Positions 1-64,000 of a DNA stretch of 64,000 nt are shown here, piece by piece. The position numbers and the translations under genes are program-made. The DNA comes from a virus (lineage: Duplodnaviria > Caudoviricetes): IMG/VR virus record IMGVR_UViG_3300005445_000001, positions 21,651 through 85,650 of that record. One strand, written 5' to 3'. Position 1 is the first letter of the stretch. Each line of letters begins with the position of its first letter. The notes beneath the pieces were generated by a model. That model was not told the origin of the DNA. It was given only the letters and a program-made list of their open reading frames with translations, and did no database searches.

Positions 1-2
1 CA

Positions 3-341
3 ACGTGGATCGTCCGCATCGGAACGCTCGGCACCATAGCAGACGCGGCGATCTTGACGTTCACGGGACCTGTTCAAACCGCAGCTATCGACGCGGGGTT
101 TGTCGAGATCATGGCTGTCCTGCGCAACGTGGGTGCTGCAGGCATTCTCGCTGGTGGACTAGCACTCACGCACAACTTGGGGACCACAGGGTTTGCAAAC
201 AGCAACACCCCAACGTTGCAGGTGACCTCATCAGGGTTTGTTACGACGACGGCCGGTCTCATTGTCGGCCTCTCCGTGAATCCCGGTGCTGCAGGCGTCT
301 GGACTCATCAGGTTGTGTCAGCCGAGATGCTAAATATGTAG
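3..341 (+). CDS. C-terminal part of a probable virion/fibre protein (5' truncated by window edge)
   Basis: Open frame from nt 3 to TAG 341 (TWIVRIGTLGTIADAAILTFTGP...VSAEMLNM); Thr/Gly/Ala-rich beta-type composition like the spike proteins at 55-61 kb. Confidence 0.5.
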   Translation, partial: TWIVRIGTLGTIADAAILTFTGPVQTAAIDAGFVEIMAVLRNVGAAGILAGGLALTHNLGTTGFANSNTPTLQVTSSGFVTTTAGLIVGLSVNPGAAGVWTHQVVSAEMLNM

Positions 342-381
342 CTACGAGAAAAGTCTCCTCAGGGCTTGATACGATGGCTAG

Positions 382-579
382 GTGACGGACGGTAACGAGA
401 TCTGGATCTTTCACTTCGGCCAAATGATCTTCGTCGTCGGGAACGAGCGGATCGGAATCGGCCTCCAAGTAGCAGCGAAACAAGGCGACACCTCACCCGA
501 GGTTCTCCATCGCCGACGTCTAGCGCGTGCCTCTTACTACCGACGTTGGCGAGCTCAGAACCAAAAGAGGGCTGCGTGA
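382..579 (+). CDS. hypothetical protein
   Basis: ORF track, GTG start, fills the gap between neighbours; no recognisable motif. Confidence 0.35.
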   Translation: MTDGNEIWIFHFGQMIFVVGNERIGIGLQVAAKQGDTSPEVLHRRRLARASYYRRWRAQNQKRAA

Positions 580-586
580 GACAGTG

Positions 587-808
587 ATGGGCCCCGTATT
601 CGAACCGATGTTCTTTGTCGAACTGTACTGTTGTGGTCGAGACGACGGCTACTTTGGTCCAGTAACATGGAGCGAGGCTGACTCGTTTCGCGAGGACTAT
701 TGCACAGGTCCCGGTGTTGGTCCCAGCGGTCACGATCGAGTCGGAATCATCATCGCGGATACAACAGGATCGATCTGGCCCGTGCCGATCTGGAGGTACA
801 AGCGATGA
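587..808 (+). CDS. hypothetical protein
   Basis: ATG 587; stop overlaps next start (ATGA). Confidence 0.5.
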   Translation: MGPVFEPMFFVELYCCGRDDGYFGPVTWSEADSFREDYCTGPGVGPSGHDRVGIIIADTTGSIWPVPIWRYKR

Positions 809-1077
809 GGTACTTGATCCTCATCGCGATCACCGCATGTCATCAAGCCAAGACGACCGAAGTGTTGTCGGTCGCGATCACCGCGTGGCCCGCACCACTC
901 AAGCCGAGCTGTGATCTTCCACCTGTGCCGAGTCCATATCTGATCGTCGGCTTTCCCGTCGAACAGAAGATCTACGTCACCGCGTCCGACCTTCTAGGCC
1001 TCGTGGACTATCAAGCCAAGCTCAACGCCTGGGCACAGGACGTTGCGATCTGCCTAGCCAAATTCACGCAACCATGA
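805..1077 (+). CDS. lipoprotein, o-spanin (Rz1)-like
   Basis: GGAGGT RBS; MRYLILIAITA-C signal with lipobox-like Cys; Pro-rich mature part. Confidence 0.5.
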   Translation: MRYLILIAITACHQAKTTEVLSVAITAWPAPLKPSCDLPPVPSPYLIVGFPVEQKIYVTASDLLGLVDYQAKLNAWAQDVAICLAKFTQP

Positions 1078-1244
1078 AGCGATTGATCTTCGTCTTGCTC
1101 GCTGCGTGTACTCGATGGGTGCCTGTGGTCGTTCCTCCACCACCCACAACCTACGAAGTAGTTCGCGTCATCGAGATCGACCTGATTGAAGGTGAAGATC
1201 TGATCGAGGCGTTCCGCGAGGTATTCTTTCTATGCTTGGTCTGA
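1074..1244 (+). CDS. small lipoprotein (56 aa, not in ORF track)
   Basis: ATGA overlap; MKRLIFVLLAAC lipobox followed by VPVVVPPPPTT. Confidence 0.5.
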   Translation: MKRLIFVLLAACTRWVPVVVPPPPTTYEVVRVIEIDLIEGEDLIEAFREVFFLCLV

Positions 1245-1435
1245 TCTACTACTTCGTCGCCGTTTGCTTCGTGCCGATCGTTCTCGAGGTCATGCATCGG
1301 CACGATCGCAAGCAATGGCAAGGTGTGCTCGAACGCGAACGCATCATGCGCTACCAGCTCCAACAGGACTACGCGGATCTGTGGAAGGCCGCGCGGCGGC
1401 GCGCCGAGCCCAACCATAACTTCGAGCTCAACTGA
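1232..1435 (+). CDS. small membrane protein with N-terminal TM and helical tail
   Basis: Hydrophobic N-terminus LGLIYYFVAVCFVPIVL then charged helix. Confidence 0.5.
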   Translation: MLGLIYYFVAVCFVPIVLEVMHRHDRKQWQGVLERERIMRYQLQQDYADLWKAARRRAEPNHNFELN

Positions 1436-1438
1436 CCG

Positions 1439-1454
1439 TGGTAGAATCGTTCGC
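1439..1454 (+). promoter_or_regulatory. extended -10 leaderless promoter (example)
   Basis: TG-G-TAGAAT, 7 nt, ATG. Confidence 0.6.
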
Positions 1455-2147
1455 ATGAACGCGCGAGGCGAGCGAATCCTGATATTCGGAGATTCTCTCA
1501 GCCATCCAGGCCCAGATAACGGCCCAGAAGCATTCGAGATTACCCAAGACTCGAACCGTGTGAGCTCGGCGCCCGGCGATCTACTTGGTTCGCTCCTACT
1601 CGAGCAAGGAGCCGAGGCTGTGAGGCTCGACGCGCGCGTAGGACGCTCAGCATGGAACTTTTGGGGCCGAGAGTCAGCGAATGACCTCATCGCAGCTGAC
1701 GCTGCCTGGGGGCCTACCAAGGTCGTGGTGATGCTCGGGACGAACGACATCGGGCTCCAAGGCGACGGCGAGCGGCAAGCGATGCAAGCGATCAAAGACG
1801 CCTACGAGGCGATGGGCGCCGAAGTGTGGGCGATCGGGCCGTTCACGTACACCGGTCAAGGCGGACACCTCAACCCGGGCGCCGAAGACGTCGCCTCGAT
1901 GATGAGCGACGTGTTCGGTTCACGGTTCATCGACGGCCGACCACTCTCGGTGAACGTGGATCGCGCTCGTGATGGCATCCACTTTCAGCCAACCTCCGCG
2001 ATGCAGACGGCGTACAACCTCGCCGACGCGCTCATCTCGAGCTCGTCGAGGCCGCTCTGGCAGACCGTCTTGATCGGCGGCGCATTGATCGGTCTGCTCA
2101 TCGCGGGCGGAACGTGGTGGAAGAAACATCGAGCTCTCCGCGCTTGA
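1455..2147 (+). CDS. SGNH/GDSL hydrolase with C-terminal membrane anchor
   Basis: FGDSL (block I), LGTND (block III), DGIH (block V); C-terminal VLIGGALIGLLIAGG-WWKKHR; TG-G-TAGAAT 7 nt before ATG 1455. Confidence 0.8.
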   Translation: MNARGERILIFGDSLSHPGPDNGPEAFEITQDSNRVSSAPGDLLGSLLLEQGAEAVRLDARVGRSAWNFWGRESANDLIAADAAWGPTKVVVMLGTNDIGLQGDGERQAMQAIKDAYEAMGAEVWAIGPFTYTGQGGHLNPGAEDVASMMSDVFGSRFIDGRPLSVNVDRARDGIHFQPTSAMQTAYNLADALISSSSRPLWQTVLIGGALIGLLIAGGTWWKKHRALRA

Positions 2148-2162
2148 TCGTATGATCGCTAG

Positions 2163-2759
2163 GTGATCAGCTACTTCGATTTCGGCGCGCATCGAGGCAT
2201 CAAGGCAGCAGAGTACGCGAAGCTTGTGGAGATGTCCGAGGCGTTCCTCTACGAGCCTAACCCAGCGATCAAGACGGCCAAGATCCCAGGCGTGCCGACG
2301 GAGATTCATCAAGCCGCAGCTTGGGACTCCTACGGCCGTGAGCTGCTCTACGTAGGTCAAACCGACGACGCGACTGGTAGCTCACTGCTCAAGGAAAAGA
2401 CGACCGGCGATCTCGACAAGAAGCATCCGATCATAGTTGCGACGTTCAACGCCGCCCAGATGCTCCTGAGCGCGTCGATGTGGGCCAAGGATCCAATCGA
2501 GATCAAGATGAACATCGAGGGAGCCGAGTATCGAGTGTTTCGACGAATGCGTGAGCTCAAGGTGCTTGAGAACGTCCAGATCAAGGCGATCCACCTCTCG
2601 CTTCACTCCCACAAGCTCGACATGAGCAATGACGATGCATGGGACGCCGATCTGAAGATCGTGAATTACCTCGTCGAGAACGGATTCAAGCTCGAAGGTC
2701 GTACGGACACCCAACCATCAAGCCCATTCGGTCAGGGCTTCACGACGTGGCGACGCTAG
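2163..2759 (+). CDS. FkbM-family SAM-dependent methyltransferase
   Basis: FDFGAHRG, YEPNP, IKMNIEGAEY motifs. Confidence 0.75.
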   Translation: MISYFDFGAHRGIKAAEYAKLVEMSEAFLYEPNPAIKTAKIPGVPTEIHQAAAWDSYGRELLYVGQTDDATGSSLLKEKTTGDLDKKHPIIVATFNAAQMLLSASMWAKDPIEIKMNIEGAEYRVFRRMRELKVLENVQIKAIHLSLHSHKLDMSNDDAWDADLKIVNYLVENGFKLEGRTDTQPSSPFGQGFTTWRR

Positions 2760-2983
2760 CAGATCGTCGTGCCTGGGATCGGCGTGTACCAGTCACTGCA
2801 GAAGCTATCAGGCTGACAGGGAATCGACTTGGTCCCATAGAAGAGCGCGTAGTTAGGTTCATGACAGATGCCGAACGGAGCGTGGTTAGCTTCGTAGTAG
2901 ATGCAGTTGGAGCAGTTGGCTCCACCCTGGGCGACCGGCATCGCGGGATGATGATGCTGCGGCAGATGAAAGCGGCGCTTCAT
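2756..2983 (-). CDS. small four-Cys metal-binding protein (HiPIP-like spacing)
   Basis: CSNCIYY...GIC...FCSDW. Confidence 0.55.
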   Translation of the reverse strand: MKRRFHLPQHHHPAMPVAQGGANCSNCIYYEANHAPFGICHEPNYALFYGTKSIPCQPDSFCSDWYTPIPGTTIC

Positions 2984-3180
2984 CGCGGGGTCAAGATTGA
3001 TTGCACGCGCGTTCCGACCTTGCAGCGACCACGCTTCCAGTGACCTCTACCAGCTGGGCAGCAAATCACCGCACGCTTCCCCTTGCCGAGCTTGATATTT
3101 CTGAACGAACCGCGGGCACATTTCTTGGGCGAAAATTGCCTCGAGCGGATCCAGTTAGCTGTAACGTCTCGAAGGGGCAT
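2980..3180 (-). CDS. small basic Cys-rich protein
   Basis: 66 aa, K/R-rich, 4 Cys; chained stop/start overlaps. Confidence 0.55.
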   Translation of the reverse strand: MPLRDVTANWIRSRQFSPKKCARGSFRNIKLGKGKRAVICCPAGRGHWKRGRCKVGTRVQSILTPR

Positions 3181-3182
3181 TG

Positions 3183-3791
3183 TTACCTCCGAAGCTTGCC
3201 GCGCTCTTTGGGCATGAATGCAAAGACGAGCGCACCGATCGCGACGAGCCCACCCATCAAGATCGCCGGGCCGAACGAGTCGGAAACGCCTTGCAGGTGA
3301 ACACCTGCGGGCATCGGATACGCCATCTTGGTGTAGCCAAACTGTCGGCTAGCGAAGCTACCGCACGGCGGTAGACCACAAGCCGGATTCGAGCAGTCAG
3401 GCTCCGGGCACGTTCCCTTGATACGCGCCATCGGTCGTGAGGCGAGCTTGCGAAGGAACGACGCGAACGAGAACACAGGCAAGCCGAGCGTGCCGTGCAT
3501 TCCCGTCTGAGTCATCTTGTGTGCCTCTTTCGGCGTGAGGCGACGTACGACCTTTGTGCCGGCGCGTTCGGCCAAGCACGAGTTGTCGTAGATCCGACCG
3601 TCGACAGCGAGCACCGGCATGTAGTCGGCCGAGCACGCGGCACGTTCCTCGACGACGAAGACCTCAGGGCCGTAGCTCCAAGGTCCGGGGTATCCCCAAC
3701 CTCCGCCCCAACCTCCGCCACCCCAATGACCGCCACCACCGTGGTGATGACCGCCGCCACCGTGGCCCATGCATCCATTGCAGTACAGCAT
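3183..3791 (-). CDS. tail-anchored membrane protein with Gly/His-rich N-terminus and Kazal-like Cys segment
   Basis: Start MLYCNGC at 3791 (TGATG overlap); CSADYMPVLAVDGRIYDNSC resembles a Kazal-type motif; C-terminal TM + KERGKLRR. Confidence 0.6.
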   Translation of the reverse strand: MLYCNGCMGHGGGGHHHGGGGHWGGGGWGGGWGYPGPWSYGPEVFVVEERAACSADYMPVLAVDGRIYDNSCLAERAGTKVVRRLTPKEAHKMTQTGMHGTLGLPVFSFASFLRKLASRPMARIKGTCPEPDCSNPACGLPPCGSFASRQFGYTKMAYPMPAGVHLQGVSDSFGPAILMGGLVAIGALVFAFMPKERGKLRR

Positions 3792-4054
3792 CAGCGTCTC
3801 CTTCGTGGACGAGCGCGCATCGTGTAGACGTGATGCTTCCCGTATTTGTAGTGGCAAACCTCAGAAGTCGAGAAACGCGTCGACGCTACCAACGTAGGAT
3901 CGTACTTGCCGCCGATCTTGGTGATCCTCGCACAGTGATCCACGCGAGGAAGCTTCCGACCTTGCCGCTTGAGCGCCCGCGACAACGCGAGGAGCTGTTT
4001 CCTCGACAGTCGATCGATCTTCCGTCCGTCGAAGAGCTTGATCGATCGGCTCAT
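3791..4054 (-). CDS. basic putative DNA-binding core protein
   Basis: 87 aa, very K/R-rich, ends RARPRRRR. Confidence 0.6.
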   Translation of the reverse strand: MSRSIKLFDGRKIDRLSRKQLLALSRALKRQGRKLPRVDHCARITKIGGKYDPTLVASTRFSTSEVCHYKYGKHHVYTMRARPRRRR

Positions 4055-4242
4055 CGATAGCCTGCGACTTTCTTCGCGTGCGCGATCTCTCGGCCTGCAC
4101 GCTGGCAGTAGCCGTGCCGCGCAGAATCAGCGGCGAGCCGTAGAACGTGATCGAAGAGCGGACGGAACCGCTTGAGCGGCTTGTGCGAGCGCTTCACCGC
4201 TGCGATCTTGGCGTCGATCGCTGAGAGGTTGCAGGCCTTCAT
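4051..4242 (-). CDS. small basic protein
   Basis: 63 aa, K/R-rich, ATGA overlaps both sides. Confidence 0.55.
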   Translation of the reverse strand: MKACNLSAIDAKIAAVKRSHKPLKRFRPLFDHVLRLAADSARHGYCQRAGREIAHAKKVAGYR

Positions 4243-4460
4243 CGGCGTCTCCTACGACGTCGACGCGAGCCAGAGAGTGCGCCGTAGCTGCGTCCACGGC
4301 GACGAGCTCGGCCGTCGCAGACTTCGATCGGCGTGATGCGCGAGCCACGATAGCGACTCTGCAGCGCGCGCGCGGCGCTTCGGCTCGTGAGTTGACCGAG
4401 CCGCGTGGTCGCCACACCGGGAACCGAGAGCGTGACCTCGTATTCGGTCCGGCAAGACAC
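4239..4460 (-). CDS. Arg-rich protamine-like protein
   Basis: Ends GALSGSRRRRRRRR. Confidence 0.6.
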   Translation of the reverse strand: MSCRTEYEVTLSVPGVATTRLGQLTSRSAARALQSRYRGSRITPIEVCDGRARRRGRSYGALSGSRRRRRRRR

Positions 4461-4463
4461 GGC

Positions 4464-5135
4464 TTACCGCCGCTTCTTCTTGCCGCCGAGCGCGCGACTC
4501 GCGAGGTAGACGCCGATCCCGAGCCCGCCGATCAGGAGGAGCGGGTTGCCGGTGATCGTGTCCATGATGCCGCCGAGGCCGGAACCGTGAAGGTTCGGGA
4601 ACGACGGCAACGGCACGTTGCGCGCGACGGTCGTGGTGGGCCACGGAGCGCAGACCGCACCGGGCGGACACGACGTGAACCGATAGCCAGGCGGCGGCGG
4701 ACGCGTCGGAAGCTGCGTCGTCAGCACTGGACCGATCGGATACTCGGCGATCGGCACGCCGAGCTGAGCGCCGGAGAGGAACTTGGCGTGCATCGTCTGC
4801 TCCTGCAGGTGATGCAGCGTACTGCCCCAGGTCATCGGGTGGCCGAGCGCGCTAGAACGGATGATCGACTGCCCAGCGGCGGGTGGAGCGATCGTCGAGT
4901 GACGAGCCGTCTCGTAGCCTAGAACGTCACCCCATGTCGGAGGCGAGCTCTGGTCGTACGAGAACATGCTGCCGAGGCCGGAGAGGAACTTCGCCGGGGC
5001 GCTGATGACGGCGCCGAGCAAGCCCTTGACGCCGCCCGACGCTTGTCGCGCGTGGCGGCGCATCATCCAGCGGAATGGTGGGCGCGTCATGCCAATCTGA
5101 GGACCTGACAGATCCATGATGTAACTTAGTGACAT
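4464..5135 (-). CDS. tail-anchored virion membrane protein (GLG motifs, CPPG motif)
   Basis: FLSGLG, HGSGLG, CPPGAVC; C-terminal TM + GGKKKRR. Confidence 0.65.
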   Translation of the reverse strand: MSLSYIMDLSGPQIGMTRPPFRWMMRRHARQASGGVKGLLGAVISAPAKFLSGLGSMFSYDQSSPPTWGDVLGYETARHSTIAPPAAGQSIIRSSALGHPMTWGSTLHHLQEQTMHAKFLSGAQLGVPIAEYPIGPVLTTQLPTRPPPPGYRFTSCPPGAVCAPWPTTTVARNVPLPSFPNLHGSGLGGIMDTITGNPLLLIGGLGIGVYLASRALGGKKKRR

Positions 5136-5138
5136 GAC

Positions 5139-5447
5139 TCACCTTTTCCTTCGACGGTGACCGGACAAGCCGAGTTTGCGCTTGATCCCACCTCCGAATT
5201 TTTGCCACCCGAAGTAGCCGAGCGCCGTCGAACCGGCGAGCACTGCAAGCGTCATCATCCAACCCGGGATCGAGTCGGTGATGTCGCCGAGCGCGCCGGT
5301 GAGGCTCTTCGCCTGGGTCGGGACGACCTTCCAGTACCACGAGCCGTACGTGCCGGGGATCCCCGCGTACTGCACGCGCTCGACGCGGTTCGGATCGAAC
5401 GGGTCGAAGAAGGGCTGTTGTTCGTAGGTTTTGATATACGTGCTCAC
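5139..5447 (-). CDS. tail-anchored membrane protein
   Basis: GGAGG RBS before GTG 5447; LTGALG-D, TM, tail GLSGHRRRKR. Confidence 0.65.
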   Translation of the reverse strand: MSTYIKTYEQQPFFDPFDPNRVERVQYAGIPGTYGSWYWKVVPTQAKSLTGALGDITDSIPGWMMTLAVLAGSTALGYFGWQKFGGGIKRKLGLSGHRRRKR

Positions 5448-5528
5448 AAGACCTCCAGTTGGAGATCGCGTGCATACCAACGCCTAGTCGAATTCAGCCC
5501 ACGCGCCGCCGAGCTCGACGGCTACGTA

Positions 5529-5627
5529 TCACCGACGGTGCTTGCGCGACTTGCGGTGCTTGCGGCAATGTCCCTTGCGCCTGCCACGACTTACAAGACC
5601 GAAACGGCAATGCTTTTTCTTAGCCAT
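5529..5627 (-). CDS. 32-aa protamine-like peptide (not in ORF track)
   Basis: AGGAGA RBS; MAKKKHCRFGLVSRGRRKGHCRKHRKSRKHRR, 16/32 K+R. Confidence 0.7.
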   Translation of the reverse strand: MAKKKHCRFGLVSRGRRKGHCRKHRKSRKHRR

Positions 5628-5684
5628 CTGAATTTCTCCTTTGGGTCAGATCGTCAACCAACAAATGGTCGCACACGCTTAGCC

Positions 5685-6467
5685 CTAGGTCAAACGCTTG
5701 AGAAATTCGATAAATTCGCTCACCGTCTTGGCGCTCTTGGATTGGTTACAACGCTGACAAGCCGGTCGATAGTTGGCCGGCCAGTTTGTGCCTCCACGAG
5801 ACAGCGGGATCGCGTGGTCTAAATGCTCGTAGGGACCACCACAATACGCGCATCGACCACCATAAAACGCGATCCGGTTTTTGATCTGCTCAACGGTGGC
5901 CGAACCTCTAGCGTTTCGCGCGTTCCATCGATAACGAGCAATCAACAATTTGGCTCGCTCTGGATTCTTCCTTCGCCAAGCTTTGGCGTAGGCTTTTTTG
6001 GGCTCTGGATTCCTACGATAGGCAAGATGCTTTAACACTCTAACCCTATCAGGATGAGTGCTAATCCACCATTTACTATAAGCCTTAGTCTTATCCGGGT
6101 AACGAAGTCTATATCTCCTCGATTGATTGCGGTGCGTCTCTGGATTGGACTTATACCTTTCACGATCCTTGGCACGCGCCAATTCAACATTACGAGCGCG
6201 TAACTCACGAGCATACGCTCTGTAGTGTTCACGATTGGCGGCGCGACGTTCTCGTTTCTGAGCGTTCACGAGATCTTTGTTGGCCGCACGCTTCTCCCTC
6301 TTGCGCGCATTGATCTCATCCTTTCGAGCTTCTCGCCACGCTTTCTTGTAGGCCCGATGTTTCTCGATGTCGCGTGCATACAAAGCACGCGAGGCTGATT
6401 TGTACTGCTCAGCCCTTGCGGCCTTGCGTGCCCGACGCTTAACTAGATCAGGACGATCGCTAGCCAC
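5685..6467 (-). CDS. HNH endonuclease with long basic helical N-terminus
   Basis: CAYC...LDHAIPLSRGGTN...CQRCNQSK; lower GC than flanks. Confidence 0.85.
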   Translation of the reverse strand: MASDRPDLVKRRARKAARAEQYKSASRALYARDIEKHRAYKKAWREARKDEINARKREKRAANKDLVNAQKRERRAANREHYRAYARELRARNVELARAKDRERYKSNPETHRNQSRRYRLRYPDKTKAYSKWWISTHPDRVRVLKHLAYRRNPEPKKAYAKAWRRKNPERAKLLIARYRWNARNARGSATVEQIKNRIAFYGGRCAYCGGPYEHLDHAIPLSRGGTNWPANYRPACQRCNQSKSAKTVSEFIEFLKRLT

Positions 6468-6474
6468 ACCAAAC

Positions 6475-6936
6475 CTAGAGGTTCGAAGATCGAAATCGGT
6501 GAGCAACACTCTTGATGTGCGAGCCCCAAAACGCCTTGATCGCGTCGAATGCATCCTCGTCAGTGTTGTACTCTCTCACGATCGCAGGGAAAATCGAGCG
6601 CTCGAACTTCCCACTCACGTATATCGCACGTCCAGCCTCAGCTTGTTCGAGTGAACGCTGCGCAAGTGACACCGCGTAGCCAAGCTCGAACGCGGCTCCG
6701 AAGCTGTGCGCTCCGTATGGCATGAGCAGCCAGAACAGTGGAGCGCGCTCGATCTGAATGAGATCACCGACCGCGTAGCCGGCTCGGGCAAGCGGATCAC
6801 CGGTCGGGTTGGCCGCACCAACAGCGCCGATCGCCTCAGGCCACGAGCACGTCACGCCGATCGCAGCGGCGCGCAGCGCGTTCATCCATTTCACAGCCCG
6901 ATCCATTTCTTGAGAGCTCGCGGCGACGTAGATCAT
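6475..6936 (-). CDS. nucleoside 2-deoxyribosyltransferase-like protein
   Basis: IYVA N-terminus, GDL, GAAFELGYA catalytic-Glu motif. Confidence 0.7.
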   Translation of the reverse strand: MIYVAASSQEMDRAVKWMNALRAAAIGVTCSWPEAIGAVGAANPTGDPLARAGYAVGDLIQIERAPLFWLLMPYGAHSFGAAFELGYAVSLAQRSLEQAEAGRAIYVSGKFERSIFPAIVREYNTDEDAFDAIKAFWGSHIKSVAHRFRSSNL

Positions 6937-7457
6937 AGTGCCGTCACGATCTCAGCGGCTCTCCACTGCTCTTCGACGTCACCTAGACGTTCGTCCATCG
7001 TTTGCTCGTCTTCGATCCTAAGGTGAGCATCAGAGACGATCGCGTAGTAGAGCTGTCGCCAGAATTGGGCGACCTCTAGATCGGGATGCTTATAGCCGAG
7101 GATCTCGGCTGCGTGCATGAGATGAAGCTGGAAGTGGTGAGGGAGCTCGTCGACGTGTCGAAGATAGACGCCGACAAACTTATCGAGGTGCCCATCGCAC
7201 TCACCGGTGCCGTGAAGATGCAATGGACCTGTGAACGAGCCGCCACCTTCCTCGTATGGATCCCATCTCACCTTGGAGTCGAATGCGCAGATCATGAACG
7301 ATCGTCGCAGATACCGCAGCAAGACCTTGACCGGATGATCCTTGCGAATGCCGTCGGGCCCACGCACTGCACAGATCAGAACTGACTGCATCATGAACGT
7401 GATGTCGTTCGTCCAGTCTTGGAGAACCGATCGGCCTGCCCCCTTGCTGTATCTCAT
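6933..7457 (-). CDS. hypothetical protein with His-rich helix
   Basis: 174 aa; ELPHHFQLHLMHAAEILGYKHPD; coupled overlaps. Confidence 0.65.
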   Translation of the reverse strand: MRYSKGAGRSVLQDWTNDITFMMQSVLICAVRGPDGIRKDHPVKVLLRYLRRSFMICAFDSKVRWDPYEEGGGSFTGPLHLHGTGECDGHLDKFVGVYLRHVDELPHHFQLHLMHAAEILGYKHPDLEVAQFWRQLYYAIVSDAHLRIEDEQTMDERLGDVEEQWRAAEIVTAL

Positions 7458-7606
7458 TACCGATCCCTCCGAGGAACCTGCTTCTTGAGCTGCTCGAGAT
7501 TACGAAGAGCTGCCGCCCGTAGCTTCTCGTTGCCGGTGTACGTTGCCGATTTGATCGCCTCGGTCATCCACCTAATGTCGTGCTCCTTGACACTTTCTCC
7601 AGTCAT
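7457..7606 (-). CDS. hypothetical 49-aa protein (not in ORF track)
   Basis: ATGA overlap with dam stop and TAATG overlap with next gene. Confidence 0.5.
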   Translation of the reverse strand: MTGESVKEHDIRWMTEAIKSATYTGNEKLRAAALRNLEQLKKQVPRRDR

Positions 7607-8487
7607 GGCTTTCTTCCCCTGATTAACAGACATTTTTTCTTGCCTCGACTAGAGGCCTTTGCGCTCACTGCGTGTCGCTCGTCAATCTCTTCAATGTGCG
7701 CCCACTTGTAGATCTCACGGATGAACGGTGTGTCATTGTTGGTCGCCCACACTTGCGCGCCGGTCGAAGCAAAGAACTTGAGCTCCTCAGCGAGCGAGAG
7801 TTGCTCGTCGCGTGAGAATCCGCTGCCGTCGTAGTCATCGAACATCGAATCGTAGGGCGGATCGGCATACACCGCGATGTGCCGAGCGTCTTGCTCGCGC
7901 CAACGAGCTAGCGTGAGATGGAAATCGCCATCACAGAGCGTCGTCTGGCCGGAGCGCAGATATGTCGAGTAGCTCTCGATCTCCTCGAGCGACAGCTGAC
8001 GTGGGTTCGTGAGATCACCCCACGGCACGTTGAAGAAGCCCTTGGAGTTGGTTCGCCAAAGTCCGTTGAAGCAACGAGCGTTGATAAACAGCGCATGCGC
8101 CGCCCGCTCACACCACATCAACCGATTCTGTCGGATCATCTCGTTGAATCGTGCACGCGCTTGGTAATAGCCATGCTCGGAGTTGCCGTACTTATCTTCT
8201 AGCTCGCGAAGTGCTTGGTTGAGCGGCACGGGCATCGCGCGCAGGCAACGCCACACATCCATCACGACCACGTTAACGTCGGAGAGGATTTTGATTGGGA
8301 TCGTCGGTATCGACAGCGCGATCGCACCACCACCTAGAAACGGCTCGATGTATACGCGTGCCTTGCTTGCTAGGATCTCGGGTACGAGCTTGCTAGCCAG
8401 CCATCTCTTACCCCCCACAAAACGCATGAAGGGATCAAGAGGTTTGGGCGGCGCTGGCAGTGCATTTTTCGCAGCGGTGTTGCGCAT
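7603..8487 (-). CDS. dam: Dam-like D12-class N6-adenine DNA methyltransferase
   Basis: PFMRFVGGK, EPFLGGGA, FNGLWRTNSKGFFNVPWG, DPPY. Confidence 0.9.
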   Translation of the reverse strand: MRNTAAKNALPAPPKPLDPFMRFVGGKRWLASKLVPEILASKARVYIEPFLGGGAIALSIPTIPIKILSDVNVVVMDVWRCLRAMPVPLNQALRELEDKYGNSEHGYYQARARFNEMIRQNRLMWCERAAHALFINARCFNGLWRTNSKGFFNVPWGDLTNPRQLSLEEIESYSTYLRSGQTTLCDGDFHLTLARWREQDARHIAVYADPPYDSMFDDYDGSGFSRDEQLSLAEELKFFASTGAQVWATNNDTPFIREIYKWAHIEEIDERHAVSAKASSRGKKKCLLIRGRKP

Positions 8488-8776
8488 CCCTAGCTCCAAT
8501 GTCTGAGACTCCACTCCAACCAATATCACGCGCCGCGGAGAGCACCTTCGCTTGGGCCGGCTTGGGCGCGAGCGCGACGATCTTCGATCCACATCCGTCA
8601 CAGGTGAGGATGTAGCGCTCGTAGATTGGATACTCACGTTCGTTTCGCTCTTCGACAATGCGAGATAGGCGATCGATCTCTTGCAATGCTGAGTTATAGA
8701 GGCCCTTGAGCCTGACGTACGCTGCAAGCTCAATCGTCTCATCCAATCTGCTAGCTTCTTCGCCATCGTTGCTCAC
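8435..8776 (-). CDS. coiled-coil + Zn-finger protein
   Basis: GTGA overlap at 8776; CDGC...HRCEKC. Confidence 0.55.
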   Translation of the reverse strand: MSNDGEEASRLDETIELAAYVRLKGLYNSALQEIDRLSRIVEERNEREYPIYERYILTCDGCGSKIVALAPKPAQAKVLSAARDIGWSGVSDIGARDAQHRCEKCTASAAQTS

Positions 8777-8943
8777 GGGGTCAACAGCCCCTTGACGAAG
8801 TCGACGATCTCGAGCCACTCTGGCGTGCTCAAATCTACCTCGCGACGGATCACCCAGCCACGACGATGGAGCTCCTCGCGCATCCGATCACGAAGCTGCT
8901 CGTAGCTGATCACGTACTCGCCGGGGTCTACGTGACGAAGCAT
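8773..8943 (-). CDS. hypothetical protein
   Basis: TAATG overlap; 56 aa. Confidence 0.5.
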   Translation of the reverse strand: MLRHVDPGEYVISYEQLRDRMREELHRRGWVIRREVDLSTPEWLEIVDFVKGLLTP

Positions 8944-9569
8944 TACGGCAACCATCCATCTGGAAGAGGAGCGATCGCTGTCATTCCGTGTTGAGCATCG
9001 CCACCCGAGACAACACCGATGAGATCACCATCGCCATCATAGACGCCTGCACCACTGTCGCCGTGCTGCGTCTTGACTTTGATGAGTAAATCACCAGAGC
9101 CACATTGAACTCCTCGTGATAGTGCTACACAGCGAAGCTGATCCTTGCGCCAAGATAGCTTGGCCGGAACCACGTCGAGGACTTCGGCCGAAGCGATCTC
9201 GAGGAGCGCTACATCGGCGTCGATGTCCTCGCGAACGACGACAACCCGACGATGCGATCCATCGCTCATACGAATACGAGCCGTAGGAATCACCGGGCAC
9301 ATCGTCACGTGCGCGGCGGTCAGCAGATGTCGCCCATCGATGAACACGGCCGAGCCGCTGCGACGTGGATACCACTCGATCGTGTCGGTCGGCGGCAGTC
9401 CATCAGGATGCGGCGCGAGCATGTCTAGCTCGGAGCACCACACGGTGATCGTTGCGGAGTAGGCGGCTTGGCTGATCCACGAACGCGAGGTCTTCGGCTC
9501 GGTCGGAGCCTTCGGAACCAGGCAAGCTGAGAGCAACATCAAGATCACAAACCTCATCACTTGTTCCAT
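8943..9569 (-). CDS. trypsin-like (S1) serine protease lipoprotein
   Basis: LMLLSAC lipobox; LLTAAHV, DVALL, GDSGAGV triad motifs; start ambiguous (9557/9569/9593). Confidence 0.85.
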   Translation of the reverse strand: MEQVMRFVILMLLSACLVPKAPTEPKTSRSWISQAAYSATITVWCSELDMLAPHPDGLPPTDTIEWYPRRSGSAVFIDGRHLLTAAHVTMCPVIPTARIRMSDGSHRRVVVVREDIDADVALLEIASAEVLDVVPAKLSWRKDQLRCVALSRGVQCGSGDLLIKVKTQHGDSGAGVYDGDGDLIGVVSGGDAQHGMTAIAPLPDGWLP

Positions 9570-9589
9570 GCTTATCCGGTTGTCACCCC
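9567..9589. repeat. left arm of 23-bp imperfect inverted repeat
   Basis: CATGCTTATCCGGTTGTCACCCC; 21/23 match to the reverse complement of 10224-10246. Confidence 0.85.
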
Positions 9590-10204
9590 TCACAGGTTGA
9601 CCGCCTTTGTTAGTTGCTGAGTTGGCGCGGCGGTTGCCGCGATCGAAATAAGGAGATCACGAAATGGTGGCGGTGTGGCGCGGCGTTGCTTCCTCGACAT
9701 CCGTTGTACGGCGCCGATGCGGCGCTCACGCAAAGGATCACGTCCGGGACGCGGCTTGATCTGTGCTTCGCTCGGACCCCACGTTAGCGCCGGAAGCTCG
9801 GTGTGCGCCGCGTAGAGCCACGTGGCCTTGCGCGCGCGATGACCGTAATGGCCTTGCTCTACGCAGCACGTCCAGCCGATACCATCGCCAGCAGAGATCC
9901 AGCCACCTTTTCGCGGGGGTGCAGTCAGTCCGTGGATGCGCCAAGCGAGTGAATCGGCGGGATGCTCGATCACTCCTCCGAACACGCGAACGGCAGCTAG
10001 TGCCGACGCAAAACAGCCGTCATCTTGCCCGACGTTGGGACCCGCCCAGCGACCAAAGCGCTCGCACGGCGGGTGTGCGATCACGGGGTGCGGTCCTGCG
10101 TACAGCCGCGCATCTCGCACGACGTCCCAGGGCTCGATACCATCGAGCCCGAAGTAGCATCCGCCCGTCGCAACGAACAATGCCGCTATGTAGGTGGCAG
10201 TCAT
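9590..10204 (-). CDS. compact C5-cytosine DNA methyltransferase-like protein
   Basis: IAHPPC catalytic motif, IEHP (ENP-like), EQGHYGHRARKATWL. Confidence 0.7.
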   Translation of the reverse strand: MTATYIAALFVATGGCYFGLDGIEPWDVVRDARLYAGPHPVIAHPPCERFGRWAGPNVGQDDGCFASALAAVRVFGGVIEHPADSLAWRIHGLTAPPRKGGWISAGDGIGWTCCVEQGHYGHRARKATWLYAAHTELPALTWGPSEAQIKPRPGRDPLRERRIGAVQRMSRKQRRATPPPFRDLLISIAATAAPTQQLTKAVNL

Positions 10205-10223
10205 CGTGCGCTCGTCACGTTTG

Positions 10224-10246
10224 GGGGTGTTAACCGGATAAGCATG
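10224..10246. repeat. right arm of 23-bp imperfect inverted repeat
   Basis: GGGGTGTTAACCGGATAAGCATG. Confidence 0.85.
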
Positions 10247-10460
10247 ACTTGTTCTCCTCTGACATCAACCTACGAAGCTCTTTCCAAGCCGCGACCGATT
10301 CGGGGCTCGGGTCATAGATATTGACCGTCACCAACGATTGGTTCTCGGTTCCGTTGATCGCCTCGAAGATCCGCTTGAACATCGTCGTTTCGTTCTCGCT
10401 TGTGTTAACCAGGACTTCGAAGCGCAAAAATCTTCCACCATGTTTTGGTTCGGTATTCAT
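10230..10460 (-). CDS. hypothetical protein
   Basis: 76 aa, ATGA overlap with upstream endonuclease. Confidence 0.55.
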   Translation of the reverse strand: MNTEPKHGGRFLRFEVLVNTSENETTMFKRIFEAINGTENQSLVTVNIYDPSPESVAAWKELRRLMSEENKSCLSG

Positions 10461-10954
10461 CTAGATCTCTCCACGTAGTCGGCTAATCCTCTAAGTACAA
10501 GAGGATCATCGTTGCAATGACCTAAGGCCAAATTGCAGTGATGACAGAGAATTCCCCTAACTTTAAAGGGGTCACGTTGATGATCAACATGCCAAAGATC
10601 CCGCTTGTTTTTGGGATGAACGCTCTTACACACAGCACAACATTTTCCTTGGCTATTGAATAACTTATTCCAATCCTCAATCGTGATTCCAAATTTGGAT
10701 CTCAGATTGTGCTCACGCTTGTAGTCTGGGTTTCTCTCTAACCATATCTTTCTATATGCCTTCTTTTTCTCCTTGTTCTCAGGCTTTGACTCATATTTAG
10801 CCCGGCTTCTCTTGCCGCTATCTGGGTTTCTAGCTCGCCAAGCCCTTTGATACTCTTTCCCAAACTTAGATCGATGTTTGCGGGCAGAGTCATTTACGCT
10901 ATCGATATGAGCCGCCCTCCAAGCTCTTTGGTACTCCTTATTTGCCGTGGTCAC
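10457..10954 (-). CDS. endonuclease VII-type HNH endonuclease
   Basis: CAVC...HVDH...VRGILCHHCNLALG; about 43% GC in a hand-counted 60-nt line. Confidence 0.85.
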   Translation of the reverse strand: MTTANKEYQRAWRAAHIDSVNDSARKHRSKFGKEYQRAWRARNPDSGKRSRAKYESKPENKEKKKAYRKIWLERNPDYKREHNLRSKFGITIEDWNKLFNSQGKCCAVCKSVHPKNKRDLWHVDHQRDPFKVRGILCHHCNLALGHCNDDPLVLRGLADYVERSR

Positions 10955-11166
10955 TTCATCAAACTCCCATCTTGAGCAAGCTCGTGGAGAAATTCTGCGA
11001 GCGTGGCGTAGATGATCACTTGCAGCTGAAGGAGCTGCAGTTTGCCGGGATCGGTCTCACCGGCGATCTTGCCCCGGCACGCAGAGACCTTGCTCGTGCA
11101 GCGTGTGGCGATCTTCATGAACGTCCGCGAGACGATCTGATCGGTTCCCAAGAGCTTACCGAACAT
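10951..11166 (-). CDS. hypothetical protein
   Basis: ATG 11166 (MFGKLLGT...), GAAGGG upstream. Confidence 0.5.
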   Translation of the reverse strand: MFGKLLGTDQIVSRTFMKIATRCTSKVSACRGKIAGETDPGKLQLLQLQVIIYATLAEFLHELAQDGSLMK

Positions 11167-11458
11167 TGATCCCTTCCCTTCGAACGATGTTTGCAACTCC
11201 CCAACGCTCACAGCATTCGTTAGCGCCGATCGATGCTGGGCATTCGCCGAACGTCTTGCAGTTGCAGGACGCGACCCACACCGTTGGGTGGTAGAGAATC
11301 TTGCTGACGGTCTCATCAGAGTAGAGGCTTCTGATCTTCGCGATGAACGCAAGGCCAGGTTGGCCATCGTCGGGCAACCACTTGTTGGTGTAGATGACCT
11401 TGCGAGCTCGACGGCGCGAGACGATCTCGAGCCGGAACACCTTTACGGTATCGGCCAT
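11156..11458 (-). CDS. hypothetical Cys-containing protein
   Basis: ATG 11458 (MADTVKVF...); CNC...C...CC. Confidence 0.45.
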   Translation of the reverse strand: MADTVKVFRLEIVSRRRARKVIYTNKWLPDDGQPGLAFIAKIRSLYSDETVSKILYHPTVWVASCNCKTFGECPASIGANECCERWGVANIVRREGINVR

Positions 11459-11484
11459 GCTCGGAGGTCGGCAAAACGGGTGCT

Positions 11485-11793
11485 TCACGGCGGCAGACCA
11501 TCTCCTCGAAGACCGAGCTCGATCTCGAGCATCTCGAGAACATCGAGGCACATCCTGAGATGCATCTCAGGCGTCTTGTCGATCAGCTCGCCACGAACGC
11601 TCTTGATCGCGTTGGTAACGTCATCCAGCGAAAAACCGCACGTGTGAAAATGGGTCTTGCTAAGAGACTTGACAGAGTCACATAGCCTCTTGACTGATCG
11701 ACGAAGATCACGGTTCTCTTCGAGCGTTAGGTTGAGCATCCTAACGTAAGCGGCTGCTTCGGGCGGAGGATTGTCTAGATCGATCGAGCTCAT
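11485..11793 (-). CDS. hypothetical helical protein
   Basis: TGATG overlap with thyX stop. Confidence 0.55.
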   Translation of the reverse strand: MSSIDLDNPPPEAAAYVRMLNLTLEENRDLRRSVKRLCDSVKSLSKTHFHTCGFSLDDVTNAIKSVRGELIDKTPEMHLRMCLDVLEMLEIELGLRGDGLPP

Positions 11794-12635
11794 CACTTCT
11801 CCATCGTCACGAACAGGTTGGGCCATCGAGCAAGCGCAACACGCTTCCACGTGCGGGCAAAGCGGCACATTTCCATATCAGCCGCTTCATCGTCACGCTC
11901 GGCAAAGAATTTCATCATGGCCATTGGATTGGTGGTCCAGATAAACGACGTGCCGCAACTCATCAAGAGATCACCGGCCGTCGACTCGTAGATCCGTTTC
12001 TTGTCGAGGCCCTTCGGCTCAGCCCCTTTATGAAGATGTCTATATCGATTTACCTTTTGTTCGATCGTCCCAACATAAGCGCTATAGTTACTCTGAGCTA
12101 GATCTCGAAAGTGGCTGAGTTCTACCTCGTCTTCGAGGTAGTACGGATGCGCGATGTAGACGCCCGGATGATGCGTGAACCGCGTCGACTCCTGCGACGG
12201 CGAGCCTTCCTCGTCGCGATCGGCGCCAACGTAGTTGCGGATCAGCTCGTGAGATACGCGCCGCGAGATGTGCGCAAAGAAGAAGGTCATCTTGGCGTGG
12301 TAACCCGTCGAGCGATGCGGGATTCGTCCCTGCCACATCGAGCGGAGATACTCTTCATTTGTCCGCTTAGCGCCGGCTTCGGCGAAGCTGTCGTAGCACT
12401 TCCGACCTGCAAGCTCGCACAGTAGCTCGTTGTCGGTGATGCGAAAACCGTTCTCGCGTAAGCCGTTGTGAGGAACAAGATCCAGCACGTCCTCGAATCC
12501 GCCTTCGGGGACGCAGTTGGGTCGATACGTCTGGACCCAATCCGCCATCTCGATCACACCAAGACGATCTAGCCTCATGTCAGCGAGTACGACGACGATC
12601 GGATCGTCGGTGATGATGGTTGCTTTGGCGGTCAC
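11793..12635 (-). CDS. thyX: flavin-dependent thymidylate synthase
   Basis: ELAGRKCY, ISRRVSHELIR, SQESTRF signature segments. Confidence 0.85.
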   Translation of the reverse strand: MTAKATIITDDPIVVVLADMRLDRLGVIEMADWVQTYRPNCVPEGGFEDVLDLVPHNGLRENGFRITDNELLCELAGRKCYDSFAEAGAKRTNEEYLRSMWQGRIPHRSTGYHAKMTFFFAHISRRVSHELIRNYVGADRDEEGSPSQESTRFTHHPGVYIAHPYYLEDEVELSHFRDLAQSNYSAYVGTIEQKVNRYRHLHKGAEPKGLDKKRIYESTAGDLLMSCGTSFIWTTNPMAMMKFFAERDDEAADMEMCRFARTWKRVALARWPNLFVTMEK

Positions 12636-12697
12636 TTGAGCGGCTCCCCGAGTGTTCCCTTGAGTTGGGCGATGCGGCGCCTACCACAAAAATTCAT
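12632..12697 (-). pseudogene. 21-codon remnant resembling the C-terminus of the DUF3310 gene
   Basis: MNFCGRRRIAQLKGTLGEPLK* versus RKIAQMRGEAPPSLK*; GTGA overlap with thyX start. Confidence 0.45.
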
Positions 12698-13133
12698 GAT
12701 CTTGATCTCCCAAACGGACCCTAGCCATTGCTAGATATTGTCTCAGCAACTCTACTCTATGAGATTGCTTGTTAAGCATTCCATCTAGGGCATTGCAAAA
12801 TCTGCACAATACCCCACGAATTTTCCCAGTCGTATAGCAATGATCAACACAAGCTGTTCTATGAGAAAGGGGTAACCCGCACGACTCACATTTGAGTCCA
12901 CTCCTAGCAATAGCTAGACGAACCTCTTCAACTGGAACACCTAATCTCCAAGCCCTCTGATGATCTCTCCTAGATTCTGGATTTTTCTTCTGTCTATCAA
13001 TTATCCCCTTGATTAGGCGCTTCCTATTTCGAAGATATTTCTCCTTAGCTGTTATCCTACAGCATAGGATACAGGCTCCGTGTTTATTCCTTTCGGGGTT
13101 TGGGTGCCCCCTCTTGCAGTATTTGATCGTCAT
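12681..13133 (-). CDS. endonuclease VII-type HNH endonuclease with N-terminal Zn finger
   Basis: YCKRGH...CILC; CESC...VDHCYTTGKIRGVLCRFCN; AT-rich. Confidence 0.85.
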   Translation of the reverse strand: MTIKYCKRGHPNPERNKHGACILCCRITAKEKYLRNRKRLIKGIIDRQKKNPESRRDHQRAWRLGVPVEEVRLAIARSGLKCESCGLPLSHRTACVDHCYTTGKIRGVLCRFCNALDGMLNKQSHRVELLRQYLAMARVRLGDQDHEFLW

Positions 13134-13531
13134 TTCAATGAAGGTGGAGCCTCTCCCCTCATCTGTGCAATCTTGCGTTCCAGGTACCACTTACTCTTTA
13201 GTAAGTCCTCCAAACCAGCCTTTTGTTTATGGCGCAAGATGTACTTCACCACATTGCCAAGCTCAAATCCAAGGTCGAAGGTCTCGATGATCCGCATCAC
13301 GAGGTCACCCTTGTAGTGGCTCGGGTTGACCGGATCATCTCGATCACACTCGAGACACGTGCCATCAGAACGCATCAACTTACTTCCATGCTTCGAGCAA
13401 ATCGGTTGGGGTGACGTCGTCTTGCTGGGTAGAACTCGACGGGCCTTATCAGCGATCTCGGTTGATCTTCTACCTGCATCCTCTTGCATGATCCTCATCC
13501 CTTCCAGATCCATTGGGTCATCCTTATCCAT
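13130..13531 (-). CDS. DUF3310 (SaV-like) protein
   Basis: DPVNPSHY...GFELGNVVKYILRHKQKAGLEDLLKSKWYLER. Confidence 0.8.
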   Translation of the reverse strand: MDKDDPMDLEGMRIMQEDAGRRSTEIADKARRVLPSKTTSPQPICSKHGSKLMRSDGTCLECDRDDPVNPSHYKGDLVMRIIETFDLGFELGNVVKYILRHKQKAGLEDLLKSKWYLERKIAQMRGEAPPSLK

Positions 13532-13731
13532 CAGATCTTGCCTCGTTTGCCTGGATGAGTCTGGCGAGCACGCCGACGCTTTGCAGCCCAATCAGCAAGA
13601 CTCATCTTGTCGATGGCTGATCCGCCACCCTTTACCGTGGTGCGAACGCGACCATCCTTGTCGGTGCGCACCACGTAGCGAACGGTGGGAATGTAGTTGA
13701 GAGGCCTGGCCGGCTTCGTGCTGCTCTTCAT
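13531..13731 (-). CDS. small basic protein
   Basis: 66 aa, K/R-rich, TGATG overlap. Confidence 0.55.
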   Translation of the reverse strand: MKSSTKPARPLNYIPTVRYVVRTDKDGRVRTTVKGGGSAIDKMSLADWAAKRRRARQTHPGKRGKI

Positions 13732-13764
13732 CGCTCGATCAGCTTACGATCTTGCGAGGAGACC

Positions 13765-14256
13765 TTAGGCGGCTCGCGGGAAGTTGAGGCGCGCAAACTC
13801 TCCGAACAACTCCATCGCTGCGCGATCATAAGCTAGTGCTGCTTCCTCTCGCGTATCGTAGGAACCTAAGTTGATCGATCGCCTCCTCGACTTGATCCAT
13901 GCGCCCCACCGTCTACCACGTTTGGAGACGCCTTTGAATCCTGAAGTGTTGTGACTCGGCCTAGCGGCATTTTGAAGTTGTTGCTCACGTGTCGCTAACC
14001 GCAAATTCGAGCGTCTGCAGTCCAACGGATTCCCGTTCCTGTGATCAACTTCTTGTGTTGGATAGGCTCCCAAGATCGCGCGCATCACTTCGCGATGTAG
14101 ATACAACGTAGACCTCTTCCATCTTCGACGACGAACGTAGAATTTCCCATGCGTCGACTTCTTGACCTCCCAGTCAATTACAGCAAGGGGCTGATCCTCA
14201 TCGTCGATCAAAGCAACGACAAGGTGTGATCCGTGCGCGATCTTGATCTCGATCAC
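13765..14256 (-). CDS. HNH-AP2 endonuclease
   Basis: [20 protein letters not shown]; SGFKGVS...[18 protein letters not shown]...NFP (AP2 domain). Confidence 0.9.
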
Positions 14257-17200
14257 GCTGCCCGCGCCCAAGTTTGAGAGATTCGTGATTCGATCGGGAA
14301 TGGAATCCTATGTCCGTCCCTTTCATACTCTTGAGGAAAGACTCGATCGAGGTCAGCTTGAAACTTTTCCGCATCATCTTCCCAAACCTCAAATACTGAA
14401 GCGTCGTGGACTTGGACGATTGGAAAAGCTTGCTTGTAGCAAGCACACACCTCTATCATTCTCTCCATTCCTGTATTCATGATCGCCGCTCCGGTGGCTT
14501 GGGGGACAATGTTCAAAGCTTCGTTAGCATCGACATTTCCAAGAGGCCACCAGCGCGTGCGACCGTCGACGAAATCGTAGAGTTTGAATGGATACGTGGA
14601 GGCCTTGAGCACCGTCTCGCGTTGCCAACGCACGACGCCTGCCATCCGGCGCATGAGCAAACCAACCGCGCGCTCGACATCAGCAAGCTTGAGATCGTAG
14701 CCATCCTTGAGGAGCGTCTTCCACAACGTGTCGATCGACCCACCATAAAACGCGCCGTACTCGACATTTTTTGTGACCGAGCGAGCCCGTTTCTGTTCAC
14801 CCTTGACGAGCTGATCCCAGTTCGTGAAGATCACCTTGGCGCATTCGGTGTGAACATCCTTGCCGGTCGCAAAGACGTCGAGTAGGAATGGATCGCCAGA
14901 GATGATCGCGATGATTCTCGCCTCTAGCTGAGCAAGATCGAAGCTCACAAACTTGCGCCCGTGCCGTGCCACAAACTGTCGTTTGCTCGTCGGACGCTCA
15001 ATCGCTGCGTATGCCTCCCCCTTATCGATGCATCTCTGAATGTCCTCGGGCTTGACCTTGTAGAACCCTCGAGACACCAAACCCCTTGCGAACAGGTTGG
15101 CATCCGTTTCACCCTCAAGTCGAACCGTCTTGATGAGCTCCTTGAGTGGATTGGAGACAACCGGATCACGACTTGCCCAGCGGCCAGAGATCTTGTGAGT
15201 AGACCAAATGCTATGGCATCGATCGTTCTCGTCGCAGAATCCATACTGAATGACGTCACCGCTAGCGGTGTACCGATCGAACATCGGCCAGATGAACGTG
15301 CCTAGCGCTTTGTCTTGCTCGCGGTACTTGAGAATGTTCCGAACGATCGGAAGGTGGGCCAGCGACTCGAGGATCTCTTTCTTCGTCGAGACCTCACCGG
15401 TTTCGGTCTTCTGATGGAGGCTCACGCCCATCGCTAGGAGCAACGCCGCAATGTGCTTGCCGGCATTGATGTTCCACTTCCAGTCGGACTCGGTCTTCAT
15501 CTCGCGCAAGCGAGCGTTGTATCGCTCCTCGTAGTCATCGGGATCGTCTTTGCGCTGCTTGCTCGCTTGCTGAATCGCAAGATGGTGGAAGATCGCTTCA
15601 CGGATCTTGGGATCGGCTGCGGCATCATCTACCTTGCGACGTTCCTCGGCAGCGATCTTCGAGAACGAGTTGAGGAGCTCGGTGTTGACCTCACGACTCA
15701 CCGGCATCCCATCGAGGTGCATCTGGCTCGCGAGCATCGCCATCTTGCGATCGCGCTCGTAGACACGCTCGACGTTGTTTTTCTTCACCATGATCTCGAG
15801 CGGTGCACGTAGGGCTCGCGTGGCGAAGGTATCAAGCGCGTTGTACGTCGTCAGCTTTTCGGGCGTCTCCTCAGCATTCCTAAATTCCGACTTCCATGGT
15901 TGGATGCAAAAGAACTGCGTGGCGACGTTCTGCAACCGATGGCTCACCCCAGGAAACGCTGCGTGGTGAGCAAGAAGCGTGTCCGCGAAGCTAGTATCGT
16001 TGATGATGAAGCCGTACGCTCGAAACACCGTGTAGTCATAGAGCCCGTTGTGGAACGTCAATCGGACCTTGCCGAACAGCAGTTGCATCAAGCTGTGCGT
16101 CCACGCCGGTAGCAGATCCCACATCACAGAGACGGCACGATGCTCGGTCGCGAGCCCGAGCGCACGAATGCGAGCGACGTAGGCCATCAGCGCGTGATGA
16201 CGATCCGGATCCTCGACGTAGGTCTCGAGGTCGATCGCGAGCTCGCCTTCCTTGAGCGCTTGCTCGAACATCTCGAGGAACAGCCGCAGCGCGCGATCGG
16301 CGTCGGTGAATTCGATCTCAATGTTGGGATGGAGCCTAAGGTCATCGCCTTTAGCGAGCCGATCGACCTTGAGCGCGTCGTACATCAAGTTGACGTAGGC
16401 AAGGTCTGGTGAGTGGGTGCCACCTATCGTCGCGCCACCTCCACGCAGTAGCGCCGCAGGGTGGATTGCGGGTATAAGAGGCCTAGGGCCAGAGCCATCC
16501 ACATCGACGTCAAACGTCGCTGACATGATGTCGGTGATCTTGATCGGCTTCTTCTTTTTAGGCTTGACCTTGCCGCCGAGCTTCTTCTTGAGCTCTTTCT
16601 CCTTGAGTTTCTCGGCGTAGACGTCTGGTGCATCGGCCTTCACCTTTCGTTCGATCGCGGCTCGATCCTTCGCCATCTGCGCGATGATGTAGCGCTGGCT
16701 CGGCTTCCTACGATGAGCCTTCCAAATCTCATCGCGGATCTGTTTCTCTCGATAGAGAAGAACCTTCTTGAGGAGCTGCTTTTCGATTTTCTCGATCGCC
16801 TTTTTCTGGCGCGCAAGGAGCTTTGCCTCGATGCGCTGACGATCCTTCTGTCCACGCTTCATCTTCTTCGGCGCATCGGGCGGATCGATCGCGTCGAGCA
16901 CGGCCTTAGGAATCACCGACCGCGCTGCGACCGCACCGAGCGTCAAGATCGGCTTGCCGGGCCATTGCGCGAGCTCGCGTCTGAGCCTCTCCTTGCAGGC
17001 CTCAGCCGCTTTCTCTCGTAGATGCTCAGCCGATCCATACGGGGGCATGCAAAGAGTACTGTTAAGGATGGCGACCTGTTCTCGAGGTCGACCGATCTTC
17101 GCGAGCAGCTTGTTGACGACTTGCCCAGACTGGCCGACGAATGGCCGTTTGAGCATGATTTCTGTTCGGCCCGGGCCTTCGCCAATTAGAATCCACTTCG

Positions 17201-17342
17201 GATTCTCAGGGAACTCAGAGAACACAGGCTTGGTAGGAACCCCGCACGTAGAGAACGGACATTCGTCGCACTTGGCTCCATCAGCCGTGCCACGTAGAAC
17301 CGGAAGCGCAATGCGCTCCGGTGCCGTTTGTGCTGTAGCCAT
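14253..17342 (-). CDS. polA: family A DNA polymerase with N-terminal family-4 uracil-DNA glycosylase and 3'-5' exonuclease
   Basis: UDG: CDECP, IGEGPG, PFVGQSG, HPAALLR; exonuclease: IDLET, HNGLYD, YNALD; polymerase motif [28 protein letters not shown]. Confidence 0.95.
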
Positions 17343-17348
17343 TGCTGG

Positions 17349-17909
17349 CTATTCGGGCTCTGAGCTCGCGGCTTCGATCTGCCGCACCACGACCGACGAA
17401 CGGATCCCGAGTGAAGCAGCGAAGCCACCTGGCCAACCATTCGGTGATGGACCCGCATCGACTAGCTCGGCGAGCATTTGTGGATCATCCACAAGTCGCG
17501 AGCCGCGACGAAGGTACACAACGAGGCGTTCACCAAGATCGACTTGGACAATGCGACCAGAGCGCGCGAGCGACTGCAAGTGGTAACGCAGCTGGCGCAT
17601 CGCCGTGTCTTCGCGTTCGGCGAGCGATCCATACTCATCGAGCACGTCTTGGTAGATCTCGAAGGAGCGCTTGGGAATCGTGTCGCTCAAGCAAGCCTCG
17701 ATGAGCTCGTCGAGGATCTCCGAAGAAGATTTCTTCCAAGGCTCGCGCAGCGGTTCGGTTGGTTTCGTCTTGCGTCTTCGCAAGCACAGTCCATGTGACA
17801 GCGCCTTGATCGCAGCTAGCGGCGCATCATGTGCTGGATGAATTTCTTCGCGGTCGCAGTCCTCGTCACGACAAATCTTCGACGGATCTAGATCCTCTTC
17901 TGCGTACAT
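17349..17909 (-). CDS. Zn-binding motif + winged-helix-like protein
   Basis: CRDEDCDREEIHPAH; C-terminal YG...LRYHLQSLARSGRIV. Confidence 0.55.
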   Translation of the reverse strand: MYAEEDLDPSKICRDEDCDREEIHPAHDAPLAAIKALSHGLCLRRRKTKPTEPLREPWKKSSSEILDELIEACLSDTIPKRSFEIYQDVLDEYGSLAEREDTAMRQLRYHLQSLARSGRIVQVDLGERLVVYLRRGSRLVDDPQMLAELVDAGPSPNGWPGGFAASLGIRSSVVVRQIEAASSEPE

Positions 17910-18076
17910 GTACCCGCCCCCGGGGTTGATGTGGTGGCCCGATCGACATTCGGGCTTTTGGTCACGTGAGCAACACGATCACGGAGCCTCTAAGATAACC
18001 TGACCCGGGGAGAATCCGTTAGGATCTTGATCTGGCAAGGTTATGCCAGGGGTAACCGCTCTTACTTACGCGTCGC

Positions 18077-18544
18077 CTAAGCCCTCACCCTGGCTGAGAT
18101 CACCCTATCGAGAATTTTGTGAGATCTCGGTCGAAAGTGATGGTGGAGATCGCACGCATCGACACCTCGCCGCACGAACACGTGGCCTCGACGACACGCT
18201 CGAACGAGTCCTAGACCACCACCATACGCAAGGTCGGCGCACCATTCATTGCCGCGACAGATCGACAGCCACTGCTTCCAGTGCACCGCTCCGGTCAAGT
18301 AGCCACCGACGAGCGACGTCTCGAACCTTGAGCACGGCGATCGATGAGGAACTGGTGTCAACGCTCCGCAGCTCACGCGGCCTCCAGGTTCACGCGTGAT
18401 GACGTTCGCCGTGAACCTCGACTCGTGCCATGCGATCGCGAGCAACCGCTCGTGAGACACGCCCGTGATGAGCTCGGCGAACCGTGCAGCCGCTTCGTGA
18501 TCGCGTGGAGAGGATAGGAACAGACACAAGATGAAGATTTTCAT
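18077..18544 (-). CDS. lytic transglycosylase (SLT-like) with hydrophobic N-terminus
   Basis: LLAIAWHESRF catalytic Glu motif; AYGGG (AYNAG-like). Confidence 0.7.
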   Translation of the reverse strand: MKIFILCLFLSSPRDHEAAARFAELITGVSHERLLAIAWHESRFTANVITREPGGRVSCGALTPVPHRSPCSRFETSLVGGYLTGAVHWKQWLSICRGNEWCADLAYGGGLGLVRACRRGHVFVRRGVDACDLHHHFRPRSHKILDRVISARVRA

Positions 18545-18560
18545 CTTGCCTACATAACGC

Positions 18561-18586
18561 AACGGGCCCGCCTAGGCGAGCCCGTT
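18561..18586 (-). terminator. GC-rich hairpin, probable intrinsic terminator
   Basis: 12-bp near-perfect stem AACGGGCCCGCC/GGCGAGCCCGTT; weak U-tract. Confidence 0.5.
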
Positions 18587-18589
18587 TCG

Positions 18590-18852
18590 TGCCTCTCGAT
18601 GGTCAGTCTTCTAGGCTGAATCTCTCACAGGCCATCGTCCCGTGCTACGTGGGAGCCTGTTCCACTCGCAGGCAACTATAGATCCTTCGATCGACGCTCG
18701 TGAAGCTAGTGAATCAGCTTGCGCTGCCGATGGTGTTCCACCGAGTCACGAACGGCTGTCCCGGGTTGCTGAAAAGGATCGTCGACGGTGATTGGCTGTC
18801 TCCAGCCATTGGTGAGGGAGTTGTCTTGCGATGAGATCACCATCGACGAAAA
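18590..18852 (-). ncRNA. candidate multi-stem structured RNA
   Basis: No credible ORF; nested stems 18836-49/18779-92, 18774-80/18681-87, 18746-54/18695-703; TGGCTG-GAGA-CAGCCA GNRA hairpin; mismatches read as G-U pairs on the minus strand. Confidence 0.6.
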
Positions 18853-18854
18853 CG

Positions 18855-19403
18855 TTACGCGCGACGAGCAGCGCCCGCGGTGCTGTTCGCCGGCTTCGCT
18901 GCCGGCGCTGCAGCCTTCCCCTTGTTCGCAACCGGCGGCGTCGCTGCCGGAGCCGCTGCCGCTGGCGCATCCTCGAGCGGGCGCTCGGAGACGACGTTCG
19001 CGAACGTCTTGGCTTCCTGCATCTGGCCCGTCGCCGGGTCGACGCGCGCATCACCTTGGCGATGAACGATCGTCGCGCGAAGCCGCGCGCCCATGATCTC
19101 CGACGCCCGGAACTTGTCGAGCGACGCGCCGCACGCAACCATGAGGGTCTTCAGACGACCCCATGACTGCTTGAGCAGCGAGTAGTTCCCCCACGCGCGC
19201 GAGCCAGCATGCGGACTGTCCGAATCCTCGGGGACCTGAAACGTCACCACGATCATCGGGTTGTTCTTGCTCGATGGCTTCTGCTCGACTTTGATCACGT
19301 CGAACGTGTAGTCACCGGGCGGGATGAGCTGGAAGCTTCCATCCATCTCGGGGACGTCGGTCAGGTCGATCTCTACTTCGAAATCTGCGAATTCTGCGGC
19401 CAT
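18855..19403 (-). CDS. DUF669-family single-stranded DNA-binding protein
   Basis: AGGAGA RBS; IPPGDY, SSKNNPMIVVTF OB-fold pattern; Ala/Pro tail. Confidence 0.75.
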   Translation of the reverse strand: MAAEFADFEVEIDLTDVPEMDGSFQLIPPGDYTFDVIKVEQKPSSKNNPMIVVTFQVPEDSDSPHAGSRAWGNYSLLKQSWGRLKTLMVACGASLDKFRASEIMGARLRATIVHRQGDARVDPATGQMQEAKTFANVVSERPLEDAPAAAAPAATPPVANKGKAAAPAAKPANSTAGAARRA

Positions 19404-19425
19404 TGCTGTTTCTCCTGTTGGTTTT

Positions 19426-20310
19426 CTACTTGCGAACGATAGCCGGCGCGGATCCACCGCTCGCGGCCTTGGAAACTTGCTTGATGACGATCGGCGGTTG
19501 CGCGGCCTTCGCTGCAACGGGCGGCGTCGCGGGCGCAGCTACGGTGATCGATGAGAACCTAGGCGTTGCAGCGATCTTCGGCAACGCAGCACGAAGCGCG
19601 CCGACGTCGTAGCCAAGCTCGGTGAGAAATGTCGAATAGGTGCCGACCAGCGGATCAGGTGGCATCGCGCGATCGCTCATTCCTCGACGGTGACCGACGA
19701 GGTAGCTCGCGTAGCGCTTCGTGCGAACCTCGAACTTGGTGCCGTTGACGCGCGAATACCAGATGTAGTCACACGCCCCAGCAATCTGATCCTTGGCTCG
19801 TCCAGCGATCAGCGGCTTGCCAAGCGGCTCGTCTTCACTTGGATCTTGAACGAGCGCCAGCCAAACCACGTTGACGCCCAAGGAGTGAAGATCAACGCGA
19901 ACCTGTCTCATGTGCGCGCCAAGGTCACCATACGCACGACGATTGTCCGCCTTAGTCATCGCACCCATGATCGTCGCGAGCGCGAGCTCGGCGTAGAACG
20001 TCGCCGAGTCGATACCGATGGTCAACACACGACCCGACGCGATAAGTTGCTTGAGCCGCGGGATCGCCTGCGTCTTGATGTCGCCGGTGTTCTCGATCGC
20101 CCACACGATCGGCTTCACGCCGGGCTCGAACAGGTGTTCGTCTGGGATGTCGATCAGCGACTCCCAACCTTTCTCCGTCGAGTCGGAGAGGATCAACGGA
20201 CGCGGGAAGCTCGCAAGGAATGTGGTCTTGCCAGTGCGCAACGCCCCATAGATCAGGAACGTATTGATCGGCAGCTTGTTCTCGTCGGCGACCAGATCGA
20301 TCTCACGCAT
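19426..20310 (-). CDS. AAA_24 / Sak4-like ATPase
   Basis: IYGALRTGKTTF Walker A; IGIDSAT Walker B; adjacent to SSB. Confidence 0.8.
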   Translation of the reverse strand: MREIDLVADENKLPINTFLIYGALRTGKTTFLASFPRPLILSDSTEKGWESLIDIPDEHLFEPGVKPIVWAIENTGDIKTQAIPRLKQLIASGRVLTIGIDSATFYAELALATIMGAMTKADNRRAYGDLGAHMRQVRVDLHSLGVNVVWLALVQDPSEDEPLGKPLIAGRAKDQIAGACDYIWYSRVNGTKFEVRTKRYASYLVGHRRGMSDRAMPPDPLVGTYSTFLTELGYDVGALRAALPKIAATPRFSSITVAAPATPPVAAKAAQPPIVIKQVSKAASGGSAPAIVRK

Positions 20311-20794
20311 TGCGCTGCTTCCTTCGCGGACCACGCCCACGCGCGGCGACGTTGTGCACCGCGTGCACCTCTTGGATCGCGCACCGCTCGTCACGGCACG
20401 GAACGAAATCAGGGTTGTCGAGCAAGTCATCCTCGCTTGGAGGAACTGGCTGATCGATGTGTAGTTGACGGTTGTCCATTGCCCCGTTCAAGGGTTGTAT
20501 CACCTCATGGGGAGACTTCAGGGCCTTCATCATTTTTCCGTTCTCGAGACTGAGCTCATACACCTCTTTAGCCAACCTCGACGAGTACTCCTTCAAATGA
20601 ACCACTTGACCCTGAAGCTCTAGAACCTGCTTCTGCAGATCGTTGGTCTCATAGACCCGAGGCGCGTAGTCGCCGATCCCGGTCCGCCACGCGATCAGCT
20701 CGCGAATCAATTCGACCGGATCATCCTCGATTTGATCCTTGTAGTTTGGGTCATGAAGGTAGAGGAAGCGCTTCGCACGCTCTACCGGATTCAT
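20303..20794 (-). CDS. coiled-coil protein with Cys/His motif
   Basis: CRDERCAIQEVHAVH. Confidence 0.55.
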   Translation of the reverse strand: MNPVERAKRFLYLHDPNYKDQIEDDPVELIRELIAWRTGIGDYAPRVYETNDLQKQVLELQGQVVHLKEYSSRLAKEVYELSLENGKMMKALKSPHEVIQPLNGAMDNRQLHIDQPVPPSEDDLLDNPDFVPCRDERCAIQEVHAVHNVAARGRGPRRKQRNA

Positions 20795-21009
20795 CGCTCG
20801 GCCGTCCGATTGATCTCATCGTCGACACGGATCTCCTTCACACCGATATGGCCTTCCGATTGATAGAACACGCTCGCGCGAGCTCGAATCTCAGGAAAGC
20901 CCGTCGAGCGAAGATGATCTTGGATCATCGCAGCGATCTGATCGGCTCGAGTCCAATCAACGTCGCCAACGACAGGTAGATCTACAGCAACGGTTACATA
21001 GCTCTTCAT
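20791..21009 (-). CDS. hypothetical protein
   Basis: 72 aa, ATGA overlaps. Confidence 0.55.
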   Translation of the reverse strand: MKSYVTVAVDLPVVGDVDWTRADQIAAMIQDHLRSTGFPEIRARASVFYQSEGHIGVKEIRVDDEINRTAER

Positions 21010-21266
21010 CCGGGATCCTCTAATTCTCGACGGTTGATCTTGTTCGGCTTGCTCACTAGCTTGATGCGTGAGTCAGGAACGCCCAAGATTCGCCACGTTG
21101 AAGTCTTGCCATTGAATTCGACCTTGATCAGCTCTGCATCATCGTGAAGTCGAACCCAATGTCCCTTGTCGGGCTCGAGCCCAACGTACGTAGCGCGCTC
21201 CCACTTGCACCAACGATGCGTGTTGCGCCGAACCCAAACGAGTTGACCTTCGGTGAAGCTCTTCAC
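21006..21266 (-). CDS. hypothetical SH3-like small protein
   Basis: GQLVWV...W...ATY...WVR beta pattern. Confidence 0.5.
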   Translation of the reverse strand: MKSFTEGQLVWVRRNTHRWCKWERATYVGLEPDKGHWVRLHDDAELIKVEFNGKTSTWRILGVPDSRIKLVSKPNKINRRELEDPG

Positions 21267-22360
21267 GATTCACCCGAACTGCAGTGGTTGAACTCTTGGC
21301 ACGTGCCGAAGCGGTTCGCACAATTGTTGCGGGCTCGCGGCCAACTGTTATTGGCCCTCGAGAGCTGGATCAGTCCTTCCCACCGTCGAAGATCTTCCTT
21401 GTGCTGCTCGAGTTGGAAGCTCGTCGGAGCCACTAGCGTACGATGAAATTGTGGCTCCTTTTGCGTGCCGCAGAGATTCATGATCACGCCTTGGAGCTCA
21501 CCGAACCGCTTGTCTAGGCCAAGCCGCTTCCAAAGCATCACCTGACCCAACACCTCCCCGTCATTTCCCCAGCCGTTTACGAAGAAGTCGTCAAAGCGAC
21601 CTGAGCTCTTGTGCTCGACGATGTACGTCCCTGCAGGTCGACCTTCGATCGCCTCGGCGTAGAACCCAACCAAGTCGAACCGGCATGATTCGTTCGTGCG
21701 CGGATCACGAAGGTTGTACTCCACAGCAAGCGTCTGGATCGGATCGTGTTGGTACAGAAACGTGTAGAGGTAGAAGACGCGGTAGCCTTCATCGACGAGT
21801 GCCGGATCTGCCTCGGAGCGCATCCGATCGCGAAACGTCTCCGGCGTGAGTGGATAGTCCGGCTTGATCGTCCGTAGGTACCAGATCGCGAGCAGCGCGT
21901 GGATGATCGAGCCGATCGCCAGCGCCGGAGACTCCTTGTAGCTCGGCGTCGACGTTGAGACATAGACCGTCGGCCGATCGTACTTCCGTTTCCACAGATA
22001 CGGACAACGTTGGTAGACGCCAAACGAGCTCCAACCTCGTCCGGTTGATGCACCACCAAGACGCGGCACGTTGTGCTCGGCAAACGCCTTGTGCATCACG
22101 CTATCGACCGTTGGGTAGACGGTGACAGGAACCGCGAGCTCGGAGAGAAAGTCGTCGTCGGAACCTTGAGGCTGAGACGGATCTTCAAGATCCTCTTCTT
22201 CGATGGCGACGCCGAACCGATCGGTGAACTTGACGAGACAGCCGTTCGCTTTGTTGGCCGCGTTGGGATGAATCTGGAAGCCGTTCGTGCGCGCGTAGTC
22301 GCTCGATGCAGGCCAGAGCTTGCGACCGCAGAGCAAACAATTCGACTTGATCACGTTCAT
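21263..22360 (-). CDS. PD-(D/E)XK (RecB/Cas4-like) exonuclease
   Basis: SSFGVYQRCP, GSIIHALL, RFDLVG, VEHKSS, C-terminal C..C Fe-S cluster. Confidence 0.85.
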   Translation of the reverse strand: MNVIKSNCLLCGRKLWPASSDYARTNGFQIHPNAANKANGCLVKFTDRFGVAIEEEDLEDPSQPQGSDDDFLSELAVPVTVYPTVDSVMHKAFAEHNVPRLGGASTGRGWSSFGVYQRCPYLWKRKYDRPTVYVSTSTPSYKESPALAIGSIIHALLAIWYLRTIKPDYPLTPETFRDRMRSEADPALVDEGYRVFYLYTFLYQHDPIQTLAVEYNLRDPRTNESCRFDLVGFYAEAIEGRPAGTYIVEHKSSGRFDDFFVNGWGNDGEVLGQVMLWKRLGLDKRFGELQGVIMNLCGTQKEPQFHRTLVAPTSFQLEQHKEDLRRWEGLIQLSRANNSWPRARNNCANRFGTCQEFNHCSSGES

Positions 22361-22800
22361 CTGAAGTTGTCGTCTCCATCCCATTCTCGACGCACTTTAT
22401 CAGGGGGGTCCGACACCGAATCGTGGGTCACGATTTGGCGATCGTGGGTTGCGATTTGGCGAGCGAGCGCCGCGACGTAACACTCCGTTCTAGATGCAAC
22501 AGCAACGTAAGACTGTCCGCAGTAGCAACACGGCATGTCGACATCGTCATCGAACATGTGCCAGCAGTGATCCTCTTCGACAGCTCTCGGCAGATGTCCA
22601 CCTAGCCCAATTCCTTGTACCAGATCTGCAGCAATCTCCGCTGCACGGATCTCGATCTGCACCTCGGGTGGAGAATCATTTGAAGGACCAGGTGATACCC
22701 AACCATTGCACCATGGGCACCACTTAGAAGAAACGACACCATACTCAGTGCGGACCGTCATAGTCCGCATGAAACAAGGATTGTGTTTACAACGCATCAA
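22357..22800 (-). CDS. hypothetical Cys-rich protein
   Basis: CPWC, CCYC. Confidence 0.5.
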   Translation of the reverse strand: MMRCKHNPCFMRTMTVRTEYGVVSSKWCPWCNGWVSPGPSNDSPPEVQIEIRAAEIAADLVQGIGLGGHLPRAVEEDHCWHMFDDDVDMPCCYCGQSYVAVASRTECYVAALARQIATHDRQIVTHDSVSDPPDKVRREWDGDDNFR

Positions 22801-24386
22801 TCCTCCCCCTCGTAGGCGTCGCTCGCGAGCATGTCATCAAGGAAGCGGGCCATGTCTCCCTCGTCCTTTTCGCCGAACACGTGGAGCCGAAGTGCATCGA
22901 TCGCATCGACCGCGGCACCTACGCCGAGCGGCTCGCTCGCGCCGAGCTTGTTCACGAGCGCGCGCACGATTCGCTGATCCACGACATGATCGGCGACGAC
23001 GTACGTCACGCTGAGTGGCCGATCGGGCCGGTAGCAGCGCATCTCGGCTTGGCCAATGATCGCCGGCGTGTAGTCGAGCTCGGCGAAGATCTCATACTTG
23101 GCGTGTGAGAGATCGATGCCAACCTGCGCGACCGGCATCGTTGAGATCAACGCCATCGGTCTCGGTGAGGCCTTCCATGCGGCGATGATTTCCTCGCGAT
23201 CGTCGACGGGAAAATCGCCGTGGATCATGTGGCACTGTTCGCCCAAATAATCGCGGATTTTCTCGGCGAACTGGCGATGCCACGTCCAGATCACGACCGG
23301 CTCGCCGTTCTCGATGCATCGTTGAGCTTCGATGACCGTCGCGGCGAGCTTGAGCGAGCTCAACTCCTTGCGGTAGTGAGCCATGTTGCCGACGGTGTTC
23401 GTCCGCTCGGTGCGTAGCTTGCCCGCAAGCACGTCGAGCTTGCGTCGCATCGTCTCATTGACTTCGGCGACGACCACGTTTCGCGTGATCGGTGGAAGGT
23501 CGTCCTGCACGTCCTTCCACAACCGCCGCAACATGATCTCGGTGAGCCGCAACTTGAGCTCGTCCTCGTTAGAGATTCCCGTGAACCTCGTGCCGTACGC
23601 GCTTGGCTGAGGAGCTCCGTAGCGCATGCAGAAATCCCAATGGCTCCCCCACGCGCCGGGCTCGCAGAGGCCGAGCACGTGCCACAGATTCGGCGGTAGG
23701 TTCCAAATCGGCGTGGCGGTCATCGCGATCACGCGCTCTGCGCACATCGCGAGCACACTTGCTGCGTTCGAGCGCAACGTCTTGGGATTCGTCAGCATGT
23801 GCGCCTCGTCGAAGATCACCGTCCCCGGTGCCATCGGCGCCTGCCAGCGCGTGATGATGTTGTAGTGCGCAAAGATGATCGGCTTCCGCACCACCTCAGG
23901 ATCGAACTTGCTGCCGAGGCACACGCCGATCTCGAGCGCAGGAAACGCGCGCTTGAGCCAACCGAGCCAGACCGCGCGTGTCATGAGTGGAGCAACCACA
24001 ATGAGCTTGCCGCTCAACGGATCGTGGCTCATGATCGCTGCGAGCGTCTTTCCGACGCGCATCTCGTCGCCAAGGAGTGTTCCTCGTCGACGAGTGATGA
24101 AATCTACGGCCTGATGCTGATGTCGCCTGAGCTTGAAGCCAAGCGGCTCGGTCGCGTCATCGCGCATTCGCCAAGCTTGTTGGTCTCGGAGCTCGGTCTG
24201 CCAACGTGGTGTGGGCGTCGTGGCACCAAGCAACGGTAGATGGGTTCGATGGATGAGCATTCGCTCGTTGCCCATCACCACGGGCGTGTAGTCGACGCCT
24301 GGTGAGAAGTTGAGCTGATCCTTCGCTGACGTGGGGACCCAAAACCAACCGCGCTTGGGCCCCGGACGAGGGTCGATCACTTCCAC
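22797..24386 (-). CDS. SNF2-family helicase/translocase
   Basis: LGDEMRVGKT (motif I variant), FDEAH, MTATP, QAEMRCYR. Confidence 0.9.
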   Translation of the reverse strand: MEVIDPRPGPKRGWFWVPTSAKDQLNFSPGVDYTPVVMGNERMLIHRTHLPLLGATTPTPRWQTELRDQQAWRMRDDATEPLGFKLRRHQHQAVDFITRRRGTLLGDEMRVGKTLAAIMSHDPLSGKLIVVAPLMTRAVWLGWLKRAFPALEIGVCLGSKFDPEVVRKPIIFAHYNIITRWQAPMAPGTVIFDEAHMLTNPKTLRSNAASVLAMCAERVIAMTATPIWNLPPNLWHVLGLCEPGAWGSHWDFCMRYGAPQPSAYGTRFTGISNEDELKLRLTEIMLRRLWKDVQDDLPPITRNVVVAEVNETMRRKLDVLAGKLRTERTNTVGNMAHYRKELSSLKLAATVIEAQRCIENGEPVVIWTWHRQFAEKIRDYLGEQCHMIHGDFPVDDREEIIAAWKASPRPMALISTMPVAQVGIDLSHAKYEIFAELDYTPAIIGQAEMRCYRPDRPLSVTYVVADHVVDQRIVRALVNKLGASEPLGVGAAVDAIDALRLHVFGEKDEGDMARFLDDMLASDAYEGED

Positions 24387-24477
24387 CAGAAGAGTAGAAC
24401 ACGCTGCGAGGAGAACCTTTCCTCCGTAGCTCTCTGAGGTTACGCCTCCCCGTGAAAGGGTAGGCTGTTCGCTCTGG

Positions 24478-26130
24478 ATGATGGATCCCGCTGCTCATCG
24501 CTTGTCGATCACGCGCATCCTGAACGATAAGAACTTCAACGCATATGGTCGGAAGCAGGCGGCTTGGAACTACATCATCGAGCAAGAAAACCGCGTAGGC
24601 TCTCGATTCATCCGTACGAAGGATGGCGGTCTCTTCATGCTGATCGGCAGCTCGAGAGACATTGCCCCCATCTCCAAGAGGGGTGGAGATCGAATCACTT
24701 CGTATCTCTATAACATGTATGGCATTGCCGATCATGATGCTTACGGTAAAGCCATCTACAAATTCCTTCACGCACACGCCTACGAGAACGCAACGATCGT
24801 CGAGCTCAGACGGTTTTCTGCGTTCGTCTCTAAATCACGTACGGCTTACCTCTCGGCGTACAACGGAAAGATGTGGAAGATCTCAGGAGACAAAGATCCA
24901 GAGCTAATTTCAAACGGTGAAGATGAAATCTTCTTCGCCGATGACGATGGAGGATTGCCAACACAATCTGATGTTGGCCCTCATGATATCTTGTTCAAAC
25001 AGCTCACAGATCTAAATTACTCCAAATCTGGGATGAGCGGAATCACGCCTCAGCAACAAGCAATGGCATTGATGATCTGGGTGTTTGCTCTTGCTTTCCC
25101 CGATATGATGCCGACGAAGCCGCTGTTGATTCTCGAGGGCGCCGCCGGTAGCGGCAAGAGCGCCGGCATCCAACTGATCCAACTTGCGCTGATGGGAGAC
25201 ATCAGACCGATCATCATCCAAAAACACCATGAAGATGATTTTGGTGTCCTGTTACTTCGTGCCCCAATTGCTATCTTCGACAACACAGATAGCTATATCG
25301 AATGGGTTGCAGATGCAGTGTGTAGCTATACGACTCTTGGCAAATTCATCAAGCGCAAGCTGTATTCCGATGACGAGCAAGTAATCATCAAGCCTCACGC
25401 ATTTATCGCGGTTGCTTCCAAGAATCCAACCTCTTTCCGTCGAGAAGACGTCGCAGACCGTTGTGTGATCCTTCGTCTTGATCGACGAACCGGATTCAAG
25501 AGGATGGGCAAGCTCTGCGAGCAGATCAACTCATTACGGCCAAGGCTTGTTGGAGAGTACCTCTGGTATGTAAATCGAATCATCGAGGAGATTAGATCTG
25601 GCGCGATGGATGAAAGCGATGAGAACGAAACAAGCCGTATGGCCGACTTCGCGACGTTTAGTCGTGTCGTCGCCCGCGTGATGAATTGGAAGCCCGAAGC
25701 GATCGACGAGCTCATGGACGTGTTACAGCGCGAGCGCGACGCGTTCGTGAACGAAGGAGATCCTCTTGTCGAGCTCCTTCGCAAGTGGGTCGCGTACCGC
25801 CCACGATTCGGCCCTGCCAACGTGGGTCGCGAGGTCGCGCTCCAAGCGCTGTTCCTAGAGCTAGAGACCCTTGCCGACGCAAGCGGGATCCAGTTCTACA
25901 AGACGCCCAACACACTTGCCCAAAAACTTCGGTCGCCGCACGTCTCGCGAGACTTCACGATCGAGATGGATGCAACGGGCGGTCACAAAACGTATCGCAT
26001 CTATCGCAAGACTGATCCTCGTCTCGAGGTCATCGATGGCGGGCTCACCTTCGATGAATCAGCAGAGACGTTGACCGAAGAAGAAGATCCGATAGGACCA
26101 GATCTAGAACCCAAGACCAACGAGAAATAG
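24478..26130 (+). CDS. primase-associated SF3-like helicase/ATPase
   Basis: ILEGAAGSGKS Walker A, IFDN Walker B, DRC Arg finger, SRMADF; no primase domain recognised. Confidence 0.75.
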   Translation: MMDPAAHRLSITRILNDKNFNAYGRKQAAWNYIIEQENRVGSRFIRTKDGGLFMLIGSSRDIAPISKRGGDRITSYLYNMYGIADHDAYGKAIYKFLHAHAYENATIVELRRFSAFVSKSRTAYLSAYNGKMWKISGDKDPELISNGEDEIFFADDDGGLPTQSDVGPHDILFKQLTDLNYSKSGMSGITPQQQAMALMIWVFALAFPDMMPTKPLLILEGAAGSGKSAGIQLIQLALMGDIRPIIIQKHHEDDFGVLLLRAPIAIFDNTDSYIEWVADAVCSYTTLGKFIKRKLYSDDEQVIIKPHAFIAVASKNPTSFRREDVADRCVILRLDRRTGFKRMGKLCEQINSLRPRLVGEYLWYVNRIIEEIRSGAMDESDENETSRMADFATFSRVVARVMNWKPEAIDELMDVLQRERDAFVNEGDPLVELLRKWVAYRPRFGPANVGREVALQALFLELETLADASGIQFYKTPNTLAQKLRSPHVSRDFTIEMDATGGHKTYRIYRKTDPRLEVIDGGLTFDESAETLTEEEDPIGPDLEPKTNEK

Positions 26131-26177
26131 GAGAACGACAATGGGACTCAGACCAACCAAATTCGAGATCGAGCATC

Positions 26178-26384
26178 ATGGGAGCGCATCTCATCAATGG
26201 GGAGTTTCAGAGTGACAAGTATCCAACCACGCCCCGCGGCAAGGTTCCGCTCAGCGTGAAGGACCCAACCGCCCAAGATCTTCTCTGGGAGTATGCTCAA
26301 CGTCGACGATCGGTCGATGCTGAGTTCTCGGCAGATCTCGAGCTAGCGCTCATCAATGCCGGCTACGAGCCATCATTTGGCTAG
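26178..26384 (+). CDS. hypothetical protein
   Basis: 68 aa, codon style matches the genome. Confidence 0.55.
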   Translation: MGAHLINGEFQSDKYPTTPRGKVPLSVKDPTAQDLLWEYAQRRRSVDAEFSADLELALINAGYEPSFG

Positions 26385-26776
26385 TGCCGACCGAAGAAAA
26401 ACCACCACACACCGAGACCAACCGCAGCGACCGCGACCCAACCAAGCGGCGAAAGGCCCACGACTGCTTGTGGTGGTAGCGACACGGGCGTCTGATCGAT
26501 CGGTGGAGGTGGCGGCATCGGAGGTGGAGGCGTCGAGCCGTCCTGTCCGGTCTGGTAGTCACCACCCTGATCGACTGCGGGTGGACGGAGCGGATCCATC
26601 ACGATCGTCGTGCCGTCGGTGTTGATCTGCGCACCGGGAACCGCTACAGCCCGCACCGACGTAGGGAACGTGGGCGTCTGCGGCGTAAAGCCGGGTAGCG
26701 AGGCGAATGAGTACGAGCTCGTACCCGCGGGTGGTACTAGGTCCGGGGAAAGTCCAAGGCCTCGAAATACGAGCAT
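26381..26776 (-). CDS. Pro-rich tail-anchored membrane protein (MLVFRGLG leader)
   Basis: C-terminal LGWVAVAAVGLGVWWFFFGRH; TG-G-TAGGAT 6 nt upstream. Confidence 0.7.
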   Translation of the reverse strand: MLVFRGLGLSPDLVPPAGTSSYSFASLPGFTPQTPTFPTSVRAVAVPGAQINTDGTTIVMDPLRPPAVDQGGDYQTGQDGSTPPPPMPPPPPIDQTPVSLPPQAVVGLSPLGWVAVAAVGLGVWWFFFGRH

Positions 26777-26822
26777 GTTGGGATCCTACCAGATTCTCCT
26801 CGCGGTTTGATAACGTTGCGAA
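26777..26822. promoter_or_regulatory. back-to-back leaderless promoters
   Basis: TG-G-TAGGAT (minus) and TG-A-TAACGT (plus), each 6 nt from a start codon. Confidence 0.65.
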
Positions 26823-26996
26823 GTGGAAGACGACCTCTTAGAGAAGCTGATCAACATCAGCCCCACATGGGCTTTACAGCTGATCAGCGTCGGCCTCAAC
26901 GTGTTCGAGCAGCTTCTGAACTACGTCACCGAGGTGTTCGAGCGCATCGAGCTCTACATGGCGAAGGTCGGCGATGGCCAAGCTCGGGCCGCGTAG
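26823..26996 (+). CDS. 57-aa helical protein (not in ORF track)
   Basis: TG-A-TAACGT 6 nt before GTG; MEDDLLEKLINISPTW... Confidence 0.55.
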   Translation: MEDDLLEKLINISPTWALQLISVGLNVFEQLLNYVTEVFERIELYMAKVGDGQARAA

Positions 26997-27585
26997 GACT
27001 ATCAAGCGCAAGCCGGCTCGGCCGAAGATCGATGATGATCTAGCCGAGCTAGCCGATGTGCTCGCTCAAAACACCGGCCCCAAAGGATCAGCCGGTTGGT
27101 TCTCGATCCCGTGGCGGTTTGGATGGAACGCGGTGCGCCTCGCATTCGCACTATGCGGCAACACGTTGCCTACGTGGAACCGTGATTCAGAAGATCGAAA
27201 GTGGTTGGAGGCTCTTCTTGAGTCTCCCAATCCAACGAAGAGCGCTGCACTCTACTGGCGCGCACAAGATCTCCTTCTAGATCTAAACGTTCCTAGAGAG
27301 AAGACAGCTGCGCGCGCTGCACTTCGTTGCTTGCAGGTCTACGTCGGAGAATCCGATGGTGGTGGCGCGCTGTACAACGATATCTTGCGCCCGGTATTCG
27401 AAGCCCATGAGGCCAACGGCGTATCGTTCGGTCAAGATCTGATGCTTCGCTGGCGATGCCAAGACGCGATCTACACAACGATCATTTTGCAGAACGACAA
27501 GAATGATCGTTACCGTCGAGCATTTAAGATCGCATGGGAACGAGGCCTGTACCAAGCGGCATACGCGATCAGAGAGGTCTACTAA
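26974..27585 (+). CDS. hypothetical protein
   Basis: 203 aa. Confidence 0.6.
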   Translation: MAKLGPRRTIKRKPARPKIDDDLAELADVLAQNTGPKGSAGWFSIPWRFGWNAVRLAFALCGNTLPTWNRDSEDRKWLEALLESPNPTKSAALYWRAQDLLLDLNVPREKTAARAALRCLQVYVGESDGGGALYNDILRPVFEAHEANGVSFGQDLMLRWRCQDAIYTTIILQNDKNDRYRRAFKIAWERGLYQAAYAIREVY

Positions 27586-27791
27586 TGCCAAGGTTTGTCA
27601 ACGTTCGGATCAACCTGACCGATCTTCCCGGCGCGCTATCCGAGAGCGTTCGTGCTGTGCTCACGAATCGACAAGTGATTCGTCACTTGATGGAGACTGG
27701 ATACGCGCCGCATATCATCGAGTCGATCATCAACGAGATCGGCCGAAACGGAGCACAGAACGTGCTCTCTGTCTCCGAGGAGATCGATTGA
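27585..27791 (+). CDS. hypothetical protein
   Basis: TAATG overlap. Confidence 0.55.
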   Translation: MPRFVNVRINLTDLPGALSESVRAVLTNRQVIRHLMETGYAPHIIESIINEIGRNGAQNVLSVSEEID

Positions 27792-28072
27792 GCTTCTTCC
27801 AACGCATGCTTCGAATCGATCCGAGCTACGGAACTCAAGACCATCAAGTCAAGTTCATGGAGCGCAGGAACGAGATCCAGAGACGCTATCCGTGCTTCAT
27901 GGATCATTCAAACGGATTTATGATCTGTCACACGCCGGGATGCAAACATCCCAACGAGCATAAACTCAACGATCCGCACCGTCATCCCGAGGGGGAACAC
28001 GGGCCATGCTGCTACAGCGAGGCCGCATGGAAAGAGATCTATGAGTGGCAACGCTCGCCGAGGCGAGCGTGA
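27788..28072 (+). CDS. Cys/His-rich hypothetical protein
   Basis: TTGA overlap; CHTPGCKHPNEH. Confidence 0.5.
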   Translation: MSFFQRMLRIDPSYGTQDHQVKFMERRNEIQRRYPCFMDHSNGFMICHTPGCKHPNEHKLNDPHRHPEGEHGPCCYSEAAWKEIYEWQRSPRRA

Positions 28073-28464
28073 GCTGCCCACAACATCCAGATGCCAAGAT
28101 GGTGCTCACGCGATCTCATTCGTGGCGTGTTTGTATCTATCCAAGATGTGAATATTTCGAGGTAACCAACATGCCGAAGATCTTCAATGTCATCGTCGTT
28201 CACGACGTCTACGCCGTCGCTGAGAGTCAAGAAGCCGCCGTTGCTGCGGTCAAGGAGTTCATTCGCAATGGCGAGCTCAAAGCGAGCGAAACCGCGCTCC
28301 CCATCCACAACGATCGAAACATCCGCGACTCGTGGCGCGAAGAGCGCCCCGTTGTCGGCTCCGATGTTTCCGACGAAGATTTCGACAAGCTCAAAGGCAA
28401 AACGACGATCGACATCTACGCCGACCTATACACGAAGCAACCCAACGGCGCCCAAGCGCGTTAG
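28069..28464 (+). CDS. Zn-ribbon-containing protein
   Basis: CPQH...CIYPRCEY resembles topoisomerase-type Zn ribbons; possible internal start 28171 with GAGGT RBS. Confidence 0.5.
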   Translation: MSCPQHPDAKMVLTRSHSWRVCIYPRCEYFEVTNMPKIFNVIVVHDVYAVAESQEAAVAAVKEFIRNGELKASETALPIHNDRNIRDSWREERPVVGSDVSDEDFDKLKGKTTIDIYADLYTKQPNGAQAR

Positions 28465-28468
28465 GCAC

Positions 28469-28609
28469 ATGGCGCAAGCCAAGGCTCGTAAGGCCTACGT
28501 CGCCGAGAAAAACGAGCTCAACCGTCAACGATGGAAGCGGATCATCGAACGAACGCGCGAGGCCCAAGCTGAGATCGATCGGTTCATCCGTAGTAGACGA
28601 GTCGCGTGA
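28469..28609 (+). CDS. small basic helical protein
   Basis: 46 aa. Confidence 0.45.
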   Translation: MAQAKARKAYVAEKNELNRQRWKRIIERTREAQAEIDRFIRSRRVA

Positions 28610-28647
28610 GGTCGCTCATCAAACCCTAACTGAGATACAATCTGTGG

Positions 28648-29448
28648 ATGGCTGACGTCACCACGGCGCTCGCGAATGCGTCGATCCTCCTGAACTGGTG
28701 GCATGGCGCCGATGTGCCTTGGGCGACCGTCGAAGTGGCGATGGATGATCTCCTGGACGCGGCATTCGACGATGGCGTGGTGCGCGCGGCGACGTTCCAA
28801 TCGAGCGAGCTCGCGCTGTTCTCGACGGCCTTACTCCTCGAGCCTGGACGGATCCAAGACGCGGTAGGAGCCGATGGAGCGGCGATCGTCGGGAACATCA
28901 ACACGACCTCACCAGCGCCGCGCGTGAAGATGATGCGCTCGATCACGGCATGGAGCCGAGGAACGTGGAGAACAGGCTTCGAGCCGCGCAAAGAAGGTTT
29001 GACGGCCTGGATCACGTCGCGCGTTGCGGGCGATGCGCTCGCCGGCACGATCGCCGGAGACTGGGATCCCAACGCTCGGATCGAGGCGTTGACGTTGCTC
29101 AACAAGACGGCGTACCCGCTCGAGTGGCAAGGCGTGATCCTCACGGCGTTGAACAAACTCGACGAGGTGCTCCCTCAATTGCCGCTCCTCCAAGATTCGG
29201 TCGAGCTCGAAGACAAGACCCGATCGACGATCGCTGCGCTGTCACGCGACCTCCGCGGCTCGATCTCGATCCAGCAAGCCGACGTGGCACTAGGTAGGCT
29301 ACCCAGCTTCGGTGCCAGGCTACCAGACGGTAGTACCGTTACGATACCACCACCCCCAGCACAGTCCTGGTACGAGAATAGGAAAATTTGGGTGGGAGTT
29401 GGTGGACTGATCGTGGGCGGTTTGCTCGCCTCGCGTCGATCGCGCTGA
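28648..29448 (+). CDS. tail-anchored membrane protein
   Basis: PPPP-SWYENR-TM-RRSR; TACAAT 6 nt upstream. Confidence 0.7.
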   Translation: MADVTTALANASILLNWWHGADVPWATVEVAMDDLLDAAFDDGVVRAATFQSSELALFSTALLLEPGRIQDAVGADGAAIVGNINTTSPAPRVKMMRSITAWSRGTWRTGFEPRKEGLTAWITSRVAGDALAGTIAGDWDPNARIEALTLLNKTAYPLEWQGVILTALNKLDEVLPQLPLLQDSVELEDKTRSTIAALSRDLRGSISIQQADVALGRLPSFGARLPDGSTVTIPPPPAQSWYENRKIWVGVGGLIVGGLLASRRSR

Positions 29449-29539
29449 AGGCCTGTTCCACGCGTTCCACGGGGGCGCCACGCGACGATTTATATCGATC
29501 CGCGCGCTGGGTGCGGAAACGGTCTAAATTTTGTCTCAG

Positions 29540-29830
29540 CGAGGCTAGAGTCCATTTTTTCAAAATCGGTCAATTTTGATGTATCACAAAGTACAAACTC
29601 CAAAATTCTACTTCTCAAGTATTTGATCTCTAGTTTATTAGATCTTTTTTATGAAAATGTTGTAAAGCCCCGGAAGGTCGTTTTTTTTGTTGTGGAGTTA
29701 TAGGTATTTAAGTAAATTGTAACTTCTATTGAAATACCTACATTGGGGACCCCTTACAATTTAATGATCGTTTGTGAGGAATATATACAGGTGGAGAACA
29801 CCAAACCTCCAATTGTGTTGGTCTGCCAAC
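29540..29830. other. AT-rich non-coding region, candidate replication origin
   Basis: 28-35% GC in three hand-counted lines; AGGTATTT/AAATACCT inverted repeat, GGGGACCCC, repeated TTGTAA. Confidence 0.5.
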
Positions 29831-29903
29831 GGATCACTAATGCTGTCGCACGGATCCAACCAAGCAAAAGATCGACTATTCCAGTCAGAAATACGATTTC
29901 TGA

Positions 29904-30167
29904 CTAGGCTGTTGCATGGGGGGTCGAGTCCCCACCTAGCTCACGTATGATCTCGTCCACAATTCCTACGAAATCGTCTCGAGTCATACCAGACGCGTCC
30001 ATGCACATTGCAACTGAGAAGCCAAGTAGCGCATGAGCTAGGAGAACCTCGTTGTACTTGCCCCGATAGGCCTCGAGCTTGACGATAATCTCGATCAGCA
30101 TGCGCGCCGTGATCGGATCTTGGTCAGCGAGACCTTCGAAGTGCTTCTTGAGGTGCTCGATGTTCAT
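29904..30167 (-). CDS. hypothetical helical protein
   Basis: 87 aa. Confidence 0.55.
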   Translation of the reverse strand: MNIEHLKKHFEGLADQDPITARMLIEIIVKLEAYRGKYNEVLLAHALLGFSVAMCMDASGMTRDDFVGIVDEIIRELGGDSTPHATA

Positions 30168-30195
30168 TAATCGAGCGTACCGCTCGACGAGGAGA

Positions 30196-30384
30196 TCACC
30201 TTGCGTGTTCGAGGATCAGCACGATGCCCAAGACCACAACCAAGCCGCCAAGAATCTTCAGCGGCGTCGGGATCAACGGAGCTGTGTCATCGCCGAGGCC
30301 CGAGAACATGAGCCGATTTGGCCATGCTGGATCGCTCTTCACGACCGGAGACCAAACCGGAAGTCTGTTGCTCGTTCGAAACAT
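30196..30384 (-). CDS. small tail-anchored membrane protein (FSGLG)
   Basis: MFSGLGDD; TM ILGGLVVVLGIVLIL; TG-A-TACGCT 7 nt upstream. Confidence 0.65.
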   Translation of the reverse strand: MFRTSNRLPVWSPVVKSDPAWPNRLMFSGLGDDTAPLIPTPLKILGGLVVVLGIVLILEHAR

Positions 30385-30413
30385 GCTCCTCAGCGTATCA
30401 CAGAAACGGAAGG

Positions 30414-30449
30414 GGCATCCTCACTTGAGGGGGCAAGAGTGAGGATGCC
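30414..30449 (-). terminator. 12-bp perfect-stem hairpin downstream of the LuxR gene
   Basis: GGCATCCTCACT...AGTGAGGATGCC, then CCTTCCGTTTCT on the minus strand. Confidence 0.55.
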
Positions 30450-30511
30450 TGGGGCTGCTTGTCGAGGGCTCGCCTTGCCTCCAAACATATCACAGCGTAC
30501 GGAGACGACCA

Positions 30512-30751
30512 CTAATCAAGAGTCGCGAATCCGATCTTGAGCGCCGCGCGCGTGAGCTCGACGTTGTTCCTCATCTCGAGCTTCTTCATCACGTGCATGC
30601 GATGGGTGTCAACGGTCTTCACGCTGACCTCGAGCTCCTTTGCGATCTCATGGTTGGTCAAACCACGAGTCAGTAGCTTTGCGACTTCGACCTCACGACC
30701 AGTAAGGGAATCGAAGGCAAGCTTGAGATCTTCGAGAGTAGTCACATCCAT
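30512..30751 (-). CDS. stand-alone LuxR/GerE-type HTH regulator
   Basis: LTGREVEVAKLLTRGLTNHEIAKELEVSVKTVDTHRMHVMKKL. Confidence 0.9.
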   Translation of the reverse strand: MDVTTLEDLKLAFDSLTGREVEVAKLLTRGLTNHEIAKELEVSVKTVDTHRMHVMKKLEMRNNVELTRAALKIGFATLD

Positions 30752-30781
30752 TTCTAAGAGACTAACTTATCGCGGGGAGAC

Positions 30782-31264
30782 TCAACGCCCGATGTTGGGA
30801 TCGAGAGCCTGGAGATCGGCCAGTGTTGGCGCCTTAGTCCCATCGGGTGGTGCCACGTATGGTTCTCCCTCGACGGCACGTTTCTGTGCGTAGCGTTCGG
30901 CTTCTTTGGCCATCGTGCGCATCTCACGCGCGAGCTCAGCATCGTCGGATGTGTAGTCGGGGAGTGTTGCGATCCGGTTCGCGATCGATCGAAGCGATTC
31001 GAACGGCCAGTTGCGGATCGTCTCGGGTGGACAGTTGGCCATCGCGAACCGAACGATCGCGATCGCGTCGCGTGCAACAATGTTCACAGCGCGCACGAGA
31101 CTTGATGGATCGCCGAGCTTTGCTTGCACGAGATCACTACGAAGCTTTGCGGATTCAGTCTCAGCTTCAGCACGCGCCTTTTGAAGTGCCTGGTATTCTT
31201 CCATCGACAGCGTTACCTGAGCCACTAGATTCCTCCGAGTAGTTTCTGGATCGTTGTTATCCAC
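30782..31264 (-). CDS. coiled-coil hypothetical protein
   Basis: 160 aa; start uncertain. Confidence 0.55.
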   Translation of the reverse strand: MDNNDPETTRRNLVAQVTLSMEEYQALQKARAEAETESAKLRSDLVQAKLGDPSSLVRAVNIVARDAIAIVRFAMANCPPETIRNWPFESLRSIANRIATLPDYTSDDAELAREMRTMAKEAERYAQKRAVEGEPYVAPPDGTKAPTLADLQALDPNIGR

Positions 31265-31402
31265 GCGGGTTGTTCGCTCCGCCCGACGACGAATAGGATC
31301 GGAGCAATCTTTTCAGTTTGGTTGATCACGTACACAGACTCACGATCTATTTCTTCGATGCGAACCGTGTCTCGTCCTGACACCGTGAATACGAGCGCTC
31401 GC

Positions 31403-31792
31403 TCATGCGTCTCCATCGGAGGAGAGATCTTGATCAGGATCGATGTCTTCGGGGGAAGGATCGTGGTTCGAACGTGACGCATGTCTATTTTCTGCACCGG
31501 AGCGGACTGCAGATCGGACTGCAGAGCGGACCGAGCTAGGTTCGATGCGCGGCTCGTTGGGAAGGACACCTCCCAAACGGTGAGCGCGTTGAAGAAAGTA
31601 CGTTTCGCTGATTCCTAGTGCCCCACAGGCTTGGGCCATATCGCCGTCACAGACTTCAAGAGCTTCGCGGTAGATCCTTCGCTCGGCATCTCGCATCTGT
31701 ATGTAATAAGGAGTGTTCCAGTCACGCGGCGGAGAATTTCGTTTTCTACGCTGAGAGAGATAATAGTCCTTATCCTTAGTTGGCTCTTTCAT
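31403..31792 (-). CDS. stand-alone Fis-type (HTH_8) DNA-binding protein
   Basis: ERRIYREALEVCDGDMAQACGALGISETYFLQRAHRLG. Confidence 0.7.
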   Translation of the reverse strand: MKEPTKDKDYYLSQRRKRNSPPRDWNTPYYIQMRDAERRIYREALEVCDGDMAQACGALGISETYFLQRAHRLGGVLPNEPRIEPSSVRSAVRSAVRSGAENRHASRSNHDPSPEDIDPDQDLSSDGDA

Positions 31793-32199
31793 TACTGATC
31801 CGAGCCCTCAAGGGAGTACATTGCGCATCCCGGATCATGGTGCCGTCCACGCTCAATGTGATCGTCGGCTGGGCATGCACAGACCGCGATCGCTGAGCCA
31901 GCTCGGTCAAAGCCGGCTTGCATGAGCCCAGCTCCTAGGGGGGTCCAGAAAATCATCGAGAGCCCAACTACGATGGGTGTAAGCCCGCCCGTCGACGGCA
32001 TTCCAAAGAACGAGACGTCGTAGGCTCGGCCGATAGTCAGCGCAAGGAGCAAGCCCCACCATGCGCCCACACATGCCGGGCAATCCATGAACTCATTCAA
32101 ATTTGAATTATATCTACTCCAAATGAATCGTGAAATCCTGGCGCGACTTCCGAGGTACCAAAGTGCTGGAGTCAAGAGCATGTAAATGGAGATATCCAT
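31792..32199 (-). CDS. DUF1360-like membrane protein
   Basis: CPACVGAWWG between TM segments. Confidence 0.55.
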   Translation of the reverse strand: MDISIYMLLTPALWYLGSRARISRFIWSRYNSNLNEFMDCPACVGAWWGLLLALTIGRAYDVSFFGMPSTGGLTPIVVGLSMIFWTPLGAGLMQAGFDRAGSAIAVCACPADDHIERGRHHDPGCAMYSLEGSDQ

Positions 32200-32200
32200 C

Positions 32201-32653
32201 TCAGTTTCCCTTCTTGTCCTCATCTCCTAGCCGCTCAGCTATTTCCTCAGGGAGTAGATCAGGGGCTTCACCACCGCGCGCGACGCTAGCGCCTGGCGCA
32301 CCCGTCCAACTAGGACAGAGATAAGTTGAGGCAATGAAGTCTCCTCCACCCTTACCAGCTTTGCAGACGCCCCAGATTCCACGCTCGAGTCCTCCATCAA
32401 AATCGGGAACCATTCTACGAATGTTCATCACTCTAGGGTCATTTTCTCCGTGGGGGGATGTCAAAGAGATTTGCACTCCTTTGGCTAGGAGGGAGGCACG
32501 CGCCTTTTGCCACCAGAGGTCTTTGGCCTTGTCCACATCGAAATGTCTGCAATTCCAACATCCTTGAGATCGTTCAAACACTCGATCTGGGAACATTCCT
32601 AATTTGGCTGCTTGATCGACGTTTCCGAGGCGCTTTCCGAGCTTTTTACTCAT
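32201..32653 (-). CDS. four-Cys metal-binding protein
   Basis: CWNCRHF...GVC...YLCPSW. Confidence 0.55.
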   Translation of the reverse strand: MSKKLGKRLGNVDQAAKLGMFPDRVFERSQGCWNCRHFDVDKAKDLWWQKARASLLAKGVQISLTSPHGENDPRVMNIRRMVPDFDGGLERGIWGVCKAGKGGGDFIASTYLCPSWTGAPGASVARGGEAPDLLPEEIAERLGDEDKKGN

Positions 32654-32729
32654 CTCGAGGCGATACTAGTGACTCTCTGTCCTCAGAGCAAATTTGCGCT
32701 CTACTAGCACTAGAGATAAGGATTAACAC

Positions 32730-34829
32730 GTGACCAAAGCCCCGACGAACACCCAAGCAATGCCGTTCGATCCGGCCAAATTCGATACACTCAACGAGCC
32801 ACTCATCGTACGCGTTGAGAAACTCCGTGGAAACACGCGGTCACCTGTTCCTCTCCCTTCAACGGAAGAGGGCGGAGTAGGTGGAGTTGGATGGTCGAAG
32901 GATGACGTTCGAGGCCTCGAACAGTGGCTCGTAACGGCGTGGGCGGGTGGCGGGCTCTACGAGATCGTGGTTACTGACTCGTCACAGCCGCAGTCGGTTA
33001 CGATGCGCTGGCGCTCGTTCTACAGCCCGTCCGAGTATCCAGAGAAGACCCCTCCGCCGCTTGCTGGCGCTGCGACTCAGCTCCCACAACCCCAACCTCA
33101 GGTGCGACAACCTATGAGCTCAGCCTTCCCCAACGGCCTCCCCGTATTTCCCGGTGTGGGTCAGTTCCCGGCTCCGCAGCCGAATTATCAGCAACCTTCT
33201 TACTACTATCCGACGCCACCCCCTACGGGCTACGGGTACGGGATGCAGTCCAACCAACCAGGGTTCGACCCATCGCGCACGGCGATGGAACAAACGATCC
33301 GAGACATGCAAGCGCAGATGGCCCGCGAGCGCGAGACTGCGCTCCAACAGAAGTACGACGCTGCGATCGCGGCGCAGCGCGAGAGCACACGCGCCGAGAC
33401 TGCGCGGCTCGAGTCTCGATTCAGCGAGCTCGCTGCAATCGTCACGCAGCTAGCTCAGGGGATCAAAGACGGCCCAGCGAACCGCATCGACCCTCAGATC
33501 GAAGCGCTCAAGGAGAACAATCGTCAGCTCGCTGCGAACGCAGAAGCCGAACGGCGCGAGCGTGAGGCAGAGCGTCGTGAGCGTGAGATGAAAGATCTGA
33601 TCACGCAGATGGCGGCAAACTCACAGCGTCAGATCGAGATGATGCAACAGCAGTTCACGCAGATGCAACAGCAGATGGTGACGCAGGGTCGTCAACACGA
33701 TCCACTGATCGCGATGTTCCAAGAGCAACAGCGAATGCAGATCGAAGTCGCCAAGGAGCAAGCACGAGCTCAACAGGCGAGCGTAGAGAAATTGATCCCG
33801 TTCATGATGAACCCACGCGAGGCAGTGGCGCTCGCACGTGAGAGCTCGAACGGCATCGACGTGATCACGAACCAGGTCTCGCGCGCGTTCGGCGGCGTGA
33901 TCGAGCTCCAAGGAAAGGTGATGGAGAACCTCTCACAGATGCAGGGTGGAGATACGCCGGTGACGTTGATCAAGGATGGCATCGAGCGCGCGACCGATAT
34001 GGCTCAGCGTTGGATGGCGGGCAAGACGAAAGAAGCGATTGCGACGCAGCAAGCGCAAGCACAGGTCGCCCATGCTCAGGCGCAAGCGGTTGCTGCTCAG
34101 GCGATGTACGCAGCACAGGCTGCTCAAGCAGAGCAACAGCCGCAACCTCCGCCGCGTGTCGTGCACGCGCCTCCAGCGCCACCGGTTCAACAGCAACTGT
34201 CTGGTCCGAACGTGTCTTCGCCGGCACAGAAGAGTGGCGCGACGCAATTCGAGTTTGCTCCTAACTCACAGGGCTCAGGCGGCTCCAACGGAACCGCTCA
34301 ACCGATCCCACAACAAGCTGCACCTGTAGCTTCCACGCCCGTTCCTGTTCCAGCTGGGCCACCGAAACGGCACGGTCGCACCGACGAGGAATGGTTCGGT
34401 CCACTCATGCCCGAGGTCTTGAAGATGCGAACGGGCGTGGCGCGCGCGATCGAAAGTGCCACGATGAAGCCGCCCAGGCTCGACAAGGCGACACACAAGA
34501 TCGATGGCATCGAGCCGGATCAGGTTGCGAACTACATCTTGCAGGCCGCAATGATCGTGATGCAGCAACGCATGCCAATTCCGGTGATGGTCGAGCTCTT
34601 CATGCAACAACAGTTCGACATGATGATGGACGTGCTGTTGCCTGATGCACCATTCCCGTACAAGGCTGAGGTGATCCAGTCGCTCGTGGCACAGATGCAA
34701 GGCAAGGAACCAGATGAGCCAGACGAGCCCGAAGAAGATGACGACGACGAAGAAAGTGACGAGAACGACGGCGACGATCGCAAGCTCGAAGAGCGAACGA
34801 CGAAAGCGCGTCCGTCGGCCCAAGCGTGA
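32730..34829 (+). CDS. 699-aa Gln/Pro-rich coiled-coil protein
   Basis: P/Q/Y low-complexity segments, long heptad region, acidic tail. Confidence 0.8.
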   Translation: MTKAPTNTQAMPFDPAKFDTLNEPLIVRVEKLRGNTRSPVPLPSTEEGGVGGVGWSKDDVRGLEQWLVTAWAGGGLYEIVVTDSSQPQSVTMRWRSFYSPSEYPEKTPPPLAGAATQLPQPQPQVRQPMSSAFPNGLPVFPGVGQFPAPQPNYQQPSYYYPTPPPTGYGYGMQSNQPGFDPSRTAMEQTIRDMQAQMARERETALQQKYDAAIAAQRESTRAETARLESRFSELAAIVTQLAQGIKDGPANRIDPQIEALKENNRQLAANAEAERREREAERREREMKDLITQMAANSQRQIEMMQQQFTQMQQQMVTQGRQHDPLIAMFQEQQRMQIEVAKEQARAQQASVEKLIPFMMNPREAVALARESSNGIDVITNQVSRAFGGVIELQGKVMENLSQMQGGDTPVTLIKDGIERATDMAQRWMAGKTKEAIATQQAQAQVAHAQAQAVAAQAMYAAQAAQAEQQPQPPPRVVHAPPAPPVQQQLSGPNVSSPAQKSGATQFEFAPNSQGSGGSNGTAQPIPQQAAPVASTPVPVPAGPPKRHGRTDEEWFGPLMPEVLKMRTGVARAIESATMKPPRLDKATHKIDGIEPDQVANYILQAAMIVMQQRMPIPVMVELFMQQQFDMMMDVLLPDAPFPYKAEVIQSLVAQMQGKEPDEPDEPEEDDDDEESDENDGDDRKLEERTTKARPSAQA

Positions 34830-34893
34830 TTGTCGCTGTTGGTTCTGCGTTGCCAAGCGGCGATACCTCCGCGCGATGTTGTAGGCTCTGAAG

Positions 34894-35109
34894 GTGGCAG
34901 ACGAATCTAAAAAACCTCAACCACCTCCCCTGAAGCTCGCAAATGCGGGCCGTCATCTTCGCAAGCGATCTCGTGTCTACTGCCAAGAACTCGATAAGTT
35001 CAAATCGAACCTTGTAACCTTTGCTTGTGTCGAGACTACCGAAGAAGATCTCGAGGCCTCGGCGCTAGACTTTGCTCGCGCATGGATAGGTTGCGGTGGC
35101 TTCCTGTGA
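34894..35109 (+). CDS. hypothetical protein
   Basis: 71 aa. Confidence 0.45.
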   Translation: MADESKKPQPPPLKLANAGRHLRKRSRVYCQELDKFKSNLVTFACVETTEEDLEASALDFARAWIGCGGFL

Positions 35110-35402
35110 AGACGATCTTTTGGATCGCGATCTTCTTGACGTGTGCTGGGATCAGTTGGGTCGTGTTCGATGACTTCGGCTTTCACTACGTCATCGCTGC
35201 GGGTGTTGTCGCGAGCGCATACGTCTTGATTTGTATCGATGGACACCCCAAGGATCAGCTAACGCCTAAGGAGCCAGATAAACCAAGGAACGGTTTCTTT
35301 GTGTTCCTCGTGTCGCTATTGATCGGCCTCTTGTGGCCGGCATTGCCGATCCTCATCGCCGCGGGGCGCGTGAAGACCGATGATACCGACGGGGCCGCTT
35401 GA
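35106..35402 (+). CDS. three-TM membrane protein
   Basis: GTGA overlap; three hydrophobic segments. Confidence 0.55.
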   Translation: MKTIFWIAIFLTCAGISWVVFDDFGFHYVIAAGVVASAYVLICIDGHPKDQLTPKEPDKPRNGFFVFLVSLLIGLLWPALPILIAAGRVKTDDTDGAA

Positions 35403-35643
35403 GGCCTGCAAGCCCGGTGTGACGAGCATCGAAGATGCGCAGCAACACGAACACGCTCATGAGGCCGCTTGCGATCGCGGCGCCCATAAATGCACGTTTA
35501 GCATCGATTCCTACTACCATCATGGCGGGCGCGATCAGAATCGTACGCGCCACTGTCCAACCCGCGAGCCGCAACCCTGAGCCCTTGTCCTTTTCCAACA
35601 CGTCTGCCGCCGTGCGGTAGGTAGGAAGCGCGAACTGAGCCAT
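35353..35643 (-). CDS. membrane protein with Arg-rich tail
   Basis: Two hydrophobic helices then GLAGLKRPRRYHRSSRAPRR; TG-G-TATACT upstream. Confidence 0.6.
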   Translation of the reverse strand: MAQFALPTYRTAADVLEKDKGSGLRLAGWTVARTILIAPAMMVVGIDAKRAFMGAAIASGLMSVFVLLRIFDARHTGLAGLKRPRRYHRSSRAPRR

Positions 35644-36310
35644 GACCGAAGAGAGTATACCAAACCCAACCAAGCACGGTCCACTTCGTCTCGCTTTGGG
35701 GCTTCCGGCCTACCGTGGGCACATTCAGGCTGAGCAAGCTCGAATGTGGACCGAGCTCGGTGCTGCGCTCGCACAAGACGAGAAACGGGTCCAGCTTGCG
35801 GCGTTCATCAACGTCGACACGTGTGGGATAGATCGAGCTCGAAACCTCATGCTCGCTGCAGCGATGCAAGCCAACGCTGATTGGCTTTTGATGATCGACA
35901 GCGACACGTGGGTCGTGACGAGTGAATATGCAAGTTCAGGATTCCAGCTTCTAGAGATGATCCACTCAGGTGAGAATCTAGATGCGACGATCATTGGTGC
36001 GCCGGTTAAGCGTCGTGGTGGCGAAGGCCTCGCGGTGTACGTGCGCAAGCACGACAAGCTGTTCGCCGTGAAAATCACCGACGCAACTGCACTCACCGTT
36101 GTCGAATGTGACGCGATCGGTGCTGCGGTGATGGCGATCAACCTAGGCAAGCTCCAACTTGATGATCGGTTCGTGTTCACTGATCAAGAAGGTGAGGATC
36201 TCAACTTCTGTCGCAAGCTTCGCGATCGAGGAGACAAGATCCTCGTCGACACTCGCGTGCAGACCGCTCACATTGCCCGAGGAACAATTCTCCTCAGCAA
36301 GGATCCGTGA
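35642..36310 (+). CDS. GT2/GT-A family glycosyltransferase
   Basis: LPAY, IDRARN, LLMIDSD (DxD), GEDLNFC, DTRVQTAH. Confidence 0.85.
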   Translation: MTEESIPNPTKHGPLRLALGLPAYRGHIQAEQARMWTELGAALAQDEKRVQLAAFINVDTCGIDRARNLMLAAAMQANADWLLMIDSDTWVVTSEYASSGFQLLEMIHSGENLDATIIGAPVKRRGGEGLAVYVRKHDKLFAVKITDATALTVVECDAIGAAVMAINLGKLQLDDRFVFTDQEGEDLNFCRKLRDRGDKILVDTRVQTAHIARGTILLSKDP

Positions 36311-36588
36311 TGGCTAGCGCAGAAGACCTCGAAGACGCGTTCATGCTCCTCGCGAGCACCGTGCAAGACCTCTCCGATCAAGGCATCCCAGACATGTTCT
36401 TGATGGGCGTGATGTTCTCGCTCGCCGCGCGAGGCGCGAAGGCCGTCGGCGTGTCGCAAGAAACAGCCTCGAAGATCGTCGAGATCGCATGGAAGTACGA
36501 AGATCCAGCCGAGGCCGCGGTAGAAATGGCAGATCTGGTTCGTGGTCTCGAAGATCGTGGGCCAAACGGAAGTGACACCGAGCACTAA
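36307..36588 (+). CDS. hypothetical acidic helical protein
   Basis: 93 aa. Confidence 0.55.
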   Translation: MMASAEDLEDAFMLLASTVQDLSDQGIPDMFLMGVMFSLAARGAKAVGVSQETASKIVEIAWKYEDPAEAAVEMADLVRGLEDRGPNGSDTEH

Positions 36589-36590
36589 AA

Positions 36591-36764
36591 ATGGATGGCC
36601 CCAGAAAGTGCACGGGATGTGGACTCGATTTCACACCTAGTCCCAAGCTCTGCAAGATCTACCTCGCACGCGGCAAGGATCCGTCACGCATCAAGGTGTG
36701 CCCGTCTTGCGTGCTCAAGGTGATCTTTGAAATCGTCGAGGAAGACGACGTCAAGCCGAGTTAG
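36591..36764 (+). CDS. 57-aa Zn-ribbon protein (not in ORF track)
   Basis: CTGCGLDF...CPSC. Confidence 0.6.
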   Translation: MDGPRKCTGCGLDFTPSPKLCKIYLARGKDPSRIKVCPSCVLKVIFEIVEEDDVKPS

Positions 36765-36766
36765 AG

Positions 36767-36985
36767 GTGAAGAAACTCGATCCGCGTGGAGCTCGTCCAG
36801 GAGTGATGCCAGAGGTCACGCGAGACGTGACGATCGTGGAGATGCTCCAAGCGATGAGCCGATACTCAGACGACGATGTGTTTCGATGGTTCGTCGTGTC
36901 GAGGATCAATGCCGATGGCGAACCTGAGCACGTCGAGACGCTTCGCTTGACTGTTGGCCAAGCTCGAAAAGATCTTGGACTCTAG
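36767..36985 (+). CDS. hypothetical protein
   Basis: 72 aa. Confidence 0.5.
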   Translation: MKKLDPRGARPGVMPEVTRDVTIVEMLQAMSRYSDDDVFRWFVVSRINADGEPEHVETLRLTVGQARKDLGL

Positions 36986-37176
36986 CCGACGACTCTATGA
37001 TATCTTCGATGAATGTTAGGCTCGTCAGCAACGAGGATCGACCATAGGTGTCCTCGGTCGCCGACGATCTTAGCGACCGCTTCCATACCTAGATCTCGAT
37101 TCTTGAGGAGCTCGAACGTCCGTAGATGGAGTGAGATCTCTCGAGTCATCAACTCGAGCGTCTCGCGAACGCTCAT
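36982..37176 (-). CDS. hypothetical protein
   Basis: 64 aa, convergent. Confidence 0.4.
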   Translation of the reverse strand: MSVRETLELMTREISLHLRTFELLKNRDLGMEAVAKIVGDRGHLWSILVADEPNIHRRYHRVVG

Positions 37177-37211
37177 GTCCGATCAGGTAGCGATCGGCTA
37201 CGTGTGGGATA

Positions 37212-37745
37212 CTAGGGCTCGTGCTTCTTCGCCTCTTGGCGCATGAGCTTCGCCGTGCGGATCGCGGTCAGGAGCGCGGACAGCGCGACGGCGAACGTGG
37301 AGACGATCGTCAACGTGAACACCTTTTGGTTGTGCTCGTTGATCGACGCCATCACGTCTTGGATCGAGGGTGGCGCAATGGGCGCCGCGTCGCCGAAGCC
37401 AGGTCGGAACGGGCGATTCCAATCGGCCCACGGGCCCGCCGGACCCCAGTTATTGGGTGGGCGATACGGAGCCGAGAACCGCCCTTCCTTCGTCGTCACC
37501 CACCCCGAGATCATTGGTGTCCAACCGTACTCACTCGTGAGCTCGTCGTCGGTCGGCACCATGCCTAGGCCTGCTCCACCAAGCGGCGTATCGCTGTAAA
37601 ATCCTGCTTCCCCGCGCTGATTATAATAAGGGTCGTCTGGACACAACCATGTCCCACTTCCCCCATAAGTATACCCTATTTCTGAAGGATATCCAGTGTT
37701 TGGAGGTAATTGACCATAGGGCGCCAAGATAATCCCGAGGTTCAT
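37212..37745 (-). CDS. tail-anchored membrane protein
   Basis: GAGLG and PGFG motifs; C-terminal TM + basic tail. Confidence 0.65.
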   Translation of the reverse strand: MNLGIILAPYGQLPPNTGYPSEIGYTYGGSGTWLCPDDPYYNQRGEAGFYSDTPLGGAGLGMVPTDDELTSEYGWTPMISGWVTTKEGRFSAPYRPPNNWGPAGPWADWNRPFRPGFGDAAPIAPPSIQDVMASINEHNQKVFTLTIVSTFAVALSALLTAIRTAKLMRQEAKKHEP

Positions 37746-38260
37746 TTTGACGCCTCCAAGTAGTCGGCCGCTTTACGCAAGACAGCTGGACTTTCACTCG
37801 CGTGACCGATCATGACATTGCAATAATGGCACAAAACGCCACGCAGTTTGCCGGTCGAATGATCATGGTCGACGTGTCGCGCCAATCTAGAGTCTTGAAC
37901 AGCAACATCGTCGAAGCTGGTCTTGCAAACCAGGCATCTCTGATTTTGGAGATGCAACATGTTCAGATAGCTAACAACGGATATTCCATACTCAATTTTT
38001 AGTCTTCGAAATTTTCGGTAGGCCCTAACGTGATCTGGATTATTGGCCTGCCATTTCTTGGTTCCTCGTAGCAAGTAGCCTCGATATCTGGGATCTACAG
38101 CTCTTCTCTCTCTGTAAATTCTAACGAGGTCAGCCTTCTTTTCTGAGCTTAGAGCAGCATATCGAGCCCGTTCTCGCTTGTTGCGCTCGGCTCTAGCCTC
38201 AGGAGTTTGGTTTCTCCTTCGCTCGTATTCAGCTCTTCGATCCCGATCTCGAATCGGCAC
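37742..38260 (-). CDS. endonuclease VII-type HNH endonuclease
   Basis: CLVC...HVDHDHSTGKLRGVLCHYCN; own TG-A-TAAGCT box. Confidence 0.85.
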   Translation of the reverse strand: MPIRDRDRRAEYERRRNQTPEARAERNKRERARYAALSSEKKADLVRIYRERRAVDPRYRGYLLRGTKKWQANNPDHVRAYRKFRRLKIEYGISVVSYLNMLHLQNQRCLVCKTSFDDVAVQDSRLARHVDHDHSTGKLRGVLCHYCNVMIGHASESPAVLRKAADYLEASK

Positions 38261-38404
38261 TCCTAGAGCTTATCACGAGGCTCGGAGGATTAAGGCGACG
38301 CGCTCTGATTCACACGGCAGAAAGGAATCGAAATGCCCGTCGTGGAATCTCTCCACGCACCACAACGCGCGTCGTGATCCAACACTACCACGCGATGCGG
38401 AGAC

Positions 38405-38710
38405 CTATCGACGATGCTTGTAGCCGGCGGCAAAAATGCTCACTAGAATTGCCGCCGTCGCAACGCCCCCGAGCATTAGACCCAACACTGTGTAGTCAAG
38501 TCCCGACTGCCCAAATCCAGTGCCACGCAACTTTGATGCGGTCGCGTACGGATCCCAAAATCGGCCGACCGATGGTGGACCGATCTCGGCGGGAAAAGAA
38601 ACTGGAGGGAACGGTGGTGTGATGTACCAACCCGGCTCGTCGGGTGGGCAAAACGGGAACGGCGCGCCGAGTTGCATCGTGTACGTTCCGGGCGAGACAC
38701 CGACGGTCAT
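38405..38710 (-). CDS. tail-anchored membrane protein
   Basis: LRGTGFG; TM; GYKHRR. Confidence 0.65.
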   Translation of the reverse strand: MTVGVSPGTYTMQLGAPFPFCPPDEPGWYITPPFPPVSFPAEIGPPSVGRFWDPYATASKLRGTGFGQSGLDYTVLGLMLGGVATAAILVSIFAAGYKHRR

Positions 38711-38979
38711 CGACAGCTCCTGCGCGAGCCGGAGACGCCCGCTGAGCTCCGCTTGGTGCGCTTGAATGCAGCGAGCGCGATGAGGAGAGCTCCACCAGCA
38801 AGCGCCCCAAGGCCAAAGATGTAAGGCTGGATCACTTCCTGAGCCCCTTCTTCGGCACCTTCTTTGGCCGTCTGCTTGATGAAGTTCTTGAAGTCTTCGA
38901 GCTTCTGATCGACCGTTCCGCCGCCGGGAATGATCGCCAGAATCGATCGGAGATCTGAGATCGCGTCACGGAGCGCCAT
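38707..38979 (-). CDS. tail-anchored membrane protein
   Basis: TM + KRTKRSSAGVSGSRRSCR; TAAGAT 6 nt upstream. Confidence 0.65.
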   Translation of the reverse strand: MALRDAISDLRSILAIIPGGGTVDQKLEDFKNFIKQTAKEGAEEGAQEVIQPYIFGLGALAGGALLIALAAFKRTKRSSAGVSGSRRSCR

Positions 38980-38994
38980 GATTAGATCTTAACG

Positions 38995-39180
38995 CTATTT
39001 GCGTCCCTTGTACCAGCGATAGCCGAAGAAGGCTCCGGCTCCGATGAGGCCAAGGCCCCACCAAGTCATGTACCAAGGCTCATTGAGGCTCGCGATCGTG
39101 ACGTTTGGTGGAAGCGCATTCGCGGGCGGAATGATCTGGCCAGGAGGGATCGGGGTATCACGAAGACCGACGAACATCAT
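38995..39180 (-). CDS. small tail-anchored membrane protein
   Basis: GGAGG RBS; PWYMTWW-TM-RWYKGRK. Confidence 0.65.
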   Translation of the reverse strand: MMFVGLRDTPIPPGQIIPPANALPPNVTIASLNEPWYMTWWGLGLIGAGAFFGYRWYKGRK

Positions 39181-39192
39181 GGGATCCTCCGA

Positions 39193-39627
39193 TCACTTGA
39201 GCATCATGTAAGCGAGCACCGCTCCGCCACCGAGGACGACGATCATGAGCGGATTCTGGTACCACGGCTTGGGCGGCATCATCGGCATCGGCGTGAGAGG
39301 CACGCACGCGCCTGCTTGGTTAGCGACCGCACCAGGCGGGCACGTTGGACTCTGCGGCGTGAGGAAGTGCTTGAGGAACTCACCGATCGCCGCGCCGCTA
39401 CCAGCGCCGACGTTCGTCCACGTCGATGAGCTCTGTTGCTGTTGCTGTCCACCACCTCCGCCACCCGAGCTCGAGTCGGGAATGGCGTTGGGACAGATCG
39501 CCATGTTGTTACCGGGGTAGCAACAGATCGCGTCGTCACCGGTGCCGATCTGCTGATATGGGCACGTGTCGCCGGCCCAATTTGCGAAACCAAAACCGGA
39601 AGCGGGCGCGCCGCGGAATACGAGCAT
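39193..39627 (-). CDS. Cys-rich tail-anchored membrane protein (MLVFRG leader)
   Basis: SGFG, CPPGAV, PWYQNP-TM. Confidence 0.7.
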   Translation of the reverse strand: MLVFRGAPASGFGFANWAGDTCPYQQIGTGDDAICCYPGNNMAICPNAIPDSSSGGGGGGQQQQQSSSTWTNVGAGSGAAIGEFLKHFLTPQSPTCPPGAVANQAGACVPLTPMPMMPPKPWYQNPLMIVVLGGGAVLAYMMLK

Positions 39628-39655
39628 GTCTCTACTCTATCACGAGCTTGGAATC

Positions 39656-40828
39656 TTAGGGTGAAGCCGCCGGGGCGGGCTTCGGCTTGTCGGATCCACT
39701 GAACAGTAGGAACGTCAACACACCCCCGATGATCAAGATCGGCAACCACGGAATGCTCGTCGGTGCCGGTGCGCACATCTTCGTCGCCATGTTCATCACG
39801 TAGCCGGGCGGGCACTGTGGTAGTTGTCCAGCCTGGCATGCTTGCATGAGCGATTGAGGGTTTTGTCCCTTGGCTGCTCCGCCCGCGATCACCGAGAGGC
39901 CGAGCGCGAGCGCTTGGGCGGCCTCGGGATCTTTGAGTAGCTCGCAAGCCATCCCGCCGATCGCTGCGGCGACATCCTTCGCGAGCTCGAGAATGGTCGC
40001 GACGATGAACTCACCAGCGTTCTCGATGAACCATCCAATACCACTCAACGTGAACCCAGAGCAGCCTTGGTCGTCTTTGATGAATTTGACATTGTCGAGA
40101 TAGCCCTTGACCTCAGCTGGATCCATCTTGCGCGCGCGCATGAAGAGGCCATGTGCGACCTTGCGACTTCCCGACGGCAACGTGCCGACTTTGTCTTTGA
40201 CCCATGCAGGCGTGTATGTATCTGCAGTGAGCTCAGTGTGATCGTCCTTCGTGACGAGGAAGATGCCCCAAACATCTTGCGTGCCTGGGTACATGAAGAT
40301 GTAGAGTGGAATTCCCGGATAGGCCGTCTGCCTTCCAATAGGGTCTGTTGACGTGACCGGATCTTCGATCAGATTGAGAAGCGCCGGAACGGGGTGTCCA
40401 CCATCGACGGTGGGAGGATTCAACCCAGGAACCGATCCCTGGTAAGAGACGCCTGAGAACCGGCCCCATCGTGTGCCGCGCTTGCAGGTGAATGCATTGG
40501 AGTCGTAGCCCTCACCCTTGATCGTCTCCCAAAACGTGCTCGCGGCGTCGATCGTGTCGGCGAGCCACGAGTATTGTGGCGGAACCGATGTGATGGGAAC
40601 GTCGCCACCGTTGACCGGAAACGTCAACGCCAACGGAAGTTGAACCGTTCCGCTCTTGCGCGTTCCGGTCACACCAAAGGCGCCGCCGATCTGTAGCGCA
40701 GCCTCACTAGCCCCGGGCGAGTAGGGCCACGGCAATTGCGTGACCGTCAATTGTCCGTTGGCACCGGCTTGGTACGCCTGTTGGTTCTGAAGGTTGATAC
40801 CGATGATGGAGCCGGCCCAAGTAGCCAT
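39656..40828 (-). CDS. 390-aa membrane-anchored virion protein
   Basis: CPPGY...C motif; C-terminal TM IPWLPILIIGGVLTFLLF. Confidence 0.7.
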   Translation of the reverse strand: MATWAGSIIGINLQNQQAYQAGANGQLTVTQLPWPYSPGASEAALQIGGAFGVTGTRKSGTVQLPLALTFPVNGGDVPITSVPPQYSWLADTIDAASTFWETIKGEGYDSNAFTCKRGTRWGRFSGVSYQGSVPGLNPPTVDGGHPVPALLNLIEDPVTSTDPIGRQTAYPGIPLYIFMYPGTQDVWGIFLVTKDDHTELTADTYTPAWVKDKVGTLPSGSRKVAHGLFMRARKMDPAEVKGYLDNVKFIKDDQGCSGFTLSGIGWFIENAGEFIVATILELAKDVAAAIGGMACELLKDPEAAQALALGLSVIAGGAAKGQNPQSLMQACQAGQLPQCPPGYVMNMATKMCAPAPTSIPWLPILIIGGVLTFLLFSGSDKPKPAPAASP

Positions 40829-40866
40829 GCCGCTAGGGTAACATGACTTGTGTTAACCTACTGATC
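40829..40866. promoter_or_regulatory. back-to-back leaderless promoters
   Basis: TG-T-TACCCT (minus, 6 nt) and TG-T-TAACCT (plus, 7 nt). Confidence 0.65.
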
Positions 40867-41580
40867 GTGTCCGAAGACCGATTTGCAAAGATCTCTGCGT
40901 TCATCGGGATCGGGTTGGTCCTCGTCGGTGGGGTCATGCTCTGGCAACAGCGACGAGCCACGACCAGTTTCAACGGTCTGGGACGCCCGCGCTATCGTCG
41001 AGTCGAAGGAATGGCCGAAGAGGCCCCCGTGATCGATGGGTTCTCGGATGGCAACATGCACACCGAGATCCGCGCGAGCGATGAAATGCCGATCGAGCAA
41101 CGGCTAGCGACCATCCAGCGCAAGATCTACGAAGGGACCAAAGACCCCGAGATGCGCAAGCTAGCGCTCGCGATCACCTCGCAGTGCCCCGAGCGCGATG
41201 GGCTCTGCGAGGCCAAGGCGATCTACAAAGCGGTCAAGAAACGGGTCCGCTACTCTGGTGACATCGCGCCGATCAAGCACCCCAATGGTCAGGTCGAAGG
41301 GATCGATCTCTACCAGAGCGCGCGCCGCACGTGGGAGTTCAAAGCTGGGGACTGTGACGACACGGCGATCCTGATCAGCACCCTGCTTGCGCACAACGGG
41401 ATCACTCCACGTTTGCGCGTGACCGCCGAGGATAAACATAGCGATGACGGTCACATCTACGTGATTGCGCTCCTGCCCAAGTTCAATCCGTCCTACTCTG
41501 TCGCGCTCGATGCGACCTTGCCCGGAAACAAGTTCAACGTGGAAGCGCCGGCGGCGCGCGTGACGGACTTCGACGCATGA
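40867..41580 (+). CDS. membrane-anchored transglutaminase-like Cys protease
   Basis: N-terminal TM then FNGLG; GDCDD (Cys), GHIY (His), ALDAT (Asp); TG-T-TAACCT 7 nt before GTG 40867. Confidence 0.8.
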   Translation: MSEDRFAKISAFIGIGLVLVGGVMLWQQRRATTSFNGLGRPRYRRVEGMAEEAPVIDGFSDGNMHTEIRASDEMPIEQRLATIQRKIYEGTKDPEMRKLALAITSQCPERDGLCEAKAIYKAVKKRVRYSGDIAPIKHPNGQVEGIDLYQSARRTWEFKAGDCDDTAILISTLLAHNGITPRLRVTAEDKHSDDGHIYVIALLPKFNPSYSVALDATLPGNKFNVEAPAARVTDFDA

Positions 41581-41786
41581 TGGACAGCCTCTACAACTTC
41601 GTGAATCCGAACTATGCCGCAGCGCTTACACTCAAGACGCAGTGTGCTGCGTCGCCGGTTAGCTGTGTCGAGATCAACAAGGCGTACGATCTCGAGCTCG
41701 ACATGGCAGTGACTCGCCTGCGCTGGATCGGGTTGGGTCTTTTAGTCGTAGGTGGAATCGCCATTTTCCGACGAGGAAGAGCATGA
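41577..41786 (+). CDS. small tail-anchored membrane protein
   Basis: TM WIGLGLLVVGGIAIF-RRGRA. Confidence 0.6.
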   Translation: MMDSLYNFVNPNYAAALTLKTQCAASPVSCVEINKAYDLELDMAVTRLRWIGLGLLVVGGIAIFRRGRA

Positions 41787-42196
41787 AGAAGAAACCCTAT
41801 CTCACGTTCCTCTCCGGCTTAGGCGATGCCGCCACGATCGATCCTGGCTCGTTCCTTGCTGCGAATCCGACGCCAACCGCGAGCGACGTCGCACAGTTTC
41901 TCGCGAGCGTGCCCAACGCGCAGCGCCCGGAAGCGGCACAAGCACTCGTCGATGCTGGTGTCGATCCCGACGTTGTGCAACACGGTTTGATGTTCGCGAA
42001 CACGCGCACCGGGTTGAGTTGGTCGTGGTTCACCGGCACGCTCACCGTCGCCGCGTCGGCGGCGGCAACGTTTCACGGCTACCGACGAAACAAGTCGGTG
42101 TTCTGGGCCTTGGTGTATGGTCTAGGTGCAATGATGTTCCCGATCGCCACGACCGCGGTCACGTTGGGTCAAGGCTGGGGAAAGCCGAAGCCATGA
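41783..42196 (+). CDS. two-TM membrane protein (LSGLG)
   Basis: FLSGLGDAA; AATFHGYRRNKSVFWA hairpin. Confidence 0.65.
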   Translation: MKKKPYLTFLSGLGDAATIDPGSFLAANPTPTASDVAQFLASVPNAQRPEAAQALVDAGVDPDVVQHGLMFANTRTGLSWSWFTGTLTVAASAAATFHGYRRNKSVFWALVYGLGAMMFPIATTAVTLGQGWGKPKP

Positions 42197-42438
42197 AGCG
42201 CAAGATCAAGTGCCGCAAAGGCGAGAAACGGTTCACCGTGCTTGTTGTGAATCACGATCCCTACGACTCGCATGCGGGCCGATCGTTCGAGCAAGCGTTC
42301 GACCAGGCGAACCCCGATCGGGGTAGCCACATTGAGGTCTACGCGACGTGTGCAATGGATGGTGGCGCGGCGCGCATGCCGGGCGTCTATCGCCAAGGTC
42401 AACTACTGCGGCAGTTCCGCACGAAGAGAGGTGGATGA
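42193..42438 (+). CDS. small basic protein
   Basis: ATGA overlaps both sides; MKRKIKCRKGEK. Confidence 0.55.
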   Translation: MKRKIKCRKGEKRFTVLVVNHDPYDSHAGRSFEQAFDQANPDRGSHIEVYATCAMDGGAARMPGVYRQGQLLRQFRTKRGG

Positions 42439-42755
42439 TGTACTACCGACATCCGCAGCTGGGCCTGATCCCGGACTACCAGTTCTCGACGGATCCCGCC
42501 GTGAACCCCCACATCAACCCGCACGTCACGTACCCCGAAGGGATGTACCAGACGACGACGCAGCCGATCGGGCCGTACTACAATCCCCCACCTCCGCCAC
42601 CGTGTCCGTCGTGCGTCGCGCCCGGAGTAAAAGGACTGGGCATCGACAACCCGTTCGATTCGTGGTGGTGGGAGAATCGGCAATGGCTTGCACTCGGTGC
42701 ACTTGCGGTTGTCGGGATCGGCGCGATCGCGCTGATCGGCGTGGTCCTCAAGTGA
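42435..42755 (+). CDS. Pro-rich tail-anchored membrane protein (MMYYRH leader)
   Basis: VKGLG, SWWWENR-TM. Confidence 0.7.
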   Translation: MMYYRHPQLGLIPDYQFSTDPAVNPHINPHVTYPEGMYQTTTQPIGPYYNPPPPPPCPSCVAPGVKGLGIDNPFDSWWWENRQWLALGALAVVGIGAIALIGVVLK

Positions 42756-42955
42756 GAGAGGCCGCAGTCGATACCGAGGTCATCGATGAGATCTCGATTC
42801 CATCTGATCGTCGACGTACCAAGACGATGCCGCCGCTCGCGACCGGACACAAGGTCACGCTCGACCTTGCCGATCCAGACGTCGCGGCGGACTTTCTTGA
42901 AGCGGTCGCGAAGCTCGTGCGATCCCGACGGCGCATCTCGATCATCGTCGAGTAG
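42752..42955 (+). CDS. hypothetical protein
   Basis: GTGA overlap, 67 aa. Confidence 0.5.
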   Translation: MREAAVDTEVIDEISIPSDRRRTKTMPPLATGHKVTLDLADPDVAADFLEAVAKLVRSRRRISIIVE

Positions 42956-42960
42956 CTACG

Positions 42961-43119
42961 TCACTTGAGTTGGATCGCGTGCCACGACGCGAGCTCTCCG
43001 ACGACGAAGAAGATCCCGATCCACATCATCGCGCGGCCGAGCTCCTTGGTCTTGTCGGTGAGGTGGAACATCAGGATCCCAGCAATCATGACGAGAGCAG
43101 CGATCAAAGAAAGCGTCAT
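42961..43119 (-). CDS. 52-aa two-TM membrane protein (not in ORF track)
   Basis: AGGAGG RBS; MTLSLIAALVMIAGILMF...MMWIGIFFVVG. Confidence 0.6.
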   Translation of the reverse strand: MTLSLIAALVMIAGILMFHLTDKTKELGRAMMWIGIFFVVGELASWHAIQLK

Positions 43120-43157
43120 GTGATCCTCCTTGAGAGGATCCTATCAGCTAGGCAGTT

Positions 43158-43400
43158 TCACGTCCAAGGCATGTGAGCTAGCGCGTCGGTGACGAAGCGA
43201 AGCTTGTCGACGAGCTCGGCACGTGAATCGATGTGGGCCATCTCGTCGAGCAGACGGTGAGCTTGCTCGATCAGCCCGAGACGAAGCGCGAACACGGCTT
43301 GTGGTCCCATCCGTTCGAGAATTGCCACGCAGGTAGCCCACGACGGCGACATGATCTCGTCGACGGAGAGCCTAACCGTCTTGACGTCGTCGCGGCTCAC
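43158..43400 (-). CDS. hypothetical protein
   Basis: GTGA overlap. Confidence 0.5.
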   Translation of the reverse strand: MSRDDVKTVRLSVDEIMSPSWATCVAILERMGPQAVFALRLGLIEQAHRLLDEMAHIDSRAELVDKLRFVTDALAHMPWT

Positions 43401-43699
43401 TGTGCTTCGACAACGAGCCGACGGAGCTTTTGACCGAGCTCGTAGCCAAGCAGCCACTTCTTATCGAGGTTCTCGCGCGGGATCGCATCGGGGATCGAAG
43501 ATCCGTCCCACCCGTTCATGATCCCCAAAGACTCGCAGTAGGAGAAACCGAGCTCGGCGGCGTCGAAATAGAGCTTGCGGTAGTCCTCGACGATCACACC
43601 ATGGATTCGCTCGAGAGCGCACGGTCGAAACGCTCGACCCGATGGATGTGCGACGACGATCGCCGTCAACTTCTGCTCCTTAGAGATCTCGTTGCTCAT
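43397..43699 (-). CDS. hypothetical protein
   Basis: GAGGT RBS; 100 aa. Confidence 0.55.
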   Translation of the reverse strand: MSNEISKEQKLTAIVVAHPSGRAFRPCALERIHGVIVEDYRKLYFDAAELGFSYCESLGIMNGWDGSSIPDAIPRENLDKKWLLGYELGQKLRRLVVEAQ

Positions 43700-43702
43700 G
43701 GT

Positions 43703-43936
43703 TTACCTCTTGGCTAGACGTTCGACTTCGAGCTTGATGCCAGGCGGATATCTTTCCTTCGTGAAGCGTTGTTTGATGATCACACGTCCGCTGCGATCGT
43801 AGTACCAAGCCGTGCCGTCAGACTCGAGGCCCTCGACGACGATCGGATTTCCCATGCGCCAGATCTGAAGGCCCAAGTGCCAACACGCCCAAACGCGATC
43901 ACCTGGGGCAAGGTCAACAACCGGCAGCATCATCAT
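43703..43936 (-). CDS. hypothetical protein
   Basis: 77 aa. Confidence 0.5.
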   Translation of the reverse strand: MMMLPVVDLAPGDRVWACWHLGLQIWRMGNPIVVEGLESDGTAWYYDRSGRVIIKQRFTKERYPPGIKLEVERLAKR

Positions 43937-43967
43937 CTCACACCGAGCATATCAAACGACACGGAGA

Positions 43968-44504
43968 TCATCGTCTTTGCAAGGTTGCGAGCACATCGGA
44001 GTAGACGAAGCGAAGGATACGGCCATGTCGGAGGTATGGGATTTGCTCGGCTTTGACCCATCGACGAATCGTCACGACACTAACGTTGAGCGCCGTCGCT
44101 AGATCGTCGATCGACATGATGCTGTCGTCTTCGATTCCCGCAGGGTGAGTGACCGCGAGTAGATCCTGAAGCGCTGCGGTTCCGTTCTGCTCGATCAGTG
44201 TCGTTAGTTGATCAACGGGCTCGAACCAACCATCGTGGATCATCGCTTCATCGAATTCGGTGTGAAGCTGCGCGGCGAGCTCGGCGGGCACCGGTGATGG
44301 GATCAACCCGATCAGAAACACGTCGAATGGGCAGTTGACCACGAGCGATCGCATGCACGGTAAGAGCTGCGCGGCGCGCGCGCCCTCGATCTTGATCGGT
44401 CCACGTGGATCAGATGGTGTGTGCACCTGAGCGAACACAACCCACGACTGATTAGCTGCGTGAAGTGCAATGGCTGCAGTCGTCGTAAGGGAGAGCTTGA
44501 GCAC
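43968..44504 (-). CDS. degenerate T5orf172/MUG113-like domain fused to an excisionase-type HTH
   Basis: GPIKIE..., LHTEF...DGWF; MSIDDLATALNVSVVTIRRWVKAEQIPYLRHGRILRF. Confidence 0.65.
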   Translation of the reverse strand: MLKLSLTTTAAIALHAANQSWVVFAQVHTPSDPRGPIKIEGARAAQLLPCMRSLVVNCPFDVFLIGLIPSPVPAELAAQLHTEFDEAMIHDGWFEPVDQLTTLIEQNGTAALQDLLAVTHPAGIEDDSIMSIDDLATALNVSVVTIRRWVKAEQIPYLRHGRILRFVYSDVLATLQRR

Positions 44505-44649
44505 GTCCGGTCGTCGAATGTTTCGACGTAGTTACGTTACTCGATCTGCTCACTGATGAACAAATCGGGCTCACCCATTATCAACATAAGCTATCGCAAC
44601 TCTTGGGGTTTATTTGTGATCGGACCAGATCTAATTTACTCTGATCGTC

Positions 44650-45183
44650 ATGATGTACTACCGCCACGGCGCAGATATGCACTACATGCGACCCGACGCA
44701 GTCATGCGGACGAGCGTTGTGCAACCGAGTGGCGGGTACTACCCGACTGCCGATGTGCTCGCGGTCGCCAACGAGTTCACCGTGGGAAACTACGCGTTCT
44801 CGCAAGGCAACGTCGCAGATGACGGCATGCCCACGAGTGGAATGAGCGGTCTCGGCTACACGTACTTCCGCGGCCTCGGTCAGGGCGGCGGGCCGAGCTT
44901 CAACCCGTTCAAGAAGCTGTGGCTCATGTTCAAGGCGAAGCGCGCCGCAGCCAAGGCGCAGATGTTCGTCGCCGCAGCGACGGCGCGCGGGATGCGCGGC
45001 CTCGGCGCTGCGTATCCGTACGGCCCCGCGATGGCGATGGGCCCAATGATCAATCCCGACGCGGCGGCGCGGTTCTCGATGCTGACCGCGATGGCAGAGC
45101 GAAACATGCCGATGTCGATCGCGGACTCGTACGGTCCGGCATCGCTGAATCGCTGGAACACCGTTCGTTTCCCGAACGGGTAA
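44650..45183 (+). CDS. virion protein with three GLG motifs (MMYYRH leader)
   Basis: MSGLG, FRGLG, MRGLG; TACTCT 7 nt upstream. Confidence 0.7.
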   Translation: MMYYRHGADMHYMRPDAVMRTSVVQPSGGYYPTADVLAVANEFTVGNYAFSQGNVADDGMPTSGMSGLGYTYFRGLGQGGGPSFNPFKKLWLMFKAKRAAAKAQMFVAAATARGMRGLGAAYPYGPAMAMGPMINPDAAARFSMLTAMAERNMPMSIADSYGPASLNRWNTVRFPNG

Positions 45184-45185
45184 AC

Positions 45186-45371
45186 ATGTCGAAGATCATG
45201 ACGCTATCAGGTGCTGCCGAGCTCGGACGAGAGTCCGGGCGGCAGTGCAAGTGCGTCTACAACCCGCGCACCAAGCGCCACGCCCGACTCTGTTTCGTCG
45301 GGAAGTCCAAACGCAATCGTTCAGGCTGGCAGTTCCAAAAGGGTGGGAGCCAGTTCTGTTCTCGTCGGTAA
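45186..45371 (+). CDS. small basic Cys-containing protein
   Basis: 61 aa, K/R-rich. Confidence 0.6.
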   Translation: MSKIMTLSGAAELGRESGRQCKCVYNPRTKRHARLCFVGKSKRNRSGWQFQKGGSQFCSRR

Positions 45372-45402
45372 CCACCCCAAGGAAACCCCACAGGAGAAAC
45401 CA

Positions 45403-46065
45403 ATGCGTCGTCGAATGCTCGGAAAAGTCGATCTTCTAGGCCTCAACGAGTTTGGCCAGAATCCAGGCCTCAACCCGATCTGGGGCACGCTGATCGGCGG
45501 CGGCGTCTCGGGTCTCACTTCGATCACGCTCGGTCACACGCAGACGGGCAAGCTCGCTGAGAATCGCGAGCTCATCGGTCTCATGGCCGGTCTCGGCACC
45601 GCAGGTGTGATGTACGCGATGAAGTCGACGCGCCATGCGGCGCTCGGCGCGGCCGTCGGTGCGCTCCTCGCGAGCGGTCTGGCGTGGATGGAAAAGGTCA
45701 TGCTGGGCACGGTCCAGTTGCCCGCGACGACCGCAGCGGTCGCTACGCAGGTGGCTGCTCAGGCTGCAGCGGGTGGCGCGCCGCCCCCGGGCACCGCTGG
45801 CGCGTTCGGCATCGCGAACATCCGTCAGCTGGGGATCTCGAATCTTCGTCAGCTCGGCCTCTCGACGGTGGCCAACGTTCCGCACGCGCGCGGCGTTGCC
45901 CCCGGCGCTGGCGTCGCTGGCGTCCAGCTCGGGAATGCTCGTCCGCCGATCAATCTGATGGGTCCGGGCTCGCCCGCGTCGCGTCAGGTCGCGCTCATGG
46001 GTGGCCCGCCGATCCACGGCATCGGTCACGCGTACGGCGCAACGGTCGTGGGTGGTGGTCGCTAA
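45403..46065 (+). CDS. multi-TM virion membrane protein
   Basis: AGGAGA RBS; three Gly-rich TM segments; IANIRQLG-ISNLRQLG repeat; directly before the capsid gene. Confidence 0.7.
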   Translation: MRRRMLGKVDLLGLNEFGQNPGLNPIWGTLIGGGVSGLTSITLGHTQTGKLAENRELIGLMAGLGTAGVMYAMKSTRHAALGAAVGALLASGLAWMEKVMLGTVQLPATTAAVATQVAAQAAAGGAPPPGTAGAFGIANIRQLGISNLRQLGLSTVANVPHARGVAPGAGVAGVQLGNARPPINLMGPGSPASRQVALMGGPPIHGIGHAYGATVVGGGR

Positions 46066-46082
46066 TCATTCACCGCTTTCGT

Positions 46083-46098
46083 CGGGGGACGTCCCCCG
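46083..46098. promoter_or_regulatory. perfect 16-nt palindrome upstream of the putative major capsid gene
   Basis: CGGGGGACGTCCCCCG. Confidence 0.5.
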
Positions 46099-46137
46099 CG
46101 AGAGCACAAACCTTCAACGAAACAAGGAGACAGAGTC

Positions 46138-46848
46138 ATGGCTGGATCAGTTGGCGTAGCACCAGGAACCTACACTTTCACGCTGCCGAACGGGCACGTC
46201 CTCGCGATCGAGGATTGGATCGACGACAAGCTGTACTCAACGGTGCAGCTGGCGAACGGTCAGTCGATCGCCGTCGAGGCGTTCACCGTCGGCCGTGGTC
46301 TGCAGATCTCGGGCGGCACCCGTACCACCACGCGCGTCGACACGAACGTGCCGCGCTCGGGTGAGAACGGTCTGCCGATGGCCTGGGAGATGTATATCTA
46401 CGGGATCGGGATCAAGGTTACGCGCGTCTGCCGTCCGCAGACGGGCGCGAGCCAACCGGTTCTCGCAGACGGCTCGGGCGCGCTGTCGGATCCTCCGCAG
46501 CTCGTCACGCTGTTCAACATCGATCGCGTGACCTTCATCAACTTCTTCTACAACACGCGTGACTACACCGTCGGCGTGATGCAGGACTACCCGCAGGGTC
46601 ACGGTTACAACGTGTTCTCGACCAACCCCGCGTTCGAGCTCGCGCAGAACGGCATCCCGTCACCGCGCGACCGCAACGCGCTTGTGCTGCCTGTCTGGCT
46701 GCGCGAGCAGCTCGGGTACAAGTGCGTGTTCACGCCGGAAGCCCCGCTCGTGATCTCGCAGCTCGCGAGTGATGGCTCGACCGCGCTCACCTTCGCCGAT
46801 GTGAAGGTCTACGCGTACGGCCTGATCAAGCGTTCGGCCGGCACCTGA
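46138..46848 (+). CDS. putative single-jelly-roll major capsid protein (large subunit)
   Basis: Strong AAGGAG RBS, terminator after; beta-strand pattern LYSTV...DTN...GLP...YIYGIG...PQGHG...NGIP...LPVWL...VKVYAYG; pattern recognition only. Confidence 0.6.
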   Translation: MAGSVGVAPGTYTFTLPNGHVLAIEDWIDDKLYSTVQLANGQSIAVEAFTVGRGLQISGGTRTTTRVDTNVPRSGENGLPMAWEMYIYGIGIKVTRVCRPQTGASQPVLADGSGALSDPPQLVTLFNIDRVTFINFFYNTRDYTVGVMQDYPQGHGYNVFSTNPAFELAQNGIPSPRDRNALVLPVWLREQLGYKCVFTPEAPLVISQLASDGSTALTFADVKVYAYGLIKRSAGT

Positions 46849-46894
46849 TCGGCTGCGGTCTGCGAGCCGCTCAACTCGCAGTGGTGGACCCGAA

Positions 46895-46930
46895 GCCCGT
46901 CGATCGAAAGGTCGGCGGGCGTTGTCGTTT
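46895..46930 (+). terminator. intrinsic terminator, probably bidirectional
   Basis: GCCCGTCGATC-GAAA-GGTCGGCGGGC then GTTGTCGTTT, between convergent genes. Confidence 0.65.
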
Positions 46931-47220
46931 CAGATGAGCCGACCCGGATCCTCGTAGCTCGAGACGCCAAGCTCGGCGAGTCTACGACGTGCGGGATCGA
47001 GCTTCACGTAGCGTGCGGTTGCCGTCGGGAACTCGTATTCGCGCTGGTAGCGCGTGATGCGTGCACGTCTACGTCTCGCGAGCTCGCAACCACGGCAATC
47101 CGATGGGCACCAAGGTCTCGGCGGATCCTCGACGATCGCCACAAGGTCATGGATGATCGCGTCGTCTCGGTCGATGCTCTCGAGGAGCATATCCAATGCG
47201 AAGACGAGAAACGCGATCAC
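46930..47220 (-). CDS. hypothetical protein
   Basis: 96 aa, CPSDCRGC. Confidence 0.45.
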   Translation of the reverse strand: MIAFLVFALDMLLESIDRDDAIIHDLVAIVEDPPRPWCPSDCRGCELARRRRARITRYQREYEFPTATARYVKLDPARRRLAELGVSSYEDPGRLI

Positions 47221-47591
47221 TAGTTGACCGCGGCGAGCGGTTGGATCTCGTCGTCAAGCTCTTCAGGTTCGAGGAGAACCCAAAATGCGATCGCGGCACC
47301 GATTGGGATGTCGATCGGGCGACAGGTCTTCAGGTTCGCGAGGAATCCGGTGATGTCGCCCCACATGATTTGTCGACGTGGATGCTCGATCAGCGCGATC
47401 TTCCACATCGCCAAAAAGTGATCGACAAGGTCAGAAACCTTGGCCGGAGAAGCCAAGATAGCTAGCGATTCGTCAGCCTTACGCTTTGCGAAGGTCTCTG
47501 CCCATCCAGAGTTTGTCACTGAGAGATAGGCTCTCGGTCCGGTAGTTGGTCTTTTGTAGATGACTTGCTTCCGAGCGTTCGTTAAGCGCAC
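47220..47591 (-). CDS. hypothetical protein
   Basis: TAGTCT 6 nt before GTG. Confidence 0.55.
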   Translation of the reverse strand: MRLTNARKQVIYKRPTTGPRAYLSVTNSGWAETFAKRKADESLAILASPAKVSDLVDHFLAMWKIALIEHPRRQIMWGDITGFLANLKTCRPIDIPIGAAIAFWVLLEPEELDDEIQPLAAVN

Positions 47592-47713
47592 TCATCGAGA
47601 CTACACCCGTGCGAGGAGACTCGACCTCAAGGGGCGCTTAAATGACAGATCTCGTAAGGGTTGGTAGTGTGGATTCGTCGCCAAGAATGTAACGGCGACA
47701 GGAGTCAGAAAAA

Positions 47714-48211
47714 ATGGGTCGTCTACCAGACCGATTCGCTCAGCGGATCATCACGTTTCGTCAACCTTGGAGCATGTACGGCGAGGTGACGCTCACGTCG
47801 GCGCAAGCCGGCAAGACGTTCCCGGAAGGAACGTTCCTCAACTCCACCGACAAGCCGTTCGAGATCCATCGCTTGATCCCACGGATCACGGCGCTCGACG
47901 GTAACGGCGTCGCGCTCGTCACGCAGCCTGACGAAGAGTTCATGTTGTCGATGGTGAAGTGTTCGATTCTCGATCTCGGCAAGACGACACCTCTCCAGCG
48001 CGCCCCGACGCGTCTGCGCTCGATGCTCAAGGGTAGCGCAGAGCAAACGTGGGAGTGGGCGGATCCCTACTATCTCGTCAAGAGCGAGCAGTTCCAGATA
48101 ACGAATGACGCCGACACGTTCCCCGCGATCACGAGCCTCGTCACGCTTCGCGTCGAGCTCAATTTCGAGGGCTTCCTACTCACGATCGCGCCGCCTAGCG
48201 AAGCGCGGTAA
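47714..48211 (+). CDS. putative single-jelly-roll capsid protein (small subunit)
   Basis: GGAG RBS; PFEIHRL...KCSILD...APT...W.DPY.L...RVELNFEG beta-sandwich pattern. Confidence 0.55.
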   Translation: MGRLPDRFAQRIITFRQPWSMYGEVTLTSAQAGKTFPEGTFLNSTDKPFEIHRLIPRITALDGNGVALVTQPDEEFMLSMVKCSILDLGKTTPLQRAPTRLRSMLKGSAEQTWEWADPYYLVKSEQFQITNDADTFPAITSLVTLRVELNFEGFLLTIAPPSEAR

Positions 48212-48220
48212 AGAGGGTCC

Positions 48221-48541
48221 ATGCAGCCCTCGGTAGTCAACACGATGAGTGTGCCATCGGCGGGTAGCGGCGAGCCGACGCTCGTTTTCGTTGCCGGGCA
48301 AATTCCGATGCGCGTGAACGTGTCCAACGTTGGTGCCGTGTCCGTCCAGCTCGCTCACGAGTCATCGACGCTGACCAACAGTCCTCCAACGCTTGGCAAG
48401 ACCTTCATCTTGCCGATCGGTCGTGAAGTGGTCTTCGTCCTAGCGCCGGGGCAAGCGATCGTCGCGGTCTCGCAAGGAGCCGGCGGGGAGATCTCGATCG
48501 CAGCGTCGGAAGCGATCCCGCAAACAGCCTTTGGAGCGTGA
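48221..48541 (+). CDS. small beta-sandwich virion protein (penton/minor capsid-like)
   Basis: RVNVSNVG...FILPIG...LAPGQAIVA. Confidence 0.5.
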   Translation: MQPSVVNTMSVPSAGSGEPTLVFVAGQIPMRVNVSNVGAVSVQLAHESSTLTNSPPTLGKTFILPIGREVVFVLAPGQAIVAVSQGAGGEISIAASEAIPQTAFGA

Positions 48542-48544
48542 TCG

Positions 48545-49558
48545 ATGCCCATCCTTTCAGAGTTCAACGATTTCACTCCTGTCGATGCACGACTCTTCAA
48601 CCAAGCGCTGTTCGAGCTCTACTTTTCGAACTGGGGTCAGCGCGTCGTCAATGCTGATCCGACGATCGCAGCTGCAAACCTTCAGTATCCGTTGCCCGGA
48701 CAGCAAGGATTGCAGGACTCGCTCGCGGCGATCGCGATCGGTCCGCGCTCGACGGTGGATCGTTTCTGGATCTCATACAACCGTCAAAAGACGTTCAACA
48801 CGACGCAGACGTTTTCGGGGACGCCCGATCGTGCTCGGCGTGTGAGCCTCAACGCGCCGATGGTGTTCGCACAAGCGACGCAGAGTGGTGTGGTGGCACC
48901 TGCAACCAATCTGGGCCCGAACGTGGCGTGCATTCAACCCGCTGGAGGAACGATCTACCTCTACCCGTATGCCAGGCAGAGTCCGAGCGTCAACAATCCA
49001 ATGGGCATCACGTTTCCGCTCGAGCAAGACAACACGTGCTTGCCGCAGAACTACGTGTCGGGCGTCGATGGTACGACGATGCTCGGCTTCGGAACGAATG
49101 CACCAGGCGTTGGTGCTGTGAGCCCAGCAAGCCCGTTCGTTCAACCGTTGCTCCACGCGTATCTCTATCTGAAGCCGCCTGTGTTGCCGTTGCCGGTTTC
49201 GCGGTTTCCGTTGAACTACTTCGTGAACTGGACGGGTGGGCAAGCAGTGCCGGCGGCACGCACGCTGATCGCACAAATCCCGGTGTTTGGTCGCGCGCAC
49301 ATTCGGCTGTGGGGTACTTGCCCAACCTCGACTTGCGTTTTCGATGTTGGGTTCATCCGTGGCCTTAGCGAAACCGACGCACAGAATCTCGAGTCGCTCG
49401 AAGTGATCGGCGCTGCGGAGCGCAAGCTGATCGCGATCGATGGCCCGTGTGCCGATTACATGAACGTCTACGCGACGCCCGATGCACCGTCGACGGTGCT
49501 CATGCAGATCGCCTGTTACGACTCGCTCGCGGGCTATGGAAACCAGATCAAGCCCTAA
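48545..49558 (+). CDS. virion structural protein (vertex-like)
   Basis: 337 aa, beta-rich, in the capsid operon. Confidence 0.55.
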   Translation: MPILSEFNDFTPVDARLFNQALFELYFSNWGQRVVNADPTIAAANLQYPLPGQQGLQDSLAAIAIGPRSTVDRFWISYNRQKTFNTTQTFSGTPDRARRVSLNAPMVFAQATQSGVVAPATNLGPNVACIQPAGGTIYLYPYARQSPSVNNPMGITFPLEQDNTCLPQNYVSGVDGTTMLGFGTNAPGVGAVSPASPFVQPLLHAYLYLKPPVLPLPVSRFPLNYFVNWTGGQAVPAARTLIAQIPVFGRAHIRLWGTCPTSTCVFDVGFIRGLSETDAQNLESLEVIGAAERKLIAIDGPCADYMNVYATPDAPSTVLMQIACYDSLAGYGNQIKP

Positions 49559-49575
49559 TGTGAAAGGCTTTTTCA

Positions 49576-49992
49576 ATGGCGTATGGCGGAATCCCCGTTT
49601 ACATCGATCGAGGCCCGGGATTTCACTTTAGGAATTTCCTCCGCATCGATGATTTGACCCTCGACAGCTTCACAGGAAATGCGGCTAACATCGCGGCGGC
49701 CGATACTGGTCAACTCACGACGGCGATTCCTGGACCGAACCAGACGGGGATCCCGATTTGGTTTGGTCGTGGAAGAGGCAACTGGCGACCGGCCGACGCG
49801 AACATGATCATCGACAGTTTCCAGGTGCTGCTCACTGGTGCACCACCGACGGGATTCGTTGTGCCAGCCACAGTGTTGCCGACGCCAGTCGTCGTCAATG
49901 GTGACCTGATCTTGACGCATCAAAATGTTGTCAATGGTGGTGTCCAGCTTCTTCGTGTGATCTTGCAGTACGTCAACACGATGGTTAGCTAG
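49576..49992 (+). CDS. virion structural protein
   Basis: 138 aa, in the capsid operon. Confidence 0.55.
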   Translation: MAYGGIPVYIDRGPGFHFRNFLRIDDLTLDSFTGNAANIAAADTGQLTTAIPGPNQTGIPIWFGRGRGNWRPADANMIIDSFQVLLTGAPPTGFVVPATVLPTPVVVNGDLILTHQNVVNGGVQLLRVILQYVNTMVS

Positions 49993-50040
49993 AGACGGTT
50001 GGTTTGCGCATCTAAGTAGATTCGCGATACAATTCAGAAC

Positions 50041-50934
50041 ATGGCCGACGAAGATCGCATCCGAACGATCACCGCGAATCTGGAGACGACCTACCAGAAC
50101 ATGCGTTTGGCTGCAGCCAACGTGTCTGGTTTGCTGTCGGTCGGCCGTGCGACGTGTGACGAGGTCAAGGCCTACAATCTATGGGCGCTCGCGACGTACA
50201 ACGCGCAGCGCGGCATGTTGAGCACGCTACGCGCCGCCGGTGATCAAGGCGTGCCCGAGCTCCCCGAGGCGCCAACGCTGTTCTCCTGGCAAGGGATGGA
50301 CGGCTCACAGGCTCTCGACTTTGATTGCTCTGGCGACATCTCGAGCGAGAACGTCGACAGCTTGCAAGGCGCGATGAAAAAGGCTCTGCGTGGTCCGTCG
50401 AGCAAGGCGGTCTATCTGAGTCTAGAACAGGTGAACATCGTCACCACCGATCAGCACATGTACGATCCCGAGAACTCGCCGAGCTTCAAGACGCTGAGCG
50501 ACGTCGCAGCCAAGCAGCAAGCCGGCCTCGGAATCGCGCCGGTGCTCTTGATCATCGTGATTGCCGGCATCGCGATCGGCGTCGCGCTCGGCATCAAGGC
50601 GCTCATGGCCTACCTCACGGAGAACTCGATCCAAGAGGAGACGACCGAGCGCACGCGCGTGCAGTCCGACGCGTTCCAGCGCTACACCGCGGCGAGGTTG
50701 AGTTGCTACTCGAGTTGCACGGCGCAAGGCAAGAGCACCGAGGAATGCGTGTCGACGTGCGCAAAGCTCGTCGAGAAACCCGACATCAAGATCGATTCCG
50801 CACGTGGGATCGCGGAGTGGGGCGCGTTGCAGTGGGTCGGCCTCGTCGCGGTCGTCTCGTTCGGTTCGCTCATCGCCTACAAGCTCTACCGGCGTAGGCA
50901 TGAAGGTCAGTACTTTCCGACGATCCTCCCCTAG
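50041..50934 (+). CDS. two-hydrophobic-segment membrane protein (AGLG followed by hydrophobic peptide)
   Basis: QAGLG-IAPVLLIIVIAGIAIGVALG; CYSSC...CVSTC; C-terminal TM + YRRR. Confidence 0.7.
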   Translation: MADEDRIRTITANLETTYQNMRLAAANVSGLLSVGRATCDEVKAYNLWALATYNAQRGMLSTLRAAGDQGVPELPEAPTLFSWQGMDGSQALDFDCSGDISSENVDSLQGAMKKALRGPSSKAVYLSLEQVNIVTTDQHMYDPENSPSFKTLSDVAAKQQAGLGIAPVLLIIVIAGIAIGVALGIKALMAYLTENSIQEETTERTRVQSDAFQRYTAARLSCYSSCTAQGKSTEECVSTCAKLVEKPDIKIDSARGIAEWGALQWVGLVAVVSFGSLIAYKLYRRRHEGQYFPTILP

Positions 50935-50952
50935 GACTGGTAGGCTGGCGAG

Positions 50953-51315
50953 GTGAGCGACGTTTCTCAAGCGAAGGTGTTGATCGTCGTGTTCGCGATG
51001 CCTCAGTGCCCGGCGTGTCACGAGTATCTGCCTCGATTTTGGAAACAGGTGGAGGGCTTCCAACGTCTCGGCTACCCGTTCGTGCCGTACGCGCCGAGCA
51101 CGAACATCAACCGCGGCGACATCCCGATCCTCGTCTACGACGTCACGTCGAAGGATCCGAGCGTTCAGCAATTTGCTGATCGATTCGAGGTGAGCAGCGT
51201 TCCAGCGACGGTGTTCCTGCCTAAGATGGGCGGCTTCCACAAGCTCGTGGGCGCACAGGACGACGAAACGATCTATCGCCTCTTGCTCGCGGCTACCACG
51301 GTCAACAGCAACTGA
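50953..51315 (+). CDS. thioredoxin-like protein
   Basis: VFAMPQCPAC; FEVSSVPATVF cis-Pro loop. Confidence 0.8.
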   Translation: MSDVSQAKVLIVVFAMPQCPACHEYLPRFWKQVEGFQRLGYPFVPYAPSTNINRGDIPILVYDVTSKDPSVQQFADRFEVSSVPATVFLPKMGGFHKLVGAQDDETIYRLLLAATTVNSN

Positions 51316-51342
51316 ATTGGCGTCGGTGGTACACTACGAGAC

Positions 51343-51750
51343 GTGGATCCGGGACTACTGGACTACGCAAAACAGTACGGGCTTCTAGGCCTTGTAGCGC
51401 TCGCATTTGCGTACGTGATCATTCGGCTGTGGGCTGACTACAAGTCGGCCGTGCGCGAGGCTGAGGCAGCGCGCAAAGCCTGCGATGTCGAGCGTGGTCA
51501 ATGGGCGCTAGAACGTGAGAAACTACAGACCGAGCAAGAGGAATCGGTGCGAGAATCTCAAGAGCGGTTCATGCAGGAAATGCGCGATGAACGCGCCGAG
51601 AACCGAAAGCACGAAGACGAAATGCGACAAGAATTTGCTGAGCTCATGGAGCGCGTCTCCGACGCTGCGAACAAGCAGTCGGACGCGCTCGTGGCTGCGC
51701 TCCACAAGTTCTACGATCGCTTTGTGGGCCCCCGTGGGGGGCGGTACTGA
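51343..51750 (+). CDS. N-terminal TM + coiled coil (BhlA-like holin or i-spanin-like)
   Basis: QYGLLGLVALAFAYVII then long charged helix. Confidence 0.55.
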   Translation: MDPGLLDYAKQYGLLGLVALAFAYVIIRLWADYKSAVREAEAARKACDVERGQWALEREKLQTEQEESVRESQERFMQEMRDERAENRKHEDEMRQEFAELMERVSDAANKQSDALVAALHKFYDRFVGPRGGRY

Positions 51751-51752
51751 CC

Positions 51753-51992
51753 ATGGAGGGTAAGATGACCAGATTCCCGAATGGAACGAGTCGACCCAAC
51801 CAACGCGCGCAGGCGGCAGCGGTTCGTGCGATCGGCGCCCACGAGCGTGTGGTCATGGTCGCAAAGAACCTTAACAGCGAGCTTGGCGACGCGACACCAG
51901 CTCATGGAGTGCCGGTGACCGAGCTCCCCGACGACGACAGCATGGTAGTTGCGATCGTCGCCGCGATCGAATCGGGCGAGGCAACGAAGTAG
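51753..51992 (+). CDS. hypothetical protein
   Basis: 79 aa. Confidence 0.45.
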   Translation: MEGKMTRFPNGTSRPNQRAQAAAVRAIGAHERVVMVAKNLNSELGDATPAHGVPVTELPDDDSMVVAIVAAIESGEATK

Positions 51993-52031
51993 CTTCAGCC
52001 GTTCTCCGCGCCCTATGTAACAATGTATGGA

Positions 52032-52505
52032 ATGCGGATCCTCGTCGAGACTCGCGAACCTCCCCCACTAACGCGCAAGATCATCGCGCTCTACGTGTTC
52101 ACGGTGTGGATCACGGCGTGGTCATCGGTCTATCTGATCTTCGGCTGCGCACACCATGGTGGCGTTCAGGCTCCCTGTCCGACACCGAACGCGGTCAGTG
52201 GCACTAACACGGGTGGCCACGGCGAGAGTCGATGCACTATCGGACTCTGGGGCGTGATGGATCGCCATCACGGCTTCGGTACGAGCGGTTGGGAAAAGAC
52301 CGTGACGTACGCCGAGCAAGAGGCCGAGTACTACTCGGCCAAAAACCTTCGTGACACCTGCGAGGCGCAGGGCTTCGATACGGTCTGGAACATCACCTAC
52401 GACGATCACTCGTGCGTAGGTGAGCAGCGTGGAGAACCGCCCGACGAATGGCGCTACCAGTGCACGTGTGAGACGAGCGCGTTCTGCTACAAGTCCGTTC
52501 CCTGA
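52032..52505 (+). CDS. Cys-rich exported membrane protein
   Basis: TM ending LIFGC; 6 further Cys; start 52023 or 52032. Confidence 0.55.
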   Translation: MRILVETREPPPLTRKIIALYVFTVWITAWSSVYLIFGCAHHGGVQAPCPTPNAVSGTNTGGHGESRCTIGLWGVMDRHHGFGTSGWEKTVTYAEQEAEYYSAKNLRDTCEAQGFDTVWNITYDDHSCVGEQRGEPPDEWRYQCTCETSAFCYKSVP

Positions 52506-52513
52506 AGACTACT

Positions 52514-52550
52514 AAGCCCGCAACAGGGGAGGAAACCTGTGCGGGCTTTT
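52514..52550 (+). terminator. intrinsic terminator
   Basis: AAGCCCGCAACAGG...CCTGTGCGGGCTTTT. Confidence 0.7.
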
Positions 52551-52609
52551 CGTTGATCGCGGTCTCAACTCAGCCCGACCGGGGAGTGAGCCGAGGAGAA
52601 CCTACGATC

Positions 52610-52774
52610 TTATCGACGACGCTTGCGGCCCTTGAGCTCGCTGCGCATGCAGGAGCCAAAGGCCTTCCAGCTCGTGCCAGCGCTCGTCTTGAAGCAGTGG
52701 CGCGAAGCGGCGCCAAACTTGGCGCGGTGTGCACGAACGCGTGCGGACTTGGTGTGGCGACGCTTGCGGGCCAT
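52610..52774 (-). CDS. Arg/Lys-rich protamine-like protein
   Basis: GAGGAG RBS; MARKRRHTKSARVRAHRAK...KGRKRRR. Confidence 0.65.
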   Translation of the reverse strand: MARKRRHTKSARVRAHRAKFGAASRHCFKTSAGTSWKAFGSCMRSELKGRKRRR

Positions 52775-52972
52775 GCTCATCTCCTCGGGGGAAGTGGACG
52801 GACGATCGGCTTGGGAGCTACCGGCCGAACGATCGGTCGCGTGCAGCATCCGGGTTTGACTGTGGGTTTACTACCCATGACTCGAGAATACATCAATCTT
52901 CAGGGTCTTTCCACTGTAGGAACGTGATCACGAACAGGAGCGCGCCGAGGGTACCAACTAGGAACCCCGTGA

Positions 52973-53818
52973 TCAGACAGCCGACTTCGACCACAATCGA
53001 TACCCCTTCGAGGCTAGATAGGCGCCACCAAGGAGCCCAAGCGCGCCGAGTACGTAGAGCAGCCTCGAGCTCGCTGGCTTGGGGCAGATCGGCAATCCGC
53101 TCCAATCGGGGCGTGATCGGTCAGCGACGGCCGCAAGACCAGCTGCGAGCAAGGCCGCACCTTCTTCGGTGTCAGGTCCGAATCCCCAATGCCGCCAAAG
53201 AAATGTGTGCCAGTGATCGACACCCGGTAACGGCCCCACCCAATAGTTACCGCGCGCGGCTTCGATCCGAACCTTCGCGGCGGGATCGGGGAACGCCTGT
53301 TGATACTCGAGTCCATCCTGATCGTCAGCGCCGTTCGAGAAATCGCCGCTGTCACCGTCGGCAACGAGCTTCGCGATGAGCAACGTTTGCAGCGTCGGAT
53401 CTGCTGACGTCGCAGCCCAGCGACCGTACGGTGCCGAGAATCCCGAGCCGTGGATCGGTCCGTAGTGGCCGTAGTTGGGGTGTCCGGGCCCTTGGCGATA
53501 GAGGAGCAGATCGTTGACGCTGCCAAGTCCCTCGAGATTGGCGCGGTTCACCGCGGCTTCACCGACGGCGACTCGCTCGGTGATCGATCGCGAGCCGACT
53601 TCGGATTGCATGTAGCGCGCGAGCGTGTAGCCCTCGAGCGAGAGGTCGCCCCCGTAGCCGAGCGTCGCCATCTGTGCCTCGGCGGCGGCTCTCATCGCCT
53701 CTGGATCACACGCGACGTTTCCGTTCCCGTCGATCCCACAACCCGAGCTGATTACTGTGTCTGGTACGTCAGAGAAATCGCCGACGAACCACGGCATGCA
53801 GTCGGTCGATGTCGTCAC
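52973..53818 (-). CDS. membrane-anchored SleB/CwlJ-like cell-wall hydrolase
   Basis: LARYMQSEVG...VAVGEAAVNR; C-terminal TM. Confidence 0.65.
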   Translation of the reverse strand: MTTSTDCMPWFVGDFSDVPDTVISSGCGIDGNGNVACDPEAMRAAAEAQMATLGYGGDLSLEGYTLARYMQSEVGSRSITERVAVGEAAVNRANLEGLGSVNDLLLYRQGPGHPNYGHYGPIHGSGFSAPYGRWAATSADPTLQTLLIAKLVADGDSGDFSNGADDQDGLEYQQAFPDPAAKVRIEAARGNYWVGPLPGVDHWHTFLWRHWGFGPDTEEGAALLAAGLAAVADRSRPDWSGLPICPKPASSRLLYVLGALGLLGGAYLASKGYRLWSKSAV

Positions 53819-53864
53819 TGGCCTAGATTACCTTGGAATTGCTCTATTGTGGTAACCTCGAGCT
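53819..53864. promoter_or_regulatory. back-to-back leaderless promoters
   Basis: TAATCT (minus, 6 nt) and TG-G-TAACCT (plus, 6 nt). Confidence 0.65.
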
Positions 53865-54446
53865 ATGGCCGTGAAGTGTAGCTCCGGTGTTTGCCAAGGA
53901 ACCGATCCGGCTACTGTGGCATCGATTCGGCAGCTTCAGCTCGCCACCAATCGATTCTCGGTGGATCCAGACATCGGATTCTCGCCGCTCGCGATCGATG
54001 GCTTGGTTGGCCCCGCAACCGCGGCTGCAGTGTTCTACGCACTAACTTCGATCTCGCTGAGCCAGTCACAAGATCTCACCGACATGGGCTTGTCTGGCCA
54101 AGCTACGTTGCTGATCGATCAGATGAACACGCCCGAGGACATCGCGAACCAAGCTGACTTTGTTGCACAGGTGATCGACACGAGCGCTGGTGTGCTCGGA
54201 TTGCCGTCTGCGGCTTCGATCGTTCCGGCGGCTTCGAGCTCGCCGCGTTCATTGCCTGCACCACGTGGTGCGGCTGCGGCTGCAGCACAAAAAGCTGTGC
54301 TCGCAAAGAAATCTGGAATCACGGGCGGGCTGTTCGGTTTGAACCTTCCACCGTGGGCGATCTACATCGGTGGTGGAGCGATCGCATACCTTGCGTTGGC
54401 CTTCGTTTGGAAGCGCATGCGTCGATCTAGGCGTGTTCATCAGTAA
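53865..54446 (+). CDS. membrane-anchored peptidoglycan-binding protein
   Basis: IRQLQ...LAIDGLVGPAT (PG_binding_1-like); C-terminal TM + KRMRRSRR. Confidence 0.65.
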   Translation: MAVKCSSGVCQGTDPATVASIRQLQLATNRFSVDPDIGFSPLAIDGLVGPATAAAVFYALTSISLSQSQDLTDMGLSGQATLLIDQMNTPEDIANQADFVAQVIDTSAGVLGLPSAASIVPAASSSPRSLPAPRGAAAAAAQKAVLAKKSGITGGLFGLNLPPWAIYIGGGAIAYLALAFVWKRMRRSRRVHQ

Positions 54447-54504
54447 AGTTGATGGAATACGGATCTTCGAGGTACCCTAAGGGGAACCATGCGAGGTCTG
54501 TAGG

Positions 54505-55071
54505 ATGCCCGCTCAAAGTACGTTGCATCAAGTCTTGACGTACACCCTCGTCGCGGCGGGTGGTCAGGCTTCGCTGCCACACAACATCAACTTCAACGGT
54601 CGTGCGCTGATCCCCGACATCCTATTTCGGGATGATGGTGATTTCTCGATTGTTTTGGTGACCACGACGGCGATCGTCGTCCAGAACAATAGCGCATTAG
54701 CCGCGACGTTGAACCTGTGGCTGTTCAAGCTTCACACGCTCGAGATGGAGTTTGGAGCTCGGGGGATTCAGAACCTCAATCCGCTTCCGTTCGTGCCCGC
54801 TGCGGGCGCGGGTGGTGGCGGCGGCATTCCAGCCCAGGCGTTCCGTTACATCGCGACCGGTCTTGAGGGTTCCGACTTCATGGTCAACCTTCCAGCGGCG
54901 CGCCCCAACGATACCTACAAGGTCTTCGGCAACGGTGCTGGGATGGCGATGATCGTTGGTTTCGACTTTCCAGACATCCTAGCTGGTGATCGCACGACGA
55001 CGCAATTTCGCGTCGTGACGACCGCTGCACTCACCGCTGGAGATCAAATCGATTTATTCGTGACGAACTGA
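54505..55071 (+). CDS. spike-associated protein, paralog of 59695-60144
   Basis: Shared C-domain ATG.EG.DFMV...PNDTY...AGDRTTTQFRV.T..ALTAGD. Confidence 0.65.
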   Translation: MPAQSTLHQVLTYTLVAAGGQASLPHNINFNGRALIPDILFRDDGDFSIVLVTTTAIVVQNNSALAATLNLWLFKLHTLEMEFGARGIQNLNPLPFVPAAGAGGGGGIPAQAFRYIATGLEGSDFMVNLPAARPNDTYKVFGNGAGMAMIVGFDFPDILAGDRTTTQFRVVTTAALTAGDQIDLFVTN

Positions 55072-55078
55072 GGTCCGC

Positions 55079-57196
55079 ATGAGCAAGGTCTTAACGGCTG
55101 ATCAAATCAGACTTCACGCCGTGGATCTTCTGCAACAAGCAGCGGATCCTAGTGCAGGCGGTGGTGTCGCTGCGGCGATCGGCTCGTTCTACTTGCGTTC
55201 GGGAACCGGTCAGGCATGGCTAAAGACTGGTGCGGGAAACACGGCATGGACCAAGCTCGTTCAGAGTTATGGTTGGCTCTCGGTAAAGGATTATGGCGCT
55301 GTTGGTGATGGCGTCACCGACGACACTGCGTCGATCCAAGCCGCAATCAACGACGCCGCAACCGCGGGCGGCAACGTTGTCTTCTTCCCGCCCGGAACGT
55401 ATGCGGTAACGCAACTCACGCTCAACAACCAAAGCAACGTGCAGTTGCGCGGTGCGGGCGCAGGCTCCGTCATCAAATGGGTGTGGAACGCGGCGACTGC
55501 AGCCGGCTCGATGATCACGCTCTCGGGTGGCACGCAGCGGGTGAAGATCGAGAGCCTACGTCTCGATGGCTCTGGGCTGACGAATCCCGATGCCGGACGT
55601 GGCAATCACCTCATCGCCATTGGTACCGGCGCTGGTGCGGTCGTGGAGACGCAAATCAACAACTGCCAGCTGGGCAACATGATCGCGAGCTCCGGCGACG
55701 GCGTTCACATCTTGGGAACCGCTGGCAACATCGTATCGCGTGTGTGGGTGTCCGACTGCGTGCTCACCTCGTGCTCGCGGTTCGGCGTCGGTGTTGAACA
55801 AGGCGCTGAGTATCTTTGGGTCCAGAGCAACTACTTCACCGGCAACGAAACCGATGTCGCGATTGTTGCAACGGCGGATCTCAACACGGCGGCTGTTATC
55901 GTCTATGGAAACGAGATCCAGCACACCGGTACCGTGCACCATGCGATGCGCTTTGAAGGTGGAGCGACGACGTTCATCACCAAATTGATCGTCGCCGAGA
56001 ACGTGGTCATCGGTGGGTTCGCCACGCTCAACCGGGCGCAGTCGGCGATCATCACCGGCAACGTGCAGACGTCTGGCTCGTTCGCTTCGACGAATGCTGT
56101 GTGGCGAATCTTCGGTAACGTGACCGACTCGATCGTGACGAACAACTTCATCGATCGCGAGTCGGGCTCAAGTGCAGGCCCGTGTATCACGTGCGAAAAA
56201 TCGACGAACTCGCCCAAAAACATTCGGTTCGGTCAGAACGTGCTCTCGCAGGAGAAGCAGGGCGCTAACTTCATGAACATCATCGACTGCACGCGGATCT
56301 CCGTCGGGCAGTGCATCTTTCATGCAACGGACGCTGGCGGCTCGACGATGTTTGGCGTGGACGTCCAAGCGGTAACCGTCGCAGCGACCGACATTCTCAT
56401 CGGCCATGCCAACCAATTCAGTGCTGCGGCGGGGTCAATGGCTGCGTGCGTGCGACTGCTCGCGAACGGCGCCAACGTCACTGACATCTCCGTCGTTGGT
56501 AACCAAGGCGACGGCGCCGACTACGGAGGTCGATTCGAGATCGGGGGTGGGGGAGGCACGTTCAATGGTCAGCTGCTCTACGGTGGAAACAACTTCGACT
56601 CGAGTGTTGGCAGCGTCAACCAAGTGGGCGTCACGGTACGGCCTAGGATCGGCGCCAATGCAGCTGTGACTGCCTCGCAGCTCTTCACCGGTACTGGCTC
56701 CCCAGAAGCTACGGTTACGGCTACCATTGGCTCTTTGTACTTGCGCTCAGACGGTGGGCAGGCGACGAGTGTCTACTACAAGGAAACAGGCACGGGCAAT
56801 ACCGGATGGATTGGGATCGGTGGCGCGCCGATCATATTTGGTACCGGCGATGTGACCACAGTTGCTACTGCGGTGTTCCTTGCTCCGGGATGGATCGCTA
56901 CAGCCATCGCCACAGAGATTCAGTTTGCGATCACCCGTCCAGGCACGATCCGCAACTTCTACGTTCGAGTTGCCGTTGCAGGTACGACCTCAACAACAAA
57001 TACGTATACTGTTCGAAAGAACGGCGTGGATACCACGCTCACTGCGGGGCTCAACAACACCGCAACCGGCACAGCGTCTGACACGACGCATAGCTTTACG
57101 GTTGTCGCTGGCGATCTGATCTCGGTGGACTGCGTCAAGGGTGGGGCGGTTGCGTCGGGACAGACCCTCGTCACCGCTACGATGGAGCAAGCGTAG
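55079..57196 (+). CDS. receptor-binding spike with pectate-lyase-like beta-helix
   Basis: SVKDYGAVGDGVTDDTASIQAAI...FFPPGTY; parallel beta-helix repeats. Confidence 0.85.
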   Translation: MSKVLTADQIRLHAVDLLQQAADPSAGGGVAAAIGSFYLRSGTGQAWLKTGAGNTAWTKLVQSYGWLSVKDYGAVGDGVTDDTASIQAAINDAATAGGNVVFFPPGTYAVTQLTLNNQSNVQLRGAGAGSVIKWVWNAATAAGSMITLSGGTQRVKIESLRLDGSGLTNPDAGRGNHLIAIGTGAGAVVETQINNCQLGNMIASSGDGVHILGTAGNIVSRVWVSDCVLTSCSRFGVGVEQGAEYLWVQSNYFTGNETDVAIVATADLNTAAVIVYGNEIQHTGTVHHAMRFEGGATTFITKLIVAENVVIGGFATLNRAQSAIITGNVQTSGSFASTNAVWRIFGNVTDSIVTNNFIDRESGSSAGPCITCEKSTNSPKNIRFGQNVLSQEKQGANFMNIIDCTRISVGQCIFHATDAGGSTMFGVDVQAVTVAATDILIGHANQFSAAAGSMAACVRLLANGANVTDISVVGNQGDGADYGGRFEIGGGGGTFNGQLLYGGNNFDSSVGSVNQVGVTVRPRIGANAAVTASQLFTGTGSPEATVTATIGSLYLRSDGGQATSVYYKETGTGNTGWIGIGGAPIIFGTGDVTTVATAVFLAPGWIATAIATEIQFAITRPGTIRNFYVRVAVAGTTSTTNTYTVRKNGVDTTLTAGLNNTATGTASDTTHSFTVVAGDLISVDCVKGGAVASGQTLVTATMEQA

Positions 57197-59406
57197 TGTC
57201 CAAGTCACTTGCCGCAGATCGTCTCAAGCTAGCGCTCGCGACGTGGGCGCAAGAGACGACCAAGCCAAATATCGACTCTGCCGTCGGGTCGCTCTGGATG
57301 CGCAACGGCAGCTATCCGACGATCCCGACCGAGCTCTACCTCAAGACCGCCGCGACCGCGAACGGATGGATCAAGGAGAACCTTGTCAACATCAACGTCT
57401 TCAACGTGAAGGACTACGGTGCGCTCGGCGACGGCGTCACCAACGACACCGCAGCGATCCAAGCAGCCATCGACGCAGCCAACGCCGCAGGTGGTGGTCA
57501 AGTCTACTTCCCGGCGACGGCAAATTATTACTCCGTCGTGAAGACCGCTGGTGGTGGGCATGCTGATGTGTTGTCGGTGTCCAACGTCGCCAACGTGACC
57601 TTCATCGGAGATGGTTATGCCTCCAAGATCCGGCAGACCGGATCCGCTGAGGCATCGGAGACCCATCTATTTGGTGTTCACAATGGATCCAACAAACTCA
57701 AGTTCATCAACCTGTTCGTCGACGTCTCACTGATTACGAATCCCGATCCCACCTCGCAGAACCACGCGCTCAACATCTACGGCAAGGCGGGTGATCCTAA
57801 CGGAGGGCCTTCGAATGTCGAGATTCGCGGCTGCTACTTTGGGCGCTGCGTTGGCGATGCCGTACGATTCATTGGTGAGGTCGGCCAGGAAGTCCAGAAC
57901 GTTCGTGTACTCAATAACATCTTTGATGCTGAGGATGGTAACGGCGGATCGCGTACGTGCGTTTCTGCGCAGCGCAACAGCCGATACATACAATGCCACT
58001 TCAATTGGATCCGTGGTTCGCATGATCAGCAAATCGATTGGGAGCCGACCGCTGGACCCGGACCCATACAATGGTCAATCATCGGCAACCACATCGACAA
58101 CGAGAGTCATGTTGTTGACGCAGTGACACTGTCGGGTGCCGGTGACACGAACGCGTCGATGCGCAACATCTACGCGTACAACACCCTCAACAATGGTGGG
58201 GGCATCTTTGGCGTCGCCGTCGGCCCCCTCGTCTTCCACGGTAACTATCAGGAACTCTCGGTAGGCGGCACAGGGACGATCGTACTTGAGCAATTCGGTC
58301 AGTATGAGCAAGTGACGTCGAACATCGTGCGAAACACCGAGCTCGATGTACCACAGGCGACAATACTTGTTTCTACTGTTGGTGTGAGTATTACGACAGA
58401 TCTGCTCATTGCAGATAATTTGGTGTTCCAGACATCAACGAGGGCCGGTGGTGCAGCCACTATCGCTATTCAAGATGTAGACAATGCGGTTCTTACTGGA
58501 AACCACTGCAGTGTCAACGATACGCAGATCAACAGTGTAGGATTGACGTCGAGTACGGTGTCACGTGCGGTGAACAAAAACGTGTTCTCTGGCAACATGA
58601 TTTTCAACGATGGTGCTGCAGCATTTCTTGCTGCAGTCCGAGCCTCAACGAGCGCTGCACACAATCTGAAGAATCTTATCCAGAGTTTCAACCACGCAAA
58701 TCTGGGGGTAGGCAGCACGAACGGTATCCGATGGGATGTATCCGGTGGAGCGTTGTATACTGGGGGCCAGCAAGCGTGTTGCAACAACCTTGTTGGTGTA
58801 ACGGGCGCCGGTCAGGCATTGAATTTTGGGGGTGTTGGGGGGCCGGTAATCATAGAAGGGGAGACGGGACCAGGAACCCAGATTCAAGCGCAAAATTTCC
58901 CGACCGCGACAGAAGGAAATGCGACGGGACCCGTCGGATCGATCAACCTCAACAGCAACTCGTCTGCGGGCGCTGGAAAACTCTTCAATATCAAGGAAAG
59001 CGGATCGGGTAACACGGGATGGATCGGCGTCGGCGGTTTTGACTTCATCATGGGAGCAGCCGCCGGCTCGACGGCAACGGCCGCACGATTCTTCGCGCCC
59101 GGAGGGATGGCGCTTGCGGTTGAAACTGCGACTGAGATCCAGTGGGTCGTGCCCAGGCCTTGTACGATCAGAAATCTACGGCTCGTCTGCATTGCAGGTA
59201 CAGGTGGCGGCAATAACACATATCGGATTAGGAAAAACGGCGTAAATGCCAATCCGACGCTTACGATTGCTAATACAGCCACCAGTGGAACGAACACACT
59301 AACGACGACGGCGGTTGCAGGCGATCTCATCTCGATGCAGGTGACTAAGACGGTTGCCCCGGCGACGCCTCAGACTAACATCATCATCGCCACGGAGCTC
59401 GTATGA
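57196..59406 (+). CDS. second receptor-binding spike with pectate-lyase-like beta-helix
   Basis: NVKDYGALGDGVTNDTAAIQAAI...VYFP; C-terminal domain paralogous to 55079-57196. Confidence 0.85.
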   Translation: MSKSLAADRLKLALATWAQETTKPNIDSAVGSLWMRNGSYPTIPTELYLKTAATANGWIKENLVNINVFNVKDYGALGDGVTNDTAAIQAAIDAANAAGGGQVYFPATANYYSVVKTAGGGHADVLSVSNVANVTFIGDGYASKIRQTGSAEASETHLFGVHNGSNKLKFINLFVDVSLITNPDPTSQNHALNIYGKAGDPNGGPSNVEIRGCYFGRCVGDAVRFIGEVGQEVQNVRVLNNIFDAEDGNGGSRTCVSAQRNSRYIQCHFNWIRGSHDQQIDWEPTAGPGPIQWSIIGNHIDNESHVVDAVTLSGAGDTNASMRNIYAYNTLNNGGGIFGVAVGPLVFHGNYQELSVGGTGTIVLEQFGQYEQVTSNIVRNTELDVPQATILVSTVGVSITTDLLIADNLVFQTSTRAGGAATIAIQDVDNAVLTGNHCSVNDTQINSVGLTSSTVSRAVNKNVFSGNMIFNDGAAAFLAAVRASTSAAHNLKNLIQSFNHANLGVGSTNGIRWDVSGGALYTGGQQACCNNLVGVTGAGQALNFGGVGGPVIIEGETGPGTQIQAQNFPTATEGNATGPVGSINLNSNSSAGAGKLFNIKESGSGNTGWIGVGGFDFIMGAAAGSTATAARFFAPGGMALAVETATEIQWVVPRPCTIRNLRLVCIAGTGGGNNTYRIRKNGVNANPTLTIANTATSGTNTLTTTAVAGDLISMQVTKTVAPATPQTNIIIATELV

Positions 59407-59684
59407 ATCAAGTCAGTGTTGGAGATCGCGTTCTATTTCATTACGTCGAGGCTCACGTCTGTGGTGGTGTCAACTGCAAGTGCGACGACGAAGCTCCCAA
59501 GCAATCGCGCGAAGCTGTTATCACGGCGATCATCGACGATGAGGGTGTGCCTACACTCGCGCTAGAAGTCGAATTCTCCCCCGAGGAAGTTGCTATCCAC
59601 GGATGGAGCAAAGAACAGACATGCCCGATCGCAAATCAAGACACGGGCACGTCGTCACGTAGTGGATGGACGTTGCCGAGCTGA
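59403..59684 (+). CDS. hypothetical protein
   Basis: VGDRVLFHY...REAVITAI. Confidence 0.55.
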   Translation: MNQVSVGDRVLFHYVEAHVCGGVNCKCDDEAPKQSREAVITAIIDDEGVPTLALEVEFSPEEVAIHGWSKEQTCPIANQDTGTSSRSGWTLPS

Positions 59685-59694
59685 GAGGTGAATC

Positions 59695-60144
59695 ATGAGC
59701 AAGGCGCTAGAAGTCAACACCCTGACCGTTCCCAACGGAACGGTCTCACCGACTCTCGAGTCGATCAACGTCGACCCGACGGCCGGCGGCGGGCATGCCG
59801 CTCCGCTCGGCTCGCTTCTGATGCGCACCGATGTCGTAGGTCTCTACATCAAGACCGCTGCGGGAAACACAGCGTGGACGAAGCTCGTCAGCGAGCTCTT
59901 GCTCCGTGCCGTGGACTACGTCGCAACGGGTGTCGAGGGAACCGACTTCATGGTCACGATCGGCGTGACGCTCCCCAACGATACCTATGAGGTCTATTGG
60001 GCCCCCAAAGGCGTGGCACTGATCCCAGTGCTCGATCTCCCCGACACGCTCGCAGGCGATCGCACGACGACACAGTTTAGGGTGATCACGAGCTCCGCGC
60101 TGACCGCGGGCGACATCCTCTCGTTTTTGGTGTTCCAAGCATGA
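59695..60144 (+). CDS. spike adaptor-like protein
   Basis: DPTAGGG..APLGSL.MRTD module + C-domain shared with 54505-55071. Confidence 0.7.
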   Translation: MSKALEVNTLTVPNGTVSPTLESINVDPTAGGGHAAPLGSLLMRTDVVGLYIKTAAGNTAWTKLVSELLLRAVDYVATGVEGTDFMVTIGVTLPNDTYEVYWAPKGVALIPVLDLPDTLAGDRTTTQFRVITSSALTAGDILSFLVFQA

Positions 60145-60152
60145 GGTAGTCC

Positions 60153-61280
60153 ATGGCGATCAAGTCTCTCTCCTCCAACACGCTGACCGTTCCCAACGGA
60201 ACGGTTTCTCCGACGGTGATCTCGTTCAATGGAGATCCGACGGGTGGTGGAGGTGTTGCGGCGCCATTGGGCTCGTTCCTCATGCGCACCGACAATGGCT
60301 CGATCTACGTGAAGACGGGCGCGGCGGCTACGGCGTGGACTGTGGTACCGCTCACTGGAGGAGCTCAAGCAGGTATCGGCCTGTTTGGTACGGGCATCGA
60401 TGGAGCGTTCACGTTCGATGGCGCCGCTACGCTGACGACTTGGAATGGCGTCGCCATTGCGCCCGTTGCTAACGTCTACTCGCTAACCCAAGACATCTTT
60501 CTCACGACTGGAACCGTCAATGGTGGCATCACGGTCAAGATGAACGGCTTCCGCATCTTCGCTTCAACGAGTCTTGGCGGAGCCGGCACGATTCAAAGCA
60601 ACGGCACCAATGGCGCTGTGGGTGGTGCTGTTCTAGGCGGCAACGGTGGAGCGGCTCCATTTACGGGTGGGTACTTTGTCAATCCAAACGCTGGCGGCAA
60701 TGGCGGCAGTTCTGGATTCGGCAACGGTCAATCACCAGCAGGTCTAAACCCAACTCCATATGGGTTTAACGCGGCTGCGGCTGCGGCGGGCGCCAACGGC
60801 AATTCACCGAGCGGTGGCGCTGGTGGTGGTGGTGGTGGTGGATCGGGCGGACAAGGTGGTGGACTCACACAGTCAAACGCCAATGATGGCGGATTCTTCA
60901 TGTACGAGCGGTTGATCACCGGCAAGAATACGGCCTATGCAAACCTCAACTTGGCTGGTGGTAGTGGTGGTGGCGGCGGCGGAGCAGCCGGTAGCGGCGG
61001 CGGTGGTGGAGGATCGGGTGCAGGCCCTGTTGCGGTAGCAACCGCCAAGATTTTGGGCACGCTTGCATTCCAGGCCAACGGCGGCAATGGTGGTGACGGC
61101 AATGTGGGTGGTGGAGGTGGTGGCGGCGGCGGCGGTGGAGCCACGATGATTTTGCTCACCACTTCAGTTGCTGCCGGCGTAACGACAACCGCAAATGGTG
61201 GAACGCATGGGTTGGGCACGGGCGGCTTAGCGAATGGTGGCAATGGTGCGGCTGGCAAGATCATCATCGCGCCGCCGTGA
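60153..61280 (+). CDS. Gly-rich fibre protein
   Basis: Same N-terminal module; long GGGG/GxNG tracts. Confidence 0.75.
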   Translation: MAIKSLSSNTLTVPNGTVSPTVISFNGDPTGGGGVAAPLGSFLMRTDNGSIYVKTGAAATAWTVVPLTGGAQAGIGLFGTGIDGAFTFDGAATLTTWNGVAIAPVANVYSLTQDIFLTTGTVNGGITVKMNGFRIFASTSLGGAGTIQSNGTNGAVGGAVLGGNGGAAPFTGGYFVNPNAGGNGGSSGFGNGQSPAGLNPTPYGFNAAAAAAGANGNSPSGGAGGGGGGGSGGQGGGLTQSNANDGGFFMYERLITGKNTAYANLNLAGGSGGGGGGAAGSGGGGGGSGAGPVAVATAKILGTLAFQANGGNGGDGNVGGGGGGGGGGGATMILLTTSVAAGVTTTANGGTHGLGTGGLANGGNGAAGKIIIAPP

Positions 61281-61307
61281 TCTCCGTAGCGCGTGATACA
61301 AAGAGGC

Positions 61308-61934
61308 ATGTCCCGAAGACCACGCGAACAACAAGCCCAAGATCAACTCGAGCTCCCACGCATTCCGACCTTCGGCAGTTCCGATGCACATCCGGCTCAA
61401 CCCGAGCCGGAGAGAGGCGTCGTGGAGGTGTTCACCCTAGATGACGCAAAAGCCAATGTTCAGGCTTCGGACATCGCACAGAAGTTTGGCGAGCTTGTTC
61501 ACTCGCTCCACGAGACAGCGCGGCAACGCGACGAGCTCGCGCAGGAGCTCGAATGGGCCAAGGGATGCGAACGGACGCAGGCCGAAACCGTCCAACGGCT
61601 CACGGAGGAGATGAATCAGGTCCGCGTCGACGCCGAGGCGCACATCAAGGCTGAGCTCGAAGTGATGAGCAGCCATCTCGAGGGTGTCCAAGGCGAACTT
61701 GCAGCGTCAACTCTCGCGAAGGGTGACCTCGAGTATCAGCTCTCTCAGCTGCGTGATCGGCTCGAGAAGTTGACGACCTCGAAGGTCTACGCGTTCTACC
61801 CGAGTAGGCCGAACACGCCACGCGTCTACGTGCTTGCACCGACGATGAGTGATGCCGTGATCAAGTACGAATTTGCGCTACCCGATCATCCGCTGGGACA
61901 GATCTCCGTCGCCGTCGACAAGTTCATCTTGTGA
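61308..61934 (+). CDS. coiled-coil hypothetical protein
   Basis: Long heptad region. Confidence 0.6.
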   Translation: MSRRPREQQAQDQLELPRIPTFGSSDAHPAQPEPERGVVEVFTLDDAKANVQASDIAQKFGELVHSLHETARQRDELAQELEWAKGCERTQAETVQRLTEEMNQVRVDAEAHIKAELEVMSSHLEGVQGELAASTLAKGDLEYQLSQLRDRLEKLTTSKVYAFYPSRPNTPRVYVLAPTMSDAVIKYEFALPDHPLGQISVAVDKFIL

Positions 61935-61946
61935 TATTCTCCAAGG

Positions 61947-62174
61947 ATGCTTCAATCCTTGAAGGATCTCCTCGGTAGTGAGCATGGCCTCTTGGCGATG
62001 CTCCTCATCATTGCTGCGACCGTCCTCGTCGGCGTCGGCAAGATGACGATCGACAACTGGCAGACGATGGCGGAATGGGTCTTCACCGCGTTTGGCGGAA
62101 CCCATGCTGTGGTGGCAGTCGCCGACGCGATGAGCTCGAAGAAGCCTGACGCGCCAGCGGAGACGGCCAAGTGA
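61947..62174 (+). CDS. putative holin (two hydrophobic helices)
   Basis: TM + amphipathic helix, charged tail, upstream of endolysin. Confidence 0.55.
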   Translation: MLQSLKDLLGSEHGLLAMLLIIAATVLVGVGKMTIDNWQTMAEWVFTAFGGTHAVVAVADAMSSKKPDAPAETAK

Positions 62175-62551
62175 GGACCCCAGTCACCGTACGACTGATC
62201 GCCGCTTTCGCCGCGCTCATGATCGTCGCTTCGTGCGGACCGAGCGCCCGTGAGAAGACACTTCGAGGAACGTTTGCAGCCATCGACGCGAGCCGCAAGG
62301 CGTTCACCACATGGGATCTCAAGCACCAAGAGGAGATCGTTGCGAAGGCTCCGAGCCTCATCGAAGGCCGAACGCAGATCGACGCGTATCGAGCCGAGCG
62401 CAAAGCTCTCCTAGATGCATTCATCGTCGCGTATCGGGCTATCGCGATTGCTGCTGTCGCACAAGACAACGGCTCGCTCATGGATGCGCTCGCTGCGGGC
62501 AAGGCACTTGCCGACGCGATCAAGAAGTTGACTGGCGGATCGCTTCCTTAG
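62171..62551 (+). CDS. helical lipoprotein (spanin-like)
   Basis: AALMIVAS-C lipobox. Confidence 0.55.
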   Translation: MRTPVTVRLIAAFAALMIVASCGPSAREKTLRGTFAAIDASRKAFTTWDLKHQEEIVAKAPSLIEGRTQIDAYRAERKALLDAFIVAYRAIAIAAVAQDNGSLMDALAAGKALADAIKKLTGGSLP

Positions 62552-63002
62552 GTCGCGAATACTCGAAGTGGTTGCAGCTGATCCGCTTCCTGATCAGCTT
62601 CCCTTCCCTGCACAGCTTGGCGAGATACGTGAAGAGATAACGCTCCCAAGTTTCTCCGTAGACCTCGAAAACGCGGTCGCGAAGCACGCCGTAGGTGACC
62701 GGGAACCGTCCGACGCATTCGAGAATGACGTCGGGGAGAACCTTCTTGTGGATGTGTGGTCGTCCCTTGCCGAACCTGTCGCCGTAATTCCTTGTCTTGG
62801 CCCTGCATTCTCCGCAGAAGTTTAGGAAGTCTTGATGGAAATGAGGTCGTCTACGTGACCTTCCACATCGAGCGCAAGTCATCTTATGGCAGTGTTCCTT
62901 GAACAGCTCAGCTTCTGCGCATCGATAGCAAAGATCTAGGTGATGAGTTAGCGTTCTCGTTTTGAGTCTAGGTCCTCCGCATCGAGCACAGTCGGGTTTC
63001 AC
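62520..63002 (-). CDS. Zn-finger + winged-helix-like protein
   Basis: CARC...CYRC, CARC...CGEC; YG...YLAKLCREGKLIR; GTG 63002. Confidence 0.55.
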   Translation of the reverse strand: MKPDCARCGGPRLKTRTLTHHLDLCYRCAEAELFKEHCHKMTCARCGRSRRRPHFHQDFLNFCGECRAKTRNYGDRFGKGRPHIHKKVLPDVILECVGRFPVTYGVLRDRVFEVYGETWERYLFTYLAKLCREGKLIRKRISCNHFEYSRPKEAIRQSTS

Positions 63003-63061
63003 TAGGATCAATCCTAGATCGGCCCTAGGAGAGTCTCCTCGCGATCTGCTAACCTTGAGAC

Positions 63062-63334
63062 ATGTGGAAGCTAGCTCGCAATGCTCTGTCGATGTTCTCA
63101 GCGACGGTGACCGGCCTCGAAGCGATCGGACTGCTCTCGCACACGACCGGCGACAAGACGCAAGACGCGCTCTCGGCGATCGGTGCGATCGTGACAACTC
63201 TCGTCGAGGGATTCCAAGGCAAGGTTGATCCCAAGGCGATCGAAGACGCGATCAACACGCTCACGGCCGACATTTTGGCCAACGATAACAAGGTCGATCA
63301 GGATCTCGTCGACAAGTTCAGGTCTGGACTGTGA
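63062..63334 (+). CDS. amphipathic helical protein
   Basis: TG-C-TAACCT 6 nt upstream. Confidence 0.6.
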   Translation: MWKLARNALSMFSATVTGLEAIGLLSHTTGDKTQDALSAIGAIVTTLVEGFQGKVDPKAIEDAINTLTADILANDNKVDQDLVDKFRSGL

Positions 63335-63588
63335 GCCAAGTAGTCAACATCCACTTGGTTCCGGGCGACGTCGCTCCTCGATATGACTCACCGATCGAAG
63401 AGATCAAGCTCGAGCACGTCACCATCACCGAACAGGGAACGCAAAGCCATCTGCCGATGCTGGATTTCGTGATGACCGGCGCAGACGGCAAGCGATACCT
63501 GATGGTGATCACCGGACGGATCGCCAATTCGATCTCTGCGGCCGTGAAGGGAGTCAACATGCGCAACCACGGGACGCCCGAACCGTGA
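63331..63588 (+). CDS. hypothetical protein
   Basis: GTGA overlap. Confidence 0.55.
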   Translation: MSQVVNIHLVPGDVAPRYDSPIEEIKLEHVTITEQGTQSHLPMLDFVMTGADGKRYLMVITGRIANSISAAVKGVNMRNHGTPEP

Positions 63589-63698
63589 CCCGCCTACCCA
63601 AGTTTGAAACCGTGATCGCGCGGGGCAAACGCAAGCTGATTCGCAAGGAACGCCACGCAGCACGGATGCGACGCAAAAATCGAAGAGGATGGGCCTGA
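63585..63698 (+). CDS. 37-aa basic peptide (not in ORF track)
   Basis: GTGA and TGATG overlaps; ARGKRKLIRKERHAARMRRKNRR. Confidence 0.5.
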   Translation: MTRLPKFETVIARGKRKLIRKERHAARMRRKNRRGWA

Positions 63699-64000
63699 TG
63701 TACGGACTCGATACCGCATCGGTTGATTCGAACCCCAAACCCAATTGGACGCTCGCAAGGAAGTACGCCGATTGGATCTACCTTCGGCGAAGCTTTTGCT
63801 ACTGGAACGGTACTAGGTACATCGCGAGCGAAGACACCTACTACAAGCGTGATGCGCAGCCCGCGCGCGATGCCGGATTCGTCGTCGGTGCGTACCTGTT
63901 CCCGGGCTACTGGCAAGGCGCACCATCGCCCGAGGATCAGGTCAAGGTGTTCGTCGATGCTGCGGGCGACATCGTCAAGGGGAAGGACTTCATTCCAGCA
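63698..64000 (+). CDS. GH25-like muramidase endolysin (3' truncated by window edge)
   Basis: MYGLDTAS...W...YLRRS...EDTYY...ARDAGFVVGAYLF...EDQVKVF, matching the GH25 N-terminal half. Confidence 0.7.
   Translation, partial: MYGLDTASVDSNPKPNWTLARKYADWIYLRRSFCYWNGTRYIASEDTYYKRDAQPARDAGFVVGAYLFPGYWQGAPSPEDQVKVFVDAAGDIVKGKDFIPA

What the first reader, a model, noticed from the sequence alone, without database searches (positions are those of the whole stretch)
40867..41580. Recurring G-[L/F]-G motif in virion proteins plus a membrane-tethered Cys-His-Asp enzyme: candidate proteolytic maturation system
Seen: G-[L/F]-G outside TM segments in at least 11 small ORFs: FLSGLG (4464, 41783), FRGLG (26381, 44650), FSGLG (30196), GAGLG and PGFG (37212), GTGFG (38405), SGFG (39193), FNGLG (40867), VKGLG (42435), MSGLG and MRGLG (44650), QAGLG (50041). 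Variants are GALG (5139), GTLG (3183) and RQLG twice (45403). Unlinked genes share leaders (MLVFRG at 26381/39193; MMYYRH at 42435/44650). The transglutaminase-like gene (GDCDD/GHIY/ALD) has the motif right after its own TM anchor. Established: adenovirus protease cleaves (M/L/I)xGx-G and (M/L/I)xGG-x during maturation, and LSGL-G, MSGL-G and MRGL-G fit this. Inference: the enzyme trims propeptides from virion proteins and may release itself; Gln-Lys cross-linking is the alternative.
Basis: partly seen in the sequence, partly recalled or inferred. Interest (0 to 1): 0.85.

Follow-up and report, generated by a model that had tools for sequence, protein, structure and literature searches.

The report
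Conserved Leu-x-Gly-Leu-Gly tag beside viral cysteine enzyme
An uncultured 86-kb bacterial virus and its relatives carry a short conserved Leu-x-Gly-Leu-Gly tag in many unrelated particle and membrane proteins, beside a conserved membrane-tethered cysteine enzyme. It most likely marks where that enzyme trims them during particle assembly, as in adenovirus but with a different enzyme fold, though no cutting has been shown.

Summary
Observation confirmed: every listed string is present. In this genome alone the enrichment is marginal: G[LF]G 35 against 24.5 expected, and GLG ranks 145th of 768 tripeptides.

Comparison with relatives makes it real.
- Across six whole genomes of the clade, L.GLG occurs 51 times against 7-16 for each of the five permuted arrangements. 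It is the top non-low-complexity pattern, in 32 protein families (z 14.7).
- 28 of 47 non-membrane instances lie within -5 to +10 kb of the enzyme gene.
- In ortholog alignments the L-G core is a conserved island. It ends variable-length N-terminal leaders, sits at a fusion junction, flanks optional basic-helix inserts, and precedes C-terminal anchors.

The enzyme (40843-41580) has a transglutaminase-like, papain-type fold. Its Cys171/His204/Asp223 triad is invariant in 120 of 120 homologs. It lies upstream of a jelly-roll capsid candidate in 23 of 25 loci and carries the tag in its own flexible tether. Some homologs carry an intein immediately before the catalytic Cys.

Cleavage is inferred, not shown. 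This scan noted the same theme before on other viral genomes. Verdict: a new variant of viral maturation proteolysis, confidence about 0.45.

The parts
40843..41580 (+). Membrane-tethered transglutaminase-like (papain-fold) Cys-His-Asp enzyme, 245 aa. An alternative GTG start at 40867 gives 237 aa.
   Evidence: Pfam PF01841 at E=1.6e-6. More than 250 homologs, mostly on contigs of about 78-94 kb. AF2 model pLDDT 89.6. Foldseek best matches are a putative Cys protease 3isr, LapG, TglA, PNGase and CPR-C4.
40885..40941 (+). N-terminal TM anchor (residues 15-33, Gly-rich), followed by a basic juxtamembrane stretch.
   Evidence: Hydropathy scan. The model shows one long helix over residues 11-45. 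G22 and G24 are nearly invariant.
40969..40983 (+). FNGLG motif in the tether between the TM helix and the catalytic domain.
   Evidence: It lies in the model's lowest-confidence 10-residue block (residues 41-50, mean pLDDT 60). In 118 homolog linkers LG occurs in 98 (shuffle mean 33.3, max 48) and G[LFM]G in 61 (shuffle mean 6.9).
41347..41361 (+). GDCDD, with the catalytic Cys171 at 41353-41355.
   Evidence: Cys is invariant in 120 of 120 homologs. In 19 longer homologs an intein with a homing-endonuclease domain sits immediately before this Cys.
41452..41511 (+). His204 (41452-41454) and Asp223 (41509-41511) of the triad.
   Evidence: Both are invariant in 120 of 120 homologs.
41783..42196 (+). 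Candidate substrate. A 137-aa protein with an N-terminal leader ending in LSGLG-D (41810-41824) and a C-terminal membrane hairpin.
   Evidence: Orthologues keep an LG followed by acidic residues near the N-terminus.
42435..42755 (+). Candidate substrate. A 106-aa tail-anchored protein with a leader ending in QLG (42453-42464), then the conserved block LIPDYQF. A second site, VKGLG, lies at 42627-42641, before the anchor.
   Evidence: L9 and G10 are invariant while the leader length varies from 2 to 17 aa. The second site is kept in most orthologs.
44650..45183 (+). Candidate substrate. A 177-aa protein in which MSGLG (44842-44856) and FRGLG (44866-44880) precede, and MRGLG (44992-45006) follows, a basic amphipathic helix.
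   Evidence: L-x-G-L-[G/R] or a near variant is present at the first site in 11 of 12 orthologs, and the basic helix follows it in all. The family carries the motif in 5 of 5 genomes.
45343..46065 (+). Gly/Ala-rich protein with degenerate repeats IRQLG (45820-45834) and LRQLG (45844-45858). The start codon is uncertain (45211, 45343 or 45403).
   Evidence: Relatives have two to three tandem copies of LNGLG-[IM]-P at this place.
37212..37745 (-). Candidate substrate. A 177-aa anchored protein with three sites: N-terminal MNLG then IILAPYG, GAGLG (37563-37577) before VPTD, and PGFG-D (37392-37406) about 25 aa before the anchor.
   Evidence: All three sites are conserved in 11-15 of 14-15 orthologs. 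In L017 and L021 the protein is fused behind a 38405-like domain, with GLG or LG at the junction. Optional basic inserts are flanked by two LG sites.
38405..38710 (-). Candidate substrate. A 101-aa anchored protein with LRGTGFG (38510-38524) just before the TM helix.
   Evidence: Orthologues have LKGLR, LRGLG, LLGLG and LMGLR at the same place.
39193..39627 (-). 144-aa Cys-rich anchored protein with the leader MLVFRG and ASGFG (39589-39603).
26381..26776 (-). 131-aa Pro-rich anchored protein with the leader MLVFRGLG (26753-26767).
30196..30342 (-). 48-aa anchored protein with MFSGLG-DD (30292-30306).
4464..5135 (-). 223-aa anchored protein with FLSGLG (4971-4985) and GSGLG (4572-4586).
5139..5447 (-). 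102-aa anchored protein with LTGALG-D (5286-5303).
   Evidence: The G001 orthologue has LSGLG-D and the G005 orthologue LKGLG at the same place.
46138..46848 (+). Most conserved structural gene. A 236-aa beta-sandwich that is the probable jelly-roll capsid protein. It carries no motif.
   Evidence: AF2 pLDDT 65.7. VIA-align best matches are the SPV1 capsid protein (Z 7.2), HHIV-2 (6.8), HCIV-1 (6.4) and P23-77 VP17/VP16 (5.9/5.5), all below the tool's Z 8 caution line. The enzyme gene lies 3.5-6 kb upstream in 23 of 25 loci.

Best explanation
Phi-x-G-L-[G/R], with an invariant L-G core, is a processing signal on membrane, core and minor particle proteins of this virus clade. The TM-tethered transglutaminase-fold Cys171-His204-Asp223 enzyme is the protease that reads it.

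Proposed sequence of events (all inferred):
1. The enzyme and the anchored precursors are gathered on the same membrane patch during assembly.
2. The enzyme cuts at or next to L-G. This removes short N-terminal leaders, exposing hydrophobic N-termini that methionine aminopeptidase cannot expose. It also separates fused domains and may free basic amphipathic peptides that are flanked by two sites.
3. The enzyme can cut its own tether, which carries the same signal.

Shown here: the motif is conserved and clustered, the enzyme is a conserved core gene with an intact triad, and the motif sits in the enzyme's own tether.

Inferred: the catalytic activity is proteolysis, the motif is the cut site, the exact scissile bond, and the virion location of the proteins.
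For: (1) The motif is real at clade level. L.GLG occurs 51 times against 7-16 for the five permuted arrangements. An unbiased k-mer scan ranks it as the top non-low-complexity pattern, in 32 families, z 14.7. In 12 near loci it is 49 against 4-12.

(2) It clusters by the enzyme gene: 28 of 47 instances lie within -5 to +10 kb. Families carrying it in most genomes all lie in the 37-49 kb module, while replication families have 0-1.

(3) The site anatomy is typical of cleavage.
- L9 and G10 are invariant after leaders of 2-17 aa in the 42435 family.
- GLG or LG sits at the junction where 38405-like and 37212-like domains are fused in L017 and L021.
- Optional basic inserts are bounded by two LG sites.
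- Sites lie in otherwise variable linkers before the anchors.

(4) The enzyme.
- Pfam Transglut_core, with the triad and a Cys115/Cys122 pair invariant in 120 of 120 homologs.
- The nearest solved folds include the proteases LapG and CPR-C4 and a putative Cys protease.
- It is syntenic with the jelly-roll gene in 23 of 25 loci.
- An intein sits immediately before the catalytic Cys in 19 homologs, which marks that site as conserved and needed.

(5) The enzyme's own tether carries LG in 98 of 118 homologs against a shuffle mean of 33, and it is the flexible segment of the model.

(6) The Peptidase_S78, ClpP and adenain (Peptidase_C5) profiles found nothing in the genome. A separate GH25 muramidase with a peptidoglycan-binding domain covers lysis.

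(7) The pattern equals the adenovirus pVI site IVGL|G (PMC4246237).
Against: - There is no direct evidence of any cleavage, and nothing shows that these proteins are in the particle.
- Transglutaminase-fold enzymes also act as transamidases, deamidases, glycanases and isopeptidases. Sequence cannot tell these apart.
- Some orthologs have the L-G only three residues from the initiator Met (MLG...). That is a poor protease substrate and could mean the L-G is part of the mature functional N-terminus.
- Tandem LNGLG-IP repeats (45343 family) look as much like multivalent docking sites as like cut sites.
- By the positive-inside rule the enzyme's domain is cytoplasmic, while anchored proteins with basic C-tails could face the other way, so the topologies are unresolved.
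- In this genome alone the enrichment is weak.
- Counts across six genomes include homologous sites and are not independent events.
- Only three protease profiles were searched, so an unrecognised second protease is not excluded.
Confidence: 0.45

Rival explanations
1. The motif is a docking or assembly signal that is not cut. A short peptide in flexible segments is recognized by a capsid, scaffold or membrane-assembly partner, possibly the enzyme acting only as a receptor, and recruits otherwise unrelated small membrane proteins into the particle.
For: The motif lies in variable, probably disordered segments and near termini, as docking motifs do. Two to three tandem LNGLG-IP copies in the 45343 family suit multivalent binding to an oligomeric capsomer. 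L-G is kept even with a leader of only M or Mx. Another shared N-terminal peptide, VGV[AS]PGT[YT]T, links the jelly-roll protein and the 38405 family and looks like a docking strand.
Against: This does not explain why the motif marks a fusion junction and both ends of optional inserts, nor why a conserved hydrophobic residue that cannot become N-terminal without endoproteolysis always follows it. It does not explain a catalytically intact Cys-His-Asp enzyme as a core neighbour carrying the motif in its own tether. Docking and later cutting are also not exclusive; my own knowledge is that T4 capsid-targeting sequences do both.
Confidence: 0.25
2. The motif is a processing site, but it is read by another protease (host or unrecognised viral). 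The transglutaminase-like enzyme does something else, for example acting as a virion-associated cell-wall isopeptidase for entry or exit, or as a membrane or protein modifying enzyme.
For: The phage pseudomurein endoisopeptidases PeiP and PeiW share the fold (E about 1e-2). The TM helix is Gly-rich, like signal-anchor-release domains of some endolysins (sequence). Large parts of the genome have no recognisable function.
Against: A GH25 enzyme with a PG_binding_1 domain is already present. The enzyme's tether carries the motif far above chance. The motif clusters next to the enzyme gene. By the positive-inside rule the catalytic domain faces the cytoplasm, not the wall.
Confidence: 0.12
3. The enzyme is a true transglutaminase that cross-links particle proteins through Gln-Lys isopeptide bonds. 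The motif is only a flexible Gly-rich hinge with no signal function.
For: Membership of the Pfam transglutaminase core family and the same triad as cross-linking transglutaminases.
Against: The motif has no conserved Gln or Lys. Its variable second position is most often N, R, L, S, A or V. A plain hinge would not hold one ordered arrangement (L.GLG 51 against 7-16 for the permutations), nor an invariant L-G. The closest solved folds are hydrolases rather than cross-linkers, although that ranking is weak.
Confidence: 0.06
4. The recurrence is a by-product of composition and shared ancestry: Gly- and Leu-rich small membrane proteins, with paralogy and domain shuffling among them, and no dedicated function.
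For: The single-genome statistics are weak. Domain shuffling among the small proteins is real; for example the 41783-type C-terminal hairpin appears on L009 and L012 orthologs of 42435. Shared leaders could reflect gene conversion.
Against: The permuted-arrangement control and per-protein shuffles remove composition. 32 families carry the pattern. The motif persists as a conserved island where flanks have diverged beyond alignment. All four leader differences are synonymous.
Confidence: 0.07

Closest known systems
Adenovirus protease (adenain, MEROPS C5) and its precursor code (M/I/L)XGX|G and (M/I/L)XGG|X, including the pVI site IVGL|G that frees the pVIc cofactor (PMC4246237)
   Same: One viral cysteine protease would be expected to read a short Gly-containing code on many unrelated minor, core and membrane-lytic particle proteins but not on the main capsid protein. 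The full motif Phi-x-G-L-G has the same pattern as IVGL|G. Basic peptides bounded by two sites recall pX/mu and pVI.
   Different: There is no C5 homolog in the genome. The candidate enzyme has the transglutaminase-like fold and is membrane-tethered. Many sites have only x-x-L-G and break the adenain rule. The host is bacterial, and the capsid candidate is a single jelly roll at best.
Bacterial transglutaminase-like cysteine proteinases (BTLCP), e.g. LapG, MEROPS C93
   Same: They share the fold and the Cys-His-Asp triad, and they are among the best structural matches (4u65_E at E=1.2e-4, 4fgo at 8e-4). My own knowledge is that LapG is a site-specific protease acting at small residues of a membrane-associated substrate.
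   Different: The Pfam scan returned only PF01841, not the LapG family. My own knowledge is that LapG is a soluble periplasmic, calcium-dependent enzyme that cuts one adhesin at a di-alanine. Here the enzyme is viral and TM-anchored, the motif is L-G, and there are many putative substrates.
Leader peptidases of the transglutaminase fold, such as lasso-peptide B proteins like McjB (own knowledge; cited in the reference list of PMC10318531)
   Same: A transglutaminase-fold Cys protease removes short N-terminal leaders at a defined small-residue site.
   Different: Those enzymes act on one ribosomal peptide precursor in a biosynthetic cluster, not on a set of virion proteins. No sequence relationship was tested here.
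Prohead proteases of tailed phages (HK97 or T4 gp21 type, PhiKZ gp175) with their cleavage codes and capsid-targeting leaders
   Same: A virus-encoded protease in the morphogenesis module, short shared leaders, and many substrates.
   Different: Those are serine proteases of the herpesvirus-assemblin fold that cut after Glu (own knowledge). The Peptidase_S78 and ClpP profiles found nothing here, and the Terminase_6N profile found nothing either.
Internal-membrane, tailless jelly-roll viruses (Sphaerolipoviridae such as P23-77, HHIV-2 and HCIV-1; Portogloboviridae such as SPV1; PRD1-like viruses)
   Same: The best, though weak, structural matches of the 236-aa core protein are their capsid proteins. 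There are many small single-TM proteins.
   Different: Those genomes are 10-45 kb and no maturation protease is described for them. A 2019 review of membrane-containing phages does not contain the words protease, proteolytic, cleavage or processed. This genome is 85.6 kb with direct terminal repeats.

Membership tests
Transglutaminase-like superfamily (Pfam PF01841, papain-like fold) | Match to the family profile above the curated cut-off | tested here: met
   28.8 bits against a cut-off of 23, E=1.6e-6, residues 116-208.
Transglutaminase-like superfamily (Pfam PF01841, papain-like fold) | Cys-His-Asp catalytic triad in the canonical order | tested here: met
   C171, H204 and D223 are invariant in 32 of 32 and in 120 of 120 homologs.
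Transglutaminase-like superfamily (Pfam PF01841, papain-like fold) | Fold similarity to solved members | tested here: met
   Model pLDDT 89.6. Foldseek probability 1.00 to 3isr, LapG, TglA, PNGase and CPR-C4, E 1e-4 to 1e-3, TM about 0.3-0.4.
Transglutaminase-like superfamily (Pfam PF01841, papain-like fold) | Demonstrated hydrolytic rather than transamidating activity | not testable with these tools
   Needs an enzyme assay.
BTLCP / LapG (MEROPS C93) | Sequence membership of the LapG-type family | tested here: not met
   The Pfam scan at E<=0.01 returned PF01841 only. The structural match is moderate.
BTLCP / LapG (MEROPS C93) | Cleavage at a di-alanine site of an adhesin | tested here: not met
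   The recurrent motif here is L-x-G-L-G with an L-G core.
Adenain (MEROPS C5) | Homology to Peptidase_C5 | tested here: not met
   No match to PF00770 in the whole 85.6-kb genome at E<=0.1.
Adenain-type cleavage code | (M/I/L)-X-G-X|G or (M/I/L)-X-G-G|X at the sites | tested here: inconclusive
   Full sites such as LSGLG, MRGLG and IAGLG fit type 1. Core-only sites such as PQLG-L, MNLG-I and QLGD-IPTD do not.
Viral maturation protease with a substrate code (functional class) | Observed cleavage of precursors at the motif | not testable with these tools
   No proteomic data; the virus is uncultured.
Phage endoisopeptidase or lysin of the transglutaminase fold (PeiW/PeiP, C71) | Structural or sequence similarity, and a role as the lysis enzyme | tested here: inconclusive
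   Foldseek E about 1e-2 to 5e-2. A GH25 enzyme with a PG_binding_1 domain is encoded elsewhere.
Single jelly-roll capsid proteins of internal-membrane viruses (Helvetiavirae-like) | Fold match of the core 236-aa protein | tested here: inconclusive
   Z 7.2 to 5.5 to the SPV1, HHIV-2, HCIV-1 and P23-77 capsid proteins, below the tool's Z 8 caution line, with model pLDDT 65.7. Atlas leads to PRD1 P3 and P2 clusters reach only 0.76-0.77.

The most novel reading that the evidence does not exclude
Large tailless, membrane-containing bacterial viruses have their own adenovirus-like maturation system, built on a different protease fold. A membrane-tethered transglutaminase-fold cysteine protease reads a Phi-x-G-L-G / L-G code on a dozen or more anchored and core proteins. 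It removes leaders, splits fused precursors, releases basic amphipathic peptides comparable to mu or pVIc, and finally frees itself. Together with the similar cases this scan has noted in other viral genomes, this would be a widespread, undescribed class of viral maturation proteases, convergent with adenain.
Probability: 0.4. Interest if true: 0.8.

Novelty: new variant of a known kind. Interest (0 to 1): 0.68.

Why it matters
Proteolytic maturation with a shared cleavage code is known for adenoviruses, for poxviruses, asfarviruses and giant viruses, and for tailed phages. To my knowledge it is not known for prokaryotic jelly-roll or internal-membrane viruses. The held literature has no paper that combines transglutaminase-like, jelly-roll, capsid and protease.

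If the inference holds:
- It adds a new protease fold to virus maturation.
- It gives a simple sequence rule for annotating precursors and mature ends in a large clade of uncultured viruses of about 80 kb, with more than 250 enzyme homologs.
- It is an example of convergence on nearly the same peptide code as adenovirus, Phi-x-G-L|G.

It is directly testable by co-expression of two genes. The intein placed immediately before the catalytic Cys is an independent sign that this residue matters to the virus.

Tried and rejected
- A structure-based complex test of the catalytic domain (A1, residues 58-245) with the N-terminal 45 residues of the 42435 family (A3) gave no verdict: score 0.01 against a mark of 0.32, with no controls run. 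It is evidence neither for nor against binding.
- PHROGs gave no family for ten structural-region proteins. Pfam gave nothing for the 236, 165, 106, 297, 337 and 390-aa proteins.
- blastn of 39.0-46.9 kb against 50,697 phage records found nothing.
- phmmer against PDB sequences for the 542-aa and 699-aa proteins found nothing useful. Atlas leads suggest the 542-aa Walker-A protein is a DUF5906/VapE-like replication helicase and not a packaging ATPase, so no packaging enzyme was identified.
- Host assignment failed. The three genome-collection hits sit in MAGs labelled Actinomycetes, Polyangiales and Tessaracoccus, and one protein in a Tepidisphaeraceae MAG. These labels are inconsistent and probably reflect binning of viral contigs.
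- The far clade (capsid-protein identity 37-40%) is dominated by collagen-like repeats, so its motif usage could not be read.
- The SAR-endolysin idea for the Gly-rich TM was set aside, because a GH25 lysin exists and the juxtamembrane charges point the domain to the cytoplasm.
- A DNA-word explanation was rejected: 55 different 9-mers encode GLG.
- Look-up of earlier findings by sequence found no look-alike of the enzyme.
Full report
CONTEXT

The window is bases 21651-85650 of an 85,650-bp IMG/VR virus record with direct terminal repeats, rated complete. I called 162 genes with a codon-bias model. Recognisable functions are:
- a family-A DNA polymerase fused to a UDG-like domain, an SNF2 helicase, a D12 methyltransferase, and two pectate-lyase-like spike proteins;
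- an AAA_24 protein and a PD-(D/E)XK nuclease;
- endonuclease VII, an HTH protein, a thioredoxin-like protein and a GDSL hydrolase;
- outside the window, an integrase, a pilin-like protein, glycosyltransferases and a GH25 muramidase with a peptidoglycan-binding domain.

The proteins of the 37-51 kb block match no PHROG and almost no Pfam family. The Terminase_6N, Peptidase_S78, ClpP and adenain profiles found nothing in the genome.

THE OBSERVATION

So are the shared leaders MLVFRG (26381/39193) and MMYYRH (42435/44650). At DNA level the paired leaders differ at four positions and all four changes are synonymous. That points to selection on the peptide and not on a DNA signal.

In this genome alone the statistics are modest:
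- G[LF]G is 35 against 24.5 expected from per-protein shuffles (z 2.2).
- [FLMIV]xG[LF]G is 16 against 6.4 (z 3.7).
- GLG ranks only 145th of 768 tripeptides.
- Several GLG lie inside TM helices, and QAGLG of 50041 lies at a helix edge.

COMPARATIVE EVIDENCE

The enzyme has more than 250 homologs, mostly on contigs of about 78-94 kb. I fetched 22 loci around enzyme homologs, 25 around homologs of the 236-aa core protein, and five further whole genomes.

Counts across the six genomes:
- L.GLG occurs 51 times, against 7, 10, 10, 13 and 16 for the five other orderings of the same four residues.
- An unbiased scan of all tripeptides, tetrapeptides and a.bcd pentamers puts GLG (155 against 87, z 7.3, 81 families) directly after GGG, PPP and RRR.
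- The same scan puts L.GLG (51 against 7.6, z 14.7, 32 families) as the best pattern that is not low complexity and is spread over many families.
- In 12 near loci the count is 49 against 4-12 for the permutations.
- GLG is written with 55 different 9-mers.
- 28 of the 47 instances outside TM helices lie from 5 kb before to 10 kb after the enzyme gene. That is about 18% of the genome.
- The families that carry the motif in most genomes are the enzyme itself and the 44650, 45343, 42435, 41783 and 48545 families. Replication families carry it in none or one genome.

These counts include homologous sites, so they are not independent events. The permuted-order control and the spread over 32 families still exclude composition as the cause.

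ANATOMY OF THE SITES

The conserved core is L-G. The full form is Phi-x-G-L-[G/R], where x is often S, R, N, K, Q or A.

1. 42435 family. An N-terminal leader of 2 to 17 residues ends in L-G, both invariant. It is followed at once by the conserved block [LIMF]-[IV]-P-x-[WY]-Q-[FY]. Longer leaders show the full form (VAGLG, IAGLG). A second site (SLxG-LG) precedes the anchor.
2. 37212 family.
   - The protein starts M(x)LG-[IV][IV]L[AST]PYG.
   - In L017 and L021 the same protein is fused behind a domain of the 38405 type, with GLG or LG exactly at the junction.
   - An internal L-G lies one or two residues before the conserved IPTD. In five orthologs a basic amphipathic insert sits there, bounded by an L-G (or S-G) site on each side. 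In four orthologs the insert is absent and a single L-G remains.
   - A third site (LSGLG, LRGLG or LSGLR, followed by D/E) lies about 20 residues before the anchor in an otherwise unalignable linker.
3. 44650 family. A conserved N-domain is followed by L-[SQA]-G-L-[GR] and then a basic amphipathic helix of the same type as the 37212 inserts. In about 5 of 12 members a second site follows the helix; the window's own protein has FRGLG before it and MRGLG after it.
4. 45343 family. It has two to three tandem LNGLG-[IM]-P units, degenerate in this genome as RQLG.
5. 38405, 41783 and 5139 families. The motif is kept at the same place while the flanks diverge. For example LTGALG-D here corresponds to LSGLG-D and LKGLG in relatives.
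6. Many genome-specific small proteins carry it 5-15 residues from the N-terminus.

The residue after L-G at the N-terminal sites is L, I, M, F or V. For L, I, M and F, methionine aminopeptidase would not expose such a residue (established knowledge). That gives a reason to keep even a minimal leader such as M-x-L-G.

THE ENZYME

- ORF 40843-41580 has an alternative GTG start at 40867 and matches Pfam Transglut_core.
- In 120 homologs Cys171 (GDCDD), His204 and Asp223, plus a Cys115/Cys122 pair, are invariant.
- The AlphaFold model (pLDDT 89.6) has a long N-terminal helix (residues 11-45, containing the TM segment) and a compact alpha/beta domain.
- Foldseek finds the transglutaminase-like hydrolases: putative Cys protease 3isr, LapG, TglA, PNGase, CPR-C4 and, more weakly, PeiP and PeiW.
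- The 41-50 block of the model has the lowest block confidence (mean pLDDT 60) and holds FNGLG.
- In 118 homolog linkers (median 20 residues, majority identity 0.49 against 0.74 for the domain), L-G occurs in 98 (shuffle mean 33.3, maximum 48 in 500). G[LFM]G occurs in 61 (shuffle mean 6.9).
- The gene lies 3.5-6 kb upstream of the 236-aa core gene in 23 of 25 loci. One of the two exceptions is a truncated contig.
- Nineteen homologs of about 550 aa carry an intein with a LAGLIDADG-type endonuclease. It is inserted between GGD and CDD, immediately before the catalytic Cys, which serves as the +1 residue. Inteins characteristically sit in conserved active-site motifs of proteins their carriers need (established knowledge), so this is independent support that the Cys is functional.

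WHAT KIND OF PARTICLE

The 236-aa protein is the most conserved structural gene. Its model is only moderately confident (pLDDT 65.7) and is a beta-sandwich. Its best matches are capsid proteins of internal-membrane viruses: SPV1 at Z 7.2, HHIV-2 at 6.8, HCIV-1 at 6.4, and P23-77 VP17/VP16 at 5.9/5.5. All are below the tool's caution line of Z 8. Atlas leads to PRD1 P3 and P2 clusters are weak, at 0.76-0.77. A tailless membrane-containing particle is therefore plausible but not established, and the label 'virion proteins' for the motif carriers remains an inference from synteny and membrane anchors.

INTERPRETATION

The most economical reading is a maturation-protease system with three elements:
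- a membrane-tethered cysteine protease of the transglutaminase fold;
- a short code on many unrelated anchored, core-like or minor proteins, but not on the main capsid candidate;
- the same code in the enzyme's own tether.

The full motif has the same pattern as the adenovirus pVI site IVGL|G that frees the pVIc cofactor (PMC4246237). However, the genome has no adenain and many sites have only the L-G core. So this works like the adenovirus system but is not a member of it. A papain-type enzyme with a hydrophobic S2 pocket and a tight S1 pocket would fit cutting after L-G. This is inference and the scissile bond is unknown.

Points against:
- No cleavage has been seen.
- The fold also supports non-proteolytic chemistry.
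- Minimal leaders (MLG...) and tandem repeats fit a docking signal at least as well.
- The membrane topologies of enzyme and substrates are unresolved.

Gln-Lys cross-linking at the motif is unlikely because the motif has no conserved Gln or Lys. A lysis role is less likely because a GH25 lysin is present.

PRIOR KNOWLEDGE AND EARLIER NOTES

The paper library holds no article combining transglutaminase-like, jelly-roll, capsid and protease. A survey of prokaryotic double jelly-roll viruses and a review of membrane-containing phages do not mention proteases at all.

Earlier notes of this scan describe the same theme in other viral genomes: a short Gly motif in virion proteins next to a transglutaminase-fold Cys enzyme. 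Another first-stage note describes it on an overlapping window of this genome. I treat those as leads only. They suggest the phenomenon is broader than this clade.

VERDICT

The finding is a new variant of a known kind: viral maturation proteolysis with a cleavage code, but with a new protease fold and a new virus group. Confidence in the cleavage mechanism is about 0.45.

Noticed in passing
Homologs P0121-P0139 of window 40843-41580 (e.g. P0122, P0125); insertion point corresponds to window 41353: Nineteen homologs of about 550 aa carry an intein (Pfam Intein_splicing, LAGLIDADG_3). It is inserted between GGD and CDD, immediately before the catalytic Cys of the GDCDD motif, which serves as the +1 residue.
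   Followed up: partly
window 46138-46180 (+) and 38670-38710 (-); L017:434-1171, L021:3843-4994: The jelly-roll capsid candidate and the unrelated 38405 family begin with the same peptide, (M)xxVGV[AS]PGT[YT]T. In some relatives the 38405-type domain is fused to the 37212-type protein.
   Followed up: partly
window 44880-44990 (44650 ORF) and orthologs of 37212 in L002, L011, L012, L014, L015: The same kind of basic amphipathic helix ([FL]xx[LI][RK]xx[FW]Wxxx[KR]A[RK]) occurs in two unrelated families. Each copy is bounded by L-G sites, and it is present or absent between orthologs like a mobile cassette.
   Followed up: partly
L009:11123-11539 and L012:11125-11517 compared with window 41783-42196: Domain shuffling among the small membrane proteins. 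Two orthologs of the 42435 family end in the YHGY[RK]RN...GFGK membrane hairpin that in this genome belongs to the 41783 protein.
   Followed up: no
window 26747-26836 (-) / 39598-39687 (-) and 42375-42464 (+) / 44590-44679 (+): The first six codons of two pairs of unlinked genes are nearly identical at DNA level (about 17 of 19 bases). All four differences are synonymous, and the upstream DNA is unrelated.
   Followed up: partly
window 45186-45371 (+): A 61-aa, very basic protein with four Cys. It is conserved at 40-73% identity in 13 loci and sits between the 44650 and 45343 genes. It may be a DNA-condensing core protein.
   Followed up: no
window 50953-51315 (+): A thioredoxin-like protein (CPAC motif, Pfam Thioredoxin_2 at 6e-8) lies inside the structural block, next to several Cys-rich small proteins.
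   Followed up: no
L048:37-747 (genome bases 37-747, before the window): A GH25 muramidase fragment with a PG_binding_1 domain lies at the very start of the record. The GH25 match begins at profile position 73, so the gene may be cut by the arbitrary start of the terminally repeated record.
   Followed up: no
window 24502-26130 (+): Apart from the AAA_24 protein, this is the only other Walker-A protein in the genome. It resembles DUF5906/VapE-like helicases (atlas score 0.94), so no packaging ATPase, terminase or portal has been identified in this complete genome.
   Followed up: partly
window 39656-40828 (-): A 390-aa anchored protein lies directly beside the enzyme gene. It has no detectable homolog in the related complete genome G001 and carries no motif, so it is a variable cargo slot in an otherwise syntenic block.
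   Followed up: partly

Follow-up and report, generated by a model that had tools for sequence, protein, structure and literature searches.

The 64,000-nucleotide stretch of IMGVR_UViG_3300005445_000001 analysed here, termed the window, raises the question of what kind of particle is made by a virus that is labelled Caudoviricetes and shows no sign of a tail. An earlier note on this DNA had seen no terminase, portal, HK97 capsid, tail tube, sheath or tape-measure gene in these 64 kb. The same holds for the whole genome, which is complete and circular (85.6 kb, with a 90-bp terminal overlap); the rest of the contig was searched for HK97 capsid, portal and terminase, and none was found. We consider that region 44650-50934 is probably the capsid module of a tailless bacterial dsDNA virus, with a jelly-roll shell over a membrane and motor-less assembly. 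Related uncultured genomes are 80-196 kb in length and the lineage is widespread. No published description of it was found in the literature searched, the coverage of which leaves out most subscription journals.

At the protein family level, six-frame Pfam searches with Terminase_6N, TerL_ATPase, Phage_capsid and Phage_portal gave no match, and the controls were detected. The Caudoviricetes hallmarks terminase, portal and HK97 capsid are not found in 13-16 genomes, and none of the conserved core proteins is of the portal or HK97 type. A PHROGs scan of 131 ORFs, which left out about 14 replication, HNH or HTH ORFs, gave only beta-helix spike/fibre, endolysin, pilin and replication/metabolism families among the matches listed (25 of 29 low-scoring families). 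Replication and other enzyme genes in the window are as follows.

7603..8766, minus strand: Dam-like N6-adenine methyltransferase (Pfam)
11793..12635, minus strand: ThyX (Pfam)
14253..17342, minus strand: UDG-PolA fusion DNA polymerase (Pfam)
19426..20430, minus strand: AAA_24 (Sak4-like) ATPase of a recombination module, adjoining SSB and exonuclease
22797..24386, minus strand: SNF2 helicase (Pfam)
24478..26130, plus strand: SF3/AAA+-type P-loop protein, probable replicative helicase (alignment; not FtsK-like by motif)

Pfam confirms PolA, an SNF2 helicase, ThyX and a Dam-like methyltransferase, where the earlier note had named PolA, helicases, ThyX and methyltransferases; the virus would replicate with its own PolA and helicases. 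The SF3/AAA+-type protein has no database match and is missing from one complete relative (G013). An FtsK/HerA (A32-like) packaging ATPase, the other gene that the note had proposed to look for, was not found in five complete genomes (PF01935, PF01580, PF04665). The single match below cut-off, to FtsK, proved to be the Walker A motif of the AAA_24 protein. A PHROG match named 'partition protein ATPase' comes from a profile of 116 positions and falls on a small domain of DNA-binding type that has no P-loop. By motif scans, all P-loop proteins are assigned to replication, recombination or the MoxR type. Since a packaging motor is undetectable, small basic proteins most likely condense the genome, which would be enclosed during assembly of membrane and shell, as in Portogloboviridae.

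The region itself displays the following features.

44650..45183, plus strand: basic 177-aa protein with three [M/F]-x-G-L-G motifs
45186..45371, plus strand: candidate DNA-condensing protein, 61 aa, basic (25% K+R), Cys-containing; in 7/8 genomes at 42-73%
45403..46065, plus strand: 220-aa Gly/Ala-rich, weakly hydrophobic, probable membrane/sub-capsomer protein, encoded immediately 5′ of the capsid gene
46124..46129, plus strand: AAGGAG, the Shine-Dalgarno site of the capsid gene, with 8 nt between it and the ATG
46138..46848, plus strand: candidate for the major capsid protein (236 aa), a single jelly roll that has an N-terminal arm (predicted fold)
46895..46930, plus strand: terminator-like hairpin 3′ of the capsid gene, 11 GC-rich pairs, GAAA loop, weak U tail
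47220..47591, minus strand: 123-aa conserved gene between the two jelly-roll genes, in 10/15 loci
47714..48211, plus strand: 165-aa protein, the second single jelly roll, a candidate penton, minor capsid or second major capsid protein (predicted fold)
48221..48541, plus strand: 106-aa beta-sandwich, vertex/penton candidate (ESM Atlas, structural match, synteny)
48545..49558, plus strand: putative vertex/turret protein, 337 aa, conserved (function inferred from position)
49576..49992, plus strand: putative structural protein, 138 aa, no family match
50041..50934, plus strand: protein of 297 aa, predicted to span the membrane twice, with a G-L-G motif

The three ORFs on which the earlier note had built its case (236, 165 and 106 aa) all exist, and predicted models of the two larger proteins are single jelly rolls with capsid-protein matches, as its proposed check required. 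The four best structural matches of the 236-aa model are vertical single-jelly-roll capsid proteins of tailless membrane-containing viruses, and in further comparisons SPV1 and the sphaerolipoviruses again lead. Both models have one barrel that aligns over its full length to one half of double-jelly-roll proteins; as modelled, neither has the double-jelly-roll build of Varidnaviria DJR viruses. Foldseek against BFVD returned generic jelly rolls only (E > 0.002), and the nearest named ESM clusters to the 236-aa protein, PM2 P2 and PRD1 P3 (0.76-0.77), are leads only. Capsid-alignment profiles (A1, A3) had no match in PDB sequences, Pfam or PHROGs, and tblastn detected no homologue of either jelly-roll protein in INPHARED phages. 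We infer a capsid role for the 236-aa protein: it would make up most of the shell, probably as hexamers of the kind that SPV1 VP4 forms.

The 236-aa gene had been read as highly expressed, with a strong ribosome-binding site and a terminator. Of 15 genes compared, it has the strongest bias towards C-ending codons (0.90, with PolA at 0.61), and AAGGAG and the hairpin are both present, with the U tail weak. The 92 nt 3′ of the gene have a folding z of -2.8; terminator-like sites in the region are not enriched over shuffles (3 vs 6.2). The protein is the most conserved of the genome, at 62-78% in related genomes vs 38-59% for PolA, and in distant relatives the gene occurs as two or three paralogues in tandem.

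Could the 236-aa and 165-aa proteins be co-major, forming hetero-hexameric capsomers over a membrane, as in Halopanivirales / Laserviricetes (realm Singelaviria; SH1, HHIV-2, HCIV-1, P23-77), with a motor too divergent to detect? The protein sizes fit SH1 VP4/VP7 and P23-77 VP17/VP16, both jelly-roll genes are in 8/8 genomes, and the capsid proteins of HCIV-1, HHIV-2, SH1 and P23-77 rank high for both models. The two profiles also have a weak collinear similarity to each other (E 0.004-0.015, probability <8%). However, the 165-aa gene does not follow the 236-aa gene directly, as had been thought; the order stands, but between them come the terminator-like hairpin and two ORFs on the minus strand (46930-47220, 47220-47591). 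The 165-aa gene is also less codon-biased and less conserved, lies 8 kb away in one related locus (L014) and is not within 10 kb in two others (L008, L015). The FtsK-HerA ATPase is among the most conserved genes of Halopanivirales (PMC5332951), and no FtsK/HerA/A32 gene is found here. This arrangement is unlikely on balance. Of the Halopanivirales kinship first suggested, the single-jelly-roll fold of the predicted models remains; the ATPase and any detectable homology to VP4/VP7 or VP16/VP17 (profiles vs PDB sequences, tblastn vs INPHARED) do not. Halopanivirales have small genomes, whereas the present one is several times larger, consistent with the note's figure of over twice their size, and has its own replisome. 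Halopanivirales also have an internal membrane and a T=28 lattice; the tail-anchored proteins of the present genomes point indirectly to such a membrane.

In Foldseek the 165-aa model matches cement proteins of Pam1 and KHP40. This raises the question of whether the virus is a tailed phage, decorated by jelly-roll proteins, in which HK97 capsid, portal and terminase have diverged beyond recognition. ESM clusters of the capsid-protein family are mostly labelled Uroviricota, the labels being automatic, and the spikes match tail-spike PHROGs. Beta-helix spikes, though, are exchanged freely between virus types, and the most conserved and most codon-biased gene is hardly expected to encode a cement protein. 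Since a terminase is missing from 16 genomes, the complete ones leave no P-loop ATPase unassigned and no core gene is of portal or HK97 type, a tailed phage is very improbable.

Under the preferred reading, a tailless virus with a single-jelly-roll shell, the 165-aa and 106-aa proteins may be pentons, minor or vertex parts. The 106-aa gene comes after the 165-aa gene wherever both are found in close relatives. Its protein falls in unnamed, virus-only ESM Atlas clusters, with DUF7243 (0.85) and the PRD1 P5 spike N-terminus (0.80) as the nearest named families, leads only; its structural match is Ena (TM 0.68). The 337-aa protein is in 5/8 genomes at 25-31%, with no family match (PHROGs included). 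The 220-aa protein, in 7/8 genomes, gives no transmembrane call with a strict filter, and its position upstream of the capsid gene is kept even in distant loci (L075, L079, L081, L082).

Other genes of the window concern the membrane, the core, host binding and release.

31792-32223 and 32201-32653: divergent core genes accompanying the 699-aa gene
32730..34829, plus strand: 699-aa Pro/Gln-rich coiled-coil core protein, in 8/8 genomes
38405..38710, minus strand: tail-anchored membrane protein whose start repeats the N-terminal arm of the capsid protein (V-G-V-x-P-G-T), the same in 6/8 related genomes
40867..41580, plus strand: membrane-tethered transglutaminase-fold Cys-His-Asp enzyme, candidate maturation protease (PF01841, E 1.6e-6)
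55079..59406, plus strand: two beta-helix spike/depolymerase proteins (705, 736 aa; PF12708 and PHROG tail-spike families)
61947..62551, plus strand: holin-like and spanin-like lipoprotein genes (read from sequence features)

The 699-aa protein has no Pfam, PHROG or NCBIfam match. Most of the membrane proteins noticed earlier are encoded outside region 44650-50934, in which clear transmembrane segments are confined to the 297-aa ORF. A membrane under the shell would be made with about 20 small tail-anchored proteins, and the one with the capsid-arm copy may link membrane to shell. Spikes and lysis genes are present, as the note held, although the endolysin, which has a PG-binding domain, is encoded beyond the window, across the genome origin. 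The spikes would bind the host and endolysin, holin and spanin would release the virus. The genome also has a type IV pilin gene.

An automatic filter finds 15-36 tail-anchored ORFs per genome. Together with a conserved tyrosine recombinase, the lack of a motor and poxvirus scaffold proteins among the structural matches (9ikc), this could suggest a particle that has an external envelope or is not icosahedral, or else a virus-like mobile element released in vesicles, with the jelly rolls as scaffold or coat. But a lysis cassette and spikes are present, icosahedral capsid proteins are the best matches, vertex-like genes follow the jelly-roll genes, and a virion enzyme is common to icosahedral SSIP-1; such a particle or element is distinctly improbable.

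That enzyme, the transglutaminase-fold protein, is in 8/8 genomes with Cys and His motifs conserved. Its only INPHARED match is the structural gp34 of SSIP-1, and a profile built without SSIP-1 reaches gp34 at E 2.9e-21. In tail-anchored ORFs of nine genomes, [L/M/F/I]-x-G-[L/F/Y]-G motifs number 30 vs 4.2 expected; long ORFs show no excess (9 vs 10.6). The motif, enriched here in membrane and basic proteins, resembles the adenovirus protease consensus (M/I/L)-x-G-x|G. Adenain is a Ulp1-like clan CE protease, in contrast to the transglutaminase fold here, which may provide a membrane-tethered protease that cuts virion proteins at these sites. SSIP-1 is a bacterial virus without a tail but with a membrane, the build proposed here; its genome is circular and encodes an integrase. 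Its gene order is similar: a membrane protein gene is followed by genes of capsid size (210 aa) and these by a small gene of vertex size. Its gp45/gp46 align collinearly with the capsid profiles, non-significantly (E 0.016-0.08), and gp48 gives no significant match either. It differs in having a structural ATPase (gp40), no annotated DNA polymerase, half the size (44 kb) and a halophilic character.

SPV1 (Portogloboviridae; PDB 6OJ0; PMC8459092) provides the other comparison, by structure, as no sequence homology was detected. Portogloboviridae have a VP4-like single-jelly-roll major capsid protein, which the 236-aa predicted model resembles, and a circular dsDNA genome with no packaging ATPase; the genome here is also circular, and no such ATPase was detected. 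Their VP10 is a jelly-roll pentamer, for which the 165-aa and 106-aa proteins are candidate counterparts; their VP1 forms a nucleoprotein filament with A-form DNA, whereas only small basic proteins are found here. SPV1 is 20 kb, infects archaea (Sulfolobales), is non-lytic and has no polymerase. The present virus is 85.6 kb (relatives to 196 kb) and bacterial by our reading, with a lysis cassette, PolA replisome and transglutaminase-fold enzyme.

The host is presumably a bacterium. Host assignment via MAGs was rejected, as the six matches are in phyla unrelated to each other. A matching block in a Gemmatimonadota chromosome is bounded exactly by two scaffold gaps and therefore gives no evidence of integration. 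The sole run with the full DNA of the virus is a rhizosphere metagenome, which may be the source sample; among the matches listed, no RNA sequencing run contained the virus.

Tentatively, and with somewhat less than even confidence, these genomes may represent a lineage of class rank, so far undescribed, whose members would be abundant dsDNA viruses of bacteria, 80-200 kb in size, motor-less, with a condensed genome in a membrane and single-jelly-roll shell and an adenovirus-like cleavage by a transglutaminase-fold protease. Large phage genomes are commonly presumed tailed, and the marker genes supplied here can serve for re-labelling misclassified metagenomic viruses. If true, the lineage would connect a large radiation of bacterial viruses with SPV1 and with SSIP-1, an orphan. 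To our knowledge, prokaryotic vertical-jelly-roll viruses have been found only with small genomes (SPV1 20 kb, SSIP-1 44 kb). With genomes of 80-196 kb that encode a replisome and lack a detectable motor, the genome size known for this architecture would rise several-fold, and motor-less encapsidation would scale up. Portoglobovirus-like viruses have been proposed as ancestral to Singelaviria (PMC8812541), and the lineage would then be a bacterial test of that proposal.

The virus record is 85,650 bp long, and the window covers its bases 21,651-85,650. The first 90 bases of the record are found again at its end, and it is rated 100% complete, in the class with direct terminal repeats. Thus, the genome is circular, at about 85,560 bp, which allows gene absence to be judged genome-wide. 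The lack of head-tail genes claimed in the earlier note holds over the whole contig. Six-frame searches of this and related genomes with TerL_ATPase, Phage_capsid and Phage_portal (13 genomes each) and with Terminase_6N (16 genomes) were empty, and controls were positive. Unassigned open reading frames matched only spike-type beta-helix, endolysin, pilin, metabolic or replication families in PHROGs, Pfam and NCBIfam. The open reading frames named earlier are present as described. Pfam confirms PolA (UDG-fused), an SNF2 helicase, ThyX, a Dam-like methyltransferase, AAA_24, an integrase, an endolysin and two beta-helix spikes.

Besides a tyrosine recombinase, all eight related genomes carry the following:

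31792-34829: core trio (neighbouring genes at 31792, 32201 and 32730) without a family match: a CxxC-bearing membrane protein, a protein of 150 aa with a Cys motif and a Pro/Gln coiled-coil protein of 699 aa
40867-41580 (+): transglutaminase-fold Cys-His-Asp enzyme
46138-46848 (+): 236-aa jelly-roll candidate, putative major capsid protein
47714-48211 (+): 165-aa jelly-roll candidate

Across these eight genomes, no protein is better conserved than the 236-aa one (62-78%, vs 38-59% for PolA). Searches gave 423 homologues of it (65-86% identity for the best 120), on contigs of up to 179 kb, and its family forms 196 clusters at 50% identity. Fifteen IMG/VR contigs (39-196 kb) carry it, five of them classed as terminally repeated. 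Neither jelly-roll candidate has a detectable homologue in any cultured phage. The complete relative G013 keeps the core genes but differs in the replication module (window 14253-26130), having a primase-helicase fusion and no PolA match. The recombinase (L017 locus, 3859-4845 (+)) may serve genome dimer resolution rather than integration; it occurs in all the relatives compared, yet none of the family was seen as a genuine provirus. A family member in a Gemmatimonadota MAG chromosome (CP070815, 3,658,341-3,719,594) was rejected as an integration; it sits exactly between two 100-N gaps and is probably a mis-scaffolded viral contig.

The strong ribosome binding site and terminator proposed for the 236-aa gene are represented by an AAGGAG Shine-Dalgarno sequence 8 nt upstream and a hairpin at 46895-46930, the latter a candidate terminator. 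The gene's codon bias is the strongest among 15 genes tested. The 165-aa gene does follow in order, but the candidate terminator and two minus-strand open reading frames intervene. Since the two jelly-roll genes are unequal in conservation, codon bias and placement, a build of one major and one minor jelly-roll protein appears to fit better than two co-major proteins. Other genes here include a thioredoxin-like protein inside the virion module (50953-51315 (+), in seven of eight relatives), which may assist disulfide formation in Cys-rich virion proteins. Two paralogous open reading frames of about 150 aa, overlapping or tandem (L016 locus, 2764-3685; six of eight relatives), are probably structural.

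The many membrane proteins noted earlier are found genome-wide as small, tail-anchored species, but within 44650-50934 only 50041-50934 has clear transmembrane segments. Each genome has 15-36 tail-anchored open reading frames by an automatic filter that admits some false frames. The N-terminal arm of the capsid candidate is nearly duplicated at the start of one of these, 38405-38710 (-), as in 6/8 relatives. Outside the anchors, these reading frames in nine genomes contain the motif [LMFI]-x-G-[LFY]-G 30 times vs 4.2 expected (about sevenfold), whereas long open reading frames have 9 vs 10.6; the test is not fully independent, as the motif was taken from this genome and the nine genomes are related. 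The motif resembles the adenovirus protease site and may mark putative cleavage sites. In the relatives, the Cys and His motifs of the transglutaminase-fold enzyme are conserved. A search of 50,697 phage records matched this enzyme to one protein only, gp34 of phage SSIP-1, annotated as a structural protein; a profile built without SSIP-1 scores gp34 at E 2.9e-21. Also conserved are small, basic proteins that contain Cys (25-35% K+R; 45186-45371 in 7/8), which are candidates for DNA condensation. Two enzyme-like proteins with a C-terminal membrane anchor, 52973-53818 (-) and 1455-2147 (+), are possible virion entry enzymes; one is SGNH/GDSL-like and the other has no family match.

Relatedness to Halopanivirales had been proposed, with a packaging ATPase to be sought in the rest of the genome. 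In five complete genomes, HerA, FtsK and A32 profiles had no match above the cut-off. Besides the SNF2 helicase, two Walker A proteins are present in this genome. One is AAA_24, which adjoins SSB and exonuclease genes. The other, 24478-26130, aligns with a short Walker A-B spacing, a sensor Asn and an arginine-finger box, a motif layout we read as that of an SF3/AAA+ helicase; it is missing from G013, whose clear Walker A proteins are the primase-fused helicase and a MoxR-type ATPase. In sphaerolipoviruses, the packaging ATPase belongs to the best-conserved genes (PMC5332951), and thus a defining Halopanivirales feature was not found.

With respect to the host, the presence of holin- and spanin-like genes points to a Gram-negative bacterium. 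A virus-encoded type IV pilin (L017, 865-1917 (+); genome 11864-12916, before the window) lies in frame behind a 180-residue leader. Its closest solved structures are geopilins and PilA 8tj2, which we take to be Geobacter and Myxococcus proteins; this likeness hints weakly at a host in Myxococcota or Desulfobacterota. Placements in MAGs are inconsistent with one another.

Distant homologues of the capsid candidate occur on contigs of 80-124 kb and often have as a neighbour a transglutaminase gene or the membrane gene that lies upstream of the capsid candidate, with no ATPase family annotated nearby. Two loci have tandem capsid-gene paralogues (three at L079, 10001-12205; two at L075, 3787-5208), reminiscent of the duplications in Singelaviria and SSIP-1. 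The latter, a phage with a membrane but no tail, has capsid proteins of two types (PMC6356626). A literature search found no publication on the lineage. The features tested place the virus outside Halopanivirales, Portogloboviridae and Caudoviricetes. Its build is quite likely that of a tailless membrane virus of the portoglobovirus or SSIP-1 type, enlarged several-fold, and the lineage probably represents a new high-rank taxon.
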